From contig CAMEOO010000001.1 in NCBI GenBank assembly GCA_945929875.1, forward strand, positions 73,765 to 137,764: a DNA stretch of 64,000 nucleotides, written 5' to 3'. The position numbers and the translations under genes were made by a program. The notes beneath the pieces are model-generated. The model saw only the letters and a list, made by a program, of their open reading frames with translations, did no database searches and was not told the origin of the DNA. Each line of letters opens with the position of its first letter. Positions within the stretch are counted from its first letter, which is position 1. This document shows positions 1-64,000 of this stretch, piece after piece. The stretch is from an uncultured Bacillales bacterium (GTDB taxonomy: Bacteria > Bacillota_I > Bacilli_A > RFN20 > CAG-449).

Positions 1-579
1 TATTCCCATCGAAGCATTCGTGGAGGTAGGATGCTTTGGTTTTTCACTAAAGGAAAGAATTTGATTATTATCATTTAATGATAAAATTCCAAATCGACTT
101 GCTTCTTCAATGCTAACATCAATTGAAGATAAACAGACATCTCCTTCTTTTTGTTTTAAAAAATTCAACATTTTGATATAATTCATTTTATATATATGAT
201 CACTTGAAGCAATTAAAACATATTCTGGATTAAATTGTTCAAGAAAATCAAGGTTTTGATATATAGCATCTGCCGTGCCTTTATACCAAGAGGAATCTTC
301 TTCTTTCTGTCGAGGAGAAAGTAAAGTAAAAGATGAATTATTCCCATCAAATCCCCAATGTTTTCCACTTGAAGTATAATGATTTAATTCGACGGTTTCA
401 TATTGAGTAACTAACCCAATCTTATTAATATTGGAGTTAGCTAGGTTAGATAAAACAAAATCAACTATTCGATATTTTCCTCCATAAAATACCGCTGGCT
501 TACAATTTTTCTTTGTGAGCCCTTTTAATCTTGTTCCTTTCCCTCCAGCAAGAACTAAAGCAACAATTTCATTTTTCAT
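1..579 (-). CDS. glgC: Glucose-1-phosphate adenylyltransferase, N-terminal ~190 codons (gene continues past the left edge)
   Basis: Minus-strand translation from ATG 577-579 gives MKNEIVALVLAGGKGTRLKGLTKKNCKPAVFYGGKYRIVDFVLSNLANS... This carries the LAGGxGxRL and KPAVxFGGxYRIIDFxLSN signatures of GlgC. It is missing from the ORF track only because the window edge truncates it. Confidence 0.85.
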   Translation of the reverse strand, partial: MKNEIVALVLAGGKGTRLKGLTKKNCKPAVFYGGKYRIVDFVLSNLANSNINKIGLVTQYETVELNHYTSSGKHWGFDGNNSSFTLLSPRQKEEDSSWYKGTADAIYQNLDFLEQFNPEYVLIASSDHIYKMNYIKMLNFLKQKEGDVCLSSIDVSIEEASRFGILSLNDNNQILSFSEKPKHPTSTNASMGI

Positions 580-1517
580 TAACTTTTTTCTCCTTTAAAA
601 ATAATAATTTCTGATAAACTTTTTAAATAGTTATAAATAGTATCAATGCATTCAACTTTTTTCTCCATTAGATCTTTATCTACCTTTTTAAAGATATTTT
701 CAGAAAGATTAAACTTCCAACCAGGAATGATTAAACAAATTATATCCTCAAAGGATATAATAATAATTTTAGCGTTAATATATCTTTGAAGAGAATCAAA
801 TTCACTGAGAAAAGAATTATCGCATATTTCATTGGTTTTTAATGAATAGGTAGAATACACTTTTATCGAGGAAGAATATTTAGGATTATCGTAATTGAAT
901 TCAAAAATATTTTTATCATTATAAATATGACATAAACAATTACCAAAAGTGTTAATTTCTAAAAAATCATTATTTTTGTAAGATGTTTTCAATAGAATTA
1001 ACCCGGCTTTATTCCCTTTAATCCCTTTTAAAAATAATTGATAAAAGATCATTATATTATCTTTCTTTAAAGATAGTAAACACTCTTTATCAATATTAGA
1101 AAAAGGAAGATATTTATAGATAATTTCAAATTTACGATTAAAATAATAAATGTCATTTTCGTGAGGATAAAATTCATTTAATTTTAGTTCATCCTGAAAA
1201 ATCACTTTAAACATTTTTTGATAATGTTTGTTTAATACAAAAAAAGTTATAAACGAAAATAAAAAGGATAATAAAATTATAATAATTCCAAACATGATGT
1301 TAATTAGATGTTGCGTGTTATTATTAGAATAGATAAATTGTAAATATCTATTGATAAAACTAGAATAAAAAACTTCGTATTTAATTGGCAAAATATAAGC
1401 AATATAAAATAATGACAAAATAACAAGAGGAATACAAAAAGAAAGAAATACCTTAAAAAGATAGTGTTTCTTTAATTCATTTAATCTTAAACTTACTACT
1501 GAATAATTTTCTTTCAT
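579..1517 (-). CDS. Hypothetical membrane protein: two N-terminal TM helices followed by a ~200-aa soluble domain; family not recognised (possibly DUF3137-like)
   Basis: 312-aa ORF with hydrophobic segments FKVFLSFCIPLVILSLFYIAYILPI and MFGIIIILLSFLFSFITFFVL. Its stop TAA shares one nucleotide with the glgC ATG (TAATG, 577-581). An extended -10-like TGATATAAT lies on the minus strand at 1535-1543. Confidence 0.6.
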   Translation of the reverse strand: MKENYSVVSLRLNELKKHYLFKVFLSFCIPLVILSLFYIAYILPIKYEVFYSSFINRYLQFIYSNNNTQHLINIMFGIIIILLSFLFSFITFFVLNKHYQKMFKVIFQDELKLNEFYPHENDIYYFNRKFEIIYKYLPFSNIDKECLLSLKKDNIMIFYQLFLKGIKGNKAGLILLKTSYKNNDFLEINTFGNCLCHIYNDKNIFEFNYDNPKYSSSIKVYSTYSLKTNEICDNSFLSEFDSLQRYINAKIIIISFEDIICLIIPGWKFNLSENIFKKVDKDLMEKKVECIDTIYNYLKSLSEIIIFKGEKS

Positions 1518-1623
1518 AACATTACCTTGATTAAATTATATCACACAAAAATAATAATAAAAGAGGCAAGGCAGTTAAAAAAAGAAACTACTTTTTTTCT
1601 TTTATTCTTAAAAGCAATAAAAG

Positions 1624-1644
1624 AAAAAAGCTCTCTTAGAGAGC
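1624..1644 (-). terminator. Rho-independent terminator after the 145-aa membrane protein gene
   Basis: The minus-strand RNA reads GCUCUC-UAA-GAGAGC (stem 1630-1635 / 1639-1644) one nucleotide after the stop codon, followed by six U (1624-1629). Confidence 0.7.
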
Positions 1645-1645
1645 C

Positions 1646-2083
1646 TTAGAAAAGATCTTCTTCCTTTTTCCTTTTTCTTTTTTTACATAATGCAAAGAAA
1701 ACAACAAATAGAATTAAGTATAGTACTAATCCAAACCAAGTAGAATTGAGGATATTTTTTATAAAATCGACATTGATATAACCCGCTAATTTAGAAAAAA
1801 TACCATAATGAACAGAAACGTAAAGGTTATTGCAAGTTTCTACACCTTTTCTAATTCCATCCCCTATTAATCCAATTTTATTAAGTTGATTCATTACTTT
1901 TTGAAAACTAGAAGCAAAATAGATAGCACTTAACGATAAAGGAAGGAAAAATATACTAGCGAAAAAGCCTCTAAAACGAGCAATTAAAAGTAAGATTATA
2001 ATTGGAAAAATTAATACTAACAAGTACCCAAGTAAAGATAATGCAGGCAGTATTTCTACTTCGACTAGATAGATAGCATTCAT
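1646..2083 (-). CDS. Small polytopic membrane protein with a Lys/Arg/Glu-rich C-terminal tail; no recognised family
   Basis: 145-aa ORF with SD AAAGGAG upstream. About 3 hydrophobic helices (LSLLGYLLVLIFPIIILLLIA, FASIFFLPLSLSAIYFA, WFGLVLYLILFVVFFAL) and the tail CKKRKRKKEEDLF. It lies 60 nt downstream of jetC, before the first terminator. Confidence 0.6.
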   Translation of the reverse strand: MNAIYLVEVEILPALSLLGYLLVLIFPIIILLLIARFRGFFASIFFLPLSLSAIYFASSFQKVMNQLNKIGLIGDGIRKGVETCNNLYVSVHYGIFSKLAGYINVDFIKNILNSTWFGLVLYLILFVVFFALCKKRKRKKEEDLF

Positions 2084-2143
2084 ATTTTATTTCTCCTTTC
2101 TAATATCATTATATATTATAGATATTTTGTAAATAAATATAAA

Positions 2144-5100
2144 TTATTTTTTAATTTCAAATGTATCGACAAATGAACGATTGTTTTGTCTTGATACCAA
2201 TAAAGTTTTATCGACGATTTTAGATAAGTCTGATACCTTTTCACTTGGCGCGGATAAAATGACTTGCAAACCAAGAGATCTTAAAATCTTAATTGATTCG
2301 ATAATTCTTACCGAGTCCATCTTTGAGAAAGCTTCATCAAAGATCACTAATCTAATAGAATTGTTCATCGAATTTGATCTAATTCGATAAAGTTGACTAA
2401 ATGACGCTAAAATGGAAACATAGAATGGAGTTTGCGTTTCTCCTCCTGATTGTTTTTTCATATTTTTAGCAAGAGAATAGGTTCGATCATCCCCTTTAGT
2501 GACCATCATATCAAACATTAGATAAGTTCGATAGTCAGTAAACTTTTCAACATTTTGTTCAATTACGCTATCTTTATCTTTGTTTGAACCAGAAACGTCG
2601 CCTATTAGTTTAAATAAATTAGACATGACATCTTGATATTTATCTAGATATAGTTGTTCATCTTCACCGTAAGTTAGTAATAATTCATCGGTGATCATAT
2701 CGTAATATTCTCGATATTCAGGTGAAGGAGAAACAACAAACTGATAGCTGTCTTGACCAAATTTAGCATCTTTTAAAGCTTCATTTAGTTCATCAATTTG
2801 ACTTCTAACTGTTTCAATAGAAGTTTTTAGCTTAAAGATGAAATCATCTTTAAATTCCTTTGTAGCTTTATCGTAGGCATCTTTAATTTGTGCTTGATAC
2901 TCTGGAAGCTTTACATCGCGAATTAACTCTAAATCTCTATCAAAATCTTCATTTGTATCTTTAGAGATGTCATAAGATAATTTATAAGTTAAGACGTATT
3001 CGCGTCGGTATTCTTGAAGTAAATTCATCGAAGAACGGATTTTATTTTGCGTTCTAGTATATAAATCATCATATTCGCTTCTAATAGCAATCAAAGATTT
3101 ACCACTTGAAACTTCTTCTTGGAATTTAACTAAAGCGTAGTCATTGATGAAATCTTTATCAAATGTTTCATTGATCTCTTTTAAGATCTTATTAGAATTT
3201 TCAATTTGATATGGAATCTTCTCTTCTTGAATAATTTTAATAGCTTGAGAGATTGTCCCTTTTTCTAAAATTAAAGATTGTTTATCATCTTGAAGTTTGA
3301 TAATATCTTGTTCGATTCGTTTAATTTTATTATCGATATTGGTTATTTCATAAGATCCAGCATTGTCTAGTTCATTTTGATACTCACTAAGAGTAGACTT
3401 TAATCCGCTTAAATTTGACGCATCTTCAAGGACCACTAATGCAGAATCAACTTCATTAGTGTTTAAAGTCTCAAGCTTAGAAGCAAAACTTAAACAATCG
3501 ATAAAGGTTTTTAGAATAATTATTTCTTTTTCTTCATTTTGGAATTCTCCATTACGAAGCGAAATCATCTCTTGAGAGACTCTTCTTCCTAGTAATGGGT
3601 ATTGATAATTCTTTTCTGGAATGACAAAAGAAGCAAAGTTACGATATCCTTCACAACTTGGAGTAATACCTTGTCCTGATTCTCTAGCCTCTTTAAAAGT
3701 TTCACATTTAATCATTTTTCCAAGCAAGAAATTTGAATAATCTCTAGCGCCTTGATGGTCAGTAATAATTTCTTCAGCAAGAGAATGATCTAAACATTCA
3801 AAATTTCTTTCGTGAAGTTTTCTTGAATCCACTAAACCAGTATTGTAATAATTGTGAGATCTTAAAATATCACTTAATAGTTTATTTGCTGTTTCATAAT
3901 ACTTATCTTCAACAAATAGATTTAATTTTTGACGGTAAATAAATCCTTCAATTGCCTTGATCCAGCGAGGAGTTTTAACATCGACTAAATCTGCGTAGAT
4001 TAAAACTTGAACTTTTTCATTGTAATAATCTGAAAGTTTATGCTCTAATTCACTTCTAATTTGCTTTAAGGAGTAATCATACATTTTACTACCTTGTTGC
4101 ATATCGGAAATTTGTTGCTTTTTCAAAGTATGAGAAGTAGATAATTCTGCATAATAGTTCTTTAATGAGATGTATACTTCATTAACAACTTCTTTAAATA
4201 ATGTAATCGAATCTCTAAATTCGAGTAAGCTATCGCTAGAAATTTGATTTTCTGAATATATTACCGATTTAAATTCGCTTGCTTTTGAAACTATGTCGTT
4301 TGAAACACTATCGAGTTTATCTAATTCATCTTGATATTTGTCTAAGATTTTTAATGAGCGATTAGGGCTTTTAACAAACGCTAAAATTTGATTAGCTACA
4401 TTAGAGAAATTATTTATATAAGAAGAAAAATTATTTCTAATAGTGTTTAAAGAAGAAGATACCCCATCAATCTTCCTTTGTAAATTATCTCTAGCGTTTG
4501 TTAATTCTAAAGTCAAATTATATGAACCAGAAGAAACTTTTTCTCCAATATAAGATTCTTTTTGCTTAGTTAAGGTAGAAATTTCTTTATCGATATCAAC
4601 TAATTGTTGTTCAATTTCCTCTAAACGATTGTTGTTGCTGGAAATATCTTTTTGCAATGTCGAAATTTGATCTAAAAATACTTGATATGTAATTCTTTTA
4701 GAAATGTAACTAGCTAAATTTAAATCTTTTTTCTTTGAATAAAAATCTAAATATTGATTATGAATTTCTTCTAAGCGTTTGATCTTAATTTGCATATTTT
4801 CACTCTCAAGTTCAAGACGTTTATATTGTTGAATATTCGACCTCATCGAATCGATGTTAATTTCACTTGGAACATCGCAAACATACTCAGTTAAGAATTG
4901 TTCAATATTGGTAATTGGAGTAAAGGAAACTGCTTTTTTAAACAATGAGAAATATTTATCTTTTAAATTTCCAAATAATTCTTTAATCTTCTCCTGATAT
5001 TGAGCATTTGAATCAGCAAAGAAGAATTCTTTTTGGGTGTAGTTTTGTTGAAAATACTCTAAAAGAGATTTATAAGACATTGGAACTCCTAATGAAACAA

Positions 5101-5515
5101 AGTCGTTTTCAGGAATCTTATCATTTAAAATAAAGAAGTGATGCTCTTCTGAATTATCTTCATAAACATCAAAAACAATTCCAGTTAAAAAATATTTATC
5201 ATTGAGATCATCGTACCACTCTAAAACAATATAAGAAGAAAATCTTCCACTTCTTAAATATTTAAATGAGCCTAATCCATCGTCACCGATTTCTCCTTTT
5301 AAGTAGCCTTTTAAAGTACGTCCTGACTTTTCATTAGCCGCTTTGTTAAAGGTTCTTCCAGAAGTATCACCAAGTAAAACTATTTGCATCGCATCGATTA
5401 AAGTGGATTTTCCAGCCGCGTTTTGTCCAGTCAAAAAATTAATTTGATCTAAATCAAAAGTCACATTATAAAAATAGTGCCAATTGATTATTCTTACTTT
5501 TTTTAATAATTTCAT
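2144..5515 (-). CDS. jetC: SMC-like ABC ATPase of the JetC / MksB type (Wadjet or Mks condensin large subunit)
   Basis: 1123 aa. Walker A GQNAAGKST at aa 30-38. Very long heptad-rich K/E/L/I/N middle (coiled-coil-like). C-terminal QSGGETQTPFYV signature-like motif and Walker B LVIFDEAFSKMD. SD AGGGGGA lies 5 nt upstream of the ATG. It is the third gene of a kleisin-like / small acidic / ATPase trio. Confidence 0.7.
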   Translation of the reverse strand: MKLLKKVRIINWHYFYNVTFDLDQINFLTGQNAAGKSTLIDAMQIVLLGDTSGRTFNKAANEKSGRTLKGYLKGEIGDDGLGSFKYLRSGRFSSYIVLEWYDDLNDKYFLTGIVFDVYEDNSEEHHFFILNDKIPENDFVSLGVPMSYKSLLEYFQQNYTQKEFFFADSNAQYQEKIKELFGNLKDKYFSLFKKAVSFTPITNIEQFLTEYVCDVPSEINIDSMRSNIQQYKRLELESENMQIKIKRLEEIHNQYLDFYSKKKDLNLASYISKRITYQVFLDQISTLQKDISSNNNRLEEIEQQLVDIDKEISTLTKQKESYIGEKVSSGSYNLTLELTNARDNLQRKIDGVSSSLNTIRNNFSSYINNFSNVANQILAFVKSPNRSLKILDKYQDELDKLDSVSNDIVSKASEFKSVIYSENQISSDSLLEFRDSITLFKEVVNEVYISLKNYYAELSTSHTLKKQQISDMQQGSKMYDYSLKQIRSELEHKLSDYYNEKVQVLIYADLVDVKTPRWIKAIEGFIYRQKLNLFVEDKYYETANKLLSDILRSHNYYNTGLVDSRKLHERNFECLDHSLAEEIITDHQGARDYSNFLLGKMIKCETFKEARESGQGITPSCEGYRNFASFVIPEKNYQYPLLGRRVSQEMISLRNGEFQNEEKEIIILKTFIDCLSFASKLETLNTNEVDSALVVLEDASNLSGLKSTLSEYQNELDNAGSYEITNIDNKIKRIEQDIIKLQDDKQSLILEKGTISQAIKIIQEEKIPYQIENSNKILKEINETFDKDFINDYALVKFQEEVSSGKSLIAIRSEYDDLYTRTQNKIRSSMNLLQEYRREYVLTYKLSYDISKDTNEDFDRDLELIRDVKLPEYQAQIKDAYDKATKEFKDDFIFKLKTSIETVRSQIDELNEALKDAKFGQDSYQFVVSPSPEYREYYDMITDELLLTYGEDEQLYLDKYQDVMSNLFKLIGDVSGSNKDKDSVIEQNVEKFTDYRTYLMFDMMVTKGDDRTYSLAKNMKKQSGGETQTPFYVSILASFSQLYRIRSNSMNNSIRLVIFDEAFSKMDSVRIIESIKILRSLGLQVILSAPSEKVSDLSKIVDKTLLVSRQNNRSFVDTFEIKK

Positions 5516-5527
5516 GTTAATCCCCCT

Positions 5528-6139
5528 TTAATTATCTAGGCCGAATTTACTAACTTCGTCAAATATCGCATTTATTTTTTCCATATCGATTACATAAAGA
5601 ATTGAAGGTAAAATATAGAAAGTGAAGGTACGCTCTTTAAATTCGCCACTGACACGATTAATGATGTTATGATTTTCTAAGAATCGATAACAACTAGCCA
5701 TACTAACAGCGCTTGGTTTTTTGTCTAGTTTAATTAATCCTTTATCAATTAGTACCTTTAAAAGTTCATTCGCGCTGGAAAGAACTTCACTAGTCATTTG
5801 ATTTTCTTCTCTTGCGCATTCATAGATATATCTTAATCCATAAACCATAACTGATGTTAAGAAATCAAGACGAATGTGATTTTCTTGATATTCATTATTA
5901 ATGGAAATTACCCCAAGGCGGCTATCTTTTTCAATGGTCCAACCTGAATACTCTAAATACTCTCTAATTAAATCGATATTTCTTTCACAAAAAGAATAAT
6001 CTCGATTACTTTTCATCATCTTTAAATGGCGATCATAATTTTCTCTTAAAATAAATGATTTAAGCATCAAAGTATTTACTACATGAGCAAATTCTTCTTT
6101 ATCGGCATTTGAAAATTTTTCATATTCTTCAAAAAACAT
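5528..6139 (-). CDS. jetB: Small acidic JetB / MksE-like (DUF4194-like) subunit
   Basis: The ORF track gives 5528-6166. I prefer the ATG at 6137-6139 (MFFEEYEKF...) because it follows GGTGAATAAT, that is an SD plus the jetA stop. The protein is ~203 aa, acidic and helical, with a pattern (...FAHVVNTLMLKSFILREN...IREYLEYSGWTIEKD...LRYIYE...) that resembles DUF4194. Its position between the kleisin-like and ATPase genes also fits. Confidence 0.55.
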   Translation of the reverse strand: MFFEEYEKFSNADKEEFAHVVNTLMLKSFILRENYDRHLKMMKSNRDYSFCERNIDLIREYLEYSGWTIEKDSRLGVISINNEYQENHIRLDFLTSVMVYGLRYIYECAREENQMTSEVLSSANELLKVLIDKGLIKLDKKPSAVSMASCYRFLENHNIINRVSGEFKERTFTFYILPSILYVIDMEKINAIFDEVSKFGLDN

Positions 6140-6140
6140 A

Positions 6141-7577
6141 TTATTCACCTTTCTTGACATAGCCATAATCTGGCATATCGTATTTCTCTTGCTTTATTAC
6201 CCTTGTCATAGGGTCTTTTCTTTTTAAAGTGTAGAAAGAATTATCGTCACTAGCTTTAACGCTACCAAGAATAACCATAATGAAATCTTCTACATCTTTA
6301 ACATTGATATCACTGACATTAATCTCTTTTTGATCTTTGAATGCTTTATCCATAAAATCGAGAATTTTTTCATCGCTATATTGATCCATAATATCTAGTA
6401 AGGACTGCATTAAACCTTCGTTAACCTCATGATCAAAATCGTCGATCATCATTGGTTCTCCATCATTCCTTGGATTTCTCTTATATGGTCTTTGTAAACT
6501 ATATTCATCGAGGTAACCTTGTTGATAAAGATTAATTGAATTGTTGATATCTTTAATTACATCTTTATAGATTGAGCCATTTTCTTCACCATTGATAACC
6601 TTAGCTAGAGCTAAGAAAATCGTTTCTAGTTTTCCTTTGATTGTTTTATCGGAATTATTTAGGTAGATAACTTTTTCCGTCGTTGCTAAAGTATATTCTG
6701 ATTGAGCTTTATCTATTTCTTCCATGTCGCCCGCTAGATGAGAATACGTATCAGAAATATAATTGATTTTTTTTATGATATCATTGATAGCTTCTTCTTT
6801 AGAATGAAGATTCCTATTGTAGATAAGGGCTTGATTAACAAGTTTTTCCCTTACTGCATCAGTATTTAACCATCTCTTTAAAATAAAATTGATAGGTCCA
6901 TTATAAAGAATGATTGAATCGTTAGTTTTAAGTGGGTGATAGATCGGATCAACAACATCTTCTCTTGCGATATCAAAGTGTTGTTCAAGAACTTCATTTG
7001 GCGAGAAGATATTAGATAATTGTTTATGGAAAACTTTGATTGAGTGATTTAGTTTAGAAACTTCTAGTTCTAATTCTTTTGTATTGTTAACCGCGTTAAC
7101 AAGGCTTCGATACATAAATTCGTCTTGAGATTCGTCTTCATATTGCAAATCCGCGAAAGTTGAGTGAACGTAAGAAATGTATTTTGATTCGTTATCAGAA
7201 ACAAATTCATAGATGATTTTAAGCATGGAAATTGAATAACTTGGTAGCAAGATATATTCACAGCCTGTCTTTAAATCAGTGTCAATCATTATCCAACCAG
7301 TATCAACTAAGCGTCTTACAACTAGATTAGCTTTACCAGCAAGAGTAGGTTCAACTAGAAGAGAATTATCTTCAAATTCATCTACTTCAACCTTAAAAAG
7401 ATTAATTTCATTTTCTCCTCGGCTTTTAAGTAAATCTAAATAATCGCTTTTTCTAATCTTATTTCGATATAAAGTTAAGCAATCAAAAAGTGTTACTAAT
7501 GCTATACCATAGACATTTTTATTTTTACTTGATAATATGCTAAAGAAATTATCAGGAATCTTGTTAAAAAAGTTCAA
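6141..7577 (-). CDS. jetA: JetA / MksF-like (DUF3375-like, kleisin-type) subunit
   Basis: 478 aa with a TTG start 6 nt after GGAGG. The N-terminal region contains ...KANLVVRRLVDTGWIMIDTDLKTGCEYILLPSYSISMLKIIYEF..., reminiscent of the winged-helix segment of DUF3375 proteins. Size and first position in the trio match JetA/MksF. Confidence 0.55.
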   Translation of the reverse strand: MNFFNKIPDNFFSILSSKNKNVYGIALVTLFDCLTLYRNKIRKSDYLDLLKSRGENEINLFKVEVDEFEDNSLLVEPTLAGKANLVVRRLVDTGWIMIDTDLKTGCEYILLPSYSISMLKIIYEFVSDNESKYISYVHSTFADLQYEDESQDEFMYRSLVNAVNNTKELELEVSKLNHSIKVFHKQLSNIFSPNEVLEQHFDIAREDVVDPIYHPLKTNDSIILYNGPINFILKRWLNTDAVREKLVNQALIYNRNLHSKEEAINDIIKKINYISDTYSHLAGDMEEIDKAQSEYTLATTEKVIYLNNSDKTIKGKLETIFLALAKVINGEENGSIYKDVIKDINNSINLYQQGYLDEYSLQRPYKRNPRNDGEPMMIDDFDHEVNEGLMQSLLDIMDQYSDEKILDFMDKAFKDQKEINVSDINVKDVEDFIMVILGSVKASDDNSFYTLKRKDPMTRVIKQEKYDMPDYGYVKKGE

Positions 7578-7658
7578 TTTAAACCTCCTAGTTAGTTAAT
7601 TGATATGAGGTTTTATTATAAATAATAAAAAGCATTTTATTAACTACCTCAATATTAT

Positions 7659-7686
7659 AAAAAAAAGTGTGTTGTCAATCAACACA
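7659..7686 (-). terminator. Rho-independent terminator after plsC (separates plsC from the jet operon)
   Basis: Minus-strand stem UGUGUUG / CAACACA (7668-7674 / 7680-7686) with a 5-nt loop, followed by eight U (7659-7666). A TTGACA hexamer sits in the loop and descending arm and could be the jet operon -35, but spacing to the nearest -10-like TAATAT/TATAAT is 13-15 nt. Confidence 0.65.
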
Positions 7687-7714
7687 ACATTTTAAAAAAA
7701 TATATTTTTTTGGG

Positions 7715-8443
7715 CTAATTTTGTTTACAAAATTCATCTAGTCCTTCTTTAATTTGATTTTGAACGAAAGAAGCTACTTCTATAGTGGTTTTACCTTCAT
7801 AGTAGTTCTTATCTACAGGAGGATAGAACTTGACTTTTATCTTGTATTTCTTTTTATTAACTTTTTTATCAAAGACATCTCTAGTTCCATAAATACAAAC
7901 AGGAACGATTTTTTTTGAAGAATTCATTGTAAATTTAAAAGCTCCTGGCTTAAATGGATTCATTTTTAAAGATGGATCTTTAGTTCTAGTTCCTTCTGGA
8001 AAAACAACATATCTAACATTTTTTTCATCCATTTCTTTTTGAATAGCTTTCATGGTCTTAATCTCTTGCTTTAAATTATCTCTTTCTAAATAGTAGCCAT
8101 CCAACAAACTAACGAAAGTTCTAATTATTGGCATTTTCTTAACTTCTTCTTTGCAAACAAAACTAATTGGATCGTTGAAAACGTTAATAAAGATGAATGG
8201 ATCCACTAAAGATTGATGATTAGGGCAAATCAAATAAGATTCTTCAACCGGCAAATTCTCTTTACCTTCAATCTCATACTCCATAGATAATAATTTACTT
8301 ACTTTATTTAAAAACGTTCTTATTTTATGATATTTTTTAATTCTAGAAATTTTGTTTTTTCTTAATCTATAATAATAAATCCATGGCAAAGAAACAATTA
8401 AATAAGGAAGGATTTTTAAGACGATTTTAATAATTTTTTTCAC
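7715..8443 (-). CDS. plsC: 1-acyl-sn-glycerol-3-phosphate acyltransferase
   Basis: 242 aa with an N-terminal TM helix, the HX4D motif NHQSLVD and the FPEGTRT motif. Confidence 0.85.
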   Translation of the reverse strand: MKKIIKIVLKILPYLIVSLPWIYYYRLRKNKISRIKKYHKIRTFLNKVSKLLSMEYEIEGKENLPVEESYLICPNHQSLVDPFIFINVFNDPISFVCKEEVKKMPIIRTFVSLLDGYYLERDNLKQEIKTMKAIQKEMDEKNVRYVVFPEGTRTKDPSLKMNPFKPGAFKFTMNSSKKIVPVCIYGTRDVFDKKVNKKKYKIKVKFYPPVDKNYYEGKTTIEVASFVQNQIKEGLDEFCKQN

Positions 8444-8455
8444 ATTTTACCTCCA

Positions 8456-8737
8456 CTAATTTTTACCAAGATAATTGATGTTTTCACATACTACTATGAA
8501 CTTATCTAGATAATTTTCAAGATGCCCTTTTATCATTACTAATGAACCAACTGGGAATGAAAATAGATTACCTTTATTTGTTTTGTTCCAATTAATTACT
8601 GGAATGATATCTCTTACGATTTGTCCAGAAATATTTCGGTATTCTTCAACTACTTCCACGTATCTTACTAGTTTATCATCAGGATCATCTTTAACTATAA
8701 CACCCATAAATATTACAACATTAACCATATTTTTCAC
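8456..8737 (-). CDS. Small OB-fold, SSB-like protein lacking the acidic C-terminal tail
   Basis: 93 aa. The pattern VNVVIFMGVIVKDDP...IIPVINWNKTNKGNLFSFPVGSLVMIKGHLE...VVCENINYLG follows the SSB OB-fold layout (V-L-GRL--DPE ... DFI-V--W---AE ... KG--V-V-GRL ... V-A--V-FL). Confidence 0.45.
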   Translation of the reverse strand: MKNMVNVVIFMGVIVKDDPDDKLVRYVEVVEEYRNISGQIVRDIIPVINWNKTNKGNLFSFPVGSLVMIKGHLENYLDKFIVVCENINYLGKN

Positions 8738-8809
8738 CTCAATAATATTGTAATAAATTTATTGTTTCTTTTGGTGTTTCATTTTTTCCCAAATTGTTTT
8801 TATAAAATC

Positions 8810-10954
8810 TTATTCTTTTACGCAAATTATTAATGATAATGGATTAACAATTAAATGCTGAGCGTATAGATTTGAAGAGATTCTTCCACTTTCATTAAAG
8901 AGAATCTTATAATAGTCATCTAGGTCGGTATCAAAAATCATTTGAGTAGGATTAATAAATATTAGAACATCTTTATAAGGAGCAATCACTTGTTCATTTT
9001 TATATCTAATTTTTAATACGCCATAATTCTCGCTTGTAAATTCAATTGTATTTTCAATCTCTTCTTTAGTTTTTAATCGTAAGAATTTCATTTCTTTTCT
9101 TAGAGTTACCAAATCTATAAAGAAGTGGTATAAATCTTGTCTTTCATCTAGAGCTTGATACCTGAATTGATTAATTTTATCTCCTGAGCGATATGAATTA
9201 CCATCTCCAAATTTAGTCAAACCAATTTCTTGTCCCATATGGAAGAAAGGGACTCCACAAGATAACATTACGGAAGCATTAATTAGTTTAATTCTCCTCA
9301 AAATACTTTGTTCATCTTCATTATAGCAACATACTTTTAATTTATCGTAAATCGTATTATTATCGTGGCATTCAACATAATTGATGCTTTGACCTGGTTT
9401 TATAAAAAGTGGGGGATGAGCAATAGGAAGAACAGATCCAGAAAAAACGTGCTTAAATCCATCTAAATAATTAATATCACCACTTAAATAGCCCTTTACA
9501 TATAGTTCATCATGTCCAGTTTTCCCTTTGACAATGTCTCTAAATCGATCATTGAAAAAACCGATATTATTTAACATTGAGGCATTGTTCATTGAGGCTT
9601 TTTGTAGTTGAGGCATTACCGTTGGCATGTCCCATCCTTCTCCATAAATGATGATATCAGGTTTGATTTTTTTACATTCTTGGTAAACTTCATTTATTGT
9701 GGTAATATCAACTAAACCCATTAAATCAAATCTAAATCCATCGATTCCATATTCCTTTACCCAATATTTACAATTATCGACAATATATTTTCTTGCCATA
9801 AGGTGGCGAGATTCAAACTCGTTTCCGCAAAAGGAGCCATCTGATTTAGTTCCATCAGAATTAAATCTAAAGTAATAATTTGGGCAAGCCTTTTCAAAAC
9901 AAGATGTTTCCATGTTGAAAACGTGATTAAATACGACGTCCATCACTACGCGAATATTATTTTGATGAAGTTTGCTAATTACTTTTTTATATTCGATAAT
10001 TCTTTCAAGCGGGTCAATTGGATTAACTGAAAAAGATCCTTCTACCACTCCATAGTTTTCAGGGTCATATCCCCAATTATATGTATCCTCAGGATGGAGG
10101 TCATTTGTCGTTTGAAAATCGTATACTGGTTGAAATTGAACATGAGTAATACCTAAACTTTTTAAATAATCTATTCCTACCGGATTATTCTTTTTGGTTT
10201 TTACACCTTCTTCAAGTAATCCTAAAAATTTTCCTTTATTAACTATATCTGTATTTGGATCAGAAGTTATATCTCTAATGGAAGTTTCATATATAATCGC
10301 ATCGTTAATATCATTAAATGGTTGAAGCTTATCTTCGTTTAAATCGACAAATACTTCTTTTGGATTAACTATCACCGATTCCTTAGAAAATAAGGTAACT
10401 GCTTTTGAATATGGGTCGATTACTTGATTGATTCGATTATTGATTTTAAGTAAATAAGTATAGGTATTTGAAGAAAGATCACCTTTTAGATATCCTTCAA
10501 AGATTCCAGCTTGATTATCTTTTACTAAAGGAATAATCGTAGTTTGTTTCTTTTTATTTTTGATGATAACTAAGCCAGAAGAAGCTAAAGGAGAAAAAAT
10601 TCTAAATGTTGTACCTTGCTTAGTATAAATAGCTCCCATTTCCTCATTTGAGTACATTCTTCCAATATATTTATCTAATCGTAATAGATAAGAACAATCT
10701 AAATCGATAGAAATATTTCTTTCATCCATAATCGTATAATTATGGCCTAATTGAAGTGGATATGAATTGATTACTTGATAAGTAAAATATTTAGTAGAAA
10801 CGCTAGAATTATCTATTTTTAATTCCCCTAATAAAGAGGTATCATCATAAAGAAAAAACTTTTCACAACCTTTTGAGTTATAACTTTTTCTAATAACAAT
10901 TTCAATTAAATTTTCATTTTTTAATATTGCGCTGAAAGTAGAAAATGCATTCAT
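8810..10954 (-). CDS. pulA: Type I pullulanase (GH13 debranching enzyme)
   Basis: 714 aa with YNWGYDP, GIDGFRFDLMG, YGEGWD and YVECHDN, the conserved GH13 / pullulanase regions. Confidence 0.85.
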   Translation of the reverse strand: MNAFSTFSAILKNENLIEIVIRKSYNSKGCEKFFLYDDTSLLGELKIDNSSVSTKYFTYQVINSYPLQLGHNYTIMDERNISIDLDCSYLLRLDKYIGRMYSNEEMGAIYTKQGTTFRIFSPLASSGLVIIKNKKKQTTIIPLVKDNQAGIFEGYLKGDLSSNTYTYLLKINNRINQVIDPYSKAVTLFSKESVIVNPKEVFVDLNEDKLQPFNDINDAIIYETSIRDITSDPNTDIVNKGKFLGLLEEGVKTKKNNPVGIDYLKSLGITHVQFQPVYDFQTTNDLHPEDTYNWGYDPENYGVVEGSFSVNPIDPLERIIEYKKVISKLHQNNIRVVMDVVFNHVFNMETSCFEKACPNYYFRFNSDGTKSDGSFCGNEFESRHLMARKYIVDNCKYWVKEYGIDGFRFDLMGLVDITTINEVYQECKKIKPDIIIYGEGWDMPTVMPQLQKASMNNASMLNNIGFFNDRFRDIVKGKTGHDELYVKGYLSGDINYLDGFKHVFSGSVLPIAHPPLFIKPGQSINYVECHDNNTIYDKLKVCCYNEDEQSILRRIKLINASVMLSCGVPFFHMGQEIGLTKFGDGNSYRSGDKINQFRYQALDERQDLYHFFIDLVTLRKEMKFLRLKTKEEIENTIEFTSENYGVLKIRYKNEQVIAPYKDVLIFINPTQMIFDTDLDDYYKILFNESGRISSNLYAQHLIVNPLSLIICVKE

Positions 10955-11042
10955 AATTTACCATCCATTCTTTGACCATTTTTTATTTTACCAAATATAT
11001 AAATATTTGTATCTAAAAAAATTGAATAATTCTTATTTTTGC

Positions 11043-11068
11043 AAAAAAAACAAGACAAATGGCGTCTT
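11043..11068 (-). terminator. Probable terminator after ftsK
   Basis: Short 5-bp stem AAGAC / GUCUU (11052-11056 / 11064-11068) followed by G plus eight U on the minus strand. Confidence 0.45.
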
Positions 11069-11072
11069 ATTT

Positions 11073-13652
11073 TCATTCATCTTGTTTTCGTTCTTGATTT
11101 TTTTGATTTTCGTATTCATCAATACTCATTACTACTACTCTTCGATTTCCATTTCCACTTCGAGCGATGACATGCTCATCCTCTAAGCAATTTAAGATGT
11201 GATCCGCACGAGCGTAGCCAATTCCAAATTTTGATTGAAGATTACTAGTAGAAGCTATTCGAGTTTTAATGACGTGTTCCTTAGCTAGTTCATGAAGAAC
11301 ATCTTTTTCTCTTCGGTTAATCCCTTCATAACTTGTTGAAGCTAATCCAAAATCTTCGTTTTCAATTAAAGAAGCGAAATTGTCATCGTAATCAACTTGG
11401 GCTTGACCTTTAATAAAATCGCAAATTCTAATAATATCAATATTTTTAATATAAGCTCCTTGAACTCTTACTAAAGAGTTATGACGAGGTATGCGACATA
11501 GCATATCTCCATTTCCAAGTAAGCTTTCAGCACCAGCTTCATCAAGAATTATTCTTGAGTCGATAACTTGAGGAACTAGTAGAGCAATTCTAGAAGGAAC
11601 GACCGCTTTAATGTCACCAGTAATCACGTTAACAGAAGGTCTTTGCGTACAAATAATTAGATATATTCCACACGCTCTTGCTTTTTGTGCTAAACGCTTG
11701 ATTAATGGTTCAATATCTTTTCCATATTCTGACATAAAATCACTAAACTCATCGCAAATCATTACAATATTTGGAAGTTTATCATAATGAAGCGAAGAAG
11801 CTAGTTCATTGTATTCAGATATCTTGCTACATCCTTTTCCATTAGTTAAGAATAATGAATATCTTCTTTCCATTTCTTCAACTAATCTCTTTAATGCATT
11901 TTTACCTTCTAGAGCCTCAGTAATAACTGGACATAGCAAATGCGGTAAATCATTATACTTAGAAAATTCAATCTTTTTTGGATCAATTAACATGAGTTTT
12001 AGTTCATCTGGTCGATTTCTCATAATTAAAGTGGTAATTATCGTATTTACTAAAACTGATTTTCCTGATCCAGTAGTTCCAGCAATTAGAAGGTGAGGTA
12101 AATCATCTAGAGACACGCTAACGACATTGCCTTCAATGCCTTTACCTAAAGGAACGAGTAATTTATCTTTACTAGAGGTCCGATTACTAATTGATTGTAA
12201 ACATTCTTTATATGAAACTGAAGCGATCTTTACGTTTCCAATTTCAATTGAAGAAGTATCTCTTCCTTCAACGACAAGTTCTAATCTAACCGTCTTGTTT
12301 CCACCTAAATTGATAGCAATCTCATTTTGAATTGACGAAAGGACATTTACTTTTACTCCAGGATTCATCTTAATATTAAATCTAGTACATGAAGGACCGA
12401 TGGTATAAGAAATAGCATTCGCACCAATTTTAAATTGACTAAATAATTCATTAATTTTATTTAATCGAGTCTCCGCAACAATTTTATTTTCATAAGATAC
12501 ATCGTCATTTTGTTCATTTGAAAGTAAGCTAAGAGGAGGTAACGTGTATTGTTCATACTTTGGTCTTTTTTCTTCATGAGAAATTTCTAAATTACTATTA
12601 AAACTATTACCTTGTTTAAAAGAATCATTGACATAATTCTCTTTTATATTTCTATTAGTTATTTCATTTGTATTTGAATTTTCTTCCTTTGATAGATCGT
12701 ATGAAGGTTTAATTTCGATACTTTCTGATCTATAAGGGACGCTTTTAGGTTTATCTTCTTCAATCTCTTCAAATGGACTAATTTCCTTTTTTTGTGTAAT
12801 TATAGGTTCTATTTCAACTGTTTGAGTTTTTGCTGGAGAAATTTTATTATTTTCTTCTTCATTTATATCATCGACAAATGGAGAAATAATAGGTTTTTGA
12901 AGCACTTCTTCTTTCTCCTCCTGTTTACTTATTTTTTCTTGTGGAGGAATAACTTCTTCTTTTTTTTCTTCTAAACTTTGTTCTTGAATAGGTTTTAGTA
13001 GCTCACTTGGCTGAGAAGAAATAGATACTTTATTTGCTTTTTCTTCTTTTTTCTTTTGATTTAAACTTTTTAATTTCTTAAAGAATTTAACAAAATATAC
13101 GATAAAATCTTTTAAAAAGATGCTGATTCCAACAAAGGCAAATATAGCGATAGTAATGGTAGTTCCAATACTTGTGAAGCAAGTATTTAAAAAACCTCTA
13201 AGCATATAGCCTAGATATCCTCCACCTGTATAAGAAATAGCTTCAAAACTTTCAATTTTAAAAAGAGAAATTCCAGGCGTAGCATTTAATACGTTCATGT
13301 AAGTGTTTGTGAAGTTACTAATGGTTAGTTCAACATTGGTATTTGAAGCTCCAATTAGGAAACTAAATAAGATTAAAATAAATGAAAACAAGTACATATT
13401 TATTTTCATAACCATTGCTTTTTTTGTGATGATTAAATACAAAGAAAAAACAATTAAATACGAAAAAACTAAAAAGTAAAAATTACCAAATATAAAGACG
13501 ATGCAATATTGTAAAAACTGACCTACTGGTCCTTTCCCTAGTAGCCCAATTAGAGACACTAATAAAATCATCACCCCAATTAAAGTGGCTTCGACATCAT
13601 TAGATAACAATTTTGAATCGCTATTTTTTGGCACTTTCAATTTATTTTTCAT
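11073..13652 (-). CDS. ftsK: DNA translocase FtsK/SpoIIIE
   Basis: 859 aa. N-terminal polytopic membrane domain, K/E/P-rich linker, Walker A GTTGSGKSV, Walker B IVMICDEFSD and a C-terminal gamma winged helix (LQSKFGIGYARADHILNCLE). Confidence 0.9.
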   Translation of the reverse strand: MKNKLKVPKNSDSKLLSNDVEATLIGVMILLVSLIGLLGKGPVGQFLQYCIVFIFGNFYFLVFSYLIVFSLYLIITKKAMVMKINMYLFSFILILFSFLIGASNTNVELTISNFTNTYMNVLNATPGISLFKIESFEAISYTGGGYLGYMLRGFLNTCFTSIGTTITIAIFAFVGISIFLKDFIVYFVKFFKKLKSLNQKKKEEKANKVSISSQPSELLKPIQEQSLEEKKEEVIPPQEKISKQEEKEEVLQKPIISPFVDDINEEENNKISPAKTQTVEIEPIITQKKEISPFEEIEEDKPKSVPYRSESIEIKPSYDLSKEENSNTNEITNRNIKENYVNDSFKQGNSFNSNLEISHEEKRPKYEQYTLPPLSLLSNEQNDDVSYENKIVAETRLNKINELFSQFKIGANAISYTIGPSCTRFNIKMNPGVKVNVLSSIQNEIAINLGGNKTVRLELVVEGRDTSSIEIGNVKIASVSYKECLQSISNRTSSKDKLLVPLGKGIEGNVVSVSLDDLPHLLIAGTTGSGKSVLVNTIITTLIMRNRPDELKLMLIDPKKIEFSKYNDLPHLLCPVITEALEGKNALKRLVEEMERRYSLFLTNGKGCSKISEYNELASSLHYDKLPNIVMICDEFSDFMSEYGKDIEPLIKRLAQKARACGIYLIICTQRPSVNVITGDIKAVVPSRIALLVPQVIDSRIILDEAGAESLLGNGDMLCRIPRHNSLVRVQGAYIKNIDIIRICDFIKGQAQVDYDDNFASLIENEDFGLASTSYEGINRREKDVLHELAKEHVIKTRIASTSNLQSKFGIGYARADHILNCLEDEHVIARSGNGNRRVVVMSIDEYENQKNQERKQDE

Positions 13653-13728
13653 GATAAACCTCGTAATTTCCTTACTTATTTATTTTATTAAATAAAATAA
13701 TTTTATTCAATTACTATCCTACTTTAAG

Positions 13729-13751
13729 AAAAAAAACTAGCATAAGCTAGT
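13729..13751 (-). terminator. Rho-independent terminator after the mraZ-rsmH-ftsL unit
   Basis: Minus-strand stem ACUAGC / GCUAGU (13736-13741 / 13746-13751) with a 4-nt loop, followed by seven U. It starts 1 nt after the stop at 13753. Confidence 0.7.
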
Positions 13752-13752
13752 A

Positions 13753-13977
13753 TTACTTATTATTAGATTTATTTATTAATCTATTTTGTTTTAAATTTTT
13801 ACGTATAAAAATAATAATAAATAAGATATTAAATGATGCAATAGAACAAATGACGATGATCAATTGATTTAAAAATAAAGCATCTTCAATAAAATAAAGG
13901 GAAGTAAAAACTATAGACGAAACAATAATTGCCCATAGATCGATGGTTAACATAGCTTTGACATAGAAATTTTTCAT
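13753..13977 (-). CDS. Small two-TM membrane protein, unknown function
   Basis: The ORF track start at 13995 is a TTG. The ATG at 13975-13977 (MKNFYVKAM...) follows GAAAGGAAG and the ftsL stop and is the better start. Two hydrophobic helices. Confidence 0.5.
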   Translation of the reverse strand: MKNFYVKAMLTIDLWAIIVSSIVFTSLYFIEDALFLNQLIIVICSIASFNILFIIIFIRKNLKQNRLINKSNNK

Positions 13978-13981
13978 AATA

Positions 13982-14200
13982 TTACTTCCTTTCAACTTTA
14001 GTTTGACTTACAGTGTCATCATTCTGATTTTCCATAACATTTATATCGTGAGTTAAAGATCTATTCGTATTAGATAATGAAGTTAAAATTGGTAATCCCA
14101 CACTTAAAGTTATGGTTAATAAAAATAAACCAGCGATACCAAGTCTTCTTGCACGATAATCAAATTTTGTCATGTTTTTCTTTACCAATTTGTTTTTCAT
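13982..14200 (-). CDS. ftsL: FtsL-like single-pass division protein (positional call)
   Basis: 72 aa with a basic N-terminus, one TM (LGIAGLFLLTITLSVGLPILT) and a short polar ectodomain. It overlaps the rsmH stop by 4 nt (ATGA), the canonical ftsL position. It is shorter than typical FtsL. Confidence 0.4.
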   Translation of the reverse strand: MKNKLVKKNMTKFDYRARRLGIAGLFLLTITLSVGLPILTSLSNTNRSLTHDINVMENQNDDTVSQTKVERK

Positions 14201-15132
14201 AATCTTTTTTTCCTTTCTATAATTCTTAATTTTGCCGATTTTGCACGGTTATTTTGTTGTAATTCTTCTTCACTAGCAACAATTACTTTTTTGTTTACTA
14301 ACATGAAGTCAAGTTCAACTTCCTTAGAAGGAAGATTTCTAGAAACACTTTCTTGCTTAGTTAGTTTATTGAAGTGTTCTTTTACTATTCTATCCTCTAG
14401 TGAATTGAAGGTAATAACGCAAAGCCTACCTCCTTCATTTAATAACGATGTAATGTTTTCAAGAGTTTCTTTTAGAATGTTTAGTTCATCGTTAACTTCA
14501 ATTCTGATAGCTTGGAATGTTTGTTTTGCTGGATGGCCTACTTTAGATAATACTTTTTGAGGTAAAGCACTTTTAATTGCTTCTACTAATTCAAAAGTGG
14601 TTTCTAATGGTCTAATCTCTCTTCTTTTTACGATTTGTCTAGCAATTTGATAAGCAAATTTTTCCTCGCCATAATCTCTTATTACTTTAGTTAATGAAGA
14701 AAGCGAATAAGAATTTACTACATCGTAAGCACTGAGTTTTGATGAACGATTCATTCTCATATCTAATCTTGCATCGTATCGATAGGAGAATCCTCGATCT
14801 GATTCATCAAATTGAGCGGAACTAACACCAAGATCTAGCATAATTCCATCGACTTTATTAACCCCATACTCCTTTAATCTAGCGTTCATGTTTTTAAAGT
14901 TATCGTGAATTAATGTAAAAGAAGAAGATATTGCTTTAAGTCGATCGTAAGATTCATCGATGGCTTGCTTGTCTTGATCAAAGCAATATAGATGACCGCT
15001 TGTAAGTCTTTTTAAGACTTCGCTACTATGCCCTCCTCTTCCAAGAGTTCCATCGACATAGATTCCATCAGGTTTTATATTTAAACCTTGGATCGTTTCG
15101 TTCAATAATACCGGAATGTGCTTGAATTCCAT
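14197..15132 (-). CDS. rsmH: 16S rRNA (cytosine1402-N4)-methyltransferase RsmH (MraW)
   Basis: Motifs HIPVLLNE, DGTLGRGGHS and LDLGVSSAQFD. I start at the ATG 15130-15132 (MEFKHIPVL), which follows GGTGAATAAT (SD plus the mraZ stop). The 36-codon N-terminal extension in the ORF track overlaps mraZ and is rejected. Confidence 0.9.
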   Translation of the reverse strand: MEFKHIPVLLNETIQGLNIKPDGIYVDGTLGRGGHSSEVLKRLTSGHLYCFDQDKQAIDESYDRLKAISSSFTLIHDNFKNMNARLKEYGVNKVDGIMLDLGVSSAQFDESDRGFSYRYDARLDMRMNRSSKLSAYDVVNSYSLSSLTKVIRDYGEEKFAYQIARQIVKRREIRPLETTFELVEAIKSALPQKVLSKVGHPAKQTFQAIRIEVNDELNILKETLENITSLLNEGGRLCVITFNSLEDRIVKEHFNKLTKQESVSRNLPSKEVELDFMLVNKKVIVASEEELQQNNRAKSAKLRIIERKKRL

Positions 15133-15133
15133 A

Positions 15134-15565
15134 TTATTCACCATAATGGATTTTTGAAGCATTGGACTCATAGTTTGAATCGTTAACTTCAGACATTTGT
15201 TTAAATGCTTCTTTATCCCAAATTTCAACGTGATCATCAACTCCGATAATCACTACATCTTTTTTAACTTGACATTTGTCACAAAGTTCTTTCGATAATT
15301 GGATTCTACCTTGCTTATCAACATCGCATTCATAAGAATTAGCAAAGAAAGTTCTCTTATAACCACGATTATCATTTTCAAGTGATGAAGCTTTAGATAA
15401 ATTTGAAGCAATTTCAACAAAAGTTTCTTCAGGATAAATGGCTAAACATTTATCTAGGCCTAAAGTAATATAAACTGTTGGCCCAAGTTTTTCACGGAGT
15501 TTTGAAGGCAAAGTAACTCTGTTTTTTTCGTCTAAATTATGATTATATGTACCGATAAAAAACAT
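15134..15565 (-). CDS. mraZ: Transcriptional regulator MraZ
   Basis: Two DxxxR repeats (DEKNRVTLPSK and DKQGRIQLSKE). The start MFFIGTYNH at 15563-15565 is preceded by GGGGGAAAG. Confidence 0.9.
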   Translation of the reverse strand: MFFIGTYNHNLDEKNRVTLPSKLREKLGPTVYITLGLDKCLAIYPEETFVEIASNLSKASSLENDNRGYKRTFFANSYECDVDKQGRIQLSKELCDKCQVKKDVVIIGVDDHVEIWDKEAFKQMSEVNDSNYESNASKIHYGE

Positions 15566-15671
15566 AGCTTTCCCCCATTTCTCTCCACTTGTACCCACAT
15601 TATAACCATTTAGCACCATTTTGTAAATATATTAATTAATATTTTTAAAAAATTATCCACTTTTTAGCATC

Positions 15672-15697
15672 AAAAAAAGCCACGTTTAAGCGTGACC
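15672..15697 (-). terminator. Rho-independent terminator after the pheST-DUF177 unit
   Basis: Minus-strand RNA GUCACG-CUUAAA-CGUGGC (one G-U pair; plus-strand stem arms 15679-15684 and 15691-15696) followed by seven U (15672-15678). Confidence 0.65.
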
Positions 15698-15712
15698 TTT
15701 TTTAATTATCAA

Positions 15713-16216
15713 TTAATCTACATCTAGATCTTTTAATGCATCAAATGCTGAAGAAGTTTTTTTTCGATTGTTATATTGATCTTCAGAAATAACTTCCCAA
15801 TTATCCTTGGAAAAAGACTCTGGATCATCTTCACCTATTACTTTAATTGGAATAGAAGTAATCACTAAGGAAACAATTTCATCGTGCAAATCAATTTCAT
15901 TATCGTTTATATTAATTATTGACTCATCCTCTAAATCTTTATTAGAAGTAAAAGAATAAGTTAGATTTTGTTTTTCTTTTAGTTTCAACTTTGTAGGCTT
16001 TAATGTCCTTGTCGATTTAAAATTTAATAATGCATCGATACTAAGTTCAACAATTGCTAGATCCATTCCTTCAACATATTTTGCTTTTACTTTTGTTTGA
16101 AATTTATCTATAGAAATAAAACCATCAATTTGTTTTAATGAAGAATCATCAATTTCATCTTTAGAAAAAAGTTCGATTTCCTTTTTTTCTAATAATTCAT
16201 TCTTACTAATAATCAT
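15713..16216 (-). CDS. YceD/YlbN-family DUF177 protein
   Basis: 167 aa, acidic. STRTLKP, NEIDLHDEIVSLVITSIPIK, KDNWEVISEDQ and the C-terminal SSAFDALKDL align with B. subtilis YlbN (CSRTL, IDL---I-E-ILL-IP, GNDWEVITEED, DPRLAGLAKLL). The start shares 1 nt with the pheT stop. Confidence 0.75.
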   Translation of the reverse strand: MIISKNELLEKKEIELFSKDEIDDSSLKQIDGFISIDKFQTKVKAKYVEGMDLAIVELSIDALLNFKSTRTLKPTKLKLKEKQNLTYSFTSNKDLEDESIININDNEIDLHDEIVSLVITSIPIKVIGEDDPESFSKDNWEVISEDQYNNRKKTSSAFDALKDLDVD

Positions 16217-18606
16217 TATTTTCTCAACTCTGCTTTCAATACTTTGAATAGTTCGCTAACGATTGAATCGACAACTTGATTAATCTCTTTTTCAACAAGA
16301 GTTTTATTTTCATCTTGGAAGGTGATACTAATTGCAACAGATTTATATCCTTTCTCCAGGTGTTCTCCTTCATAGACATCGAAAATTTCTACGTTTTTGA
16401 CCATGCTTCCACCTGCTTTTTTAACTACTCTAATTATATCGCTAGATAAAATATCTTTTTTAAGAACTAATGATAAATCACGATTGACTGAAGGATATTT
16501 TGATACTTGATTCATCTTAGTTTGTGGAACTTTTAATTCAAATAGCGCGCTTAGATTTAAATCGAGCACGTAAGTTTCCCCAATATCTTTTGACATTTGA
16601 GGATGAACTTGACCACAAACTCCAACCACTTCTTTACCAAATAAAATTTTTGTTGTCCTTCCAGGATGATAATAAATTGAATCAATTAATCTTTCTTCTT
16701 TATAACGGTTCTTTTCAATGCCAAGAGAATTCATAATCGCTTCAAAAATACCATGAATATCATAGAAATCATATTTGTTAGATTCTAATTTGCCTCTTGA
16801 CTCATTTGAGCCATTTAATACGACGCATAGCTCTTGATAATGATGAGCCTTTGTTATGACATCGCTAACTTCGAAGAATTTCAAATCTTGTTGTTGATGG
16901 GCCAAATTATATTTAATAACATCTAATAGAGAAGAAACTATCCCTTTTCTAACGACGCTATGATCGATAGTCATCGGATTACAAATTTGATAAGCTTCAT
17001 CATTATTTAACAAAACAAATTTTTCATTATCAGAAGGAGAAATCAAAGTGTAAGTTAACGCTTCGTTTAATCCTTGATCAATTAATAAATTTCTAATATT
17101 TAAACGCTTTTGTTGACTTGGAGTATACCCTCCAACTGTAGTAACCATCAAAGGGAGTTGCGATTTGATTTGACCAAAACCAACATATCTAATTACTTCT
17201 TCGCTTAAATCAGCATCGCATTGAATGTCGATACGATGATCTGGGACTATCGCGATGAACATATTGTGATTTACATCGATAGTTTCGATAAACAATTTAT
17301 TTAAAATTGAAGTGATGGTTTCATAATCAAAATTAGTTCCTAGTCTTTTATTTATATAATCGACTGAACATTCAATTCTAGTTTTTTCACTTGAAATAGT
17401 ATTATAACGGCTTGTTTTTTCAACCACATTTGCTTGAGCTAGCTCCACTAAAAGCTCGGCGGTTAAATCTAAGACAAATTCATCTTGTTTTGGATTGATA
17501 CCTTTTAAGAAATGAGCGCTAGATTCGCTAGATAAACCGATTCGCGTAGAAGTTTTACGGATAGTTGAACCTTTAAAATTTGCACTTTCTATAGCGATAT
17601 TCTTAGTATTTTCATCGACTGCTACATTAGATAAACCCATGACGCCAGCTAAACAAACTGGTTCATTATTATTGGTAACTACTAAATCACCTTTTTCTAA
17701 ATGATAAGTTTTATCATCGAGACAGACGACATCTTGTTCAACATCATTCTTAACCACAAATTCATTAGAGTGAAGTTTATCTAAATCGTACATGTGGATA
17801 GGTTGACCAGTTAACACCATTATATAGTTTCCAATATCAACGATGTTATTTATCGAACGGATTCCTTGAGCCATCAAGAATTCTTTGAGCCACTTTGGTG
17901 AAGCTTTAGTAACGACATTTCTAACTACTTTAATTGAAAATTGTGGGCAGTCAGTAGTTTCACTACTACATTTGATATTTGTAGGAACTTCATCGTACTT
18001 TGCTACTTCAGGAAGAGTTAACTTGCGATCAAATAAAGCGGAAAGTTCTTTAGCTAGAGAAAAAATCGCTAAAACATCGCTTCGATTAGCTAAGACGTTA
18101 ATGTCAAAAATTGTATCGTCAAGCCCTAAATATTCTAAGACGTTTTCATTTCCAACAACTGCATCTTCTTCTAATTCTTCAATTCCATTAATTTGAGCGT
18201 CAGTTAAAAATAATTTATCGACTCCAAGTTCAAGTAAAGAGCAACACATTCCATTTGACTCAACGCCTCTAATGGTAGATTTATTGATTTTAACATTATT
18301 TTTAGATAAGCTTGCCCCAGGGCGAGCAACGATAACTTTTAATCCTTCTTTAACGTTTGGAGCCCCACAGACGATTTGTTCTACACCATATTTTTTTCCC
18401 TCATCTACTTGTAAGATATGAAGGTGGTCACTATCAGGATGATTATCTACTTTTAAAATTTGCCCAATAACTAGATTAGAAGCGTAAGCTAATCTTTCAA
18501 CTCCTTCAACTTCCAGTCCGGCGAAAGTTAATTTGTTTTCGATTTCTTCAGGAGTAATATCTTTTAAATCGACAAATTTACTTAATAATTTATAACTTGC
18601 TAACAT
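16216..18606 (-). CDS. pheT: Phenylalanine--tRNA ligase beta subunit
   Basis: 796 aa with an N-terminal tRNA-binding OB domain (VIGQILKVDNHPDSDHL), B3/4 and B5 regions and a C-terminal FDX-ACB domain. It follows pheS. Confidence 0.9.
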   Translation of the reverse strand: MLASYKLLSKFVDLKDITPEEIENKLTFAGLEVEGVERLAYASNLVIGQILKVDNHPDSDHLHILQVDEGKKYGVEQIVCGAPNVKEGLKVIVARPGASLSKNNVKINKSTIRGVESNGMCCSLLELGVDKLFLTDAQINGIEELEEDAVVGNENVLEYLGLDDTIFDINVLANRSDVLAIFSLAKELSALFDRKLTLPEVAKYDEVPTNIKCSSETTDCPQFSIKVVRNVVTKASPKWLKEFLMAQGIRSINNIVDIGNYIMVLTGQPIHMYDLDKLHSNEFVVKNDVEQDVVCLDDKTYHLEKGDLVVTNNNEPVCLAGVMGLSNVAVDENTKNIAIESANFKGSTIRKTSTRIGLSSESSAHFLKGINPKQDEFVLDLTAELLVELAQANVVEKTSRYNTISSEKTRIECSVDYINKRLGTNFDYETITSILNKLFIETIDVNHNMFIAIVPDHRIDIQCDADLSEEVIRYVGFGQIKSQLPLMVTTVGGYTPSQQKRLNIRNLLIDQGLNEALTYTLISPSDNEKFVLLNNDEAYQICNPMTIDHSVVRKGIVSSLLDVIKYNLAHQQQDLKFFEVSDVITKAHHYQELCVVLNGSNESRGKLESNKYDFYDIHGIFEAIMNSLGIEKNRYKEERLIDSIYYHPGRTTKILFGKEVVGVCGQVHPQMSKDIGETYVLDLNLSALFELKVPQTKMNQVSKYPSVNRDLSLVLKKDILSSDIIRVVKKAGGSMVKNVEIFDVYEGEHLEKGYKSVAISITFQDENKTLVEKEINQVVDSIVSELFKVLKAELRK

Positions 18607-18611
18607 ATCTC

Positions 18612-19643
18612 TTACTCCTTACTAAATTGTTTATTAAATCTTTTATCATTTTGATAAAATTTTCTAATATCATCGATGCCATACTTAAGCATAGCAACTC
18701 TTTCAATTCCAATACCAAAAGCAAATCCTTGATATTCTTTTTCATCAAATCCGCACATCCTTAAGACATTTGGGTGAACCATGCCTGCGCCTAGAACTTC
18801 AATCCAGCCGGTTCCTTTACATAAAGAACAGCCTTTACCACCACATTCAAAACAAGAAATGTCTGCTTCTACCGATGGTTCAGTAAATGGGAAATATGAC
18901 GATCTCATTCTAACTTGCCTTTTTTCTCCAAACATCGCTTTAGCAAATAATTCAAGGGTAGAAAGAAGATTGCCCATATTGATATTTTTATCGATAACTA
19001 ATCCTTCTATTTGACCAAATTGATGCGAATGAGTAGCATCGTCATCTCGACGATAAACTTTTCCAGGAGAGATGATCTTAATTGGGCCTTGTCCATTTTT
19101 ACTTAACATGACATGGGCTTGAACTGGTGATGTTTGGCTTCTCATAAGAAGGGTATCGTTAATAAAGAAACTATCTTGCATGTCTCTTGCTGGATGACCT
19201 TTTGGAACATTCAATAGTTCAAAATTGAATTCATCGGTTTCCACTTCACTTCCTTCGGCAATTTGATAACCCATTCCAATAAATATTTGGCTAACTTGAT
19301 CAACTATCGCGCTGAAAGGATGTTTACTTCCTCTTGAAAATGATCTGCTTGGTAAAGTAAAATCAATCGTTTCTTTTTCTAATTGCTCTTTTAGTTTAAT
19401 TTCTTCTAACGCTTTCTTTTTCTCTTCGATTTTATTAGAGATATCTTCTTTAATTGTATTCATGAGTTGACCAAAACATATTCTTTCATCACTAGATAGA
19501 TTTTTCATTTGGCTCATGAAAGACATCAATTCACTTTTTTTTGAAAGATATTTATTTCTAATATTTTGAAGGTCTTCAAGATTAGAAGCATTTTTTATTT
19601 CTTCTAAAGATTCTTGATGAATCTGTTTTACTTTTTCTTGCAT
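18612..19643 (-). CDS. pheS: Phenylalanine--tRNA ligase alpha subunit
   Basis: 343 aa with the class II motifs GHPARDMQDSFF, VYRRDDDATHSHQFGQIEG and GFAFGIGIERVAML. Confidence 0.92.
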   Translation of the reverse strand: MQEKVKQIHQESLEEIKNASNLEDLQNIRNKYLSKKSELMSFMSQMKNLSSDERICFGQLMNTIKEDISNKIEEKKKALEEIKLKEQLEKETIDFTLPSRSFSRGSKHPFSAIVDQVSQIFIGMGYQIAEGSEVETDEFNFELLNVPKGHPARDMQDSFFINDTLLMRSQTSPVQAHVMLSKNGQGPIKIISPGKVYRRDDDATHSHQFGQIEGLVIDKNINMGNLLSTLELFAKAMFGEKRQVRMRSSYFPFTEPSVEADISCFECGGKGCSLCKGTGWIEVLGAGMVHPNVLRMCGFDEKEYQGFAFGIGIERVAMLKYGIDDIRKFYQNDKRFNKQFSKE

Positions 19644-19674
19644 GATAAAAATCTCCTTCTAAAAACTTATTTTT

Positions 19675-19703
19675 ATTATCTATTTTTAGAAAAGTAAAGT
19701 CAA
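19675..19703 (-). promoter_or_regulatory. Sigma-A-type promoter for pheST
   Basis: Minus strand: TTGACT (19698-19703), 17-nt spacer, GATAAT (19675-19680), ~30 nt upstream of the pheS ATG. A weak hairpin with a U tract (19721-19752) downstream of sigG precedes it. Confidence 0.55.
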
Positions 19704-19766
19704 TTTAAATTATTAAATTTAAAAAACAAATGTTGACGAGTGATCTAACATTAATAAATTTGAAAA

Positions 19767-20558
19767 TTAAATTAAAAATTTTCTTAAAAATGTAAGTGCA
19801 TTTTTTTCAAGTCGACTCACTTGAGCTTGAGAAATATTATAAATTTTAGCAATCTCTATTTGCGATTTACCTTGATAGTAACGTTTTTGAATAATATCTC
19901 TTTCAAGATTATTTAATGAATCAATTCCTTGTTTTAATGATAAATAATTTATCATTTTTTCTTCCGTATAATTGTTATCTGAAACGACATCTTGAAGTAA
20001 TATCGATTGATCAAAATCATTATATAAAGGCTCACTTAAAGAAGAAATAGGTAAAGTGGATTCAATTGCTTCTTGTAGTAAATAAGGGTCGATCTTTAAT
20101 TTCTTAGCCATCTCTTCATTAGAAGGGATTGTTCCAAATTCATTGATATACCTTTCCTTCTCTTTCATAAAATGGTAGGCTGTATCCTTAATCTGACGAG
20201 ATATTCTTAATATCGATGAATCTCTAAGATAACGTCTAATTTCTCCATCGATCATTGGAACCGCGTAAGTTGAAAACTTGACATCTAAAGACAAATCAAA
20301 ATTATTGATCCCCTTTAAGAGACCTAAAGTACCAATTTGAAAAAGATCATTAGCTATTTCATTTTTTTTATTATATTTATTCACTATGGATAAAACTAAT
20401 TTTAGATTTCCTTTAACCAAATCATCTAAATATTCTTTACTTCTTGTTTCACGATATTTTTTTAATAAATCTAACGATTCATCACTAGATAAAACTTTTA
20501 ACCGGTTTGTATCGATTCCGACGATTTCTACTTTGTTTTTCGGCATATTTTCACCCAA
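19767..20558 (-). CDS. sigG: Sporulation sigma factor SigG (SigF/SigG family)
   Basis: 263 aa with VEIVGIDTNRLKVL, NLKLVLSIVNKY, DLFQIGTLGLLKGINNFD, FSTYAVPMIDGEIRRYLRD and the C-terminal HTH SQIEIAKIYNISQAQVSRLEKNAL. It lies downstream of spoIIGA-sigE as in Bacillus. Confidence 0.85.
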   Translation of the reverse strand: MGENMPKNKVEIVGIDTNRLKVLSSDESLDLLKKYRETRSKEYLDDLVKGNLKLVLSIVNKYNKKNEIANDLFQIGTLGLLKGINNFDLSLDVKFSTYAVPMIDGEIRRYLRDSSILRISRQIKDTAYHFMKEKERYINEFGTIPSNEEMAKKLKIDPYLLQEAIESTLPISSLSEPLYNDFDQSILLQDVVSDNNYTEEKMINYLSLKQGIDSLNNLERDIIQKRYYQGKSQIEIAKIYNISQAQVSRLEKNALTFLRKFLI

Positions 20559-20598
20559 AAATTAATATGGGCAAAAATTTCTAATTTATAACAAATAA

Positions 20599-21144
20599 TT
20601 AAATCTTAAAGTTAAATTTTTTGTCTACTTGTGGTTCATTTACTTGAGTTAATTTATCAATCGAAGTAAAAATAGCTTTAATTAAATTATTAAAATCGCT
20701 TGCTTTAGCTTTTTTAAATATTACCTTTGTTGGAAGATTATTAATATTGGTAGGATATTCAATCCAAATAGTTTTTGTCCTTTTTAAAAAGTAAAGTAAA
20801 AAGAATATAAATGATAGTAAAAAAGTTGTTGTTGCGGAAATAATCAAATAAAGAATAATTTTATCTAAAAGCGCTTTATTTTGAAAATATAGAAAAGCGC
20901 TAGCAGCTAAAATGATGAACATCAAAACTAAGAAGATAATCCCAAAAGTTTTGAAAGTTAAATTCTTTTGATTGGAATACCTAATTGCAGTTACTTTATC
21001 AAGTTGAATAACTTTATTAGTTAAAATTGATTTTGATTTTTTCTTCTTTTGAGAGACGATATATATTCTTTTATTAGAAACCGTAATTGGATATAATTCA
21101 CCCATCACTAATTCATCTTCTGAAGCTAAAACTTGTTCTTTCAT
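20599..21144 (-). CDS. Membrane protein: PH-like N-terminal domain, two TM helices, short C-terminal domain; unknown function
   Basis: 181 aa with SD AGGTGA. Helices FGIIFLVLMFIILAASAFLYF and IILYLIISATTTFLLSFIFFLLYFL. It sits between the mini-sepF and sigG. Confidence 0.55.
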   Translation of the reverse strand: MKEQVLASEDELVMGELYPITVSNKRIYIVSQKKKKSKSILTNKVIQLDKVTAIRYSNQKNLTFKTFGIIFLVLMFIILAASAFLYFQNKALLDKIILYLIISATTTFLLSFIFFLLYFLKRTKTIWIEYPTNINNLPTKVIFKKAKASDFNNLIKAIFTSIDKLTQVNEPQVDKKFNFKI

Positions 21145-21213
21145 AATTTTTCACCTAAAACAATCATATGATAAATTAAATCTCTTTTCAATTTTTTTCT
21201 ATCATTATAAAAA

Positions 21214-21447
21214 CTAGAGGGAGAAAATATAAATGTTATCCTCCAGTTTTTCTCTTGAGCCTTTTAGCGCAAAGATGTAACCGCTTAAAAAATCGATCAC
21301 ACGATATTTTTCTTTGACATCTAAAGAAGAAATATTTACGATAATTGCTTTATTTTCTAATAAAGTTTTAATGCAATCATAAATATTTTCAGTGTCTTTT
21401 ACTAAGAAAACTTTAGGTGTCACTTGCTTACTTTTAACTTTATTCAT
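21214..21447 (-). CDS. sepF: Minimal SepF (FtsZ-binding C-terminal domain only)
   Basis: 77 aa. PKVFLVKDTENIYDCIKTLLENKAIIVNISSLDVKEKYRVIDFLSGYIFALKGSREKLEDNIYIFSL aligns along its whole length with the B. subtilis SepF core ([34 protein letters not shown]...[31 protein letters not shown]). The ATG overlaps the sigE stop by 8 nt. Confidence 0.8.
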   Translation of the reverse strand: MNKVKSKQVTPKVFLVKDTENIYDCIKTLLENKAIIVNISSLDVKEKYRVIDFLSGYIFALKGSREKLEDNIYIFSL

Positions 21448-22138
21448 GGTTTTTCATCGTCTGTTTGAGCTTTTTCAAAATTCTTTTTTCAAGTCGAGAA
21501 ATATAAGATTGCGAGATATTTAATTTTTCACTAGTTTCTTTTTGTGTGAGTTCTTCACAACCATCAAGACCAAATCTCATCGATAATATTTCTCTTTCCC
21601 GTGGCTTTAATTTTTCTAAAGCTTTATGTAGTTCATCGATCATTTCTTCTTGCTCTAATGAAGAAAAGACTTTATTATCAGAATCACTTAATATATCTTC
21701 AAGAAGGAGTTCATTACCATCGTAATCAACCTTCAAAGGCTCGTCTAAAGATACTTCTACTTTCGATTTAGATTTTTTTCTAAGATACATTAAAATTTCA
21801 TTTTCAATACATCTAGATGCATAGGTAGCTAGTTTGATGTTTTTATCGATTTTAAAAGTATTGATCGCTTTGATTAAACCAATGGTACCAATAGAAATCA
21901 AATCTTCTAAATTATTGATATTAGTATCGTAACGCTTTGCAACATAGACCACTAAACGAAGATTGTGTTCAATTAAAATATTTCTTGACTCGATACTTCC
22001 TTTTTCATATTGAGCAATATGATAATCCTCTTCTTCTTTTGTTAATGGAGGAAGAAGATTTTCACTCCCATTAATGTAGTGAGTTGAACCATTTAGATGA
22101 AACAATTTTACTAAAAAATAATATATTTTTTTTAACAT
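21440..22138 (-). CDS. sigE: Sporulation sigma factor SigE (pro-sigma-E)
   Basis: 232 aa with an N-terminal pro-sequence followed by YINGSENLLPPLTKEEE, IEHNLRLVVYVAKRY, DLISIGTIGLIKAINTF and KLATYASRCIENEILMYLRK, a near-identical layout to B. subtilis pro-SigE. Confidence 0.92.
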   Translation of the reverse strand: MLKKIYYFLVKLFHLNGSTHYINGSENLLPPLTKEEEDYHIAQYEKGSIESRNILIEHNLRLVVYVAKRYDTNINNLEDLISIGTIGLIKAINTFKIDKNIKLATYASRCIENEILMYLRKKSKSKVEVSLDEPLKVDYDGNELLLEDILSDSDNKVFSSLEQEEMIDELHKALEKLKPREREILSMRFGLDGCEELTQKETSEKLNISQSYISRLEKRILKKLKQTMKNHE

Positions 22139-22140
22139 AA

Positions 22141-22884
22141 TTACCTCAAATAAGCATTAAGTAATATTTCACATCCATGAAATGAATTAATATCATCGAC
22201 TAATACAACGTAAACAAAAAACTCTTCATCTTTATCTTCAACGCTAATTAAAGCGTTATACCCTATATTTATTTCTATTCCATTTACAGTTTCTACTTCG
22301 ATTTCTTGAGGAGATGATAAATCAAACATCCAAATTTTTTTTAAGCAAAATATAACTGGGACATTATTATATTTTAAGGTATTACCATTATCAAAATAAG
22401 CGCTGAAAGAATATTTTTTATCATCTTTTGAAATGAAGCAAGTAGTCTTATAAACATGAAGATGAAATACCGAATCAACAAACTTGGTAGCTAAGAGTAA
22501 ACATAGCCCAAAAAATGGGACAAATAGGCTATATAATACTCCAATAGGTTTATTGATTACTAGATAAATATTTATAAGTTTAATGTTGTCAGTGATTAAT
22601 ATGACAAAAAAATCTATAAGAAAAAATAAAAGATTAAAAATTAAATAAGAATATAGCCATTTTTTATTAAATGCAACAAATATAAATAAATTAACAATAA
22701 TAAAAATTAATAGGCTAAAGATAAAATGAAGATAGATAGTAAAAAACAAACATGTGTTAACAAGAACTAATGTGATTTTCAGCCCCCTCTTATAACGGTA
22801 TACCATCAATAATTCGGATCCATAAATGCATACCATGATTTGAATTAATAGAAACACCATACTTAAATCTAAATAGACGTCCAT
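22141..22884 (-). CDS. spoIIGA: Sigma-E processing aspartic peptidase SpoIIGA
   Basis: 247 aa with five N-terminal TM helices and a C-terminal domain containing YFDNGNTLKYNNVPVIF (compare the catalytic DSGN motif). It lies immediately upstream of sigE. Confidence 0.8.
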   Translation of the reverse strand: MDVYLDLSMVFLLIQIMVCIYGSELLMVYRYKRGLKITLVLVNTCLFFTIYLHFIFSLLIFIIVNLFIFVAFNKKWLYSYLIFNLLFFLIDFFVILITDNIKLINIYLVINKPIGVLYSLFVPFFGLCLLLATKFVDSVFHLHVYKTTCFISKDDKKYSFSAYFDNGNTLKYNNVPVIFCLKKIWMFDLSSPQEIEVETVNGIEINIGYNALISVEDKDEEFFVYVVLVDDINSFHGCEILLNAYLR

Positions 22885-22911
22885 AAGTGATCACCTTTAT
22901 TAATATAGCAT

Positions 22912-22939
22912 AAAAAAAGTGCAAACATTGTCGCACTTT
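22912..22939 (-). terminator. Probable terminator between ftsZ and spoIIGA
   Basis: Minus-strand stem AAAGUGC / GCACUUU (22916-22922 / 22933-22939) with a 10-nt loop, followed by a U tract. Confidence 0.5.
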
Positions 22940-22973
22940 GTTCTCAATTAAATTTTTTATAAACTAAATTTCC

Positions 22974-24089
22974 CTATTCATCAGAGCCAGAATCCTTATT
23001 CATCATCGAATTTAAAAAATCTGGTAATATGCTTCCACTATCTTGAGCCTTTTCATTTTCCATAGAAGAAGATTCTTCATTTGTAGCAGGTTTATTAGTT
23101 CTTGTTGCAAGTGGAGGTTGTTCAGGGATAACGTATTCTTCATCAAAATCTGTAGCGATGACGCTAATTAGCATTTGATCATTTAATTCTGGATTTTGTT
23201 GAACGCCAAAGATGATATTGACATTAGCCCCTGCTGCTTCGGTGATGTAAGAAATCGCTTCTTGAGTTTCATCTAAAGTTACACCATTTCCTCCAGTAAC
23301 ATTGATAATCGCGCTGTGGGCCCCTTTAATAGAAGCTTCTAGAAGTGGTGAAGCAATTGCATTTGTCGCTGCCTCCATCGCTTTCCTTTCTCCAGTTCCC
23401 ATACCAAAGCCAATTAATGCAACTCCTTTGTCTTTTAAAGTAGCCTTAACATCAGCAAAGTCCAAATTAATTAATCCAGGTAATAAAATTAAATCGGTAA
23501 TAGTTTTAACTGATTGAGCAAGAACTTTATCAGATTCAGCAAAAGCTTCCGCGATTGATTTATTTCCATTCATCATCATTAATTTATCATTAGAAACGAT
23601 GATGATTGAATCGACTTCCTTTTTAAGTTCAGTTAATCCTTCAACTGCTTTTACTTTTCTAGAATTACCTTCAAAAGTAAATGGTCTAGTGACAATTGCA
23701 ATAGTTAAAGCACCGCATTCTTTAGCGATCTTAGCAACTACTGGAGCGGCCCCAGTTCCAGTTCCTCCACCCATACCGGCGGCGATGAAGACCATGTTAG
23801 CCCCATCGACGATTTGACGAATGTCATCTGCACTTGATTCTGCCGCATTTTTTCCAATTTCTGGATCGCCTCCAGCTCCAAGTCCTTTTGTGTAATCTCT
23901 ACCAAGTACGTATTTATGTTCAGCTCTTGAAGTAGCTAAAGCTTGAGCGTCGGTGTTCATCACCCAAAAATCGATATTAGCGATATTTTCTTCAATCATT
24001 TGATTGACGGCATTATTACCTGCTCCACCAACACCGATAACAACGATTTTTGCATATGACTCATATGCATCAAAATTAAATTCTTGCAT
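22974..24089 (-). CDS. ftsZ: Cell division protein FtsZ
   Basis: 371 aa with the tubulin signature GGGTGTGAAPV, NTDAQAL and a C-terminal conserved peptide region (ILPDFLN). Confidence 0.95.
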   Translation of the reverse strand: MQEFNFDAYESYAKIVVIGVGGAGNNAVNQMIEENIANIDFWVMNTDAQALATSRAEHKYVLGRDYTKGLGAGGDPEIGKNAAESSADDIRQIVDGANMVFIAAGMGGGTGTGAAPVVAKIAKECGALTIAIVTRPFTFEGNSRKVKAVEGLTELKKEVDSIIIVSNDKLMMMNGNKSIAEAFAESDKVLAQSVKTITDLILLPGLINLDFADVKATLKDKGVALIGFGMGTGERKAMEAATNAIASPLLEASIKGAHSAIINVTGGNGVTLDETQEAISYITEAAGANVNIIFGVQQNPELNDQMLISVIATDFDEEYVIPEQPPLATRTNKPATNEESSSMENEKAQDSGSILPDFLNSMMNKDSGSDE

Positions 24090-24100
24090 AATAATTCCTC

Positions 24101-25315
24101 CTATAATTCCTCATCAAAATTGTAATTTGTGGTATTTTTCTTTCCGTTTTGCTTTATTTCTACTCGAGAAATAATCGTGCTAGAAAGTTCATCAAATTCA
24201 TCGTTAATTAAATGTACACCTGCATATTTAATTAATCCTAAACACACTTGATAAGCCTTATCTCTTGCGCCAAAACTATATGGAGTATAGTCGATAACTT
24301 GAAGTTCTAGCTTCTTTTCTAAAAGAGCTTTAAGTCCATATAATTTACTTCCTCCACCGCTAAGAACAATTGGAAGATAGCGGTGATCAGCATTGCTCCA
24401 TGATGCTATTTGTTTTTTTATTGCATTAATTAGAGGATCTAAGGCATTATTAATGCAACATGCAATATCATCAAGTTTAATATCTTTATAAATATTTACA
24501 TTAAAACTTGGCGATTTGTCAATTCCATATTTTTCTTTTAACATTCTAGCTTCTTTTAAACTCAAATTAAATTTTTCCATCAAGCACTCATCGATTCTTT
24601 CGGAACCAAATTTAAAACAAGCGTTTTGATAAATTAAAGTATTTTGAGAAATTTGGCTAAGAGTTGTAATATCGTTACCAAAATTTAAAAGATAGTATGA
24701 AGAAGGAATTTCTTCTTCGCTTTCCATATATAAAGAGGATGCATATGGAGCAACCACTAATTGGCGAATCTTTAATCCAGCGCTTTCTATAGCTTTTACA
24801 TAGCCATTGATCAATTCTTCTTCAAGAGCGTAAATGGATGCGTGAAGTGTTAAGGTTTGAGAGGTTTTACCTATTGGTGCGATTGGAGAAAATTCTTTAT
24901 TATCTAGTAAATATTGATAAGGAATAACGTCAACTACTTTTAATCCTTCGCTGAATTTAAATTTCTTTAATTGGCTAATCGCGTTATTAACATCGATTTG
25001 AACAATCACGTTATCAGTTCCAATCGTCGTGGTTGAACTACTCTCTCGACAAAATACTAGTCCCATTGGAGGAAGAGCTACCAAAACATCACTTATTTTA
25101 ATATTGAGCGTTTCATTAGCCGCGTTAATTACCCCTTTTATCGCGCTTACAAGGGCATCATAGTCTTGAACTAATCCGCCATCTAAAGCTTTAACGGAAG
25201 TTTCTAAGGCATGTAAAACGTAAACTTTTCCATCTTGAAAATAACCATAAACTAGTCTTACCGCTCTTGATGTAATCTCTAAAGCAGCATATCTTTTATC
25301 ATCATTTTTTGCCAT
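24101..25315 (-). CDS. ftsA: Cell division protein FtsA
   Basis: 404 aa with an actin-like fold (ALEITSRAVRLV..., VLSGGGSKLYGL), directly upstream of ftsZ. Confidence 0.9.
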   Translation of the reverse strand: MAKNDDKRYAALEITSRAVRLVYGYFQDGKVYVLHALETSVKALDGGLVQDYDALVSAIKGVINAANETLNIKISDVLVALPPMGLVFCRESSSTTTIGTDNVIVQIDVNNAISQLKKFKFSEGLKVVDVIPYQYLLDNKEFSPIAPIGKTSQTLTLHASIYALEEELINGYVKAIESAGLKIRQLVVAPYASSLYMESEEEIPSSYYLLNFGNDITTLSQISQNTLIYQNACFKFGSERIDECLMEKFNLSLKEARMLKEKYGIDKSPSFNVNIYKDIKLDDIACCINNALDPLINAIKKQIASWSNADHRYLPIVLSGGGSKLYGLKALLEKKLELQVIDYTPYSFGARDKAYQVCLGLIKYAGVHLINDEFDELSSTIISRVEIKQNGKKNTTNYNFDEEL

Positions 25316-25324
25316 AGTTACCTC

Positions 25325-26209
25325 CTATATTTCAATTTGGCTATCATTATTATAAACTTCATAAATAACTTTAGATGAGCCAAAATCATTATACTTAATT
25401 ATAACTTTAATCGAATAATATTTAAATAAAGTATCTTCATTTTTCTTAAAATCTATCTTGCTAAAAGAATACTCTTTAATCACATTAATATATTTTTTTA
25501 AAGACGATGAATTAATCCCATAAGCAATATCTTCTGGAATAATTCTATTTTCTGGAAACAACAAATCAATTTCAAATTTATATTCATCATCAAATGAATA
25601 GAAGAATGAATATTCATTACTTCCAATAAATCTAAAATACTCTATCTTTTCCTTTTCTTCATCAGTTAATTGAAAATAGACACTAGTTAATGTAGAAAGA
25701 TTTTCTCTAGTGAGCAAAGATAAATCCGATGTAAGATCGTTAGGAATAGTCAAAATTATTTCATTTAAAAATTCATTAACTAATGGAGAAGACAATAAAC
25801 TATCCGTTAAAATTTCTCCATTATTAAGATAAACAACTCCATTATGAAACAATAATGGCGTCAATTCATTTATTGAAATAGATAAACCGGAAATGGAAGA
25901 TTTTACTTTACTAGACTCTATTAAAGGATGATTATTTAATAATTCCTCGCATTTTTCTTCATCGATGAAAAATAAACTATCACTTTTTTTTAAATGAGCA
26001 ATTTCTAGGACTTGATTTTTCGTTAAATTTAAATTCCCGTTGATTCTAGAGTTTTTTACTTGAGATAAAGGGCAAAAAAGATAAATTAGAAGAAAAGTAA
26101 AAAGAAGCAAAACTGCAACAATCTTAGTAATCATTTTCTTCTTTTGCTTGCTATTTAGTAAGGCGATATTGTTTTGAAATGTTTCTTGTTCTTTTAAAGG
26201 CTCTTCCAT
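25325..26209 (-). CDS. divIB: Cell division protein DivIB/FtsQ
   Basis: 294 aa with a single TM (IVAVLLLFTFLLIYLFC) followed by a POTRA-like segment (VKNSRINGNLNLTKNQVLEIAHL). It has the canonical position between murB and ftsA. Confidence 0.7.
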   Translation of the reverse strand: MEEPLKEQETFQNNIALLNSKQKKKMITKIVAVLLLFTFLLIYLFCPLSQVKNSRINGNLNLTKNQVLEIAHLKKSDSLFFIDEEKCEELLNNHPLIESSKVKSSISGLSISINELTPLLFHNGVVYLNNGEILTDSLLSSPLVNEFLNEIILTIPNDLTSDLSLLTRENLSTLTSVYFQLTDEEKEKIEYFRFIGSNEYSFFYSFDDEYKFEIDLLFPENRIIPEDIAYGINSSSLKKYINVIKEYSFSKIDFKKNEDTLFKYYSIKVIIKYNDFGSSKVIYEVYNNDSQIEI

Positions 26210-26210
26210 A

Positions 26211-27047
26211 TTAATAGATTATTCTAATTTCCGTTTCTAAGTAAAAACTAAGTTTATTATAGACTAATTCCTGAATTCTTTCAATTAATTTGACTATATT
26301 TAAATAGTCAAGAAAAGGGCTAATTTGAATAAAATTTGCATGCATCAAAGAAATTTTTACTCCATAGTATTCTTTAAATGGAATAAATTTATTGATGATT
26401 TCATAAGCTTTAAGCTGTTTATAATTTTTAAATGTCGATCCAAAACTATGAATATGAGGCTGATGTTTTAGACGATATTCCAACGCTTTTTTCTTTTCAA
26501 AATATAGAAAAAAACGAGTTTTTTTCTTCACTTTAAATAAAGCTTGATAAATAAAAAATTTATCTAAATTATTGATATTTCGGTAAGAGATTTCTAGTTC
26601 GCTTTTTAAAATAATTTTTTTGTTTCCAAAGGAATCTATGACTACTAAAAAAAGGAGAAGATCGTTAATTCCTTGATTTAAGAAGGAGGCGTTATTTTTA
26701 ATACTTCCGCCTAATTCTCCTGGAATTGTGGAAATTTTCTCAAATCCTTCTAGTGAATTCCTTATTGCAAAATAAGCCAGTTTTTTTAAAGAAACTCCTG
26801 AATGAACAATTAAAATATTATTCTTTAATTTTATTTCTTCATTTGTATAATGAATTATAGTTATATCCTTACTTTTAAAAGCAAAGAGAAGTTTTGACAT
26901 ATTCCCTACTATTAGATAATTCTTTTCTGTTTTAATAATGCCAGTTATTACTTTTATTTCATCTGTTTCAATATAATATTTGACTTTCGCAGAAAGATGA
27001 GAATAACTATTCTTTTTAAGATCGTAATTTTTATAAACCCTAATCAT
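26211..27047 (-). CDS. murB: UDP-N-acetylenolpyruvoylglucosamine reductase (divergent)
   Basis: 278 aa with IPGELGGSIKNNA (compare VPGSVGGAV-MNAGAYG), GSTFKN (compare AGS-FKNP) and the dcw position after murG. Confidence 0.7.
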   Translation of the reverse strand: MIRVYKNYDLKKNSYSHLSAKVKYYIETDEIKVITGIIKTEKNYLIVGNMSKLLFAFKSKDITIIHYTNEEIKLKNNILIVHSGVSLKKLAYFAIRNSLEGFEKISTIPGELGGSIKNNASFLNQGINDLLLFLVVIDSFGNKKIILKSELEISYRNINNLDKFFIYQALFKVKKKTRFFLYFEKKKALEYRLKHQPHIHSFGSTFKNYKQLKAYEIINKFIPFKEYYGVKISLMHANFIQISPFLDYLNIVKLIERIQELVYNKLSFYLETEIRIIY

Positions 27048-28023
27048 CTTTAATCTCTCTTTCCATAATTTCTAAAGGGTTAATTTCATTCATATAATTA
27101 TTTTTTCTTTTTAAATTAATTATTTCTTGATTAATTCTTTCACTAGTAAAATCTTTTTCTTCAATTAAAGAAATTAACCCTTTTTTATTTAAAAATTCAG
27201 CATTTTTATATTGATGATTATTTTTTACATATGGAGAAGGGATACAGGAAATTTCAACATTTGCTTTTAATAATTCACTAAGAGTAGTTCCTCCACCTCG
27301 AGTAAACACTAAGTCATACTCTTTTAGGATTTCTTTCATATCGACAAATTCTTTTATTAAGACATTTTCTTTTTTGATATCTTTAAAAAGATTACTATAT
27401 TTTCCACAAACCACTAAAAAGGAATTAGGTAGAGTTGTCTTTATTAAAAACTGTTTTACTACCTTTAAGCAAGTTAAACTTGATAAAGAGCCAAAGACAA
27501 AAAGCACTTTAGGATTTTTGATGTCAACATCTTTTCTCGAGAGAATTTTAGTGGTTGTCGGATTAGAAGAATATATACACTTTTTTCTGTTTTTTAATGA
27601 ATTATCAAAAGAAAGAAAGATTTTATCAATAAAAGGATATGAAAATTTTAAAGAATCTCCTAATACGACATTTTGTTCATGCATAAAGATTTTCTTTCTG
27701 TACTTGATATTTATAATGCTTACTAGAAAGCTAATGTATCCTCCAAAACAATAGATAGCATCTGCTTTTTCAATTTCAGTTTGGATATGTTTCTTTTCTT
27801 TTATTAACTTTTTAATTTGATAAATACTCATACTTTTTTTAAAGGAATTTGGAATATCTAATAAAGTTATAGGATAAAGATATTTTTCTTCCATTTGATT
27901 TTTAATACCTAAATATTGAACTTGATAATTCTTTTTCTTTAAATATTCTCCAAAAACTAAGCAAGGAAAGATGTGGCCACCACTAGAAGAAGAAACAAGT
28001 AAAATTTTTTTAAAAGTTTTCAT
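27040..28023 (-). CDS. murG: Undecaprenyldiphospho-muramoylpentapeptide beta-N-acetylglucosaminyltransferase
   Basis: 327 aa with SSSGGHIFP (G-loop) and TRGGGTTLSELL, in dcw context. Confidence 0.85.
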   Translation of the reverse strand: MKTFKKILLVSSSSGGHIFPCLVFGEYLKKKNYQVQYLGIKNQMEEKYLYPITLLDIPNSFKKSMSIYQIKKLIKEKKHIQTEIEKADAIYCFGGYISFLVSIINIKYRKKIFMHEQNVVLGDSLKFSYPFIDKIFLSFDNSLKNRKKCIYSSNPTTTKILSRKDVDIKNPKVLFVFGSLSSLTCLKVVKQFLIKTTLPNSFLVVCGKYSNLFKDIKKENVLIKEFVDMKEILKEYDLVFTRGGGTTLSELLKANVEISCIPSPYVKNNHQYKNAEFLNKKGLISLIEEKDFTSERINQEIINLKRKNNYMNEINPLEIMEREIKDD

Positions 28024-29089
28024 TAATAATTAACCCCAAAGAAAATAGAACAACAATCAAAGAAGATCCTCCATAACTCATTAATGGTAAAGTAATCCCT
28101 GTTACCGGGAGTAAACCAATGACTACCCCTAAGTTGATTATGGTTTGAATCATAAATAAACTTAAAAGTCCTAAAGAGGAAAAAGACTTAAATAAATTTG
28201 TCGAATTTATAATAATTTTAATACTACAATAGATGATTACCCCATATAAAAAAATTAAGAAAAGACCTCCAAGAAGTCCAAATTCTTCAATATAAATCGC
28301 AAAGATAAAATCTGTCTGAGGTTCAGGAAGATAATAGTATTTTTGAATCGATTCATTTTTACCAATTAATCCTCCTGGTCCTAAAGCATAAAGAGATTGG
28401 ATGATTTGAAATCCACTTCCAAGAGGATCATCAAAAGGAGATAAAAAAGAAGTAATTCTTTCAAGACGATAGCTTTCAAAAAGAATTAAAGTTGTAATTC
28501 CTACTAGTCCAAGGACTATAAAAAAGATAAACCAACTATTTTTTAACCTTGAACAATAAACTATTATAAAAATCGATAGAGCTAATACCATGCAGGTTCC
28601 AAAGTCAGGCTGAAGCATTATCAAGACAAAGCCGACAAGAGTGATGATAAATAAAGGGATTAAGTAACGAATTCTTTTTGAATCAAAGTAATATTTTTCA
28701 AGATAAAAACTAAAGAACAAAATTAAGCTGATTTTAAAAAATTCACTTGGTTGAAAACTTAAAAAAGAAAAACCGAGCCAGCTTCTTGAACCATTTTTTA
28801 AAATCCCTATTCCTGGAATTAGTGTTAATATTAAAAGAAGTATTGACAATAAAAGAAAAACAAATGAATACTTTTTTAATAAATTATATTTTAATTTTGC
28901 CGCGAAGAAAAAAATAAAGATTCCAACAAGAGCATAAATTAATTGCCTTTTAAAATAGTAATTCTCATCATCGTAAAGATAATTCGCCCAAATTAATGAT
29001 GAATCTCTAACCATATATATGCCGATAGCTAGGATGAGAAAAGTCGAAATAATTATGGCAATTTTATACCTTTTTAAATTTATTTCCAT
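28010..29089 (-). CDS. ftsW: SEDS-family peptidoglycan polymerase FtsW/SpoVE
   Basis: Motifs FQPSEFFK, LPEPQTDFIFA and GITLPLMSYGGSS. The preferred start is the ATG at 29087-29089 (MEINLKRY), which follows GGTGA. The ORF-track start is 29107. Confidence 0.88.
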   Translation of the reverse strand: MEINLKRYKIAIIISTFLILAIGIYMVRDSSLIWANYLYDDENYYFKRQLIYALVGIFIFFFAAKLKYNLLKKYSFVFLLLSILLLILTLIPGIGILKNGSRSWLGFSFLSFQPSEFFKISLILFFSFYLEKYYFDSKRIRYLIPLFIITLVGFVLIMLQPDFGTCMVLALSIFIIVYCSRLKNSWFIFFIVLGLVGITTLILFESYRLERITSFLSPFDDPLGSGFQIIQSLYALGPGGLIGKNESIQKYYYLPEPQTDFIFAIYIEEFGLLGGLFLIFLYGVIIYCSIKIIINSTNLFKSFSSLGLLSLFMIQTIINLGVVIGLLPVTGITLPLMSYGGSSLIVVLFSLGLIINENF

Positions 29090-30249
29090 AGTTGATTCAC
29101 CAGGCATTCAAATTTCTTTCCTCGGTCTAAATAATCTAAATATAGATCATAACTAGATCCTCCAGGAGAAAATAGTACATATACATCTTCTTCTTGATTA
29201 GATTTAATTTCTTTTAATATTTCTTCAAGTGACTCTTTCTTATTAACAAATGAAGGTAATAATTTACTAATAGTTCCATAAGAATAAATTTTTTTTACAT
29301 TTTTAAAATTAAAATTATCGATGTCAAACCCTTTAAATATCCCTTCTAGAATTAAAATAATCTGGTGATTTTTAAATTCTTCAATGCACATATTCGTGGC
29401 TTCAATAGAAGTAGATTTAGAATCGTTAATAAAGGTTATTTTTTCTTTTTTAATCACTTCTTGACGATATTTATCAATTCTAATCAAATCAATTCCTCTA
29501 TTTACCTCTTCTTGAGTTAAATTATAAAGATAACAAACCTCTAAACTGGTTTTTAGATTAATCAAATTTGTTGAAGTAAATTTTTTCTTCACTTTATATT
29601 TATTTAAAAATTCGTCAGGTTGATAATTAATTTTCTTACTAATTTCATTATTTGAAAATAATACTTTTTTTGAATTAAAAAGTATTCTTTTTTTTGAACT
29701 ATAATATGTTTCAATGTTCAAATTTCCATCGAGGTGATTTTCATCTAAGGAAGTAATGATACTTATATATGGATTTAAAGAAAAAGTATCTTCAAGCATA
29801 TAAGAAGAAGCTTCGATAATAACAATATCTTCTTCTTTAATTTCCTTTACTTTACTTGTTAATGGAATTCCAATATTTCCCACAAGATAAGTTTTATATT
29901 TTGTCGATAATAAAGTATTAATCATTCTACAGGTTGTAGTCTTCCCATTTGTACCAGTAACTACGATAATATTTTTTGACTTTAGAAAATATAATCCTAA
30001 CTCTAGTTCTGATATCATTTTCTTAGAAAGATTACTGGCTAGCCAATATACTTTAGATTTCCGACTAATTCCTGGTGAACGGATACATAAGTCAAATAGA
30101 GGTAGTTCTCTTTTTAAATCGTCATATGATAAATAAGAGATATCAGAAATTCTTTTTTGATCGTAAACAAAAAGATCAACATCATATTCTTTTAAATGAT
30201 TATAACTAGCTTGTCCACTTTTTCCAAAGCCTAAAATTAATATTCTCAT
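29080..30249 (-). CDS. murD: UDP-N-acetylmuramoylalanine--D-glutamate ligase
   Basis: MRILILGFGKSGQA N-terminus (start at 30247-30249, after the mraY stop; the 22-codon hydrophobic extension in the ORF track is rejected) and VTGTNGKTTT. Confidence 0.88.
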   Translation of the reverse strand: MRILILGFGKSGQASYNHLKEYDVDLFVYDQKRISDISYLSYDDLKRELPLFDLCIRSPGISRKSKVYWLASNLSKKMISELELGLYFLKSKNIIVVTGTNGKTTTCRMINTLLSTKYKTYLVGNIGIPLTSKVKEIKEEDIVIIEASSYMLEDTFSLNPYISIITSLDENHLDGNLNIETYYSSKKRILFNSKKVLFSNNEISKKINYQPDEFLNKYKVKKKFTSTNLINLKTSLEVCYLYNLTQEEVNRGIDLIRIDKYRQEVIKKEKITFINDSKSTSIEATNMCIEEFKNHQIILILEGIFKGFDIDNFNFKNVKKIYSYGTISKLLPSFVNKKESLEEILKEIKSNQEEDVYVLFSPGGSSYDLYLDYLDRGKKFECLVNQLWK

Positions 30250-30271
30250 ACACTTAACTATATTTCTTTTT

Positions 30272-31252
30272 CTAAAATAAAATACCAATAAAGACGCTAG
30301 TAAAAGTAAGAACAAGTCCCACGATAAAGAAATACATCACTATTTGATATTCTTGATAACCTTTTAATTCTAAATGATGATGGAAAGGCGCCATTAAAAA
30401 AATTCTTTTATGGAATAATTTAAAAGACAAGACTTGTAAAATCACACTTATCGTTTCAAAAACGAATACTCCTCCCGCTAGGAATAGGTATATTTCTTTA
30501 TGAAGAATTAAACTTGAAATTCCAAGTAACCCTCCTAAACTTAATGAACCTGAATCTCCCATAAATATTTTACTTGGATACATATTAAAACTAATAAAAC
30601 CTAAAGTTGCCCCAAAACTTGAAACTAAAATATAAGTTATATAATACTCTTTTGCTTTTAATGAAAAAATGATAAAAGGAAGAAGAGCAAGTAAATATAA
30701 GGATGAACTTAAACCATCGAGTCCATCAGTTAGATTCACGCTGTTACTAGTTCCAACAATTATAAAAGGAAATAATAGTAAAATTAAATTTCCAATATAT
30801 ATTTTTTGATCATTAAATAAACTAACATAACTAAAATCATAATGTGATGACAAAACTAAATAGCAAACAATAGCAATTAATAATTCTAGTAAAAACCTAA
30901 TTTTCGCAGATAATCCTTGATAATTCTTCTTTTTAACTTTAATTAGATCATCAAATAAACCGATGAAGAAAAAAGATAACATCAATAAAATAACCACTAA
31001 AAAATTTCTTTCCTTATAACATTGATAATAGAATAATGAAGAAAAGATAATGCCACAAATTATCGCTACACCACCTAAAGTCGGAGTTAATTTTTTATTT
31101 TGATGATGCTTATCTAAATAGATATTAATAACTTGTCCTTCAACTTTTTTCTTTTGAAATTTAATAATTAGTGAAATAGTTATACTAGATACGACAAAAC
31201 TAACAAAAAAACTAGCTATAGATGTGATTAATACATAAGAGTTTTTAAACAT
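30272..31252 (-). CDS. mraY: Phospho-N-acetylmuramoyl-pentapeptide transferase
   Basis: 326 aa with TPTLGGV, NSVNLTDGLDGL, MGDSGSLSLGG and APFHHHLE. Confidence 0.93.
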   Translation of the reverse strand: MFKNSYVLITSIASFFVSFVVSSITISLIIKFQKKKVEGQVINIYLDKHHQNKKLTPTLGGVAIICGIIFSSLFYYQCYKERNFLVVILLMLSFFFIGLFDDLIKVKKKNYQGLSAKIRFLLELLIAIVCYLVLSSHYDFSYVSLFNDQKIYIGNLILLLFPFIIVGTSNSVNLTDGLDGLSSSLYLLALLPFIIFSLKAKEYYITYILVSSFGATLGFISFNMYPSKIFMGDSGSLSLGGLLGISSLILHKEIYLFLAGGVFVFETISVILQVLSFKLFHKRIFLMAPFHHHLELKGYQEYQIVMYFFIVGLVLTFTSVFIGILF

Positions 31253-32553
31253 TTTTCGACCTCTACATAATCATTTGAATAAACTTTATAGTCTTTAAAT
31301 TGGATAAAGTCTTCATTACCTTTTCCAAGAATTAATAATAAATAATCATCCGTTAATAATTCTATTCCTCTTTTGATCGCTTTTTTTCTATCTAAAATAA
31401 CTTCATATTCTTTTATCTCTTTAGAAATATCTTCAATAATTTTTTTAGGATCTTCACTTCGAGGATTATCATTAGTTAATATAATTTTACTTGCGTATTT
31501 ATTTGCAATCTTTCCATATTCTTTTCTTTTACTTTTGTCTCTATCTCCTCCTGAGCCAAATATAAGAATCATTTTTCTATTAAAAATTACTTTAGTTTCT
31601 CTAACGACATTTTCAAAGCTTGAAGCACTATGAGCGTAGTCAATTATAATAAGAGGATTTTTATTAACTACATCAAGTCTTCCTTTAAAAGGATGAATAT
31701 TAGAAAGAACATTTATATCTAATTCATTTATTTGCTTTAAAAAATAATAGCAAAACGCCAAATTTATTAAATTTGTTCTATAAACTAAATTTGTTTTTAT
31801 TTTTTGATTTTCAATAAATAATTCATTATTTTCAATTTTATAATTTACTATTTTCACATTTTTATCTTTTTTAAATTTATTATTTAAATCATAAGGAATA
31901 AACTTAAGAGCTTGCGTTTGACCTTTTATAAAATTAATCTTGATATTATGATAATTTTTAATACTCTTATGAAAATCTAAATGATCAACGTAAAGATTAG
32001 TTAAAAATATATAATCAAAGATAATATCATTCACTCGAAACTTTGCTATTCCAATTGAACTTACTTCCATAATTAGATAGTCTAAATTTAAATTATTTGC
32101 CGATTTAAATATTTTATATAGATCAAAGCATTTTGGAGTAGTTAATTCATTTTGAAATGAGTCTTTTTCTTTAATGGTCGTAATATTTCTTACTTTATAT
32201 TTTTTCTTTAATGATTGTTTTAAAAAATTGCTTAATGAACTCTTTCCATTAGTTCCAGTAATTCCAATTAATTTAAATTTTCTTTTAAACGAATAAAAAT
32301 AATATATCAAAGAATTCAAATTTTCTTCTAAATTTTCAATATAAATTACCTTAGGATTCTTATTTGAGGATAACACTAAATACGCGTTATTTTCTAAAGC
32401 TTCATTTATATACTTTGAAGAATTTTCACTTCTTGAAACGTTAATATAAATCCAGCTTGAGGAATTAAAAGATGAATCATCAGATAAATCTTTAATTTCT
32501 GTTATATCTTCGCTAGATATTTTAAAAAAGATCAATACATCTTTAACTTTCAT
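31228..32553 (-). CDS. murE: UDP-N-acetylmuramoyl-tripeptide synthetase (MurE-type Mur ligase, compact)
   Basis: 441 aa with GITGTNGKSS and DNPRSEDP (MurE-specific DNPR motif). It sits between the PBP gene and mraY. Confidence 0.8.
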   Translation of the reverse strand: MKVKDVLIFFKISSEDITEIKDLSDDSSFNSSSWIYINVSRSENSSKYINEALENNAYLVLSSNKNPKVIYIENLEENLNSLIYYFYSFKRKFKLIGITGTNGKSSLSNFLKQSLKKKYKVRNITTIKEKDSFQNELTTPKCFDLYKIFKSANNLNLDYLIMEVSSIGIAKFRVNDIIFDYIFLTNLYVDHLDFHKSIKNYHNIKINFIKGQTQALKFIPYDLNNKFKKDKNVKIVNYKIENNELFIENQKIKTNLVYRTNLINLAFCYYFLKQINELDINVLSNIHPFKGRLDVVNKNPLIIIDYAHSASSFENVVRETKVIFNRKMILIFGSGGDRDKSKRKEYGKIANKYASKIILTNDNPRSEDPKKIIEDISKEIKEYEVILDRKKAIKRGIELLTDDYLLLILGKGNEDFIQFKDYKVYSNDYVEVEKCLKTLMY

Positions 32554-34456
32554 TTTTATCCCCCAATTGAATCATCACTTTACCACCTTCCTTGATCATT
32601 TCGCCAACTCGAGGAACTTGGTCGATGACATATTCTCCTTCAGAGTTAAATACAAAAGAATAATATTTTGATTTTAATTCACTTTTATGTTTCCCTATAT
32701 AATTTTCTACTGGATGGGTTTTTTCATCCATCCAGGTGTAGGTTCTTTCTTCTCCTTCATAGTTTTTTTCGATTTTTAAATAAGTAAATATATCGCTCAT
32801 GATTCTTTTAATAATTGGACCAATTGTAGTTCCTCCATATTGAATGCAGTTAATTGGTTCTCTTAAAGCAAAGTAAACAACTACTTGAGGATCATTCATT
32901 GGGGCTCCAGCGATAAAAGAAAGAATGTATCTTCCCTCTTTATAGACCCCGTTTTCACTAATTTGAGCGGTTCCTGTTTTTCCACCGATTCTAAGCCCAT
33001 CTACATAAGCTTTTCTTCCAGAGCCTTTTGAAACGACGCACTCTAAGGCTCTTCTCATGGTCTTACTTGTCTCTTCACTAATTACTCTTCTTTTTATTTT
33101 ATCTTCAATTTTATATATCGTTTCATTATTTGATGTGATGAAGCTTTCTCCTACATGAGGTGTATAGAGATATCCACCGTTGATACAACAAGAAAAAGCA
33201 CTGACAAGTTGAATTGGAGTGACTGAGATTCCTTGACCAAAACTTGTCGTCGCGCATTCTAGTTCTTTGAAGTTCTCTTTTTGAAAAAATACCCCTTTAT
33301 TCTCTCCTTGAATATCGACATTAGTTTTTTCTAAAAAGCCAAATTTTTCAACATATTCATACATTTTACTAGTTCCTAGTTTTCTTGAAATATTGACAAA
33401 ACCTGGGTTAGATGAATTTTGAAGAACTTCTAAGTAAGTTTGAAGGCCATGACCACCTTTTTTCCATGATTTAATGGTTCTTCCGGATACGATTTCATAC
33501 CCTTTATCGTAATAGTAATCATTATCGATATCAATTAAGTTTTCATTTATGGCCGAAGCAAAACTAATTACCTTAAAAGTTGAACCTGGTTCAAACGAAG
33601 AATAAACTGGAAGTAAACGATTATATATTTCTTGTGAATAATCTTGATAATTATTATTATCATATGTTGGTCGATTTCCAATTGCTAAAATTCTTCCATT
33701 ATTAGGATTCATCACAATCCCCATCGCTTCTTTTGCTTCATAGAGAATATATGCGTTAGTTAGTTCTCTTTCTAAAATATTTTGGATATTTAAATCGATG
33801 GTTAATTTTAAGCTAAGGCCACTAGAAGGAGATACAATATCATAGAATTTATTTTCAAATAGTCCTCCTTTTGCATCCATCATATATGATAAAGAGCCAT
33901 TTGATCCTCTTAAGTAATTATCGTAATAACTTTCTAAACCGCTGAAACCAATATTATCAATTCCAACAAATCCAAGTAAGGAAGCCATGTTCTCTTTATA
34001 AGGATAAGTTCTTAAATTATCTTGCACCAAAAATATTCCCTTTAGATTTTCTTTTTTAATATTACTTGCAACTTCATATGTTAATTTCTTTCCTTCTGGA
34101 TGAAAGGTTACACTACTTGATTTTCTATTTAATAAAGATAAAATCTTTTGATAATCCATAGAGATATAATTAGATAATACCCTTGCAGTTTTTTCTTTAT
34201 TTTCAATTTGATTAGGTATTGCATAGATAGATAAAGTAGGTTCATTATCGGCTAAAATGTTGTTATTGCAATCAAGTATTTTTCCTCTTTCGGCACTTAA
34301 AGGAAAAGAGCGATTCCACATATCTTGCGCGGAATTATTTAATTTCTCATATAAAAAAATAGTATTGTAAGTCAACTTAAAAATAATCGCACTTAACAAA
34401 ATTAAAACCACAAGAGAAATCATTTTAAGCCTTTTAAAAAATAAGCTAGGTAACAT
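32543..34456 (-). CDS. Class B penicillin-binding protein (PBP2B/SpoVD family) with one C-terminal PASTA domain
   Basis: 637 aa with an N-terminal TM, SxxK GSTFKV, SxN SSN, KTG GKTGTA and a PASTA-like tail (EGEYVIDQVPRVGEMIKEGGKVMIQLG). Confidence 0.88.
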   Translation of the reverse strand: MLPSLFFKRLKMISLVVLILLSAIIFKLTYNTIFLYEKLNNSAQDMWNRSFPLSAERGKILDCNNNILADNEPTLSIYAIPNQIENKEKTARVLSNYISMDYQKILSLLNRKSSSVTFHPEGKKLTYEVASNIKKENLKGIFLVQDNLRTYPYKENMASLLGFVGIDNIGFSGLESYYDNYLRGSNGSLSYMMDAKGGLFENKFYDIVSPSSGLSLKLTIDLNIQNILERELTNAYILYEAKEAMGIVMNPNNGRILAIGNRPTYDNNNYQDYSQEIYNRLLPVYSSFEPGSTFKVISFASAINENLIDIDNDYYYDKGYEIVSGRTIKSWKKGGHGLQTYLEVLQNSSNPGFVNISRKLGTSKMYEYVEKFGFLEKTNVDIQGENKGVFFQKENFKELECATTSFGQGISVTPIQLVSAFSCCINGGYLYTPHVGESFITSNNETIYKIEDKIKRRVISEETSKTMRRALECVVSKGSGRKAYVDGLRIGGKTGTAQISENGVYKEGRYILSFIAGAPMNDPQVVVYFALREPINCIQYGGTTIGPIIKRIMSDIFTYLKIEKNYEGEERTYTWMDEKTHPVENYIGKHKSELKSKYYSFVFNSEGEYVIDQVPRVGEMIKEGGKVMIQLGDKNES

Positions 34457-34508
34457 ATCTTCACCTAGCTCAATTTTATGATATAAATTTATTTTTTATT
34501 AACTATAA

Positions 34509-36011
34509 TTATTCAGATAAATCAATTTCTTCTTTTTTAATCATCGCTTTATTGTAATAATAATATCCAAGTGAACCACCTACAAAAACTAGACCAATTG
34601 AAAGAGAAATGATAAAAGAATTTCTTTGCTTTTTCATATAATCATTATAGTAAGAAGTTAGAGATTCTTGATTGACATATTCTTTATCTCCTATTTTTAC
34701 ATAGAGAGCTAAAGTAGTAGAATTTGATGAAGTTAAATCAGACTTAATGACGATATTTTGATTAACTTCTTCATTTAGTATTGCTTCATTATCATAATAG
34801 TTAAATAGCGCACTTGGAATTTGAAAGGTGTGTTCTTGATATTTATTTTCTGAATCAGAAATTTTAATATTGATGCTCTTATTATTCCCGCTAATACTAG
34901 TAATTTGACCTTCCACCAAAGAATATGAAGAACTAGATAAATCAATTGGTTTACTAGTAAATAGTAAATATCCGGTGAATATAATATAAATTCCAACAAA
35001 AATTCCAATCATGACCAAAGTTGATTTCATCAATTTATTTTTATTTTGGTGATAACCTTTTACTCGTTTATCTAAATAAGCATATTTTAAGCCTAAATCA
35101 AAGTCATTTTTTCCTTCAAAATGATATTTATTTCTCATTTCTTTAATCTTTGAATAAGCTAAATAAGCATTAACTAATAAGATGATTAATAAGAAGTAAT
35201 TATTGAAATAGAAAGTAAAAAACAGTACAAAACCAATAATTAATATTTGTAATAGACAGTGTTTAACAATATCAATAATTTTATTCTTTTTTTCATTTTC
35301 CCTAAATCTAGCACCAATTTCGGTATATTTTTCTACTTGAGAAGAAGTATATTTATCATTTTCTATTTTCTCGCTTTCACTAGTAGGAGTTTCATTTTCT
35401 AAAGAAACAGTCTCAGTGCTTTGCTCGTTACTTGGTTCTTCCTTCTTTTTAAGTTCGATTTTATAATAATTTAATAAATTTTCATTAAAATCAACGTCTA
35501 AATCATGGTATAGATGAGAAATGATCTTATCGACATTTTGATAGTTGTAAACTAAATAAAATAGAGTAGAATTATTATCATTTCCAAAATAAATCTTATT
35601 TTGATTGATGCTAGATTTTTTAACTTCTGTTTCTTCAACTATTCTTTCATCTTTTAAAAAACTTTTAATATAAAATTTCCCTTCAGATAATTTTACATAA
35701 TCAAAATAGTATTTGATAAAGAAATTTAAACTCATTCCATTTATTAAGAGTAATAGTATTAAATACATAAAAAATGATAATAAATCAATTTTTGAGATAA
35801 TTGAAAAAATTAAAACTAAAATAAACCCGACATTAGAACTAATAAGCATTACTAGGTAAAGAACTTTGCTTGTCCCAGGCGAAGTAACTACAATAGAATT
35901 TTCTTCATCAATTCTTCTGCCATTTACTATTTTTAAATTTAATAAAAAGTAAATCACACTAGCTAAATTTAAGACTAAAAGAATACTACAGACAATAATT
36001 TTAAAAACCAT
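34509..36011 (-). CDS. Large polytopic membrane protein, unknown function
   Basis: 500 aa with about 7 hydrophobic helices in three clusters, separated by two soluble segments. No motif recognised. Confidence 0.55.
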   Translation of the reverse strand: MVFKIIVCSILLVLNLASVIYFLLNLKIVNGRRIDEENSIVVTSPGTSKVLYLVMLISSNVGFILVLIFSIISKIDLLSFFMYLILLLLINGMSLNFFIKYYFDYVKLSEGKFYIKSFLKDERIVEETEVKKSSINQNKIYFGNDNNSTLFYLVYNYQNVDKIISHLYHDLDVDFNENLLNYYKIELKKKEEPSNEQSTETVSLENETPTSESEKIENDKYTSSQVEKYTEIGARFRENEKKNKIIDIVKHCLLQILIIGFVLFFTFYFNNYFLLIILLVNAYLAYSKIKEMRNKYHFEGKNDFDLGLKYAYLDKRVKGYHQNKNKLMKSTLVMIGIFVGIYIIFTGYLLFTSKPIDLSSSSYSLVEGQITSISGNNKSINIKISDSENKYQEHTFQIPSALFNYYDNEAILNEEVNQNIVIKSDLTSSNSTTLALYVKIGDKEYVNQESLTSYYNDYMKKQRNSFIISLSIGLVFVGGSLGYYYYNKAMIKKEEIDLSE

Positions 36012-36013
36012 TT

Positions 36014-37567
36014 TTAATCCTCCTTTTTAATTTCCACAACGTTAAATGATAGATTTTGATAACCAAGATACTTATCTTTTTCTATTTTACCAATAAGAGT
36101 AACTTTTTTACAGCAACTAATTAAATCTTTATCTGCATTAAAGTAAATAAATGAACAATTAGAATTTATACTCCCTTTAGCGTGCTGTTTTCTATTACCA
36201 ATATATCTTATCATACTACATTCTATAGTATATGAGAAATATGGTTCTTCATTCCCTTCCCCAAATGGGGCTAATTTTCTTAATTCTAGATAATTTTCAT
36301 AGGTAAATTCATCTTTTTCTAAAGGGATGACAATCTTAGATTTTGGAACAATAACCACATCTTTACTAAGAAGATTGATTCTTTCTTTAAATTGATTAAA
36401 GTTTTCTTCTTTGATACTTAATCCACCCGCTAGAGCGTGACCACCATAAACTTCAATCACATCTTTTAAATCTTTAAAAGCTTGGGCTAAGGAGAAACCT
36501 TCTAAACTTCTACCACTTCCTTTTAATAGGCCGTTTGATGAACGAGTAAAGACAATTGTTGGCTTATTATATGCATTTAATATTTTCGCCGCTACAAGGC
36601 CTATTAACCCTTCTTTTAAATCGTCAAATAAGCAAATGATTACTTTATCATCATTTTTCTCAATATGTAATGAGTTATATGCTTGACTACAGATGAGTTT
36701 TCTTTCTTCATTGACTTCATCGATATATAAAGCTAAATTTAAAATGTCATTTTTTTCATTTGAAGTAAAATACTTCACTACATTATTAACGGAAAAATCT
36801 TCTTTTACTCTTCCAAGAGCATTAATTTTTGGGGCGATATTAAAACCTAGTTCTTTTTCATCGATATCATTATTACTTAAGCGCATAAATTGAAGAAACT
36901 TATTAGAATTAATCGTCTCAAGTCCTTTTTTTACTATTGTACGATTGTCTTTAACAAGAGGCATCATATCAGAAATTGTGGCTAAAGAGGCTAAAGATAA
37001 TAAGTAATCATCTATTTTACCAAGAAGCTTAATTGAAAGCATGAAACTAACGTATGCTCCACATTGAGGAATTACTTCTTTATTTTTATAAAAAGGATGA
37101 ACGATAGTAAAGCAAGGAGGCACTTGATTTAATATTTCATGGTGATCAGTTAAAATCACATCAATTCCTTTTTCTTTCGCTAAGGTCAAAGCTTCAATTT
37201 GACTAACGCCATTATCGACAGTAATAATTAATTTATAACCTTTTAAGGCAATTTTATTAACCATATCAACATTGATGCCATACCCATCAACATATCTAGA
37301 AGGAATATAATACCCTACTTTATAATTTAACTTTTTAAAAGTCTCCACTAAAATTGATGTGCTACAAATACCATCGCAATCGTAATCTCCATAAATCATT
37401 ATTGGCTCATTATTAGTAATGGCTTTTAAAATTCTAGAGGTAGCAATATCTATATTTAAAAAATTATTAGGATCTTCTACTTCAAGTGATGATGTAGGAG
37501 TAATCATCTCTTGATAGATTTCATCACTTAAGTTTAATGATGACTTTAATTTATCGATAAAATTCAT
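36014..37567 (-). CDS. recJ: Single-stranded-DNA-specific exonuclease RecJ (short form)
   Basis: DHH-family motifs DYDCDG, TVDNG and TDHHE. The ORF track starts at 37573, but the SD GAAAGG abuts that ATG. The ATG at 37565-37567 (MNFIDKL) has proper spacing. Confidence 0.85.
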   Translation of the reverse strand: MNFIDKLKSSLNLSDEIYQEMITPTSSLEVEDPNNFLNIDIATSRILKAITNNEPIMIYGDYDCDGICSTSILVETFKKLNYKVGYYIPSRYVDGYGINVDMVNKIALKGYKLIITVDNGVSQIEALTLAKEKGIDVILTDHHEILNQVPPCFTIVHPFYKNKEVIPQCGAYVSFMLSIKLLGKIDDYLLSLASLATISDMMPLVKDNRTIVKKGLETINSNKFLQFMRLSNNDIDEKELGFNIAPKINALGRVKEDFSVNNVVKYFTSNEKNDILNLALYIDEVNEERKLICSQAYNSLHIEKNDDKVIICLFDDLKEGLIGLVAAKILNAYNKPTIVFTRSSNGLLKGSGRSLEGFSLAQAFKDLKDVIEVYGGHALAGGLSIKEENFNQFKERINLLSKDVVIVPKSKIVIPLEKDEFTYENYLELRKLAPFGEGNEEPYFSYTIECSMIRYIGNRKQHAKGSINSNCSFIYFNADKDLISCCKKVTLIGKIEKDKYLGYQNLSFNVVEIKKED

Positions 37568-37579
37568 ATACATCCTTTC

Positions 37580-37602
37580 AAAAAAGGCTGCTATAAGCAG
37601 CC
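37580..37602 (-). terminator. GC-rich hairpin plus U tract between secDF and recJ
   Basis: Minus-strand stem GGCUGC / GCAGCC (37586-37591 / 37597-37602) with a 5-nt loop, followed by six U (37580-37585). It starts 4 nt after the secDF stop and ends at the recJ SD. Confidence 0.7.
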
Positions 37603-37606
37603 ATGA

Positions 37607-40168
37607 TTAATCATTTATACCAGGAATAATTGATTCTTCTGGTTCAGAACCTACATTTCTATGAGCTTCTTTGATTTTATTTAATCTCTTTTTGCCTTTT
37701 TCTTTTTTCTTAGTTAATACTTTAGTCATTCTCTTAGCGCGATAAGAATAATATTTTTCTTCAAGTTTTAAACAAATTGGAGTAAATAAGAAACAAGTTA
37801 ACAAGGTAGCTAGAACAAGAGAAACAAGCATTCCACCAAATACGCTTACTAGATCTAAAGGAATAAAGAATGCCCCGACAATAATTAGCCCACAAGCTAC
37901 AGAAGAAATCGTAATGACACTACTTAAGCTTTCTTTATTTCCTCTTAGGATAATTTCTTTTCTTTGCTCGAATGTGGCAACTTTTGTTTTTGATTCACGA
38001 GTGAGCTTTTTAAATCTTGCTAGTAGAGGTATTTGAGAAATTGATGCAATTAGTAATCCCGAAGCAATTCCCATAAGTAGTAATGGAGAAGTTGGAATTC
38101 TAGCAATCGAGAATAATGCTACTGCAACTAAACCAGCAGGAATAATTGTGCTTAAAGAAGAAATACCATAACTAAATCTGTATCTAATTGTGAAGTAAAT
38201 TCCAGAAAGAAGACCAAACATAACTAAGGTTATTGCACTATATGTTAGGATGTAAGTTGGCATAGTTGATTTTGTGGTAGCGACAAATAACTCAACATTT
38301 TCTCCTTGTACTTCCTCTAAATTAAAGAATTTTTCTTCTAATGTATCATAGAAAGTATCATAATCAATACCTTGAGAATCAAATTCGATAGAGATGTAAG
38401 CCATAGTAGGTAAATCGTCACGGTTTTGAGGATCAAGGACAACGTTTTCAACTTTGTTGATTGAAATCATTGTTGGAGTTAAATCAAATTCGTTTTGGAA
38501 AAATTCATTAACTTCATCTTTAGTATCAAATACGTGGGTATTTCCACTAACTTCAGCAGTTATTTCCACTCTGGTAGTTGAATCAAATTCTGAAGTGTAG
38601 TTTAATGTGCCTACACCTGGAATTAAAGAAGTAACCAAAATTACAACAACAGAAACTGCGCTAGCAATTAAAGCAATTAATGAAACTTTCTTTCCTTCTC
38701 TATTTGGATTAAATTTGTACATGAAATTAAATTTCTTTTGAGTTTCATCTTTATTCGCGCTGATGAGGTCCTTATCTTTAACCATAAATATCTTTCTATT
38801 CTCAGCGACTTTTGAGGAAGTGAGCCACCACATTGTAAGCATCATCAAGAGTCTAGTTACAACATATGAAGCAATTGCACCGATTGTTAAAGTGATAGGT
38901 AATAATTTAACTTGGTTAATAGAAATTAAAATTGTAATAATGCTACTAATTAATGAACATACTAATACGTCAAGAGACAGAATTCTAGTTGATTTGAATG
39001 CTTCTGAATTTGCTTTAATAGGTGATTTACCTTTATATAATTCATCTTTAAAGTTTTCAAGTAATGGAACAATTAACGCTAGATTTAACGCCATGATAAT
39101 CAAGAATGATACTACGACCATCGTAGTAAGAGGATAACCAAAGAAGTTAAATACAACAATAGATAGCAAGTTACTAACTAAGAATGCGCTTGCTCCACAA
39201 AGTCCCGCTAAGCCATATCTCACAATTAAGAAAATGCAAGCAAGAAGTGTTAATACTGAAACACCGATTAATACGATGTTGAATGAATTGTTACCAAAAG
39301 TTGCATTAACTTTTTGAACGTAAAGGCGTCTTAACGAATAATCTTGTGGCTCATAATTTAATAATCTTTCAATTGTATGAGCGGAATCGCTAACCATTTG
39401 AATTTGATCAAAATCGTATCTATCAATTAATAATGAAGCAGTAGTAACTTTATCATTTAAATCTTTCTCTACCTTAAAATAAGAAGTAGGAACAATTGAT
39501 AAGATTTTTTCTTTGATTTTTTCTTGAATAACTTTATTTTCGTTTTCAAATGCATCAACATAGCTATCTGCTTCTGTTTTATCAAGCCAAATAACGACTA
39601 CACCATCGATTTTACTTGAATCTTCGCTATCTTCTAGATATTTGTTCTTAAATTCTTCGTATGCATTGTTACATGATGTAATAAAGTTATTAAATTTATC
39701 GTAATCTTTTACATCAACTTGAACATATGGAGTGCTTCCGGAATATTCAACTTTCGCACTGCCAATGACAAATGGGTCAGTAATTTCAATGTAGTCCCCT
39801 TCATCCATAACGCCAGATACTGTGATAGTTCCAGTAGCTTCTAATGAACGTAGAACATATTCAAAGTCATCTTCCGTTTGCGCATTTGTTTGAATTCTAA
39901 CTTGATGATTATCACCATTAGTGTCAACATCGCTAACAGATTCAATATTTGCGTTTCTCACGCCTGCATCTTCAATTCGATTAGTCAATATTTCGACAAT
40001 ATCTTCGATTGTCTTTGTACTTTCTTCAAAATCAATTTGATAAACAGCTTCATATCCAGTACCATACTCTAAACCTGACTTTAATGAACTTACTTGTAAT
40101 GGCGTACAAAATAAAACTGTACAAATTAAGGTTATTACTGTTGCAATATATCCGGCAAAACGTCGCAT
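37607..40168 (-). CDS. secDF: Fused protein translocase subunit SecDF
   Basis: 853 aa with two repeats of (large extracytoplasmic domain plus 5-6 TM bundle). The N-terminus reads SLKSGLEYGTGYEAVYQ (compare the SecD GLDLxGG region). It is adjacent to recJ as in Bacillus. Confidence 0.8.
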   Translation of the reverse strand: MRRFAGYIATVITLICTVLFCTPLQVSSLKSGLEYGTGYEAVYQIDFEESTKTIEDIVEILTNRIEDAGVRNANIESVSDVDTNGDNHQVRIQTNAQTEDDFEYVLRSLEATGTITVSGVMDEGDYIEITDPFVIGSAKVEYSGSTPYVQVDVKDYDKFNNFITSCNNAYEEFKNKYLEDSEDSSKIDGVVVIWLDKTEADSYVDAFENENKVIQEKIKEKILSIVPTSYFKVEKDLNDKVTTASLLIDRYDFDQIQMVSDSAHTIERLLNYEPQDYSLRRLYVQKVNATFGNNSFNIVLIGVSVLTLLACIFLIVRYGLAGLCGASAFLVSNLLSIVVFNFFGYPLTTMVVVSFLIIMALNLALIVPLLENFKDELYKGKSPIKANSEAFKSTRILSLDVLVCSLISSIITILISINQVKLLPITLTIGAIASYVVTRLLMMLTMWWLTSSKVAENRKIFMVKDKDLISANKDETQKKFNFMYKFNPNREGKKVSLIALIASAVSVVVILVTSLIPGVGTLNYTSEFDSTTRVEITAEVSGNTHVFDTKDEVNEFFQNEFDLTPTMISINKVENVVLDPQNRDDLPTMAYISIEFDSQGIDYDTFYDTLEEKFFNLEEVQGENVELFVATTKSTMPTYILTYSAITLVMFGLLSGIYFTIRYRFSYGISSLSTIIPAGLVAVALFSIARIPTSPLLLMGIASGLLIASISQIPLLARFKKLTRESKTKVATFEQRKEIILRGNKESLSSVITISSVACGLIIVGAFFIPLDLVSVFGGMLVSLVLATLLTCFLFTPICLKLEEKYYSYRAKRMTKVLTKKKEKGKKRLNKIKEAHRNVGSEPEESIIPGIND

Positions 40169-40329
40169 TTTTATTCCTCCGTTGTTCTATTTTTGATATT
40201 TCTAACTATGATTTATAGTAGTGATTGTCATTTTTCAATTATTTATTTTAATAAATAAAACAATTAAAATACGTAATCGCTAAACTACTATATCATTTAA
40301 GTTTATTATTTTCAATAATAAGGAGAAAA

Positions 40330-41658
40330 ATGAATAAAAAAAATCAATACATTTTACTCATTGAAGTTCTATTAATTGCATTATTTGCAAAAATACTTTC
40401 TCTTTCTAGTAAAATTATTATTACAAGAGAACTTGGTGTTGAAGCAATGTCACTTTTTTCTCTAGTGAATCCTTTGATACTGCTACTTTTGACCTTATCA
40501 TCTCTTTCTTTACAAAATACAATTGGATCCTTAATTGCTAAAAATATTAGAAAAAGAAAAATCATTTTAAAAAATGCGTTGATCATAACTATTTTTCTTT
40601 CTGGAATTTTAATTACTCTTCTAGCCGTTTTTTCATATTTTATAAGTAATCATCTTTTGAATAATATTAATACTTTCCCTTGTGTAATCGCTAGTATATT
40701 TGTTATTCCATTAACATCGATATCAAGTATCATCAAAGGTTATTTTATTGGGGTTGGTGAATTAAAATTAACCTCTTTTTCGCAAATATTCGAAGAATGT
40801 GGAAGATTATTATTTTTAATAATAATTTTATTGATTTTTCCAAGTCTTGAAGCCCCTTATAAAGCCTCTATCGCAGTTTTTTCATTATGTATAGGAGAAA
40901 TATTTCAAGTGATGTACATGTTATTATTCTACAAAAATTCTTCTTTTAAAAAATATAGAGAGTTCATTTACATCAACGATAAAAAAGATTCATATTTTCA
41001 CGAGATATTAAAATCATCTATTCCATTAACTTTATCTAGATTAGTGGGTTCACTAACTTATTTTGTCGAACCAATTTTATTTACTTCATTGATGTTAAAG
41101 AATCATTATCCAATAAATGAAATAACAATTTCTTATGGAATATTGAGTTCTTATGTGCTACCACTAGTCCTAATGCCTGGTTTTATTTCAGTTACATTAT
41201 CGAATTTACTAATTCCAAATCTTGGAAAAATGATAAGAAAAAAGCAATATGGCAAAGCTAAAAAATTCGTTTTAGAAATTTTCTTTTTATGTTTTTTTAT
41301 TGGACTAGTAATATCTTTAATTTTTAAGTTCTTCCCTAAAGAAATCACCACCATTATTTATAAAAACAATTATGGTGAAGAAATAATTAGAAAATACTCT
41401 CTATTTTTTATGATTTATTATATTGAAACACCTCTTATCACTTGTTTACTTTTTTTTAATCTTTCAAAAAAAGCTTTCCTCTCTACTTGTATCTCTTCAA
41501 TAATTAGAATAATATTAATTGTAATGCTTGTTGGAAAATATCAAATAGAAGGAGTTTTAATCGCATTAATAGTTTCAACTTACGTAGATGTTTTAATGAA
41601 TTTATTCTTCTTAATCTCATTTCTCATAAGGCAAAAGAAAAACTCCGTTTTCCTTTAA
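40330..41658 (+). CDS. spoVB: MOP-superfamily flippase, SpoVB-like
   Basis: 442 aa with ~12 TM helices. It lies between secDF and the yrbG/yrzE-like genes, the B. subtilis spoVB neighbourhood. It is shorter than B. subtilis SpoVB. Confidence 0.55.
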   Translation: MNKKNQYILLIEVLLIALFAKILSLSSKIIITRELGVEAMSLFSLVNPLILLLLTLSSLSLQNTIGSLIAKNIRKRKIILKNALIITIFLSGILITLLAVFSYFISNHLLNNINTFPCVIASIFVIPLTSISSIIKGYFIGVGELKLTSFSQIFEECGRLLFLIIILLIFPSLEAPYKASIAVFSLCIGEIFQVMYMLLFYKNSSFKKYREFIYINDKKDSYFHEILKSSIPLTLSRLVGSLTYFVEPILFTSLMLKNHYPINEITISYGILSSYVLPLVLMPGFISVTLSNLLIPNLGKMIRKKQYGKAKKFVLEIFFLCFFIGLVISLIFKFFPKEITTIIYKNNYGEEIIRKYSLFFMIYYIETPLITCLLFFNLSKKAFLSTCISSIIRIILIVMLVGKYQIEGVLIALIVSTYVDVLMNLFFLISFLIRQKKNSVFL

Positions 41659-42264
41659 TAATAGAAGAAAAATGTCATCAAATTTAGTAAAACCTTCTCT
41701 AAAAATTATTTTATATAAATCTTCTTTATTCATATTCAATCTTTTTAAAGTTTTGAAATTGACTTGACCATCTTCTATAACAGGTAAGGGATCAAGTAAA
41801 GAATTATCTTCTTTTAATATAACATTTAATTCACCGTTATTTTCTAAAATTGCAAATTGAACTTCATCAGGAGTTTGAACATCTTTCATTCTTAGTTGAA
41901 GAAGCAAATCATCGATGTTATATCGATTCTTTTTCATCTCTTTATCATTCAATTCCCCATTGTAAATAATAAAAGTAGGGCTACCTTCCATCGATTTTCT
42001 AAACTTTCGATTTTTTAACGAAATAAAAGCGGTAATTACTTGAAGGATGACAATTATAGTGATTGGAATTAAACTATGCAAAATGCTAGCTTTAGGCTCA
42101 TTTAAGCTTAAAGAGAATAATTCGCTGATAACAAAAAATACTACGATATCAAACGTCGACAATTTCCCAATTTCTCTTTTTCCCATTATTTTTAAAATAG
42201 CAATTAAAAAAGCATAGCAAATTAATGTTTTATAACTTAAATGAAAAATTTCTTCTAGACTCAT
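41617..42264 (-). CDS. DUF421 (YetF/YrbG, UPF0702) membrane protein
   Basis: 215 aa with GKREIGKLSTFDIVVFFV, typical of the DUF421 N-terminus, and a C-terminal YetF-like soluble domain. Its 3' end overlaps the spoVB-like 3' end by 42 nt. Confidence 0.7.
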   Translation of the reverse strand: MSLEEIFHLSYKTLICYAFLIAILKIMGKREIGKLSTFDIVVFFVISELFSLSLNEPKASILHSLIPITIIVILQVITAFISLKNRKFRKSMEGSPTFIIYNGELNDKEMKKNRYNIDDLLLQLRMKDVQTPDEVQFAILENNGELNVILKEDNSLLDPLPVIEDGQVNFKTLKRLNMNKEDLYKIIFREGFTKFDDIFLLLLKENGVFLLPYEK

Positions 42265-42317
42265 ATTTCCCTCTTCTAAAAATGAATGAATTTACATAAA
42301 TAATAATGAGGTGCATT

Positions 42318-42695
42318 ATGAAACGTAAATTCACTAATCTTAGTTTAACCTTTATTTCTGTAATTATTCTTGGGGTAATTTTTTCACTTACCATATCTTT
42401 ACTAAGTTCATTACAAGTAATTTCTATCACTTTAAACGATAATTTACTATTAGCTTTATCTCTAGTTTTATTTTTTATAATGGGTTTAATTTATGGGCTA
42501 ATCGAAAAGAAAAAAGGCCTTTTAAACGGCCTATTGTTAACTTGTATTTACCTAATTGTAATTTACTCGATTAAGTTAATTAATAAAGATTATCAAATCT
42601 CTTCAATTTATATTGTTTTAACTAGATCATTACTAATTATCATCGGATGCATAATTGGAGTAAATATCAAGAGTAAGAAAAATATTAATCCTTAG
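42318..42695 (+). CDS. Small four-TM membrane protein (YrzE-like by position)
   Basis: The start at 42318 (MKRKFTNL) follows GAGGTG; the ORF-track start is 42306. Hydrophobic throughout. Its 3' end overlaps the ruvB 3' end by 11 nt. Confidence 0.5.
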
Positions 42696-43689
42696 TAAAT
42701 AAATCGATTTTAAAATGTTGATAAGCTTTTTCAGTAGCAATTCTTCCTCTTGGAGTCTTATTAATTAATCCAAGTTTTAAAAGATAAGGTTCACATACTT
42801 CTTCTAAGTTATTAATCTCTTCTCCAATAGTTGAGGCTAAAGTTTCTAGCCCTACTGGACCTCCATTAAATCTTTTGATCAAGGTTTTAATATATCTAGT
42901 ATCGACATCATCTAAACCACAAGAATCAATTTTTAACATTTCAAATGCTTTATTACAAATTTCAGTAGTAATTATTTCAGAATCTGAGAAAGAAGCAAAA
43001 TCCCTGACTCTTCGATAAATTCTATTGGCAATACGAGGGGTTCCTCGACTTCTTAAAGCGATTTCTTTAGATGCTTCATCATCGATTGGAGTTTGAAAAA
43101 CTTTACTAGTTCTTTTAACAATTTGTTCTAATTCTTCTAAGGTGTAATAATCTAAACGCGAAACTATCCCAAATCTATCTCTTAGTGGAGAAGATAGATC
43201 TCCCGGTCTAGTAGTGGCTCCAAAGAGAGTAAAAGGGGCTAGATCAATAGTAATATTTCTTGCATCTTCATCTCTACCTACCATTAATGTTAAAGTAAAA
43301 TCTTCCATGGCTCCATAAAGAATCTCTTCCACAACTCGAGGAAGGCGATGAATTTCATCAATAAATAAGATATCACCCGGATTAATGGTTGATAAGATTG
43401 CCGCAAGATCTCCTGGTTTTTCAATTGAAGGACCATTGACTAGTTTTATTTTTCCTCCCATCTCATTAGCGACTACATAAGCTAAAGTGGTTTTTCCAAG
43501 CCCTGGAGGTCCATAGACTAAAACGTGGTCTAGGGTTTCATTTCTTTTCTTCGCGGCAGAGATAAATATTTTTAAGTTTTCTTTTATTTGGCTTTGACCA
43601 ACATATTCATCTAATGTTAAAGGACGAAGAGAAACTTCTTCTTGTTTTTCTACTTCATTTTGATTTTCTGGACTAGTTAATTTCCCCAT
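42685..43689 (-). CDS. ruvB: Holliday junction branch migration helicase RuvB
   Basis: 334 aa with [20 protein letters not shown] and a C-terminal winged helix. Confidence 0.95.
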
Positions 43690-43692
43690 TTT

Positions 43693-44262
43693 TTACCCCT
43701 TTCGAATCATCTTTAAGATTTGAGTAACATATTGTTCGGTAGATAAAGAGTCGTCATTAATCTTTTTAATGCACTCTTCGATATCTTTAACTTTAAAGCC
43801 CAAATTTTTCAAAGCAGATTTTGCATCTTCTTGAGCTTTATTTAGTTTTAGTGTCGCTTTGTTTTCTTCAACTTTTAAAATTCCTTGTAAGTCAAGGATA
43901 ATTTGTGAAGCAGCCTTTGGTCCAATACCTGGAAGTTTCTTTAATCTTTTTACGTCGCTATTATTAATTGCGTCGATAAACTCTTCAATAGTGATATCTC
44001 TTAAAGCATTTAATGCAGTCTTTGGTCCAATACCTTTACAATCAATCAATTTGTTAAAGAGATCTTTTTCTTCCAAAGAAGAAAAACCAACAAAATATTG
44101 TTCATCTTCTCTAACGATATGAGAAACGTAGATTAATGATGTTTGCCCAACGCTATAAACTTCTGGATGTGACATTAAAATATGATAACCAATTCCAGAT
44201 ACATCGACTACCACGCTATCGATATATACTTCAACAATAGTACCTCTTACATAATAATACAT
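43693..44262 (-). CDS. ruvA: Holliday junction DNA-binding protein RuvA
   Basis: 189 aa with an OB N-domain and two HhH motifs (GIGPKTALN, LPGIGPKAASQI). Confidence 0.92.
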   Translation of the reverse strand: MYYYVRGTIVEVYIDSVVVDVSGIGYHILMSHPEVYSVGQTSLIYVSHIVREDEQYFVGFSSLEEKDLFNKLIDCKGIGPKTALNALRDITIEEFIDAINNSDVKRLKKLPGIGPKAASQIILDLQGILKVEENKATLKLNKAQEDAKSALKNLGFKVKDIEECIKKINDDSLSTEQYVTQILKMIRKG

Positions 44263-44354
44263 TAGCCTAAAATTACAAAAATAGAAAAAAGAATTAATAA
44301 ATTTAACAACGAAGATATTAAACCAATATGCACGCTAGAAAATTTCTCTTTCAT
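44262..44354 (-). CDS. Unannotated 30-codon hydrophobic micro-ORF coupled to ruvA
   Basis: Hand translation gives MKEKFSSVHIGLISSLLNLLILFSIFVILG*. SD AAGGAG lies 8 nt upstream, and a TATAAT (44382-44387) lies further upstream. Its TAA stop shares one nucleotide with the ruvA ATG. It is below the ORF-track length cut-off. Confidence 0.4.
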   Translation of the reverse strand: MKEKFSSVHIGLISSLLNLLILFSIFVILG

Positions 44355-44423
44355 ATTTCTGACTCCTTTTTCTCATTTTATATTATAAAAGATGATTATT
44401 CCATATTTCTTTTTCTTAATAAG

Positions 44424-44445
44424 AAAAAAAGTAGGTTTCCCTACT
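44424..44445 (-). terminator. Rho-independent terminator after obg
   Basis: Minus-strand stem AGUAGG / CCUACU (44430-44435 / 44440-44445) with a GAAA loop, followed by a U tract. It overlaps the obg TAG stop. Confidence 0.7.
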
Positions 44446-45715
44446 ATTCAAAATATTCAAATTCAAAATCGCAAAGATAAACATTATCTCCATCTTTTGC
44501 TCCTAATTCGTGAAGTTTTTCATCAACTCCTATATTTCTTAGAACTGATAATAATTTCATGACTCCTTCATCGGTAGAAACATTAATTAAAGAATAAGTT
44601 CTTTCAATTCTTTCCCCATAAATGCGATATTCATTTTGACTGATCTTTTTAATTTCAAACTCTGGTTTAAGATTTTTTTTCGCATCGTAAACTTTAATTT
44701 CTTGATCTTTTTCTTCATAAAGAGGAAATGATGGAGCTACGTCTAAGGTTTCCTTAATTTTATAAAGAAGTTCATCAATTCCTTCGTGTAATATAGCACA
44801 AATTGGTAGTACTTCATATTGTCCCTCTAAAGCTTTTTTTACTTCAAGATATTTTCTAGTTGTTTCCACGTCTTCAACTTTTGAGCAAACCACAATCATT
44901 TTTCTTTTTAATAAATTATATCCATATTCACCTAGTTCATTATTGATTACTTTAAAATCATTAAGAGGATCTTCGCTGTACATATCTAGAATATGAACAA
45001 GAACTCGACATCTTTCAATATGTCTTAAAAAGACTAAGCCTAAGCCTTTTCCTTGACTTGCTCCTTTTATTAATCCAGGTAAATCCGCCATAACAAAAGA
45101 AGAATCGCCTACTCTACAAACCCCTAAATTTGGGGATAATGTGGTAAAAGGATAATCGCCAATCTCTGGTTTAGCTGCACTGACTACGCTTAACAAGGTT
45201 GATTTACCAACACTAGGTAGACCTACTAAACCTACATCGGCTAAAAGTTTTAATTCAAGAGTTAAAGTTTTTTCTTCTCCAGGAAGACCATTTTCACTAA
45301 CGCGAGGGACTCGATTAGTAGGAGAGACAAAGCAAGCGTTACCTCTTCCACCTCTTCCTCCTTTTGCACCTAGATAAATTTGTCCTTCTTTAGAAAGGTC
45401 CGCTAAAAAGGTATGTTCTGGTTCTTGGAAGATGACGGTTCCAACTGGAACATTAAGATAAACATCTTCTGCTTTTCGTCCATACATTTTTTTCTTTTCG
45501 CCTTTTCCTCCATCATTTGCGGAGACTTTTCTGGCATGACGATAATTAATTAAGGTAGTTTCATCATTTGTGGCTTTAAAGTAAATACTTCCTCCTCGAC
45601 CACCATTTCCTCCATCTGGTCCACCTTTTTCAATAAATTTTTCATGAAGAAAAGAAATGGCACCATCTCCACCTTTTCCGGCCTTTAGAGTGATTTTTGC
45701 TTTATCGATAAACAT
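44444..45715 (-). CDS. obg: GTPase Obg/CgtA
   Basis: MFIDKAKITLKAGKGGDG N-terminus (start 45713-45715, 5 nt after GGAGG; the ORF-track start at 45727 lies inside the SD), GLPSVGKSTLL, DLPGLIKGAS and a C-terminal TGS-like OCT domain. Confidence 0.93.
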   Translation of the reverse strand: MFIDKAKITLKAGKGGDGAISFLHEKFIEKGGPDGGNGGRGGSIYFKATNDETTLINYRHARKVSANDGGKGEKKKMYGRKAEDVYLNVPVGTVIFQEPEHTFLADLSKEGQIYLGAKGGRGGRGNACFVSPTNRVPRVSENGLPGEEKTLTLELKLLADVGLVGLPSVGKSTLLSVVSAAKPEIGDYPFTTLSPNLGVCRVGDSSFVMADLPGLIKGASQGKGLGLVFLRHIERCRVLVHILDMYSEDPLNDFKVINNELGEYGYNLLKRKMIVVCSKVEDVETTRKYLEVKKALEGQYEVLPICAILHEGIDELLYKIKETLDVAPSFPLYEEKDQEIKVYDAKKNLKPEFEIKKISQNEYRIYGERIERTYSLINVSTDEGVMKLLSVLRNIGVDEKLHELGAKDGDNVYLCDFEFEYFE

Positions 45716-45748
45716 AACTACCTCCAATAATATTCTTTACATTTTTTT

Positions 45749-45778
45749 AAAAAAAGCACCTAAATAATTAAGTGCTTT
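45749..45778 (-). terminator. Terminator after the rplU-prp-rpmA operon
   Basis: Minus-strand stem AAAGCAC / GUGCUUU (45753-45759 / 45772-45778) with a 12-nt loop, followed by a U tract. Confidence 0.55.
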
Positions 45779-45788
45779 ACAATCTAAT

Positions 45789-46079
45789 TTATTTAGCTTC
45801 GACTGGGTAAACGCAAGCTTTTGTTCTTTTCTTACCCCAGCGTTCGTATTTGACGATTCCATCGCATGTAGCGAAGATTGTATCGTCTCCACCCTTCATT
45901 GTATTAACGCCTGGATAAATTTTTGTTCCACGTTGACGGTAAATAATTGAACCTGCAGTTGCGAATTGGCCATCGGATTTTTTAGCACCTAAACGTTTTG
46001 ATTCTGAATCACGTCCGTTTTTAGTTGATCCAACACCTTTTTTAGAAGCAAATAATTGGATATTTAATTTAAACAACAT
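45789..46079 (-). CDS. rpmA: 50S ribosomal protein L27 (with Prp-cleaved N-terminal extension)
   Basis: [31 protein letters not shown]. The Firmicute pro-peptide precedes the conserved ASKK start. Confidence 0.95.
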
Positions 46080-46094
46080 TTTGCAACCTCCTTT

Positions 46095-46391
46095 TTACTT
46101 AATGTTAATATATTTTGGATAACTTTCTTCAATAGTCAATAACTGTATTTCGATTACTCTTAGTACTTGTAGTGAAATACTAGCACTTTCATTGACCATC
46201 ACTTTAGCGTATCCTTCTTCTAAAATGACTTCTTCGATTTCATCTTTGACTAATGCATTGAATCCACCGGTTAGAATTGAAGATACAGCAGCGCAGATGA
46301 GATCTTTGCCACTTTCATTCGAATTTGCGTGTCCTTTAACTTCAAGTCCACATAAAACGTTATTCGAATAGATTCTTTTTACTTTAATCAT
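46095..46391 (-). CDS. prp: Ribosomal-processing cysteine protease Prp (YsxB)
   Basis: 98 aa with GHANSNESGKDLICAAVSSIL (conserved His/Cys region), between rplU and rpmA. Confidence 0.85.
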   Translation of the reverse strand: MIKVKRIYSNNVLCGLEVKGHANSNESGKDLICAAVSSILTGGFNALVKDEIEEVILEEGYAKVMVNESASISLQVLRVIEIQLLTIEESYPKYINIK

Positions 46392-46393
46392 GA

Positions 46394-46702
46394 TTAAGCA
46401 TTGATTGATTCAATAGTTAAACAAGTATATGGTTGACGATGTCCTTGTTTTCTACGATAGTTAGCTTTGCTCTTATATTTGAAAACCAAGATTTTTCTTT
46501 CTTTACCTTGTTTTTCAACTTTAGCAACAACGCTAGCACCTTCAACGTAAGGTGTTCCAACCTTAGCTTCTTGATCGCTAACAAGTAAAACTTTGTCAAA
46601 TGTATAAGTAGATCCAACTTCTACGTCTAATTTTTCAACGTAAACTTTTGAGCCAACTTCTACTTTAACTTGCTTTCCGCCAGTTTCAATAATTGCGTAC
46701 AT
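46394..46702 (-). CDS. rplU: 50S ribosomal protein L21
   Basis: [17 protein letters not shown]... and ...[12 protein letters not shown]. Confidence 0.95.
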
Positions 46703-46835
46703 TTAAGTTACCTCCTATTTTCTATAGACTTAGACTCGCTCTTAAGGTCGAATAGTTAATACCTTTTCAATGCGGTTGAGGCCCTCTATTAGGCGACAAC
46801 ATTTGTAATTTATCATAAAGGGAAATATTATTCAA
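46703..46835 (-). promoter_or_regulatory. rplU promoter plus ~100-nt structured 5' leader (possible L21-leader-type autoregulatory RNA)
   Basis: Minus strand: TTGAAT (46830-46835), 17-nt spacer, TGATAAATT (extended -10; -10 hexamer at 46807-46812). The leader is relatively GC-rich for this genome (GAGGGCCUCAACCGC...). Bacilli are known to carry an L21 leader here. I could not verify the fold by eye. Confidence 0.4.
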
Positions 46836-46934
46836 CTAATTATTGCAAAATCGAAATAATTTTGTGACTTACAATTCAAAATAAATAAACTTACCTGTAA
46901 AAAAGCAGTAATTTATAATATTTATAAAATTTTT

Positions 46935-47486
46935 TTATACTATTATTTTTATATAATCTACTTCTAAGGTTTCTACATAGTTTAACGAGCCATTTTTACT
47001 ACCCAAATTAAAATATATACTAAGAGTTATTTTATAGTCACTTAATAGGCCTAAATCATTAAAATGATAGACTTCTTTTAATCCATCTCCATATACACTA
47101 GTGGCATAACTTGGAGAACTAGATATGGTTTTGCTAAAATATGTTTGAGCATCTATTTTCCTTGAAACCGTAATCTTTTTTCCAATTACTTTAAAAGAAT
47201 ACGAATCATTGAAATTATACGAGTATTTTTGAAATTTATACGCTTCAAATCCTGATTCGTTTTTACATATATTTTATCCGACTTTAAAATAGTCTTCAAA
47301 ATAGCCTTCAGCTTTTTTTACATTTTTAGTTAAGATACTCTTACATTTTCCATAATTGATTTGAGAATCTGAATAGGTTTGACTTGCAAAGTATATTACT
47401 TGACCATAATCCATCTTTTTTGCGCAACTATTTAAAGATATTAAAGAAATAATTGCTAAAAAAAGCGTTAACAATTTCTTTTTCAT
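46935..47486 (-). pseudogene. Lipoprotein paralogue interrupted by one in-frame TAA (codon 71)
   Basis: The 70-aa ORF 47274-47486 (MKKKLLTLFLAIISLISLNSC...) stops at TAA. The same frame stays open for 112 more codons (NICKNESGFEAYKFQKYSYNFNDSYSFKVIGKKITVSRK...EVYHFNDLGLLSDYKITLSIYFN...) down to TAA at 46935-46937. Both halves align with the intact 186-aa neighbour. The stop sits where the neighbour has Lys (VGK), consistent with AAA to TAA. Confidence 0.75.
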
Positions 47487-47511
47487 GTCCTATTCCCCTC
47501 CATATTTAATT

Positions 47512-47543
47512 AAAAAAAAGGAAAAGAATAGATTCTTTTCCTT
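47512..47543 (-). terminator. Strong rho-independent terminator after the intact lipoprotein gene
   Basis: Minus-strand stem GGAAAAGAA / UUCUUUUCC (47520-47528 / 47533-47541, extendable by two A-U pairs) with a 4-nt loop, followed by a U tract. Confidence 0.8.
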
Positions 47544-47576
47544 ATTAAGATATTGATTTAGATAATAAATGATAAT

Positions 47577-48137
47577 TTATTTGGAATATGTGTTAGTGAT
47601 TGTTGTGGCCATAGTAATTCCACCGTTTACAGTAACGCCAAATGAAGACATCGTGAATGACATATCAATAGAAACAGTAGCCTTAGTTAATAGTCCTTCT
47701 TCATTAAAATAATAAGTTTCTTTTGATCCCTTTCCAGTAACTTTTGCTTCCACTGAATCTAAAAGGCCTAATTGATCATCCACTTCTTTAAAGTAATCAG
47801 CTGAACTCACTGATTTAGTAACAGTCATTTCTTTACCATTTAAAGAATAAGTATATGTATCATCAAAATCTAATGACACAACATCATATTTATATGTATC
47901 AACGCTAGAATCTACTTCATCTTCCGTCTTTCCTACTTCAAACATTTTAGCGTAAATACCTTCCGCTTTCTTAACATCGATAACTGTTTTTGTTTTACAA
48001 CTCTTATAGTTAAGTTCAACTTTAGAATAATTCTCACTAGCGAAAGTTTTAGCTTCTTCATAATCTAATTTTTTTGAACAACTTCCTAGGGTAAAAACAG
48101 ACAAAACCGCTAAAGATAATAATAATTTCTTTTTCAT
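47577..48137 (-). CDS. Lipoprotein, unknown function
   Basis: 186 aa with signal peptide plus lipobox MKKKLLLSLAVLSVFTLGSC and a mature part rich in beta-strand-like T/V/S/Y segments. It is a paralogue of the adjacent pseudogene. Confidence 0.75.
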   Translation of the reverse strand: MKKKLLLSLAVLSVFTLGSCSKKLDYEEAKTFASENYSKVELNYKSCKTKTVIDVKKAEGIYAKMFEVGKTEDEVDSSVDTYKYDVVSLDFDDTYTYSLNGKEMTVTKSVSSADYFKEVDDQLGLLDSVEAKVTGKGSKETYYFNEEGLLTKATVSIDMSFTMSSFGVTVNGGITMATTITNTYSK

Positions 48138-48166
48138 TTTTAATTCCTCTCTCTATTCATAATTTA

Positions 48167-48194
48167 ATTATATAATCTACAACCATATTGTAAA
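48167..48194 (-). promoter_or_regulatory. Sigma-A-type promoter of the lipoprotein gene
   Basis: Minus strand: TTTACA (48189-48194), 16-nt spacer, TATAAT (48167-48172), ~30 nt upstream of the ATG at 48137. Confidence 0.55.
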
Positions 48195-48218
48195 AGAAAA
48201 TTTTATATTTTTCATTAT

Positions 48219-48962
48219 CTAAGTATCTTTTTCTCTTTGATAAATCTTATCGATTATTTCATTTTGGTTGAAAAACTTTGTCTTATCGAAATAATAATTA
48301 TTTCTAAAGCGGAAAATCGTTAATTTTTTATTAATTTTATCTTTATAATTTTCTTTTGAAAATCTTTTTTTTATTAAAAACAATAAATAATCTTTTTTAA
48401 AATTGACAATTTGAGAAATAAAACCAATTAAAATAAATCCAATTATTAAAGCATCACCCAAAGTATTTATTACAAATAATAGCAAAAGTACAAGAATGAA
48501 AGATAAAATGATTCTTATTACTCTACATTGTAATTCATTAAAAAAATGAGCCAAAAGGATATCGATTATCTTTCCTCCATCTAAAGGATAAATAGGTATA
48601 ATGTTAAATAATAGTATCATCATATTATATTCTTGTGCCAAGCGAAGACCATATGATGAAATTAAGTTTACTTCAAATAATAATTTAATCAATAACAGGC
48701 TTATAAAATAACTTGCAGGACCACTGATAAGAATCAATAATTGCTTAATTGGATGTAATAAATATATATCCTCTATTTTTGCATTAAATCCAGTTGGATA
48801 CATTATTATTTCTTTAGTTCTTATTTTAAAGATTTTGGCTACAAATACATGCGATAATTCATGAATTAATCCAAAGATATATAAAAATAAAATACCATTA
48901 AATCTATTAAATATCAGGGCTAAAAGAATATAAATAATGGTTAAAGGATGGATAATTAACAT
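48219..48962 (-). CDS. spoIVFB: Site-2 (M50) intramembrane metalloprotease SpoIVFB
   Basis: 247 aa with HELSHVFVA (HExxH) in a TM helix and YPLDGGKI (the LDG motif). It follows spoIVFA with a 1-nt TAATG overlap. Confidence 0.8.
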   Translation of the reverse strand: MLIIHPLTIIYILLALIFNRFNGILFLYIFGLIHELSHVFVAKIFKIRTKEIIMYPTGFNAKIEDIYLLHPIKQLLILISGPASYFISLLLIKLLFEVNLISSYGLRLAQEYNMMILLFNIIPIYPLDGGKIIDILLAHFFNELQCRVIRIILSFILVLLLLFVINTLGDALIIGFILIGFISQIVNFKKDYLLFLIKKRFSKENYKDKINKKLTIFRFRNNYYFDKTKFFNQNEIIDKIYQREKDT

Positions 48963-49519
48963 TACTTAATTTCTGAATAGTCGATCATTTTTCCATCTTG
49001 CTTAAATAAGGCTTTAAAAGTTTGATTGTATGAGCAAAGATAATCCCCCTTTTTTACTTGATCGTAAGTTTTGACAAGGGGATCAAATACGTTATAATAA
49101 GCAACAAGAAGCGAGTTTTGATACTCTACAAGTAGAGAATATGAATCATCTAACTCTTTTTTTACTAAATAAACCACTCCATAATCTAAGGAAGGAATTT
49201 GACTTCCTTCACAATAAAAATAATCATCTTCATCACTTTTTAAATAAATGACATTAGAATTTACACTTTTAACGCCACTACTATTTGTTCTAAAGGTAAA
49301 TAATGAATCTAGTACATTATCAACATTTTCATTCACTTTTGTAAAATTTGCATTTATCCCAAAATTATTTTTCAAAAAAGAGGCATTTTGATCTTTCTTC
49401 ATATAAATGAGAACTCCAAGAAGAATAGATAATAATCCACATACTACACTTAATATTTTAAAAACTTTGTTCTTTTTATCTTTTTTAATGCGATTTCTAA
49501 TGTCTTCAACCTTGTCCAT
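48962..49519 (-). CDS. spoIVFA: SpoIVFA-like regulator (single TM plus degenerate LytM/M23 domain)
   Basis: 185 aa with a basic N-terminus and TM ILSVVCGLLSILLGVLIY. The C-terminus GVVYLVKKE...LLVEYQNSLLVAYYNVFDPLVKTYDQVKKGDYLC...FKQDGKMIDYSEI parallels the B. subtilis SpoIVFA C-terminus. It has the minD-spoIVFA-spoIVFB synteny. Confidence 0.6.
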   Translation of the reverse strand: MDKVEDIRNRIKKDKKNKVFKILSVVCGLLSILLGVLIYMKKDQNASFLKNNFGINANFTKVNENVDNVLDSLFTFRTNSSGVKSVNSNVIYLKSDEDDYFYCEGSQIPSLDYGVVYLVKKELDDSYSLLVEYQNSLLVAYYNVFDPLVKTYDQVKKGDYLCSYNQTFKALFKQDGKMIDYSEIK

Positions 49520-49560
49520 TGTTCTTCCTCCTAAAAAAATATATGAACAATCATTAATAT

Positions 49561-50259
49561 TTAGACTATAGATAAGCTATTTATCTTAATCTCTTTTTCT
49601 ATCATTTTCACAAATTCTTTATCTTGAAAAAGAATCTTTTGCTTCTTGTAGATATCACCTTTACAATATTTAATTAAATATAAGTATTGATTTGATAAAT
49701 AGTAATTAAAGTTAGAATAGATTTCACTTTTAAATGTATCTTTTTTGTTATATTTATTCATTGCAAAGATGATTTTATTTATCTTATGCATTTTACAAAC
49801 TCTTAAAGTTTTTCTTGCATCTTCAAAAGAAGTTAATTCGTTATTTAAAACAATCAATGCTTTTGTTGCAATAGTAAGAGTATTTAAAAACCCTTGTTCT
49901 ATTCCAGCAGGAGAATCTACAATTACATAATCGTAATCATTTTTTACCTCTTGAATTAATGATTCAAGAAGATACTCAGGATACTTATTTACTTCTGTTG
50001 ATAAGCATAGATTTAATAAAAAAAGATTGGTTTTAATTTTATTTATCGCTTGATATAATTCACATCTTCCTTTGATAACATCTGAAATATCAAACTTACT
50101 TTTTATAGCGTTGAATATTAGTTCTAAGTTAGTTAAACCTAAGTCCGCATCGATTAATAACACTTTAAAATTTTTAGAAAGATATAAACCAATTAGACCG
50201 CTTAAAGTGGATTTACCTACTCCTCCTTTTCCACTTGTTACTACGATAATATCTTTCAT
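49561..50259 (-). CDS. minD: Septum site-determining ATPase MinD (short form)
   Basis: 232 aa with the deviant Walker A VVTSGKGGVGKST, LIDADLGLTNLE and VDSPAGIEQGF. Confidence 0.75.
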   Translation of the reverse strand: MKDIIVVTSGKGGVGKSTLSGLIGLYLSKNFKVLLIDADLGLTNLELIFNAIKSKFDISDVIKGRCELYQAINKIKTNLFLLNLCLSTEVNKYPEYLLESLIQEVKNDYDYVIVDSPAGIEQGFLNTLTIATKALIVLNNELTSFEDARKTLRVCKMHKINKIIFAMNKYNKKDTFKSEIYSNFNYYLSNQYLYLIKYCKGDIYKKQKILFQDKEFVKMIEKEIKINSLSIV

Positions 50260-50735
50260 AACAATTGATCTCCTTTAATAAAAACATTTTCTTTTGTTAG
50301 ATATGAGGAAGACTTAGTATTAATGATCTTCGCGTTATTTAACTTTTTGCAAACCACTTTTGCATCTTCATTTTCTAAAATTAAAGTTCCTTCTACTTCA
50401 CCTAGAAAAATAGCAAAGGAACTAATTTTTAGAGTCATTTCTCTTGGTATTTTAAACTTAATAAGCGATTTTTGATCAAGAGTTTTAACTAGAGGAAAAT
50501 CATCTTCTTCATATTCATAAAAACTTTTATCGATTACATTTAAAGAAGTTATTATTCCTTTGTTATAAAAACTTAATTTTGGAACAATTAAAGATAGACT
50601 TTCTTCAAATAGATCTTTGCTGACTTCTAATTTCATATACACTTGACTGGTAAAACTATTAAATATCGATTCGATGTTAGCTAAACAATTTAATAATTGC
50701 TCTCTACTAGTAATAATCATAATTTCTTCTTTCAT
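50256..50735 (-). CDS. Hypothetical protein; possible highly divergent MinC (positional call only)
   Basis: 159 aa with a 4-nt ATGA overlap with minD. The C-terminal beta-rich segment LKISSFAIFLGEVEGTLILENEDAKVVCKKL could be a MinC-like beta-helix, but no convincing motif match. Confidence 0.3.
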   Translation of the reverse strand: MKEEIMIITSREQLLNCLANIESIFNSFTSQVYMKLEVSKDLFEESLSLIVPKLSFYNKGIITSLNVIDKSFYEYEEDDFPLVKTLDQKSLIKFKIPREMTLKISSFAIFLGEVEGTLILENEDAKVVCKKLNNAKIINTKSSSYLTKENVFIKGDQLL

Positions 50736-50851
50736 ATTCTCACCGTTATAATTATCCTACAATCACCATGTCGAAATTTTGCACTTTTATAATTTTTTTT
50801 TAGATTTTTTTATTTTTCTTACTAAGTATCTATATGAAGGAGGAAAAATCT

Positions 50852-51028
50852 ATGCGCATGTTAAGTGATGTTGAAATGATGACACTAACAGGTGGAGAAG
50901 TATTTACTATCGCTGCAGTTATGGCTTGTTTAGCCGCTGCCATCGTCGCAGTTATCTGCTATCGCCTATTTATGTCAAAAAGTGGAAGTACAACTTTGCC
51001 TGGTGGATTTAAATTTACCTGGGCATAA
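50852..51028 (+). CDS. 58-aa peptide with a double-glycine (class II bacteriocin / pheromone type) leader and a hydrophobic 43-aa core
   Basis: MRMLSDVEMMTLTGG / EVFTIAAVMACLAAAIVAVICYRLFMSKSGSTTLPGGFKFTWA. The leader matches LSxxELxxIxGG at positions -12, -11, -8, -7, -4, -2 and -1. GGAGG lies 8 nt upstream of this ATG (the ORF-track start at 50834 contains the SD). The TAA stop shares a nucleotide with the radC ATG. Confidence 0.6.
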   Translation: MRMLSDVEMMTLTGGEVFTIAAVMACLAAAIVAVICYRLFMSKSGSTTLPGGFKFTWA

Positions 51029-51699
51029 TGGCAAGAATTAAAGATTTGCCTCTAAATGAAAGGCCAAGAGAAAAGGCCTTATTGTTTGGAATCGACAAAT
51101 TATCTAACGCGGAACTACTTGCTCTTTTAATTAGTTCTGGAAATAAGAAGATGTCTAGTTTAGAAATCGCTAATAATTTGTTAGTTAAAACTAGTGGTAT
51201 TGAAAACTTAAAGTACCTTACTTTAGATGAATTATTAGAGATTGAAGGTATCAACAAAGCGAAAGCTTTAAATATCCTTTCAATTTTTGAAATAGCAAAA
51301 AGAGCTTACGTTGAAGTAAAAAGAAAAAAAATCGACATAAATTATTTAATTAAATACTTTAAATCCATCTATCAAAATGAAAAGCAAGAGAAATCATTTT
51401 TAGTATTAGTAAATAATAAGGATGAGCTTCTCTTCATTAAGGAGCTCTTTATTGGAAACGAAAACTCTTTAGCATTTTCAAGTCGAGTGATTATTAGCTA
51501 TATAGTAAAATACGACGCAAAAAAGTATTATCTAGTTCACAATCATCCAAGCGGCAATCCTCTTCCTAGTCAAAATGATCTACTTACAACTAGTTCATTA
51601 GAACTAATTACTTTAGGAATTTCCTGCTCTCTTGTGGACCATCTAGTCTTTGGGAAAGATTCTTGTTATTCGATCATTCAAAAAAAAGAGATCAAGTAG
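51028..51699 (+). CDS. radC: RadC-family JAB/MPN domain protein (UPF0758)
   Basis: 223 aa with an N-terminal HhH region (LSNAELLALLISSG) and the JAMM-like motif HNHPSGNPLPSQND. It has no SD of its own, only the TAATG coupling to the upstream peptide. Confidence 0.88.
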   Translation: MARIKDLPLNERPREKALLFGIDKLSNAELLALLISSGNKKMSSLEIANNLLVKTSGIENLKYLTLDELLEIEGINKAKALNILSIFEIAKRAYVEVKRKKIDINYLIKYFKSIYQNEKQEKSFLVLVNNKDELLFIKELFIGNENSLAFSSRVIISYIVKYDAKKYYLVHNHPSGNPLPSQNDLLTTSSLELITLGISCSLVDHLVFGKDSCYSIIQKKEIK

Positions 51700-51701
51700 A
51701 A

Positions 51702-51727
51702 AAAAGATGAGGTTTCCCTCATCTTTT
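51702..51727. terminator. Bidirectional terminator between convergent radC and the M16 protease gene
   Basis: Perfect 11-bp stem AAAAGATGAGG / CCTCATCTTTT (51702-51712 / 51717-51727) with a 4-nt loop and A/T tracts on both sides. It exactly fills the gap between the two stop codons. Confidence 0.85.
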
Positions 51728-51728
51728 A

Positions 51729-54617
51729 TTATAGAGATTTTACTTTTTCAAATGAGTATTCTTTAATCTTTTGCTCATTTCCAATAGTTGATTCACTTGA
51801 AAGTGGAATTAATTTTTCAAAGACGTCTCCTAAAGATCTAATATCGTTAACGCTTGTATGTAACATTTCTTTTTTAAGATTCATCTTATCTTTCTTTGAA
51901 TATCCACGTAAATAATATAAGTCAGCTGTATCGATAGTTAAAGGAGTTGACATTGGTGAATCGAACCCACCTAAAGCTCCGATAATGTAATTATTAAATT
52001 CATCTTTTGACACTTTGAAATTCTTTAAATATGTCACTACATCTTTAAATGCAGCATAAGTATTTACTACATTAGGATCACGGTATGAGCCAAAGCAAAC
52101 ATCGTTAGTTAGCTCAGCTGATAGACTGCAACCATAAGCTCCTCCTTTAACTCTAACTTGAACCCATAAATAGTCGTAATTTACAATGTGAGATAGAACT
52201 AAATATTTACCTGACAATTTTTCATTTACATTTTCAAGATTACCCGCTAAAGCGTTGTAAGAAACTTGAGAAGGAACTATTAGCGCCTCTTTTGTTGGTT
52301 CTTTAATATTTGCACTTAGTCTATTTTCATAAGAATTATCGTAAAGTTTTATCTTTTTGACTTGTCTCTTTAATAAAGATAAGGTTTCTTTATCACCAGA
52401 AATAGAGACTTTAACATTGTCGTAAGTAAAGATTTTACTAGAAATCTCCTTTAATTTATTAACAAAGTCTTTATAAGAGAAATCTTTTAATAAATTATTT
52501 AAGAAATCAAAGAATTTTGGTCCATTTGCGTATAAAGAATAGTAGTATGCTTGTTTTGAGAAGTGGCTCTTTGCATCGTTCATTGCAATTCTCATTCCAT
52601 TTTCAATGATTTCATTTCTAACTGCCGTTTGCATTTGCTTTAATACTTGCAAGACTTCCTTCTTAGTAAATTTAGATTTCATTAAGACTTCATTTGTTAA
52701 TGAAGGAATGTAAGAAACATTTTCTAAAATTGCACTTAAAGAAACGCTTAAATAGAGTGAAGCATCATCTTTAGAACTACCAAATGTAGATACTTTAAAT
52801 GAGAAATCTCCTAAGTAAGTTTTAATTAAATTAGTTAATTCTAAGGAACTATGTTTTTTAGTAGGTACGTTTAAATATAAAGAAGTTAATAAAGTGACGT
52901 AAGGAATTTCTTCTTCGGTCAATCTTTCTAGATTAAAATATAGTCTAGTGTAAGCAATCTTATTGGTATTGATGGTATGAGTGAATCCTTCCATCTTCTT
53001 TAATTGAACTTTTTTAGAATCAAGGTAATTGACACTTGTTGGAATATCTTTTAATGAAAGTTTTGGAAGGCAAGAAAGTTCTTCTTTAGTGTCGATATGA
53101 TTTTGATAAAGAGCTAAATCTTGATTTAATTTAATTAAGTCTTCAATTTCTTGTTCACTCATACTCTCTTTGATTGCTTTCATCTTTTCTTCCATCAATC
53201 TATTTCTTTCTTCACCTAAAGTATTTGAAGGATTGACGACAACTTCAACATTATGAACGCTGTTGAGAATATATTTTTCTAATAATTTTTCAAAATATCC
53301 ATTATCTAATTCTCTCTTAAATTTTTCATAATGTTTTGAAAATTGTAAATGGCTAGTAATATCACCTTTGTAATTGAAACTTCCCATCATATTCATGGCG
53401 AAGATTAATCCTTTAGGCATTCTACCCATATCTAATTCTTTATCTTTAAATTCTGAAAAATTAATTGAAGCTAAAAGTAAAGATTTATCTATTCCTTGAG
53501 ATACAATATCTCTAACTGCATTTTCAAAAGTTTCTTTGAATAGCTCTTTTTTATCTTTGTTAGTTTTTTCAAGGACGATAGTAAGACTTGGAGTGATATT
53601 TCCATCATCAATTACTGCATAAACATTTTCTCCAAGTTTAGCGTCTAATAATTTCTTTTTTAATGGAGAGTCATTTTTAGATAATAAAGCGTCATTTAAT
53701 ATTTGCATCGCTAGTAATTCTTCATAATTATCAAAACTATCTAATGCATAGCATAAAGACATATAAGTATTATCTTTTAATGATTCTTCTTTACCGATTT
53801 CATAATCTTTTTCATAATTCAAATTGATTACTGGTTTTTGTTTTTCGATAGTTATTTCTTCACCAGTTTTATCAAACTTAGAGAAGTATTCTTCATCTAA
53901 GAACTTTAATTTCTCTTCAATATCCATCTTTCCATAAAAATAAGTCATTGCATTTTCAGGGGTGTAATGTTTTTTATAGAAAGCTTTATAATCTTCATAA
54001 GTTAAAGAAGGAATTACTTCTGGATCTCCTCCAGAATTATGGCGATAAATTGTATCTGGATACATCGCTTCATTCGTCGCTTGATTTAAGACGCGATCAA
54101 CTGAGCTCATCGCTCCTTTCATCTCGTTATAAACTACCCCTTTATAAGAAGGTAATCCATCTTTAGAATTTAACTCAAGATGCCATCCTTCTTGTAAGAA
54201 AGGTTTAGGATCTTTAACTGATAAAGGATTAAAAACTGCATCTAAATAAATGCTTAAAATATTGTCAAAATCTTTTGGAGTTTGTGAAGAGAATGGATAC
54301 ATCGTCCAATCGCTTGCGGTAAATGCATTTAAAAAAGTAGCTAAAGAAGTTTTTAATAAATTGACAAATGGCTCTTTTAAAGGATACTTTTCTGAACCGC
54401 ATAGTAAACTGTGTTCGATGATGTGGCAAACCCCTGTACTATCTTGTGGTAAAGTTCTAAAGCCGATGGTGAAGGCACAATTAGTATCTTCACAAGCTAA
54501 ATAATATACATTCCCACCTGATTTAAGATGTTCGTAATGATATAGAGTCGCGCTGATATCATTAACTGGAGTGACATCTAATAATTTAAATCCATATTTA
54601 ATTTCATTAATTTCCAT
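51729..54617 (-). CDS. M16C-family (PreP / insulinase-like) zinc metalloprotease
   Basis: 962 aa with the inverted zinc motif HIIEH in CHIIEHSLLCGSEKYP. The four-domain size is typical of presequence-protease-like M16C enzymes. Confidence 0.8.
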   Translation of the reverse strand: MEINEIKYGFKLLDVTPVNDISATLYHYEHLKSGGNVYYLACEDTNCAFTIGFRTLPQDSTGVCHIIEHSLLCGSEKYPLKEPFVNLLKTSLATFLNAFTASDWTMYPFSSQTPKDFDNILSIYLDAVFNPLSVKDPKPFLQEGWHLELNSKDGLPSYKGVVYNEMKGAMSSVDRVLNQATNEAMYPDTIYRHNSGGDPEVIPSLTYEDYKAFYKKHYTPENAMTYFYGKMDIEEKLKFLDEEYFSKFDKTGEEITIEKQKPVINLNYEKDYEIGKEESLKDNTYMSLCYALDSFDNYEELLAMQILNDALLSKNDSPLKKKLLDAKLGENVYAVIDDGNITPSLTIVLEKTNKDKKELFKETFENAVRDIVSQGIDKSLLLASINFSEFKDKELDMGRMPKGLIFAMNMMGSFNYKGDITSHLQFSKHYEKFKRELDNGYFEKLLEKYILNSVHNVEVVVNPSNTLGEERNRLMEEKMKAIKESMSEQEIEDLIKLNQDLALYQNHIDTKEELSCLPKLSLKDIPTSVNYLDSKKVQLKKMEGFTHTINTNKIAYTRLYFNLERLTEEEIPYVTLLTSLYLNVPTKKHSSLELTNLIKTYLGDFSFKVSTFGSSKDDASLYLSVSLSAILENVSYIPSLTNEVLMKSKFTKKEVLQVLKQMQTAVRNEIIENGMRIAMNDAKSHFSKQAYYYSLYANGPKFFDFLNNLLKDFSYKDFVNKLKEISSKIFTYDNVKVSISGDKETLSLLKRQVKKIKLYDNSYENRLSANIKEPTKEALIVPSQVSYNALAGNLENVNEKLSGKYLVLSHIVNYDYLWVQVRVKGGAYGCSLSAELTNDVCFGSYRDPNVVNTYAAFKDVVTYLKNFKVSKDEFNNYIIGALGGFDSPMSTPLTIDTADLYYLRGYSKKDKMNLKKEMLHTSVNDIRSLGDVFEKLIPLSSESTIGNEQKIKEYSFEKVKSL

Positions 54618-54633
54618 ATACTATAAATCCTTT

Positions 54634-57222
54634 CTATTTAATTTTATTTTTCTTTTCGATGTAGACATTTAATTCATTTTGATAGCCTTGCATCTTTTCT
54701 TTTTCTTGATTAATTTTAAATTCTGGAGCCTTGGAAATAAATTGAGGGTTAGAAAGCATTTTTTGACATCTTTCCACTTCCTTAGTCAATCTATTAATTT
54801 CTTTTTCGATCTTTAATAGTAATTCTTTTTTATCGATATTATCTTCAATTAATAAATTAGCAAATTTAAATACTTTGATATTTCCTTCTCCTAATGAAGA
54901 GATATTAATTTCACTAGCGAAAGTAAATCTCTTTAAATAAGGTAGATATTTATTTAAATCAAGATTAGAAGTAGGGATTAAAGTTAATTTAATTTCTGCA
55001 TTAGGGGCTAAAGAATTATCAACTTTATAAGATCTTACTTCTTTGATCATGTTAATTATATCTACAACGATTTCTTCACTTTCCTCAAAGATAAACTTTT
55101 CTTCTACTTCTGGATAAGTTTCTTTCATAATTGATTCTAAATGAGTAGGAAGATTTAAATAGATCTCTTCAGCGATAAATGGAGTGTAAGGATAAATCAT
55201 TAGAATAATATCTTTTAACACTTTTAAAAGTACACTTAAAGTATTGTGTCTAACTTTTTCATCTTCTCCATTAAGTTTAATTTTACAAAGTTCAACATAC
55301 CACGAAGTAAAATCATCATATACGAAATTATATAAGTGAGTTGACGCATTAGCGAAATCGTATTTTTCCATATTGAGAGTTACTTTAGAAATAGTTTTTT
55401 CAAGTTTTGTTAAGATAAATTTATCAATATCATCTAATAAGTTTTCATCTATTTCAAAATTTTCTTCACCATCTTTAATATTTAATAAGATGAATCTAGA
55501 AGCATTCCAAATCTTATTTAAGTAGTTAGAAGAGCTTTGAACTTTTTCTTCGATGTAACGAGTATCTAGTCCTGGAGAAGTTGATGTAGTTAAGAAATAT
55601 CTTAATGCGTCGACTCCATATTGATCGATTACATCGATTGGATCAACTCCATTACCACTTGATTTAGACATCTTTTTACCATTAGCATCTCGAATTAATC
55701 CATGGATTAAGACTTTATCAAAAGGTCGTTTAGAAGTAAATTCAACGCCTTGGAAAATCATTCTACTGACCCAGAAGAAGATAATATCGTAAGCTGTTAC
55801 CATGATATCGAGAGGATAATACCTTTCTAAATCTTCAGTTTTATTTGGCCAACCTAAAGTGGAGAATGGCCAAAGAGCACTGGAAAACCACGTATCTAAC
55901 ACATCTTCATCTTGAGTGTAATTTTCCATGTCTTTTGGAGGTACTTCGCTAACTAAAACTTCACCAGTTTCTTTTGAGTAGTAAGCTGGAATTCGATGTC
56001 CCCACCAGAGTTGTCTAGAAATGCACCAATCTTCACAATTTGTCATCCAATTGGTAAAAATCTTATTAAATCTTTCAGGGATAAATTCTATTTTTTCATC
56101 GCTATTTTGTAAATCTAAACTAGCTTTAGCAAGTGGTTCCATTCTAACAAACCATTGTTTAGAAAGCATTGGTTCAACTACTGCGTGACTTCTTTCGCTG
56201 TGTCCTACTTGATGAATTATATCTTCAATTTTTATCAAGCAACCATTATTTTTGATATCTTCCACAAGGTTGTCTCTACAAGTATAGCGATCTTGTCCTT
56301 CATATTTTCCACATAAAGAATTCATAGTTGCATCATCATTCATACAGATTGGATGAGGAAAACCATATTTTTGACCAATTTTAAAATCGTTAGGATCATG
56401 CGCAGGTGTACATTTCATTGCACCAGTTCCAAATTCGACATCGACATAGCTATCGGCGATAACAGGAAGAAGTTCCCCATTAGCGGGATTTACTACTTTC
56501 TTTCCAACGACATCTTTATATCTTTCATCCTTTGGATTAACAACTACGCATACATCGCCAAACATAGTTTCAGGTCTAGTAGTTGCAACGGTTAAATATT
56601 CATCAGTTCCTTCGATAAAGTATTTGAAATAATACATTTTTCCAGGATCATCTTGATAGACGACTTCGATGTTGCTTAAGGCAGTCTTAAAGACTGGATC
56701 CCAGTTGATGATTCTTTCTCCTCGATAAATAAGTCCTTTATTATATAAAGAAACAAATACTTTATTAACCGCTTTATTTAAGCCTTCATCAAGAGTAAAT
56801 CTCTCTCTAGAATAATCTAAAGATAGCCCCATCATCTTCCATTGATTATGGATGGTATCTGCATATTCTTTCTTCCAATTCCACGCTTGCTCTAAGAATT
56901 TTTCTCTTCCTAAATCATAACGAGAAATGCCTTCTTTTCTAAGTCTTTCTTCAACTTTTGCTTGAGTAGCAATTCCTGCGTGATCCATGCCTGGAAGCCA
57001 AAGGACATCAAAACCTTTCATCCTTTTATATCTAGCGATGATATCTTGAACAGTCGTATTCCAAGAATGGCCAATATGTAATTTCCCAGTTACATTTGGT
57101 GGAGGTATAACCATCGAGAATTTTGGTTTAGACTTATCTCCCGCTTTAAAATAGTCTCTTTCTTTCCAAGTATCGTACTTACCTTTTTCGATATCTTTTG
57201 GATTATATCTTTTATCTAGCAT
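54634..57222 (-). CDS. valS: Valine--tRNA ligase
   Basis: 862 aa with PPPNVTGKLHIGH (HIGH), KMSKSSGN (KMSKS), an editing domain and a C-terminal coiled coil. Confidence 0.95.
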   Translation of the reverse strand: MLDKRYNPKDIEKGKYDTWKERDYFKAGDKSKPKFSMVIPPPNVTGKLHIGHSWNTTVQDIIARYKRMKGFDVLWLPGMDHAGIATQAKVEERLRKEGISRYDLGREKFLEQAWNWKKEYADTIHNQWKMMGLSLDYSRERFTLDEGLNKAVNKVFVSLYNKGLIYRGERIINWDPVFKTALSNIEVVYQDDPGKMYYFKYFIEGTDEYLTVATTRPETMFGDVCVVVNPKDERYKDVVGKKVVNPANGELLPVIADSYVDVEFGTGAMKCTPAHDPNDFKIGQKYGFPHPICMNDDATMNSLCGKYEGQDRYTCRDNLVEDIKNNGCLIKIEDIIHQVGHSERSHAVVEPMLSKQWFVRMEPLAKASLDLQNSDEKIEFIPERFNKIFTNWMTNCEDWCISRQLWWGHRIPAYYSKETGEVLVSEVPPKDMENYTQDEDVLDTWFSSALWPFSTLGWPNKTEDLERYYPLDIMVTAYDIIFFWVSRMIFQGVEFTSKRPFDKVLIHGLIRDANGKKMSKSSGNGVDPIDVIDQYGVDALRYFLTTSTSPGLDTRYIEEKVQSSSNYLNKIWNASRFILLNIKDGEENFEIDENLLDDIDKFILTKLEKTISKVTLNMEKYDFANASTHLYNFVYDDFTSWYVELCKIKLNGEDEKVRHNTLSVLLKVLKDIILMIYPYTPFIAEEIYLNLPTHLESIMKETYPEVEEKFIFEESEEIVVDIINMIKEVRSYKVDNSLAPNAEIKLTLIPTSNLDLNKYLPYLKRFTFASEINISSLGEGNIKVFKFANLLIEDNIDKKELLLKIEKEINRLTKEVERCQKMLSNPQFISKAPEFKINQEKEKMQGYQNELNVYIEKKNKIK

Positions 57223-57236
57223 ATCTTTCTCCTTTC

Positions 57237-57457
57237 AAAAAAAAATCCTAATAGTCTAAACTATTAGGACGAATAACCGTGGTGCCACCTAGATTCAGAT
57301 TAATAATATATTAATCCCTCTAAATTATCTTAACGCGATAAACGGAAACATTACTTTCATACTCATAAGCGACTAGATTTACTTTTATTTGCCTTACTTT
57401 CACCTATCTAAGGCTCTCTAATTAATAAAAATGTAAATCACTTCTTAATCAACGTAT
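57237..57457 (-). promoter_or_regulatory. T-box riboswitch leader of valS (Val specifier)
   Basis: Minus-strand elements, 5' to 3': AGAGAG and GGUGAAAG (stem I base / K-turn region); candidate specifier GUA followed by A (57380-57382); the T-box sequence AAUCUAGGUGGCACCACGG (57277-57295); then the terminator UCCUAAUAGU-UUAG-ACUAUUAGGA (57246-57269) plus nine U. Confidence 0.85.
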
Positions 57458-57463
57458 GTCTAT

Positions 57464-57491
57464 ATTTTACTTTTTTTACTCATTAAGTCAA
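57464..57491 (-). promoter_or_regulatory. Sigma-A-type promoter of the valS T-box leader
   Basis: Minus strand: TTGACT (57486-57491), 16-nt spacer, TAAAAT (57464-57469). Confidence 0.6.
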
Positions 57492-57578
57492 TATTTTAGT
57501 AAAAAATAGTAAAAATAGAATCATTATTTTTTCTTCTAAATATTTTATTAAGGAATATAGTTTAATAGGTGAAATTAA

Positions 57579-57767
57579 ATGAAAAAATACATTTTAATGA
57601 TTAAAGAAAAATTACCTATTTTTCAAAAAAGGCTTGTTGCTTCTTTGCCATTTATCTTAGTCTATCAAGCAATTTTATTTATAATAAGCCCAATTAAACT
57701 AAACCAAATCCTATTAGTTATACTAATTGTAATTTTTACTCTTCTCCAGTTTGCTTCAAAAGACTAG
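57579..57767 (+). CDS. Small two-TM membrane protein, unknown function
   Basis: 62 aa with SD AGGTGA 6 nt upstream. Helices LVASLPFILVYQAILFIISPI and ILLVILIVIFTLLQF. Its 3' end overlaps the ysxE-like 3' end by 32 nt. Confidence 0.45.
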   Translation: MKKYILMIKEKLPIFQKRLVASLPFILVYQAILFIISPIKLNQILLVILIVIFTLLQFASKD

Positions 57768-58659
57768 ATTTAATTTTTTCCACTAATTTTAGATAATTGA
57801 TCGATAGATAAATATCTTCAATATCATTAAAATCAGAGATTTGTTTAGTCACTTTTGGTATATATAATAATGATAGCAGCCAATATTTTTGATATAAATT
57901 ATATTGATAAATACCAAAATAATTATTTAATAATACAGAAATATCGATTTTTTCATTATAATTTTTTTCAATAAAGTCCACTAGATCATAAACTGGAGGG
58001 GCAATATTCATCTTTTCAAGAGAGATTATTTTCTCCTCTTTTATTATAATGTGATCTAAAGAAAAGTTTTGATAAGTTAATGTAAGTTCTACGCTATTGA
58101 GCTTTTCAAATTCTTCATTTAATAAATCCAAATATTTTTGACTTTCATTTAAAGCGTTATTAAATATTTGATAGCAGGAAATAAAATACCAAGAACTAGG
58201 GCTATGATATTCTTGATGTTCGATGTTATACATCCTTAATTCAATTTCTTCTCTTATTTTAATTATTTTATTTTCAATATAATTTAACGATTCGATAAAG
58301 TATCCATCATTAACTTTTAATGGGTAGGAGGAATTTAAATGAAGATGACCCAGTGCTTTTAAATAAAAAGACATTCTTACCTCATTTAATGAAAGATTTT
58401 CATCTTTGTAGAAATAAGACAAAATATAGTATTCATGATTAATCTCTTCCACGTAGCGGTCATTGATGCTTTTAAGAGGCAAAGAAAAATAATTGAGTTT
58501 AGTCATCTGGAGCCTAATATAAATATTTTCCTTATTTAAAGAATCAACTTTTTTTAATATAAAATAACTTTCTGGAGTAATTACTTTAAAGATTTTTTCA
58601 TTAATTTCAACAATATTAATTACCTTTATTTGATAAAGATAAGCTAGTTTATTTTTCAT
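57736..58659 (-). CDS. ysxE: CotS/YsxE-family spore-coat kinase-like protein
   Basis: 307 aa with a phosphotransferase-like layout (FILKKV..., HLHLNS, YQNFSLDHIIIKE). It lies directly downstream of, and overlaps by 4 nt, the spoVID-like gene, as in the B. subtilis spoVID-ysxE operon near valS. Confidence 0.5.
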   Translation of the reverse strand: MKNKLAYLYQIKVINIVEINEKIFKVITPESYFILKKVDSLNKENIYIRLQMTKLNYFSLPLKSINDRYVEEINHEYYILSYFYKDENLSLNEVRMSFYLKALGHLHLNSSYPLKVNDGYFIESLNYIENKIIKIREEIELRMYNIEHQEYHSPSSWYFISCYQIFNNALNESQKYLDLLNEEFEKLNSVELTLTYQNFSLDHIIIKEEKIISLEKMNIAPPVYDLVDFIEKNYNEKIDISVLLNNYFGIYQYNLYQKYWLLSLLYIPKVTKQISDFNDIEDIYLSINYLKLVEKIKSSLLKQTGEE

Positions 58660-59420
58660 TTTCTTCTAAATTTTAATAATGTATTCTCTGGATATTCTTT
58701 TTGTTTATTATATTTTAAAAATTCATCCATTGAAACTTGTAGTTTTAAAAGGATATCAGTTAGTTTTTCATTTTTTCCAACTTTATAATAAAAGTATGAA
58801 GATACGTAATTATCTTGAAGGATACTTTCCTTTTTTCCTTCTATACTATCTTCTTTTATGGGTTCACTCTTAATAACTATTTCATCATCTTCATCTTCCT
58901 TAAGTTCATAAGGTCGAGGCACTTGAATATTTTCTTCTTCATTATTTACTTTTTCCAGATTATTTAAATCTATATTGATATGGTCTATTTGATTTTTAAT
59001 TTCGCTATCAGGAAGAGTAGATATAATTTCTACATCCCTTTCTTTATTCCTTTTATAAGAAATAAAAGAAGATAATAAAGATTCTTTCAATGGATCAATT
59101 TTAAATTCTTCGCTTTCTCTTATTTTTTCTTTTACTTCAAGTTCCCCAGATATAGTTAATCTAGAACAAGTGATAAAATAATCTATTTTATTGATAGAAG
59201 CTTCGCATGAAGATATTTCTTCTTGATCGATCTCATTTTCAAAAGGAATTTCCAAAGTTTTTACTTCTTCTTTTCCTTGAAAGAATAGTTTTACATCACA
59301 TTCTATTTGGCATTTTATCGTCTTATTTAATAATTCTACGCAAGACACTTTTGACTTAATAATTTCACATTGATCAATTTTTTGATCAAAAGGAAAGTCT
59401 TTATAAAACTCTTTTTTCAT
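58656..59420 (-). CDS. spoVID: Compact SpoVID-like spore-coat morphogenetic protein (N-domain, acidic linker, C-terminal LysM)
   Basis: 254 aa with an N-terminal beta-rich domain, an E/D-rich middle and the C-terminal YYKVGKNEKLTDILLKLQVSMDEFLKYNK...LL matching the LysM pattern (Y-V--GDTL--IA--Y-V----L---N). Synteny with ysxE, valS and engB. Confidence 0.5.
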   Translation of the reverse strand: MKKEFYKDFPFDQKIDQCEIIKSKVSCVELLNKTIKCQIECDVKLFFQGKEEVKTLEIPFENEIDQEEISSCEASINKIDYFITCSRLTISGELEVKEKIRESEEFKIDPLKESLLSSFISYKRNKERDVEIISTLPDSEIKNQIDHINIDLNNLEKVNNEEENIQVPRPYELKEDEDDEIVIKSEPIKEDSIEGKKESILQDNYVSSYFYYKVGKNEKLTDILLKLQVSMDEFLKYNKQKEYPENTLLKFRRK

Positions 59421-59466
59421 ATTTTCACCTATTTTACTTTATGAAAAAATAAATAAAAATAGTATT

Positions 59467-59493
59467 AAAAAAGAGATGAAATTATCTCATCTC
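59467..59493 (-). terminator. Rho-independent terminator after engB
   Basis: Minus-strand stem GAGAUGA / UCAUCUC (59473-59479 / 59487-59493) with a 7-nt loop, followed by six U. Confidence 0.7.
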
Positions 59494-59501
59494 AAATTGT
59501 T

Positions 59502-60089
59502 TTATTTAATATACATACTAATTTTTTGCCTTAATTCATCGATATTTTTCTTATTTAACGATGAAGTAAAGATGTATTCAAATCCACTCAAAGAAGTTTT
59601 TGCAATCTTAGTTATCTTAGCTTTTTCTGATTGATTTAGTTTATCAGCTTTAGTAAATACCACGATTGAAGGAACATTCAATTTAGTAAGTAAATCGTAA
59701 AAATCTAAGTCTTCTTCTGATAATTCTCTTCTTGAATCTAAAAGCCAAACTACAAGTTTTAAACTTTCATTATTAGAAAAGTAAGAATCCATCATCAAAT
59801 CAAAATCATCTTTTTTTCCTAGTTTTCTATATCCATATCCTGGAGCGTCAACTAGATAAAACTTGTTGTCGACAAGGAAATAATTTAATAGCTTTGTTTG
59901 ACCTGGCCTTTTACTTACAAAGGCTAAAGATTTATTGTCGGCAATCAGATTAATTAATGTAGATTTACCAACATTACTTCTTCCAATAAAGATGACGTTA
60001 TCTAAATCAAGTAATGCATCGTTTTTATTAGTTGATGACTTAATAAATTTAATATTTCGAAAATTTATCATACTATTTTTCAAAGGCAA
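59502..60089 (-). CDS. engB: Ribosome biogenesis GTPase EngB (YsxC/YihA)
   Basis: 195 aa with GRSNVGKSTLIN, DAPGYGY and TKADK. It overlaps the lon 3' end by 17 nt. Confidence 0.92.
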   Translation of the reverse strand: MPLKNSMINFRNIKFIKSSTNKNDALLDLDNVIFIGRSNVGKSTLINLIADNKSLAFVSKRPGQTKLLNYFLVDNKFYLVDAPGYGYRKLGKKDDFDLMMDSYFSNNESLKLVVWLLDSRRELSEEDLDFYDLLTKLNVPSIVVFTKADKLNQSEKAKITKIAKTSLSGFEYIFTSSLNKKNIDELRQKISMYIK

Positions 60090-62406
60090 CTTCTAAAGCG
60101 TCGTCGACATTATCCATTAAGATAATCTCAAGTTTAGCTTTGACTTCATGAGGCAAATCCGCAAGATCTTTTTGATTGTCTCTTGGAATGATAATCGTCT
60201 TTAATCCTGAACGTAAAGCGGCTAAAGATTTCTCTTTTAATCCACCGATAGGAAGAGCTTGTCCTCTTAAGTTTACTTCGCCAGTCATAGCGACATTAGC
60301 TTTAACTTTAGTGTTAGTTAATGAAGAGATAACACAAGTAGTTAAGGCGATACCCGCACTTGGTCCATCTTTAGGAACAGCTCCTTCAGGAACGTGAATA
60401 TGAATGCCGTGATTTTCAAAGAATTTAGGATCAATTCCATATTTTTTCGCATTAGCTTTAACATAGTCGATAGCAATCGTTGCGCTTTCTTTCATGACGT
60501 TACCAAGATTACCAGTGATGACTAGTTCACCTTTCCCTTCAAAGTAATTAACTTCAATTGGAAGGATATCTCCGCCAAATTCGGTGTAAGCAAGTCCGGT
60601 TACTACACCTACTTGACTTTGTTTTTCCTTTTTAGAATATTCATATTTATATGTTCCAAGATATTCTTTAACTTTATCTACGTCGATAGAAATATGTTCT
60701 AAATTAGGATTTCTAATAAATTCAACTACCGCTTTACGGCAAATTGAAGAAATTTGTCTTTCGAGTTCTCTTACTCCCGCTTCACGAGTGTAATAGTCGA
60801 TGATAAATTGAATAGATTCATCGCTAAAGGAAATTTGTCCTTCTTTTAATCCATTAGCTTTTTCTTGTTTATTAATTAAATGAGTTTTAGCAATATTCAT
60901 CTTCTCGATGTCGGTATATGAATTTAATTCAATTAATTCTAAACGATCTCTTAATGGCGCAGGAATATTTTGTAAATAGTTCGCGGTACAAATAAATAGC
61001 ACGTTGCTTAAATCGTAATTCTCCTCGATATAGTTATCTTGGAAGAATATATTTTGTTCTGGATCAAGAATTTCAAGTAAAGCACTTGAAGGATCTCCTT
61101 TATTTGAAGAAGCCATCTTATCGATTTCATCAAGAAGGAAGACCGGATTACAAACTCCAGCATTTTTAATTCCTTTGATGATCTTGCCAGGCATTGCCCC
61201 AACGTAAGTTCTTCGATGTCCTCTAAGTTCTGCTTCATCGTAAAGTCCACCTAAACTTGCCTTGACAAATTTTCTTCCAAGAGCTCTAGCTACTGATTTA
61301 GCTAAAGAGGTTTTTCCTACTCCTGGAGGTCCATATAAACAAATAATTGGAGCTTTTAATGAATTGGTCATTTGCTTAACAGCAAGATATTCAACGATTC
61401 TCTCTTTGACTTTTTCAAGACCATAGTGATCTTCATCAAGAACTTTGACGACATTTTCTAAAGAATTATTATCTTCAGTCTTTTTTGACCAAGGCAAATC
61501 GACTAGCCAATCGATGTAGGTTTTTGCCATACTTGCTTCTAAGGAAGCAGCAGGAAGAACTTTATATCTTTGGAACTCTTTCTTAATTTTCTTTTTGACT
61601 TCCTCTGGATACTCTTGCTCTTCTAATTTCTTGAGAATTTCTTGTTCTTCATCCTCTTCGCTTTCTCCGATGACTTCATTAAGTTCATCTTGAGTCGCTC
61701 TTAATTTTTCTCTTAAGATAAATTCTCTTTGTTGTTTATCGGTTTTATCTCTAACGCGTCTATTGATTGATTTTTCAATCTCATTTGCGTTTTTGATTTC
61801 CTCTAAAGTATCTAGAATAAATTCTAAACGATTAATTACATCGACTTCTTCAAGTAGCTTTTCTTTATCTTGGAAAGTAAATGGGAAGAATTGACTTAAT
61901 TGATTAGTTAAATCTTCCGCAGAAATTCCTTTTTGAAGGCGATTAATTAATGTAGGTGGTAAGGTTGATGCTGAAAACTTTGAAATCATATTGATAATTT
62001 GATCAATTAATGATTCTTCAAGTTTTGGATCAGAGACCACGACTGATTCAACAACGTCAAAATCAGCTTTTAAATAATCTTTGTCGTCTTTTAAAGTTAA
62101 GTCGACATTTTTTAATTTTACTCTTGCGATAGAAGCAACTTTGATTTTATATAGACTTTTTTGTTCTCTAACAGAAGTAATTGTACATAAAGAGCCATAT
62201 GAATAGATTGAATCATTACTAATTACATCTAGACTTGGATCTTTTTGACTAACGATAATAATCTTACCATCAAAATCGCTTAAAGCTGAAGAAACAGCAT
62301 TGATAGAAAATACTCTTCCTACATCAAGTTGTTCATTGCAGCCTGGAAAAACTATAATCCCCCTTGTAATAAGTAAAGGAATTAATTGATTATTTTCTTT
62401 ACTCAT
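60073..62406 (-). CDS. lon: ATP-dependent protease Lon (LonA)
   Basis: 777 aa with an N-terminal LON domain, GPPGVGKTSLA, the catalytic PKDGPSAGIAL and IGGLKEK. Confidence 0.95.
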   Translation of the reverse strand: MSKENNQLIPLLITRGIIVFPGCNEQLDVGRVFSINAVSSALSDFDGKIIIVSQKDPSLDVISNDSIYSYGSLCTITSVREQKSLYKIKVASIARVKLKNVDLTLKDDKDYLKADFDVVESVVVSDPKLEESLIDQIINMISKFSASTLPPTLINRLQKGISAEDLTNQLSQFFPFTFQDKEKLLEEVDVINRLEFILDTLEEIKNANEIEKSINRRVRDKTDKQQREFILREKLRATQDELNEVIGESEEDEEQEILKKLEEQEYPEEVKKKIKKEFQRYKVLPAASLEASMAKTYIDWLVDLPWSKKTEDNNSLENVVKVLDEDHYGLEKVKERIVEYLAVKQMTNSLKAPIICLYGPPGVGKTSLAKSVARALGRKFVKASLGGLYDEAELRGHRRTYVGAMPGKIIKGIKNAGVCNPVFLLDEIDKMASSNKGDPSSALLEILDPEQNIFFQDNYIEENYDLSNVLFICTANYLQNIPAPLRDRLELIELNSYTDIEKMNIAKTHLINKQEKANGLKEGQISFSDESIQFIIDYYTREAGVRELERQISSICRKAVVEFIRNPNLEHISIDVDKVKEYLGTYKYEYSKKEKQSQVGVVTGLAYTEFGGDILPIEVNYFEGKGELVITGNLGNVMKESATIAIDYVKANAKKYGIDPKFFENHGIHIHVPEGAVPKDGPSAGIALTTCVISSLTNTKVKANVAMTGEVNLRGQALPIGGLKEKSLAALRSGLKTIIIPRDNQKDLADLPHEVKAKLEIILMDNVDDALEVAFEK

Positions 62407-62465
62407 AAATCTACCTCCTCTTATTTCTAATTTGGTAGAAAAGATTTACTTTTTCTCCAAATAAA

Positions 62466-63737
62466 TTAATTGTGTGCAAGCATAAATTCTGTAAAGACTT
62501 TATTAGATAATTGTCTTAAAAATTCATTTTTGTTTGGTTCTAATGCTTTCTTTACATCTTCTAAAGTCATCTTGTATTGATCAGCGATACTTTGATATTG
62601 AGCATCGAGCATTTGTTGAGTAACGCCTAAACCTTCGCTAAGCATAATCTTGTTTACAACTAATGAAGCTTTGATATTCTTTAAAGCTTCAGCTTTACGT
62701 TGTTCTTCTAAAGCTTTTTCATCTCCGCCGTTAATTGAAACGTAATCTTGATATGTTAAGCCATTCTCTTTCATTTGTTTTAACATTTGATCAAGCATAG
62801 CGTTTGCTTCTTCTTCAACGATTGCATTTGGAACTACTACTGTCGCGTTATTAATCGCGGTACTAATGATTTCATCAAGTTGAGCGTTTTTATTTTCTTG
62901 TTCTTTTCTCTTAGAGATTTGTTCTTTGCAATATGCTTTTAATGTCTCTTCATCAGTAACTCCTTCTAAACCTAATTCTTCGATAAATTCCTTAGTTAGT
63001 TTTGGAGTAACTTTTTCTTTAACATCAGAGCAAGTAACGTCAAATGTAGCAGGTTTTCCTTTTAACTTTTCAACATAATTTTCTGGGAAAGTTAAATCGA
63101 TTGAACGTTTTTCTCCAGCTTTGATACCAACTAGAGCATCTTCAAATCCTGGGATGAATGAGTTTGAACCAAGTTCAAGTTCATAACCTTTTGCGTCTCC
63201 TCCTTCAAATGGAGTGCCATCGACGTATCCGACAAAGTCGATGATGACATAGTCGCCAAGTTTAGCTTCTCCGTCTTTAACTTGCATAACTGCATGTTGT
63301 GCTTTTAAATTGTCAATATAAGCTTTGACATCTTTTTCAAGAACTCTTACCGCTTTAGCTTTGATACCTAATTCTTTGTATTGGCCTAAAGTTACTTCTG
63401 GAGCAAGAGCGAAAGTTACAGTTGCTTCAAATCCTTCTTCAGAGATCTTAGATACTTCTAATTTTGGTTGAGTGTAAACATTTAATTTTTCTTCGTTTAC
63501 TGTTGTAGCAAAGCCATCGTTGACGGCATTAAATAAAGCTTCATTTAAAACTTGAGCCATATTTACTCTAGCTTTTACCATATCTGCAGGTACATGTCCT
63601 GGTCTAAAACCTTTAACAGTTACTTTTGAAGCTGCTTTATTAAATTCTTTTTTAGTATATTTTTTCCATTCGTCGCCATTACAAGCTATTGATACGACGA
63701 CTTCTAAATTTTCTTTTCTTTCTACTTTCTTTTCCAT
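62466..63737 (-). CDS. tig: Trigger factor
   Basis: 423 aa with the ribosome-binding signature VKGFRPGHVP, a central FKBP PPIase (DFVGYVDGTPFEGG) and a C-terminal arm domain. Confidence 0.93.
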   Translation of the reverse strand: MEKKVERKENLEVVVSIACNGDEWKKYTKKEFNKAASKVTVKGFRPGHVPADMVKARVNMAQVLNEALFNAVNDGFATTVNEEKLNVYTQPKLEVSKISEEGFEATVTFALAPEVTLGQYKELGIKAKAVRVLEKDVKAYIDNLKAQHAVMQVKDGEAKLGDYVIIDFVGYVDGTPFEGGDAKGYELELGSNSFIPGFEDALVGIKAGEKRSIDLTFPENYVEKLKGKPATFDVTCSDVKEKVTPKLTKEFIEELGLEGVTDEETLKAYCKEQISKRKEQENKNAQLDEIISTAINNATVVVPNAIVEEEANAMLDQMLKQMKENGLTYQDYVSINGGDEKALEEQRKAEALKNIKASLVVNKIMLSEGLGVTQQMLDAQYQSIADQYKMTLEDVKKALEPNKNEFLRQLSNKVFTEFMLAHN

Positions 63738-63818
63738 ATTGTATTTTTTCCTCCTAAATCTAAGTAGTCAACATTAAGATTATATCTTATCAAAATATTC
63801 TTTACAATAATATTTATA

Positions 63819-64000
63819 TTATTCACTAACAATTTTGGCTAGTTCATTGACGATTTCTTGACATTTTTCTTTACTTATTTGATGTTTTGAAGAAACTACG
63901 TCCAATGATGTTTCATTGAGAAGATATGTATTAGCTAAATGAATAAAAATATCCTTCATGAGGTCTAAAGAATCCATCGATACGTATGAATCTGGGAATT
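63819..64000 (-). CDS. 3' end (60 codons) of an unidentified gene running off the right edge
   Basis: Hand translation gives an open frame ...FPDSYVSMDSLDLMKDIFIHLANTYLLNETSLDVVSSKHQISKEKCQEIVNELAKIVSE* ending at TAA 63819-63821. No motif recognised. Confidence 0.35.
   Translation of the reverse strand, partial: FPDSYVSMDSLDLMKDIFIHLANTYLLNETSLDVVSSKHQISKEKCQEIVNELAKIVSE

Follow-up and report, generated by a model that had tools for sequence, protein, structure and literature searches.

The 64-kb window (the whole stretch of DNA analyzed here) carries on its minus strand an intact three-gene SMC operon, jetA-jetB-jetC. The first gene, jetA (6141-7577), encodes a kleisin subunit of 478 aa and starts with TTG at 7577-7575; the Shine-Dalgarno sequence GGAGG (7584-7588, minus strand) can be read directly 6 nt 5' of this codon. 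It is followed on the same strand by jetB (5528-6139), which encodes a KITE subunit of 203 aa from the ATG at 6139, and by jetC (2144-5515), which encodes an SMC-type ATPase of 1123 aa from the ATG at 5515. Only 1 nt separates the jetA stop codon (6143-6141) from the jetB ATG, and 12 nt separate the jetB stop from the jetC ATG. This jetB ATG gives the N-terminus MFFEEYEKF, a start shared by about 75 homologues. Upstream of jetA, a consensus scan together with the sequence itself delineates a putative 5' control region of the jet unit (7615-7690, minus strand). Its elements are pattern matches, namely two sigma-70-like hexamer pairs (7682-7654 and 7643-7615) and a terminator-like hairpin (7686-7668) that closes the plsC-like gene upstream.

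Downstream of jetC, we found two further minus-strand genes that were assigned to different transcription units. The first of them, here named tm145 (1646-2083), starts 60 nt past jetC and encodes a basic protein of 145 aa (pI 9.6) with three hydrophobic stretches, predicted as three membrane spans, and a polybasic C-terminal tail, KKRKRKKEEDLF. A terminator-like hairpin on the same strand (1627-1647; a 9 bp stem with 4 GC pairs, then TTTTCTTTT) likely represents the 3' end of the jetABC-tm145 unit. Because tm145 lies so close to jetC and the terminator appears only after it, the jet transcription unit probably ends with this gene. The second gene, p312 (579-1517), encodes a membrane protein of 312 aa whose C-terminus weakly resembles DUF3137. 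Past the terminator, this gene is preceded by an extended -10 element of its own (TGTGATATAAT), and its stop codon overlaps the glgC ATG (TAATG, 581-577), an arrangement that points to translational coupling. In related genomes p312 remains beside glgC, and not beside jetC, despite gene insertions (loci L010, L016, L039, and L068). On these sequence features we assign p312 as the first gene of the glgCDA operon, outside the jet unit.

Between positions 579 and 8800, both strands contain no other ORFs of at least 100 aa beyond jetABC and the genes for proteins of 145, 312, and 242 aa, and this list leaves no candidate of the size of a Toprim nuclease. The original prediction had described three packed co-directional genes with a TTG start behind GGAGG and spacings of 1 and 12 nt, a 145-aa membrane protein gene 60 nt past jetC followed by a terminator, and no Toprim-sized ORF in this interval, and all of these features were recovered. 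The rest of the window is occupied by the dcw cluster, pheST, ftsK, ruvAB, obg, minD, valS, lon, tig, and other genes of this type. No meaningful PADLOC match was obtained for ten unannotated window ORFs; thus, within what was scanned, jetABC is the only defence-like module in an otherwise housekeeping window, as had been proposed.

Profile searches identify the jetABC products as full-length type I Wadjet proteins JetA1, JetB1, and JetC1, far beyond chance. JetA matches the Pfam family PF18982 (JetA) over residues 40-475 (1.3e-81) and the PADLOC model JetA1 over residues 1-477 (4.9e-108). The original assignment of this protein to DUF3375 has to be revised, as the segment in question belongs to PF18982 (PADLOC 'DUF5716', type I). 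In contrast, the small protein was correctly recognized as a member of DUF4194 (Pfam, 4e-14), and it also matches the PADLOC model JetB1 (1.1e-65). JetC aligns with the PADLOC model JetC1 (PDLC00519) almost from end to end (E=0, 1065 bits; residues 1-1121 against model positions 1-1087 of 1097), and in Pfam it matches AAA_29 and SbcC_Walker_B (3.5e-22). The best PDB fold matches of the AF2 model of JetA are Wadjet-II JetA (9qe0_E), MukF (9gm7_C), and E. coli JetA (8q72_E), while those of the JetC model are Wadjet-II JetC, MukB, E. coli JetC, and PA14 JetC. The predicted JetA-JetB-JetC identity thus holds at the level of both profiles and folds.

The JetC protein has the architecture of an SMC-like head split by a coiled coil, as first suggested from its motifs: an N-terminal head, a coiled-coil arm, a hinge, a return arm, and a C-terminal head. 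In the AF2 model (mean pLDDT 78), long helices at residues 221-498 and 648-914 flank a globular domain at residues 499-647, which corresponds to the hinge (3575-4021, minus strand; placed from the secondary structure of the AF2 model, in which most blocks have a pLDDT of 84-92). This hinge domain is kept in JetD-less and JetD-bearing groups alike. The ATPase motifs, all encoded on the minus strand, comprise the Walker A motif GQNAAGKST (residues 30-38, 5402-5428), the ABC signature SGGETQ (residues 1023-1028, 2432-2449), and the Walker B motif LVIFDEAF (residues 1056-1063, 2327-2350). Among 63 homologues, the invariant positions are G30, G35, K36, S37, and T38 in Walker A, S1023, G1024, G1025, E1026, and Q1028 in the signature, and F1059, D1060, E1061, A1062, and F1063 in Walker B.

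The operon lacks the nuclease gene jetD. We built a JetD HMM from 11 Pfam-verified JetD sequences and searched with it and with tblastn; neither search detected JetD (PF09983, JetD_C Toprim nuclease) or its remnants in the whole 64-kb window, in agreement with the original call of JetA-JetB-JetC without JetD. The 10 kb beyond the window start encode glgC, glgD, glgA, leuS, and tex. We also surveyed 80 species-level genome loci related to the window, and the nuclease-less layout proved common to 66 of them, with neither jetD nor its remnants within 10 kb. The p312 protein gave no nuclease match with the JetD HMM, Pfam, or PADLOC. In E. coli, the JetC aromatic residue F919 docks JetD; its equivalent here is Y956 (a low-confidence alignment, E about 4e-4), and Phe or Tyr is kept at this position across the JetD-less clade, which also retains the JetB N-terminus. 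Therefore, as far as the low-confidence alignment allows, the known JetD-contact elements show no visible decay, which counts against the reading favored below.

The surveyed loci differ in their genomic context. The synteny ftsK-pulA-plsC | jetABC | glgCDA-leuS is shared by 53 of the 80 loci, all JetD-less, down to 36% JetC identity, and was confirmed by independent gene calls and Pfam labels at 80% and 45% identity. The jetD-bearing loci (14 of 80) are all of Clostridia type, and none of the 14 shows the housekeeping synteny. In a neighbor-joining tree, the JetD-less syntenic loci form a single group that is separate from the clade with JetD. The identity of JetC rises and falls with that of the housekeeping proteins encoded beside it (for LeuRS, Pearson 0.94), and the closest plasmid-borne relative is 29% identical. 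The jetABC genes are under strong purifying selection (dN/dS about 0.1), with values of 0.08 for jetA (against locus L006), 0.07 for jetB, and 0.11 for jetC. We conclude that jetABC is a stable, vertically inherited chromosomal locus and not a mobile island. The conserved synteny speaks for vertical inheritance; it says nothing about the activity of the complex.

The family of tm145 is distributed far more narrowly. It is found only in the window's subclade, always directly 3' of jetC (with spacings between a 34-nt overlap and an 87-nt gap), where it stays with jetC even if another gene is inserted downstream; most of the JetD-less clade lacks it. Only 12 representative clusters were found in 1.84 billion proteins. 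Searches of Pfam and PADLOC gave no significant match for tm145 and no enzymatic features were found; the gene is weakly constrained (dN/dS about 0.4). It is thus a narrow, subclade-specific orphan family.

The closest solved relatives of the complex are the type I Wadjet systems JetABCD (E. coli GF4-3 JET and P. aeruginosa PA14; PDB 8as8, 8q72, and 8dk2). The window operon shares with them the core families (JetA1/PF18982, JetB1/DUF4194, and JetC1), the A-B-C gene order with coupled starts, and an SMC architecture in which the coiled coils are broken and a hinge is present; both profile and fold searches match its proteins to JetC and JetA of E. coli. However, it has no jetD past jetC, either in the window or in the 10 kb beyond, and it is fixed among housekeeping genes, whereas the Wadjet context is that of variable defence. 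Its proteins are also highly divergent from the solved E. coli Jet proteins: the profile match, confined to the N-terminal head, is no better than E 3e-13, and PDB searches with the single sequences of JetA and JetB gave no match. The P. aeruginosa MksBEF system, which works on the chromosome as a backup to Smc-ScpAB, likewise belongs to the Wadjet/Mks group and consists of kleisin, KITE, and SMC genes in one operon that lacks MksG. It comes from another phylum and another subfamily, while the window proteins fit type I Jet models, and it coexists with Smc-ScpAB in its host. The γ-proteobacterial MukBEF of E. coli and its relatives, a nuclease-less member of the same superfamily, became a housekeeping condensin and replaced Smc-ScpAB. 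Its likeness to the window proteins (JetC to MukB, JetA to MukF) is confined to the fold level.

Two assignments to known condensins were rejected. MukBEF proper does not fit, as JetA and JetB have no Pfam MukF or MukE matches at E<=0.01 and JetC (1123 aa) is too short compared with MukB (about 1480 aa); the Pfam MukB N-terminal model matches JetC weakly, at residues 6-61 only (1.6e-7). Smc-ScpAB does not fit either: JetC scores 25.4 bits with SMC_N against a cut-off of 40, and its partners are JetA and a DUF4194 protein instead of ScpA and ScpB.

Considering the above, we regard it as probable that the locus encodes a complete and functional JetABC complex derived from a type I Wadjet system that lost JetD long ago and has since been fixed and vertically inherited in a deep uncultured clade of low-GC gut Bacilli. 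The absence of JetD beside jetABC and the same housekeeping position across this deep clade suggest that the most likely task of JetABC here is to fold the chromosome and not to cut plasmids. The best reading would be a domesticated, nuclease-free loop-extruding complex similar to MksBEF and MukBEF. By this model, JetC would dimerise at its hinge, JetA would bridge the heads and pair two motor units via its N-terminal winged-helix domain, and JetB dimers would clamp DNA; ATP hydrolysis by the complex is expected to drive DNA loop extrusion. With no nuclease to fire on motor stall, the outcome would be DNA folding or segregation, as for MksBEF and MukBEF, and not plasmid cleavage. In other species, JetABC without JetD hydrolyzes ATP and extrudes loops, and cleavage requires JetD (PMC10889018).

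The original prediction had left three alternatives: a nuclease-free condensin-type complex, a decayed Wadjet, or a variant with a different effector. The first is favored by the deep conserved synteny, the single JetD-less clade, and the strong purifying selection. A decaying, non-functional remnant would explain the missing effector gene, but dozens of species have all three ORFs intact, the coupled gene spacing is kept, dN/dS ranges from 0.07 to 0.11, and the ATPase motifs do not vary among 63 homologues; we therefore reject decay as very improbable. The variant with a different effector is not supported either, as p312 tracks glgC and tm145 is an orphan without enzymatic features. Generic partial matches to SbcC_Walker_B, AAA_23, and Rad50-like models on the JetC head might also suggest an SbcC-, RecN-, or Rad50-type repair ATPase with unrelated partner genes. 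The chance of this is close to negligible, since the HMM and structure matches point to Jet: the adjoining genes encode a JetA kleisin and a DUF4194 KITE protein, the JetC1 models align end to end, the modelled hinge is globular and SMC-type with JetC and MukB as the best fold matches, and no SbcD/Mre11 gene was found nearby in the ORF list. SbcCD and Rad50-Mre11 were discarded as candidates on the same grounds.

Two further explanations keep a role in plasmid defence. In a split Wadjet, JetD or another nuclease, of the Toprim type or not, would be encoded elsewhere and join JetABC, so that plasmids would still be cleaved. Such a partner would fit with the retention of the aromatic residue equivalent to F919 and of the N-terminal segment of JetB. 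However, jetD or its remnants occur within 10 kb in none of the 66 JetD-less loci, and the nuclease gene lies directly adjacent (as FEBG, GFEB, or BEFG) in 775 of the 869 clustered operons catalogued in Data S1 and Fig. S1A of Buermann et al. 2025 (Cell; PMC7617805). Moreover, the absence of JetD maps exactly onto one clade and onto the housekeeping synteny, which fits one ancient loss better than repeated relocation, and we consider a split system quite unlikely. It is also unlikely, though conceivable, that JetABC senses small circular DNA by its total extrusion and neutralises it without cutting, possibly through compaction or silencing, a segregation block, or membrane tethering, in which the putatively co-transcribed tm145 could help in the window's subclade. 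This would agree with proteins that score as type I Wadjet and not as MksBEF or MukBEF, with the constant position of tm145 3' of jetC in its subclade and its conserved polybasic tail, and with eukaryotic Smc5/6, which according to reviews silences extrachromosomal DNA without cleavage. In contrast, tm145 is missing in most of the JetD-less clade, has a dN/dS of about 0.4, and is domain-less, and our literature search found no description of a non-nucleolytic Wadjet. Furthermore, defence systems are normally patchy and sited in genomic islands, whereas this operon has stayed fixed at its housekeeping position through deep divergence.

Returning to the chromosome-folding complex, a broader scenario appears doubtful to us: that in this clade the nuclease of a type I Wadjet was lost in a single event and the remaining complex became a core chromosome-folding machine, maybe displacing Smc-ScpAB as the main condensin, with tm145 as a membrane tether or regulator. 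If true, Firmicutes would offer an independent counterpart to the way in which MukBEF is proposed to have arisen, and tm145 would be a newly evolved polybasic protein with three transmembrane segments in the window's subclade.

The nuclease-less layout itself has already been catalogued and is only modestly novel. Nuclease-less operons of the Wadjet group are listed by Buermann et al. 2025 (PMC7617805, Data S1 and Fig. S1A), with the nuclease lacking in 94 of the 869 clustered operons. Among these entries are an 82%-identical orthologue (Erysipelotrichaceae bacterium SIG219, SVBD01000001.1, our locus L006), given as 'FEB' without MksG, another Erysipelotrichales MAG, Anaeroplasma bactoclasticum, and Tenericutes MAGs. 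Since this clade's orthologue is included, the value of the present locus as a new example is limited. The catalogue records the absence of a flanking nuclease, to which we add the conserved ftsK-pulA-plsC | jetABC | glgCDA-leuS synteny, the single clade, and the selection analysis.

It has been proposed by SMC researchers that MukBEF and MksBEF arose from a Wadjet defence complex that lost its nuclease and became locked into chromosome maintenance. The locus described here is a clean natural example that is still recognizable as type I Wadjet, with three intact core proteins, no nuclease within reach, and an operon that keeps its fixed place among housekeeping genes in dozens of species-level genomes. 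An intact nuclease-free type I Wadjet in a fixed locus therefore offers a tractable comparison set, in which JetD-bearing Clostridia and JetD-less Bacilli may reveal what changes when an immune SMC complex turns housekeeping. For the annotation of defence systems, JetABC-only loci of this kind should not be counted as anti-plasmid systems.

Five co-directional genes occupy the minus strand in the first 7.6 kb of the window. The kleisin gene jetA (6141-7577, 478 aa) has a TTG start 6 nt after GGAGG and is followed by the KITE gene jetB (5528-6139, 203 aa), whose ATG lies 1 nt past the jetA stop, and by the SMC ATPase gene jetC (2144-5515, 1123 aa), whose ATG lies 12 nt past the jetB stop. The encoded JetC carries the motifs GQNAAGKST (residues 30-38), SGGETQ (1023-1028) and LVIFDEAF (1056-1063). 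A membrane-protein gene with three hydrophobic stretches, tm145 (1646-2083, 145 aa), begins 60 nt past jetC, and a 312-aa gene, p312 (579-1517), lies further 3'. Sequence patterns of a hairpin with a T-run were found on the same strand after tm145 (1647-1627) and after the upstream acyltransferase gene (7686-7668). Apart from these genes and an upstream 242-aa gene, neither strand has a further ORF of at least 100 aa between positions 579 and 8800. Re-reading of the ORFs and sequence thus showed the gene sizes, spacing, motifs and lack of other ORFs in the original prediction to be accurate, and its preferred 203-aa version of JetB is right, because the N-terminus MF.EE[YF].K is conserved in about 75 homologues.

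We assigned the three proteins to the type I Wadjet family using profile HMMs. Pfam models identified JetA (PF18982, 1.3e-81), JetB (DUF4194, 4e-14) and JetC (AAA_29 and SbcC_Walker_B), and the PADLOC type I Wadjet models match end to end (JetA1, 4.9e-108; JetB1, 1.1e-65; JetC1, E=0 with 1065 bits). The resemblance of the small protein to DUF4194 was therefore correctly recognized in the original prediction, while the 478-aa protein, taken there for a DUF3375 kleisin, belongs instead to the type I family (PF18982, 'DUF5716' in PADLOC), as the matches to the PADLOC and Pfam models indicate. The window sequences are distant from structurally solved examples: in single-sequence searches of the PDB, JetA and JetB had no match and the sole match of JetC was a MukB head fragment, while a JetC profile search reached E. 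coli JetC at 3e-13. AlphaFold models (AF2) were built from 63 homologues for JetC and 61 for JetA. The JetC model (mean pLDDT 78) consists of head, arm, hinge (residues about 499-647), return arm and head, and in the JetA model (mean pLDDT 72) winged-helix-like modules at the N- and C-terminus flank a helical bundle. The best Foldseek matches were Wadjet-II JetC, MukB, E. coli JetC and PA14 JetC for the former, and Wadjet-II JetA, MukF and E. coli JetA for the latter.

The search for the Toprim nuclease gene jetD used an HMM of 11 proteins encoded directly 3' of jetC in Clostridia-type relatives, two of which were confirmed as Pfam JetD_C. This model had no match among window ORFs of at least 80 aa, and tblastn of the same 11 proteins against all 64 kb of the window (E<=1) turned up no remnant; together with the ORF survey, both searches uphold the absence of JetD beside jetABC. 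The exact JetC of the window is also encoded on JAXEAR010000008.1 (GCA_034086365.1), where the 10 kb lying beyond the start of the window contain glgC, glgD, glgA, leuS and tex. The same mapping places about 15.6 kb of the window (about 48400-64000) past the start of that contig, so the window stems from a different, longer assembly of an identical or nearly identical strain.

To survey the neighbourhoods of orthologues, we scanned contigs of one genome per species and collected 80 loci with flanks of up to 10 kb. The nuclease-less layout recurs: jetD is present in 14 of the 80 loci (in three cases truncated where the contig ends), and neither jetD nor a remnant was detected by HMM and tblastn within the flanks of the other 66. 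All 14 JetD-bearing loci are of Clostridia type (Caldicoprobacter, Thermoclostridium, Fervidicola, Peptococcaceae and others), with JetC identities of 34-40%. The housekeeping flanks of the window, ftsK-pulA-plsC upstream and glgC-glgD-glgA-leuS downstream, surround 53 of the 66 JetD-less loci, the remaining 13 being mostly on short contigs, and this synteny persists to 36% JetC identity, where LeuRS identity is just 61-65%. In no locus (0/80) do jetD and the housekeeping synteny occur together. On contigs of 354-536 kb, this layout was confirmed at 80% and 45% JetC identity by independent gene calls that carry precomputed Pfam labels. The syntenic JetD-less loci cluster together in a neighbour-joining tree, separate from the JetD-bearing clade, and the identity of JetC is correlated with the identities of the flanking proteins (Pearson 0.94 for LeuRS and 0.95 for PulA). 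The best plasmid-borne relative is 29% identical. Motifs of RNase III and FtsY, sought in order to locate an rnc-smc-ftsY locus, gave no useful match in the collected loci.

The relatives are labelled as Erysipelotrichaceae, Bacilli, 'Mollicutes' MAGs, Ca. Onthovivens, Ca. Enterosoma, CAG:449 and CAG:568, and several of them belong to the GTDB order RF39; NCBI taxonomy lists Ca. Onthovivens and Ca. Enterosoma only as Bacilli incertae sedis. Two loci from Bacilli MAGs, L082 and L083, have a JetD-less jetABC yet group with the JetD-bearing clade. About 160 nt 3' of their jetABC lies a gene (L082:13525-15606) for a 693-aa UvrD-like SF1 helicase (Pfam UvrD-helicase, UvrD_C), which may be a HelD-like neighbour or an alternative partner.

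E. coli JetD docks via F919 of JetC and possibly the N-terminal helix of JetB (10.1101/2023.11.03.565488). In a weak alignment (E about 4e-4), F919 falls on a Phe conserved without exception in the JetD-bearing clade and on Phe or Tyr in the JetD-less clade (Y956 in the window). The JetC loop before this position (residues about 948-956) differs systematically between the groups, EGYNI-S in JetD-bearing versus GEDE in JetD-less proteins. The N-terminal helix of JetB is kept in both groups with a single switch, at residue 2 (window about 6134-6136), where every JetD-bearing locus encodes Trp and every syntenic JetD-less locus Phe. Together these observations demonstrate neither decay of the docking site nor its continued use.

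The two genes 3' of jetC behave differently upon insertions between jetC and glgC: tm145 stays with jetC, while p312 remains beside glgC (loci L010, L016, L039 and L068). The p312 gene has its own extended -10 past the tm145 terminator, and its stop codon runs into the glgC start (TAATG at 581-577). It encodes a fast-evolving membrane protein whose C-terminus weakly resembles DUF3137 and for which the homologue search gave only two proteins, and Pfam, PADLOC and the JetD HMM revealed no nuclease signature. Being translationally coupled to glgC, tracking it, evolving fast and having no such signature, p312 was rejected as a substitute for JetD; its promoter, overlap and linkage to glgC point to an uncharacterised gene at the head of the glycogen-synthesis operon. 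The tm145 gene is always immediately 3' of jetC, overlapping it by up to 34 nt or separated from it by up to 87 nt, precedes a terminator, and is confined to the subclade of the window with at least 53% JetC identity (also L003-L011, L016, L049, L051 and L057). Its product has a conserved IARFRG-like motif between hydrophobic stretches 1 and 2 and a conserved polybasic C-tail, matches no known domain in Pfam or PADLOC, and forms a narrow orphan family, with just 12 representative clusters in a set of 1.84 billion proteins; our guess is that it serves as a membrane tether or regulator. In two rabbit-gut MAGs, a gene for choloylglycine (bile-salt) hydrolase lies between tm145 and p312 (L010:11216-12475 and L016), a small case of a niche gene entering an otherwise fixed locus.

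Elsewhere in the window, ftsA-ftsZ of the dcw cluster are followed by sigE, a gene resembling spoIIGA and a sigma factor gene resembling sigG (about 19767-22884, minus strand), and on the strength of these genes this 29% GC 'Bacilli/Erysipelotrichaceae' MAG lineage probably forms endospores. Two large minus-strand ORFs adjoining recJ and the dcw cluster (37607-40168, 853 aa; 34509-36011, 500 aa) each have an N-terminal hydrophobic segment and no Pfam or PADLOC match.

Selection on the locus was assessed by Nei-Gojobori dN/dS against the 82%-identical orthologue L006 only, since pS exceeded 1 from synonymous saturation in the comparison with L003. With synonymous sites near saturation for L006 as well, the values are 0.08 for jetA, 0.07 for jetB and 0.11 for jetC, and about 0.4 for tm145 and p312. 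The Walker A, signature and Walker B motifs and many hinge residues are invariant among the 63 JetC homologues. A decaying remnant of Wadjet is thus highly improbable, given the low jetABC values and invariant JetC motifs. Still more remote is an SbcC/RecN-type repair ATPase with unrelated partners, which is ruled out by the Pfam and PADLOC assignments of all three proteins, the hinge in the JetC model and the JetC/MukB and JetA/MukF fold matches. We consider it unlikely that the complex defends against plasmids independently of a nuclease, possibly together with tm145, and slightly less likely again that this is a split Wadjet whose nuclease is encoded elsewhere in the genome.

The nuclease-less layout itself is already catalogued, because Data S1 of Buermann et al. 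(PMC7617805), in which 94 of 869 operons are nuclease-less, includes L006 (SVBD01000001.1, Erysipelotrichaceae bacterium SIG219), along with Anaeroplasma and Tenericutes MAGs. A paper on Bulleidia that mentions Wadjet in Erysipelotrichales deals with a full jetABCD set and has no bearing on the JetD-less clade. In the literature searched, we came across neither the conserved synteny nor a single JetD-less clade. JetABC without JetD hydrolyses ATP and extrudes loops, JetD being required for cleavage (PMC10889018), and it has been proposed that nuclease loss may fix a Wadjet in a chromosomal role (10.1101/2025.03.10.642339). The reading that we favour, and hold to be reasonably probable, is that this is a JetABC complex which lacks a nuclease, extrudes loops and has been domesticated for a role on the chromosome like that of MksBEF or MukBEF.

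Follow-up and report, generated by a model that had tools for sequence, protein, structure and literature searches.

Introduction

The C-termini of the ubiquitin-like proteins on which JAB domains act end in Gly-Gly. JAB domains that are tied to such proteins act at these C-termini, and RadC-type JAB domains have been argued to act on nucleic acids (DNA) (PMC3239186). In the leaders of PCAT substrates position -2 is Gly and the last two residues are GG, GA or GS, and leader positions -12, -8 and -7 matter for ComA and LahT150 (PMC6363468).

In a stretch of 64,000 nucleotides from an uncultured Bacillales bacterium (the window), a 58-codon gene lies directly upstream of radC, and its product begins with a segment that resembles a double-glycine leader. 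Our comparison of this gene with its homologues suggests that the leader is not preserved as a site of cleavage, and the product is therefore most likely a housekeeping membrane protein and not a secreted toxin or pheromone.

Results

The peptide gene and its signals

The features of the locus are listed in Table 1. A first-pass annotation had described the 58-codon open reading frame, the GGAGG 8 nt upstream of it and its TAATG overlap with radC, and all of these were confirmed in the window sequence, where the frame runs from the ATG at 50852 to the TAA at 51026-51028 and gives the translation reported earlier. The open reading frame is a real gene, as that annotation had argued; this is borne out by its homologues, by the conservation of the Shine-Dalgarno sequence and by the constant junctions with radC. 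The GGAGG is perfect in 49 of the 62 sequences, where it precedes the orthologous start by 5-11 nt. A second in-frame ATG is present at 50834, which would place the Shine-Dalgarno sequence inside an extension of the frame; the orthologues begin at the position of 50852.

The statement that radC has no Shine-Dalgarno sequence was slightly too strong: there is no full site, and the Trp57 codon of the peptide gives TGGG 4-7 nt upstream of radC, a weak partial site. This Trp57 codon is conserved. The only upstream promoter candidate on the + strand is a weak one, and it is no evidence of function because sigma-70-like sites are rarer here than in shuffled sequence. A search for known RNA elements with Rfam gave the valS T-box as its only match in the window, and nothing for the 5' region of the peptide gene. 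The hairpin that follows radC is probably a terminator that the peptide-radC operon shares with a convergent gene for an M16 peptidase, and would then function on the + strand as well.

Table 1. Positions in the window of the peptide gene, radC and their putative signals.
Feature	Position	Strand	Basis
Gene of the predicted small membrane peptide (58 codons; stop included)	50852..51028	+	Direct reading and translation; homologues
Shine-Dalgarno sequence GGAGG, 8 nt before the peptide ATG	50839..50843	+	Direct reading; kept in most orthologues
TAATG overlap of the peptide stop and the radC ATG (51028-51030)	51026..51030	+	Translational coupling; direct reading
Residues 1-15, acidic N-tail like a GG leader (MRMLSDVEMMTLTGG)	50852..50896	+	Family statistics, AF2
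Residues 16-41, predicted transmembrane helix, Glu16 to the YRLFM motif	50897..50974	+	AF2, conservation
Residues 42-58, basic aromatic C-tail, predicted beta-hairpin with PGG turn (SKSGSTTLPGGFKFTWA)	50975..51025	+	AF2, conservation
radC (UPF0758_N and RadC JAB)	51028..51699	+	Pfam, NCBIfam
G+C-rich hairpin with T/A runs on both sides	51702..51727	.	Terminator scan: - strand, 11 pairs
Weak candidate sigma-70-like promoter, TTAATA-16-AATAAT	50690..50717	+	Consensus scan

Distribution and inheritance of the family

Close homologues of the peptide numbered 41 (53-95% identity), and a search with the peptide HMM returned 72 clusters among 1.84 billion representatives. The gene was located in 62 species-level genomes of uncultured Bacilli, across which the order valS-peptide-radC-(minCD or rplU) is fixed. 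It is present as a single copy inside this housekeeping block, and a search for plasmid or phage copies found none. The distances between the core sequences follow the distances between the ValS proteins (r = 0.61, 38 genomes), and the gene is inherited vertically. All family members are from uncultured organisms, whose sources are pig gut, rumen, chicken and human gut. The sequencing runs that contain the peptide sequence are pig-gut, faecal or wastewater DNA metagenomes with flat, genomic coverage. The family has been held for a very long time upstream of radC in uncultured gut Bacilli.

Coupling to radC

Measured at 54 junctions, the distance from the peptide stop to the radC start was always between -14 and +6 nt, and the four most divergent relatives examined, which reach the detection limit of the family, are all located on radC. 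The coupling noted in the first-pass annotation is thus real, and it is ancient. Literature searches found no description of a peptide-radC pairing, in agreement with the earlier remark that it had not been described. Translation of radC would be carried out by ribosomes that terminate on the peptide frame. In the outgroups, maf and radC overlap or abut in the same way (-8 or +3 nt) within a maf-radC-mreBCD operon, so that coupling appears to be a habit of radC and alone is no proof of a partnership with the upstream product. No maf, mreB or mreC was found near the peptide gene in 71 loci, where the peptide gene may occupy the place of maf before radC.

The peptide is independent of RadC. In four loci radC is absent and the peptide is intact (L005, L032, L043 and L053), and in L005 the peptide gene is monocistronic with its own terminator. 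In two others (L026 and L028) an intact peptide is found with a decayed radC, of which a 138-aa JAB portion without HxH is left. A purely regulatory upstream frame with the sole role of delivering ribosomes to radC could account for a radC Shine-Dalgarno sequence that is weak at best and for a radC start that always overlaps or abuts the upstream stop, but the persistence of the frame in the absence of radC, there with a terminator of its own, and its ValS-level protein conservation (see below) essentially refute this explanation, to which we give almost no credence.

The link to competence that had been drawn through radC was not supported. In the 62 upstream sequences the streptococcal com-box (TACGAATA) had no exact match and three matches with one mismatch, and the outgroup radC belongs to a morphogenesis operon, maf-radC-mreBCD.

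The leader-like N-tail

Counted back from Gly15, the window peptide carries L-12, S-11, E-8, M-7, L-4, G-2 and G-1, so that every position of the canonical LSxxE[LM]xx[IL]xGG N-terminus listed in the first-pass annotation is indeed present. When 963 starts of open reading frames in the window and another 21,597 in related loci (1.1 Mb) were scanned for a nearby [LMI][STN]xxE[LMI]xx[ILV]xGG, all matches belonged to the peptide family, and the pattern is not due to chance.

The family statistics differ between the two Gly positions. Position -1 is Gly in 61/61 sequences, and position -2 is Gly in 24/61 (39%), with V, P, S, A, T or C in the remainder. Position -12 is L, M or I in all 61 and position -8 is Glu in 52, while hydrophobic residues occupy position -7 in 48 and position -4 in 42; all three of -4, -7 and -12 are hydrophobic in 34/61. 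The full canonical leader, with GG and hydrophobic residues at these three positions, is present in 20/61, the window peptide included. In the sequences without Gly(-2), position -4 is often H, Q, T or E and position -7 is sometimes K, C or T, and at the leader/core junction of more distant members GN-E, VG-A or GK-S is found. Conservation of the GG pair in orthologues was one of the tests that the first-pass annotation had set for its own proposal, which fares badly in it. Judged from these sequences, the GG motif does not appear to be maintained as a PCAT cleavage site.

Conservation of core and leader

Among 38 genomes, the mean pairwise identity was 59% for the core (the transmembrane helix and the TTLPGGFKFTW tail), 60% for ValS, 35% for RadC and 33% for the leader. 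Nei-Gojobori dN/dS ratios (core 0.34, leader 0.40) were uninformative because the synonymous sites are saturated (pS 0.54-0.66), and amino-acid identity benchmarked on ValS and RadC was used instead. By this measure the peptide gene appears to be under strong purifying selection. The near-invariant residues of the helix are E16, T19, A22, V23, M24, A25, A30-V34, Y37, R38, L39, F40 and M41, and the invariant residues of the C-tail are S42, G45, P50, G51, G52, K54 and F55; the PGG gives way to GND, GPN or PGD in distant members of the family. The two Cys of the window peptide are not conserved across the family.

Search for export and bacteriocin genes

The C39-peptidase ABC exporter of a double-glycine prepeptide usually has its gene beside that of the peptide. 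No ABC exporter was found within 10 kb of the peptide gene in 71 loci (1.1 Mb). Scanning about 45 of the 57 window open reading frames of at least 90 aa with Pfam, which covered every frame long enough for a PCAT, found no PCAT, two-component system or immunity-like gene; the earlier statement that the window has none of these holds among the frames scanned. In the 41 members, weak matches were obtained to TIGR03949 (class IIb bacteriocin) in 14, with a best E-value of 4.5e-6, to TIGR01847 in 12 and to PF10439 in 8, and one member is annotated by NCBI as a class IIb bacteriocin. The window peptide had no NCBIfam match at E <= 10 and no bacteriocin Pfam match at E <= 1.

Predicted structure and topology of the peptide

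The AF2 model consists of a short helix (residues 6-11), a hinge, a long helix (16-41) and a beta-hairpin with strands at residues 46-48 and 54-56 and PGG at the turn. The confidence of the model is moderate (pLDDT 74 overall, 82-90 in the helix block, 63-64 in the tail). The hairpin turn would explain the invariant PGG without cleavage. The mean net charge across the family is -1.8 for the N-tail and +2.0 for the C-tail, and the C-tail is more positive than the N-tail in 56/61 sequences, which fits an N-out/C-in orientation by the positive-inside rule. A type IV pilin-like class III signal peptide was considered and rejected: Gly(-1) is present, but the leader is acidic where that of pilins is basic, and Glu is at +1, where pilins have a hydrophobic residue, with their Glu at +5; position +5 of the family is L, I or M.

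What we infer is a topology, a product that stays uncleaved, and a partner for it. The strong Shine-Dalgarno sequence would give high translation of the peptide, and the 58-residue product would enter the producer's own membrane as a single-span, N-out/C-in protein in the manner of the Pf3 coat protein. The acidic 15-residue N-tail would lie outside, the Ala/Val/Ile-rich helix (16-41) would cross the bilayer, and the basic aromatic tail would form a small beta-hairpin (TTLPGGFKFTW, with the PGG turn) on the cytoplasmic face, where helix and hairpin may bind a conserved putative partner. The N-tail may have descended from, or converged on, a double-glycine leader of the class II bacteriocin type, with the Gly retained for a hinge that breaks the helix and not for cleavage by a PCAT.

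The RadC protein

The RadC of the window matches the Pfam RadC JAB domain (9.5e-25) and the HhH-type UPF0758_N domain (5e-23), and it scores 140.6 bits against TIGR00608 (cutoff 133.85). Its zinc motif HNHPSG..PS..D is intact, and HxHPSG..PS..D is present in all 38 aligned orthologues. The position of the catalytic Glu is occupied by Val154 (51487-51489), where the 'HPRE' of PDB 2QLC aligns to 'SSRV', and in the clade this column is E or D in only about half of the RadC proteins. The Glu upstream of HxH that characterizes an active JAMM/MPN+ peptidase is therefore lacking in this RadC.

Discussion

Taken together, the data make it somewhat probable that the gene encodes a lineage-specific housekeeping membrane protein with a single span, N-out/C-in, whose N-tail is derived from or mimics a bacteriocin leader, and that no bacteriocin or pheromone is secreted. 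A small membrane protein with a mimic of a GG leader had been the fallback of the first-pass annotation, and it is now better supported than the exported bacteriocin or pheromone that was put first there. That proposal fares badly, since the GG pair is not kept, the core (59%) is more conserved than the leader (33%) and no exporter is nearby. It would require a C39-ABC exporter, encoded elsewhere in the genome, which takes the L(-12)/E(-8)/[LM](-7)/[IV](-4) helix as its recognition signal and cuts behind the invariant Gly. The exported 43-residue hydrophobic peptide could then serve as a bacteriocin, as a signal or in a housekeeping role. Gly(-2), invariant in the known GG/GA/GS sites, has been lost in 37/61 sequences, and the core is conserved like ValS, whereas the cores of bacteriocins and pheromones diversify. 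The 71 loci also have no exporter, immunity gene or regulator within 10 kb, and the gene is single-copy, syntenic and not on mobile elements, so that the nearby immunity or regulatory genes, the variable or mobile distribution and the diversifying core of a bacteriocin locus are not seen. Export by a PCAT is on these grounds unlikely, even though the leader is fully canonical in the window peptide and in 19 other species, the family as a whole conserves the recognition positions -12, -8 and -7, matches to models of GG-leader bacteriocins are repeated but weak, and GG is mostly present in the more divergent members, which makes it probably the ancestral state. Some of the same observations weigh against the membrane-protein reading: the positions read by C39 are still under selection, which an acidic N-out tail does not obviously need, and up to 14 of the 41 members have weak matches to bacteriocin models, with a bacteriocin name at NCBI on one.

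A different possibility is that the peptide is a dedicated partner of RadC, with its cytoplasmic tail tethering RadC to the membrane or with xG|E or PGG|F as a processing site for the JAB domain. We consider this improbable, and the stricter claim of a physiological partnership with RadC, in which the peptide is a membrane tether or a JAB substrate cut at the invariant Gly, more improbable still. The pairing persists in all four of the most divergent members examined, the coupling is universal among the measured junctions, the zinc motif is kept throughout the clade, and relatives of the JAB domain cut after Gly-Gly. Yet Gly(-1) is invariant, although about half of the clade has a non-acidic residue in place of the catalytic Glu (Val in the window), and the peptide is unchanged where radC is gone or degenerate. 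Its evolution is also much slower than that of RadC (identities of 59% and 35%); PGG, which models as a beta-turn, is not conserved in distant members; and the peptide is helical, not a beta-grasp. A small hydrophobic toxin of the type I or holin-like kind, with RadC or an antisense RNA as antidote, seems very remote. RadC-like genes adjoin toxin-antitoxin modules in prophage islands of E. coli, the peptide is a small, hydrophobic single helix, and two of the 41 members weakly match a type I toxin model (E = 0.097); order-wide vertical inheritance, the strong Shine-Dalgarno sequence, ValS-like conservation, the housekeeping operon, the absence from phages and plasmids and the retention without radC all speak against a toxin. 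Amino-acid conservation equal to that of ValS is likewise what tells against a merely regulatory frame.

If the peptide is a housekeeping membrane protein, a bacteriocin-type prepeptide may have been recruited to housekeeping, with an eroding cleavage site and a recognition helix and core that are still selected. Such a 'domesticated' double-glycine-leader peptide may have turned into an essential-like membrane component. A textbook GG leader can evidently sit on a vertically inherited membrane protein with ValS-grade conservation, and bacteriocin calls of this kind in MAGs of gut Bacilli are therefore likely false positives. Automatic pipelines already assign 'class IIb bacteriocin' within the family, and bacteriocin-mining tools would count its members. 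The peptide-radC pair, standing in place of maf-radC, is a compact two-gene module for asking whether RadC works at the membrane, and a partnership with RadC, if true, would be the first concrete biochemical handle on a protein whose function has been obscure for decades. The members all come from an uncultured and poorly known lineage, so that any function would be new biology.

Comparison with known systems

The maf-radC-mreBCD(-minCD) operon of Firmicutes is similar in that radC is coupled to the upstream gene, maf, and in its neighbourhood, which has valS, radC, minCD, spoIVFA/B-like genes and rplU as at the peptide loci; maf and mreBCD, however, are missing from all 71 peptide loci. In some Clostridia the maf-radC operon is headed by a small membrane protein, DUF4321 (82 aa), whose gene overlaps maf by 4 nt. 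Homology of the peptide to DUF4321 (PF14209) was rejected, with an hhalign probability of 0.85% over 7 columns and no match to PF14209 among the 41 members.

The pairs CysO-Mec+, QbsE-QbsD and SAMP-JAMM1 of ubiquitin-like proteins and JAB (JAMM) proteins present the same arrangement, a small conserved Gly-Gly protein beside a JAB gene. The locus differs from these pairs in that its RadC has no catalytic Glu and its peptide is predicted to span the membrane. A ubiquitin-like JAB substrate was also rejected as an identity for the peptide, as the AF2 model has two helices and a short hairpin without a beta-grasp, and neither GG is conserved family-wide.

Prepeptides of class II (IIb-type) bacteriocins and competence pheromones resemble the peptide in the 15-residue N-segment with L-12, S/T-11, E-8, L/M-7, I/V/L-4 and G-1, and in a hydrophobic core of about 43 residues that is rich in small-xxx-small motifs. 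In contrast to these prepeptides, it is the core and not the leader that is conserved here, and the gene is single-copy, vertically inherited and part of a housekeeping operon, with PCAT, immunity gene and regulator absent within 10 kb (71 loci).

We take N-out/C-in proteins of the Pf3 coat type, with insertion of the YidC type, to resemble the peptide in their acidic N-tail of about 15-18 residues, in a Gly directly before an Ala/Val/Ile-rich helix and in aromatic and Arg/Lys residues right after it. The charges of the peptide likewise fit the positive-inside rule. It differs from the Pf3 coat type in that there is no sequence homology, its topology is predicted, and it is a non-viral protein with an extra conserved 17-residue hairpin tail.

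The peptide gene and its junction with radC

The ORF directly upstream of radC was re-read from the sequence, and its 58 codons, its GGAGG and the TAATG overlap with the radC ATG were all as the first-pass annotation had described them. An in-frame ATG at 50834 was considered as an alternative start and rejected because the Shine-Dalgarno sequence would fall within that extension. A perfect GGAGG lies 5-11 nt before the orthologous ATG in 49 of 62 sequences. The downstream gene was identified as radC by Pfam (UPF0758_N, 5e-23; RadC JAB, 9.5e-25) and by a TIGR00608 score above its cutoff. The claim that radC has no Shine-Dalgarno sequence of its own needs qualification, as a weak SD-like TGGG is present, supplied by the Trp57 codon of the peptide.

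Features of the window, in window coordinates
Feature	Position	Strand	Description
Wadjet-type anti-plasmid system	579-7577	-	members in the next rows
Possible JetD	579-1517	-	312-aa ORF without Pfam match
JetC	2144-5515	-	SMC/SbcC-like
JetB-like protein	5528-6166	-	DUF4194
JetA	6141-7577	-	PF18982, 1e-81
Sporulation-type genes	19767-22884; 48219-49519	-	
Large ORF	34509-36011	-	500 aa; no Pfam match at 1e-5
Large ORF	37607-40168	-	853 aa; no Pfam match at 1e-5
Lipoprotein-like ORF	47274-47486	-	70 aa; no Pfam family
Lipoprotein-like ORF	47577-48137	-	no Pfam family
Shine-Dalgarno	50839-50843	+	GGAGG, 8 nt before peptide ATG
Peptide ORF	50852-51028	+	ATG 50852, TAA 51026-51028; MRMLSDVEMMTLTGGEVFTIAAVMACLAAAIVAVICYRLFMSKSGSTTLPGGFKFTWA
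RadC Val154 codon	51487-51489		
Hairpin	51702-51727		marks the end of the peptide-radC pair, at the boundary with the convergent M16 peptidase gene
M16C/PreP-type peptidase	51729-54617	-	962 aa; separates the peptide-radC pair from valS
T-box leader	57262-57461	-	upstream of valS; Rfam RF00230, 97.8 bits

Distribution and gene order

A search of 5.8 billion proteins returned 41 homologues of 56-84 residues (most 57-62) with 53-95% identity, one of which carries the NCBI name 'class IIb bacteriocin, lactobin A/cerein 7B family'. Profile search of 1.84 billion cluster representatives yielded no more than 72 clusters, including a few spurious repeats, and scanning a single genome for each GTDB species located 62 peptide loci. 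The hosts of all 62 are uncultured Bacilli from gut, rumen and digesters, with MAGs labelled Bacilli, 'Erysipelotrichaceae', 'Mollicutes' or 'Tenericutes'; pig-gut metagenomes contain the window's own organism. Searches of plasmids and phages for the gene gave no match. The gene is real, and its family is narrow and old. In four database entries (P0075, P0107, P0049 and P0064) the peptide is joined on its N- or C-terminal side to unrelated sequence, such as a RodA/FtsW-like or UppP-like stretch; these probably reflect wrongly called starts, frameshifts or chimeric contigs and not genuine fusions.

The usual gene order is valS, peptide, radC, followed by rplU-ysxB-rpmA-obg or minC-minD-M23-M50. 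In all 54 junctions measured, the distance from the peptide stop to the radC start is between -14 and +6 nt, and the four most divergent members examined (P0101, P0092, P0097, P0110) all lie directly on radC. Relative to valS and minCD, both genes are inverted together in the window, a further demonstration that they move as one. At locus L005 (10001-10230) the peptide gene stands alone as a monocistronic unit that has a terminator of its own, radC is missing and minC is next; rplU follows the peptide at L032 and L053, L043 lacks radC, and at L026/L028 (10175-10591) the coupled radC has shrunk to a 138-aa JAB-only remnant that lacks the HxH motif. None of these loci has an unusual peptide sequence. 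The peptide does not require an adjoining radC, and L005 and L026/L028 amount to natural 'knock-outs' of radC in which the peptide is intact.

In outgroup Firmicutes, radC lies within a maf-radC-mreB-mreC-mreD(-minCD) operon and either overlaps or adjoins maf (-8 or +3 nt), so translational coupling is a general mode of radC expression. In two Clostridia this operon is headed by a small membrane protein, DUF4321; in L073/L074 (3165-4675) it is an 82-aa two-helix protein whose gene shares 4 nt with maf, which in turn abuts radC. A small membrane protein of unrelated sequence therefore recurs at the head of this operon; that the peptide is a DUF4321 homologue was considered and rejected for lack of homology. 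No maf, mreB or mreC was found near the peptide in 71 peptide loci, and the peptide gene occupies maf's place upstream of radC in this lineage. The earlier link of radC to competence was not upheld, as no streptococcal com-box was found upstream of the peptide.

The RadC zinc motif HxHPSG..PS..D is retained throughout the clade. Val154 aligns with the catalytic Glu of PDB 2QLC ('HPRE' vs 'SSRV'), and this column is non-acidic in about half of the RadC orthologues. RadC here may be under weaker catalytic constraint or may use a different chemistry. RadC-type JAB domains have been argued to act on nucleic acids (Iyer et al., PMC3239186).

Conservation and predicted structure

A scan for [LMI][STN]xxE[LMI]xx[ILV]xGG close to ORF starts covered 963 positions in the window plus a further 21,597 in 1.1 Mb of DNA from related loci, and its matches were confined to the peptide family; the leader pattern is no chance match. 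Weak matches to TIGR03949, TIGR01847 or PF10439 occur in a third of members.

Residues around the leader end in 61 distinct orthologues (Gly15 is -1, Glu16 is +1)
Position	Residue	Count
-12	L/M/I	61/61
-8	Glu	52/61
-7	hydrophobic	48/61
-4	hydrophobic	42/61
-2	Gly	24/61 (rest V 13, P 11, S 6, A 3, T 2, C 2)
-1	Gly	61/61
+1	Glu	56/61

Known leaders of C39-peptidase ABC exporters (PCATs) are read via -4, -7 and -12, for ComA also Glu at -8, and carry Gly at -2 and Gly, Ala or Ser at -1 (PMC6363468). Compared with these, the family has kept the recognition-helix pattern and not the cleavage dipeptide. The double-glycine leader seen at first reading is canonical in the window's peptide, but the GG pair is not conserved across orthologues. 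GG together with all three hydrophobic 'knobs' is found in only 20 of 61 sequences, the window's peptide among them, and all three knobs in only 14 of the 37 xG sequences; in distant members the leader ends GN-E, VG-A or GK-S.

Mean pairwise identity, computed over 38 genomes with all three genes, was 33% for the leader (-13 to -1), 59% for the core (+1 to +43), 35% for RadC and 60% for ValS. Core and ValS distances are correlated (r = 0.61), consistent with vertical descent. The two Cys of the core, noted earlier as a feature, are not conserved in the family.

The AF2 model from the family alignment (mean pLDDT 74) predicts a short helix (6-11), a break at GG, a long helix (16-41) that is the best-predicted part, and a small beta-hairpin (strands 46-48 and 54-56) with P50-G51-G52 at the turn. 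The model explains the invariant PGG by its place in a turn rather than by a second cleavage site. Mean net charge is -1.8 for the acidic N-tail and +2.0 for the basic C-tail, and an N-out/C-in topology by the positive-inside rule fits 56 of 61 sequences.

Exporter search and surrounding genes

Of the 57 window ORFs with 90 aa or more, about 45 were scanned against Pfam, among them all that are long enough to encode a PCAT. In agreement with the first reading, the scans turned up neither a PCAT nor a two-component system or immunity-like gene. PCAT architecture was likewise absent from 1.1 Mb of flanks of 71 related loci, where only two ORFs had both Walker A and the ABC signature, neither PCAT-like.

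The window is a housekeeping region with the dcw cluster, ftsAZ, spoIIGA/sigE/sigG-like genes, pheST, ruvAB, obg, minCD, SpoIVFA/B-like genes, valS, lon, tig and the Wadjet system. A 247-aa ORF without Pfam match and two sigma-70-family factors lie 3' of ftsA-ftsZ in spoIIGA-sigE-sigG order, and an M23-like and an M50 protein lie 3' of minCD in spoIVFA-spoIVFB order, which suggests that the organism, by appearance a small-genome gut Bacillus relative, is a spore-former or holds sporulation remnants. The two large ORFs lie between a recJ-like gene and the PBP gene of the dcw region. The adjacent lipoprotein-like ORFs are paralogous (MKKKLL...SC lipobox), the shorter being probably a truncated duplicate. 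The valS T-box was the only Rfam match in the window, which contains no tRNA genes.

Discussion

The best supported reading, which we hold to be somewhat more probable than all others together, is that the peptide is a lineage-specific housekeeping single-span membrane protein. It would be translated at a high level and take an N-out/C-in orientation in the membrane; a conserved putative partner would be bound by its helix and its hairpin on the cytoplasmic side, and radC would be translated by ribosomes arriving from the peptide ORF. The N-tail would derive from, or mimic, a class II bacteriocin leader. That the peptide is instead a true PCAT substrate, with its transporter encoded elsewhere, is unlikely; this reading keeps some weight from the conservation of -12, -8 and -7 and from the canonical leader of the window's peptide. 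It is slightly less likely still that the peptide serves as a dedicated tether or substrate of RadC, and a RadC protease cutting at the invariant Gly is disfavoured by Val154 at the catalytic-Glu position and by survival of the peptide where radC is lost. A toxin is very improbable, and a pure uORF the least probable of all.

No description of the pairing with radC had been met at the first reading, and our literature search likewise found none. The family is uncharacterised, a prepeptide of the GG-leader type that behaves as a core housekeeping gene. Bacteriocin annotations of its members are probably wrong, and, more speculatively, the peptide might offer a handle on RadC function. The peptide's predicted architecture resembles that of small YidC-type substrates such as the Pf3 coat protein. 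Bacteriocin and pheromone precursors have conserved leaders and diversifying cores, whereas in this peptide the pattern is reversed, with the core more conserved than the leader.
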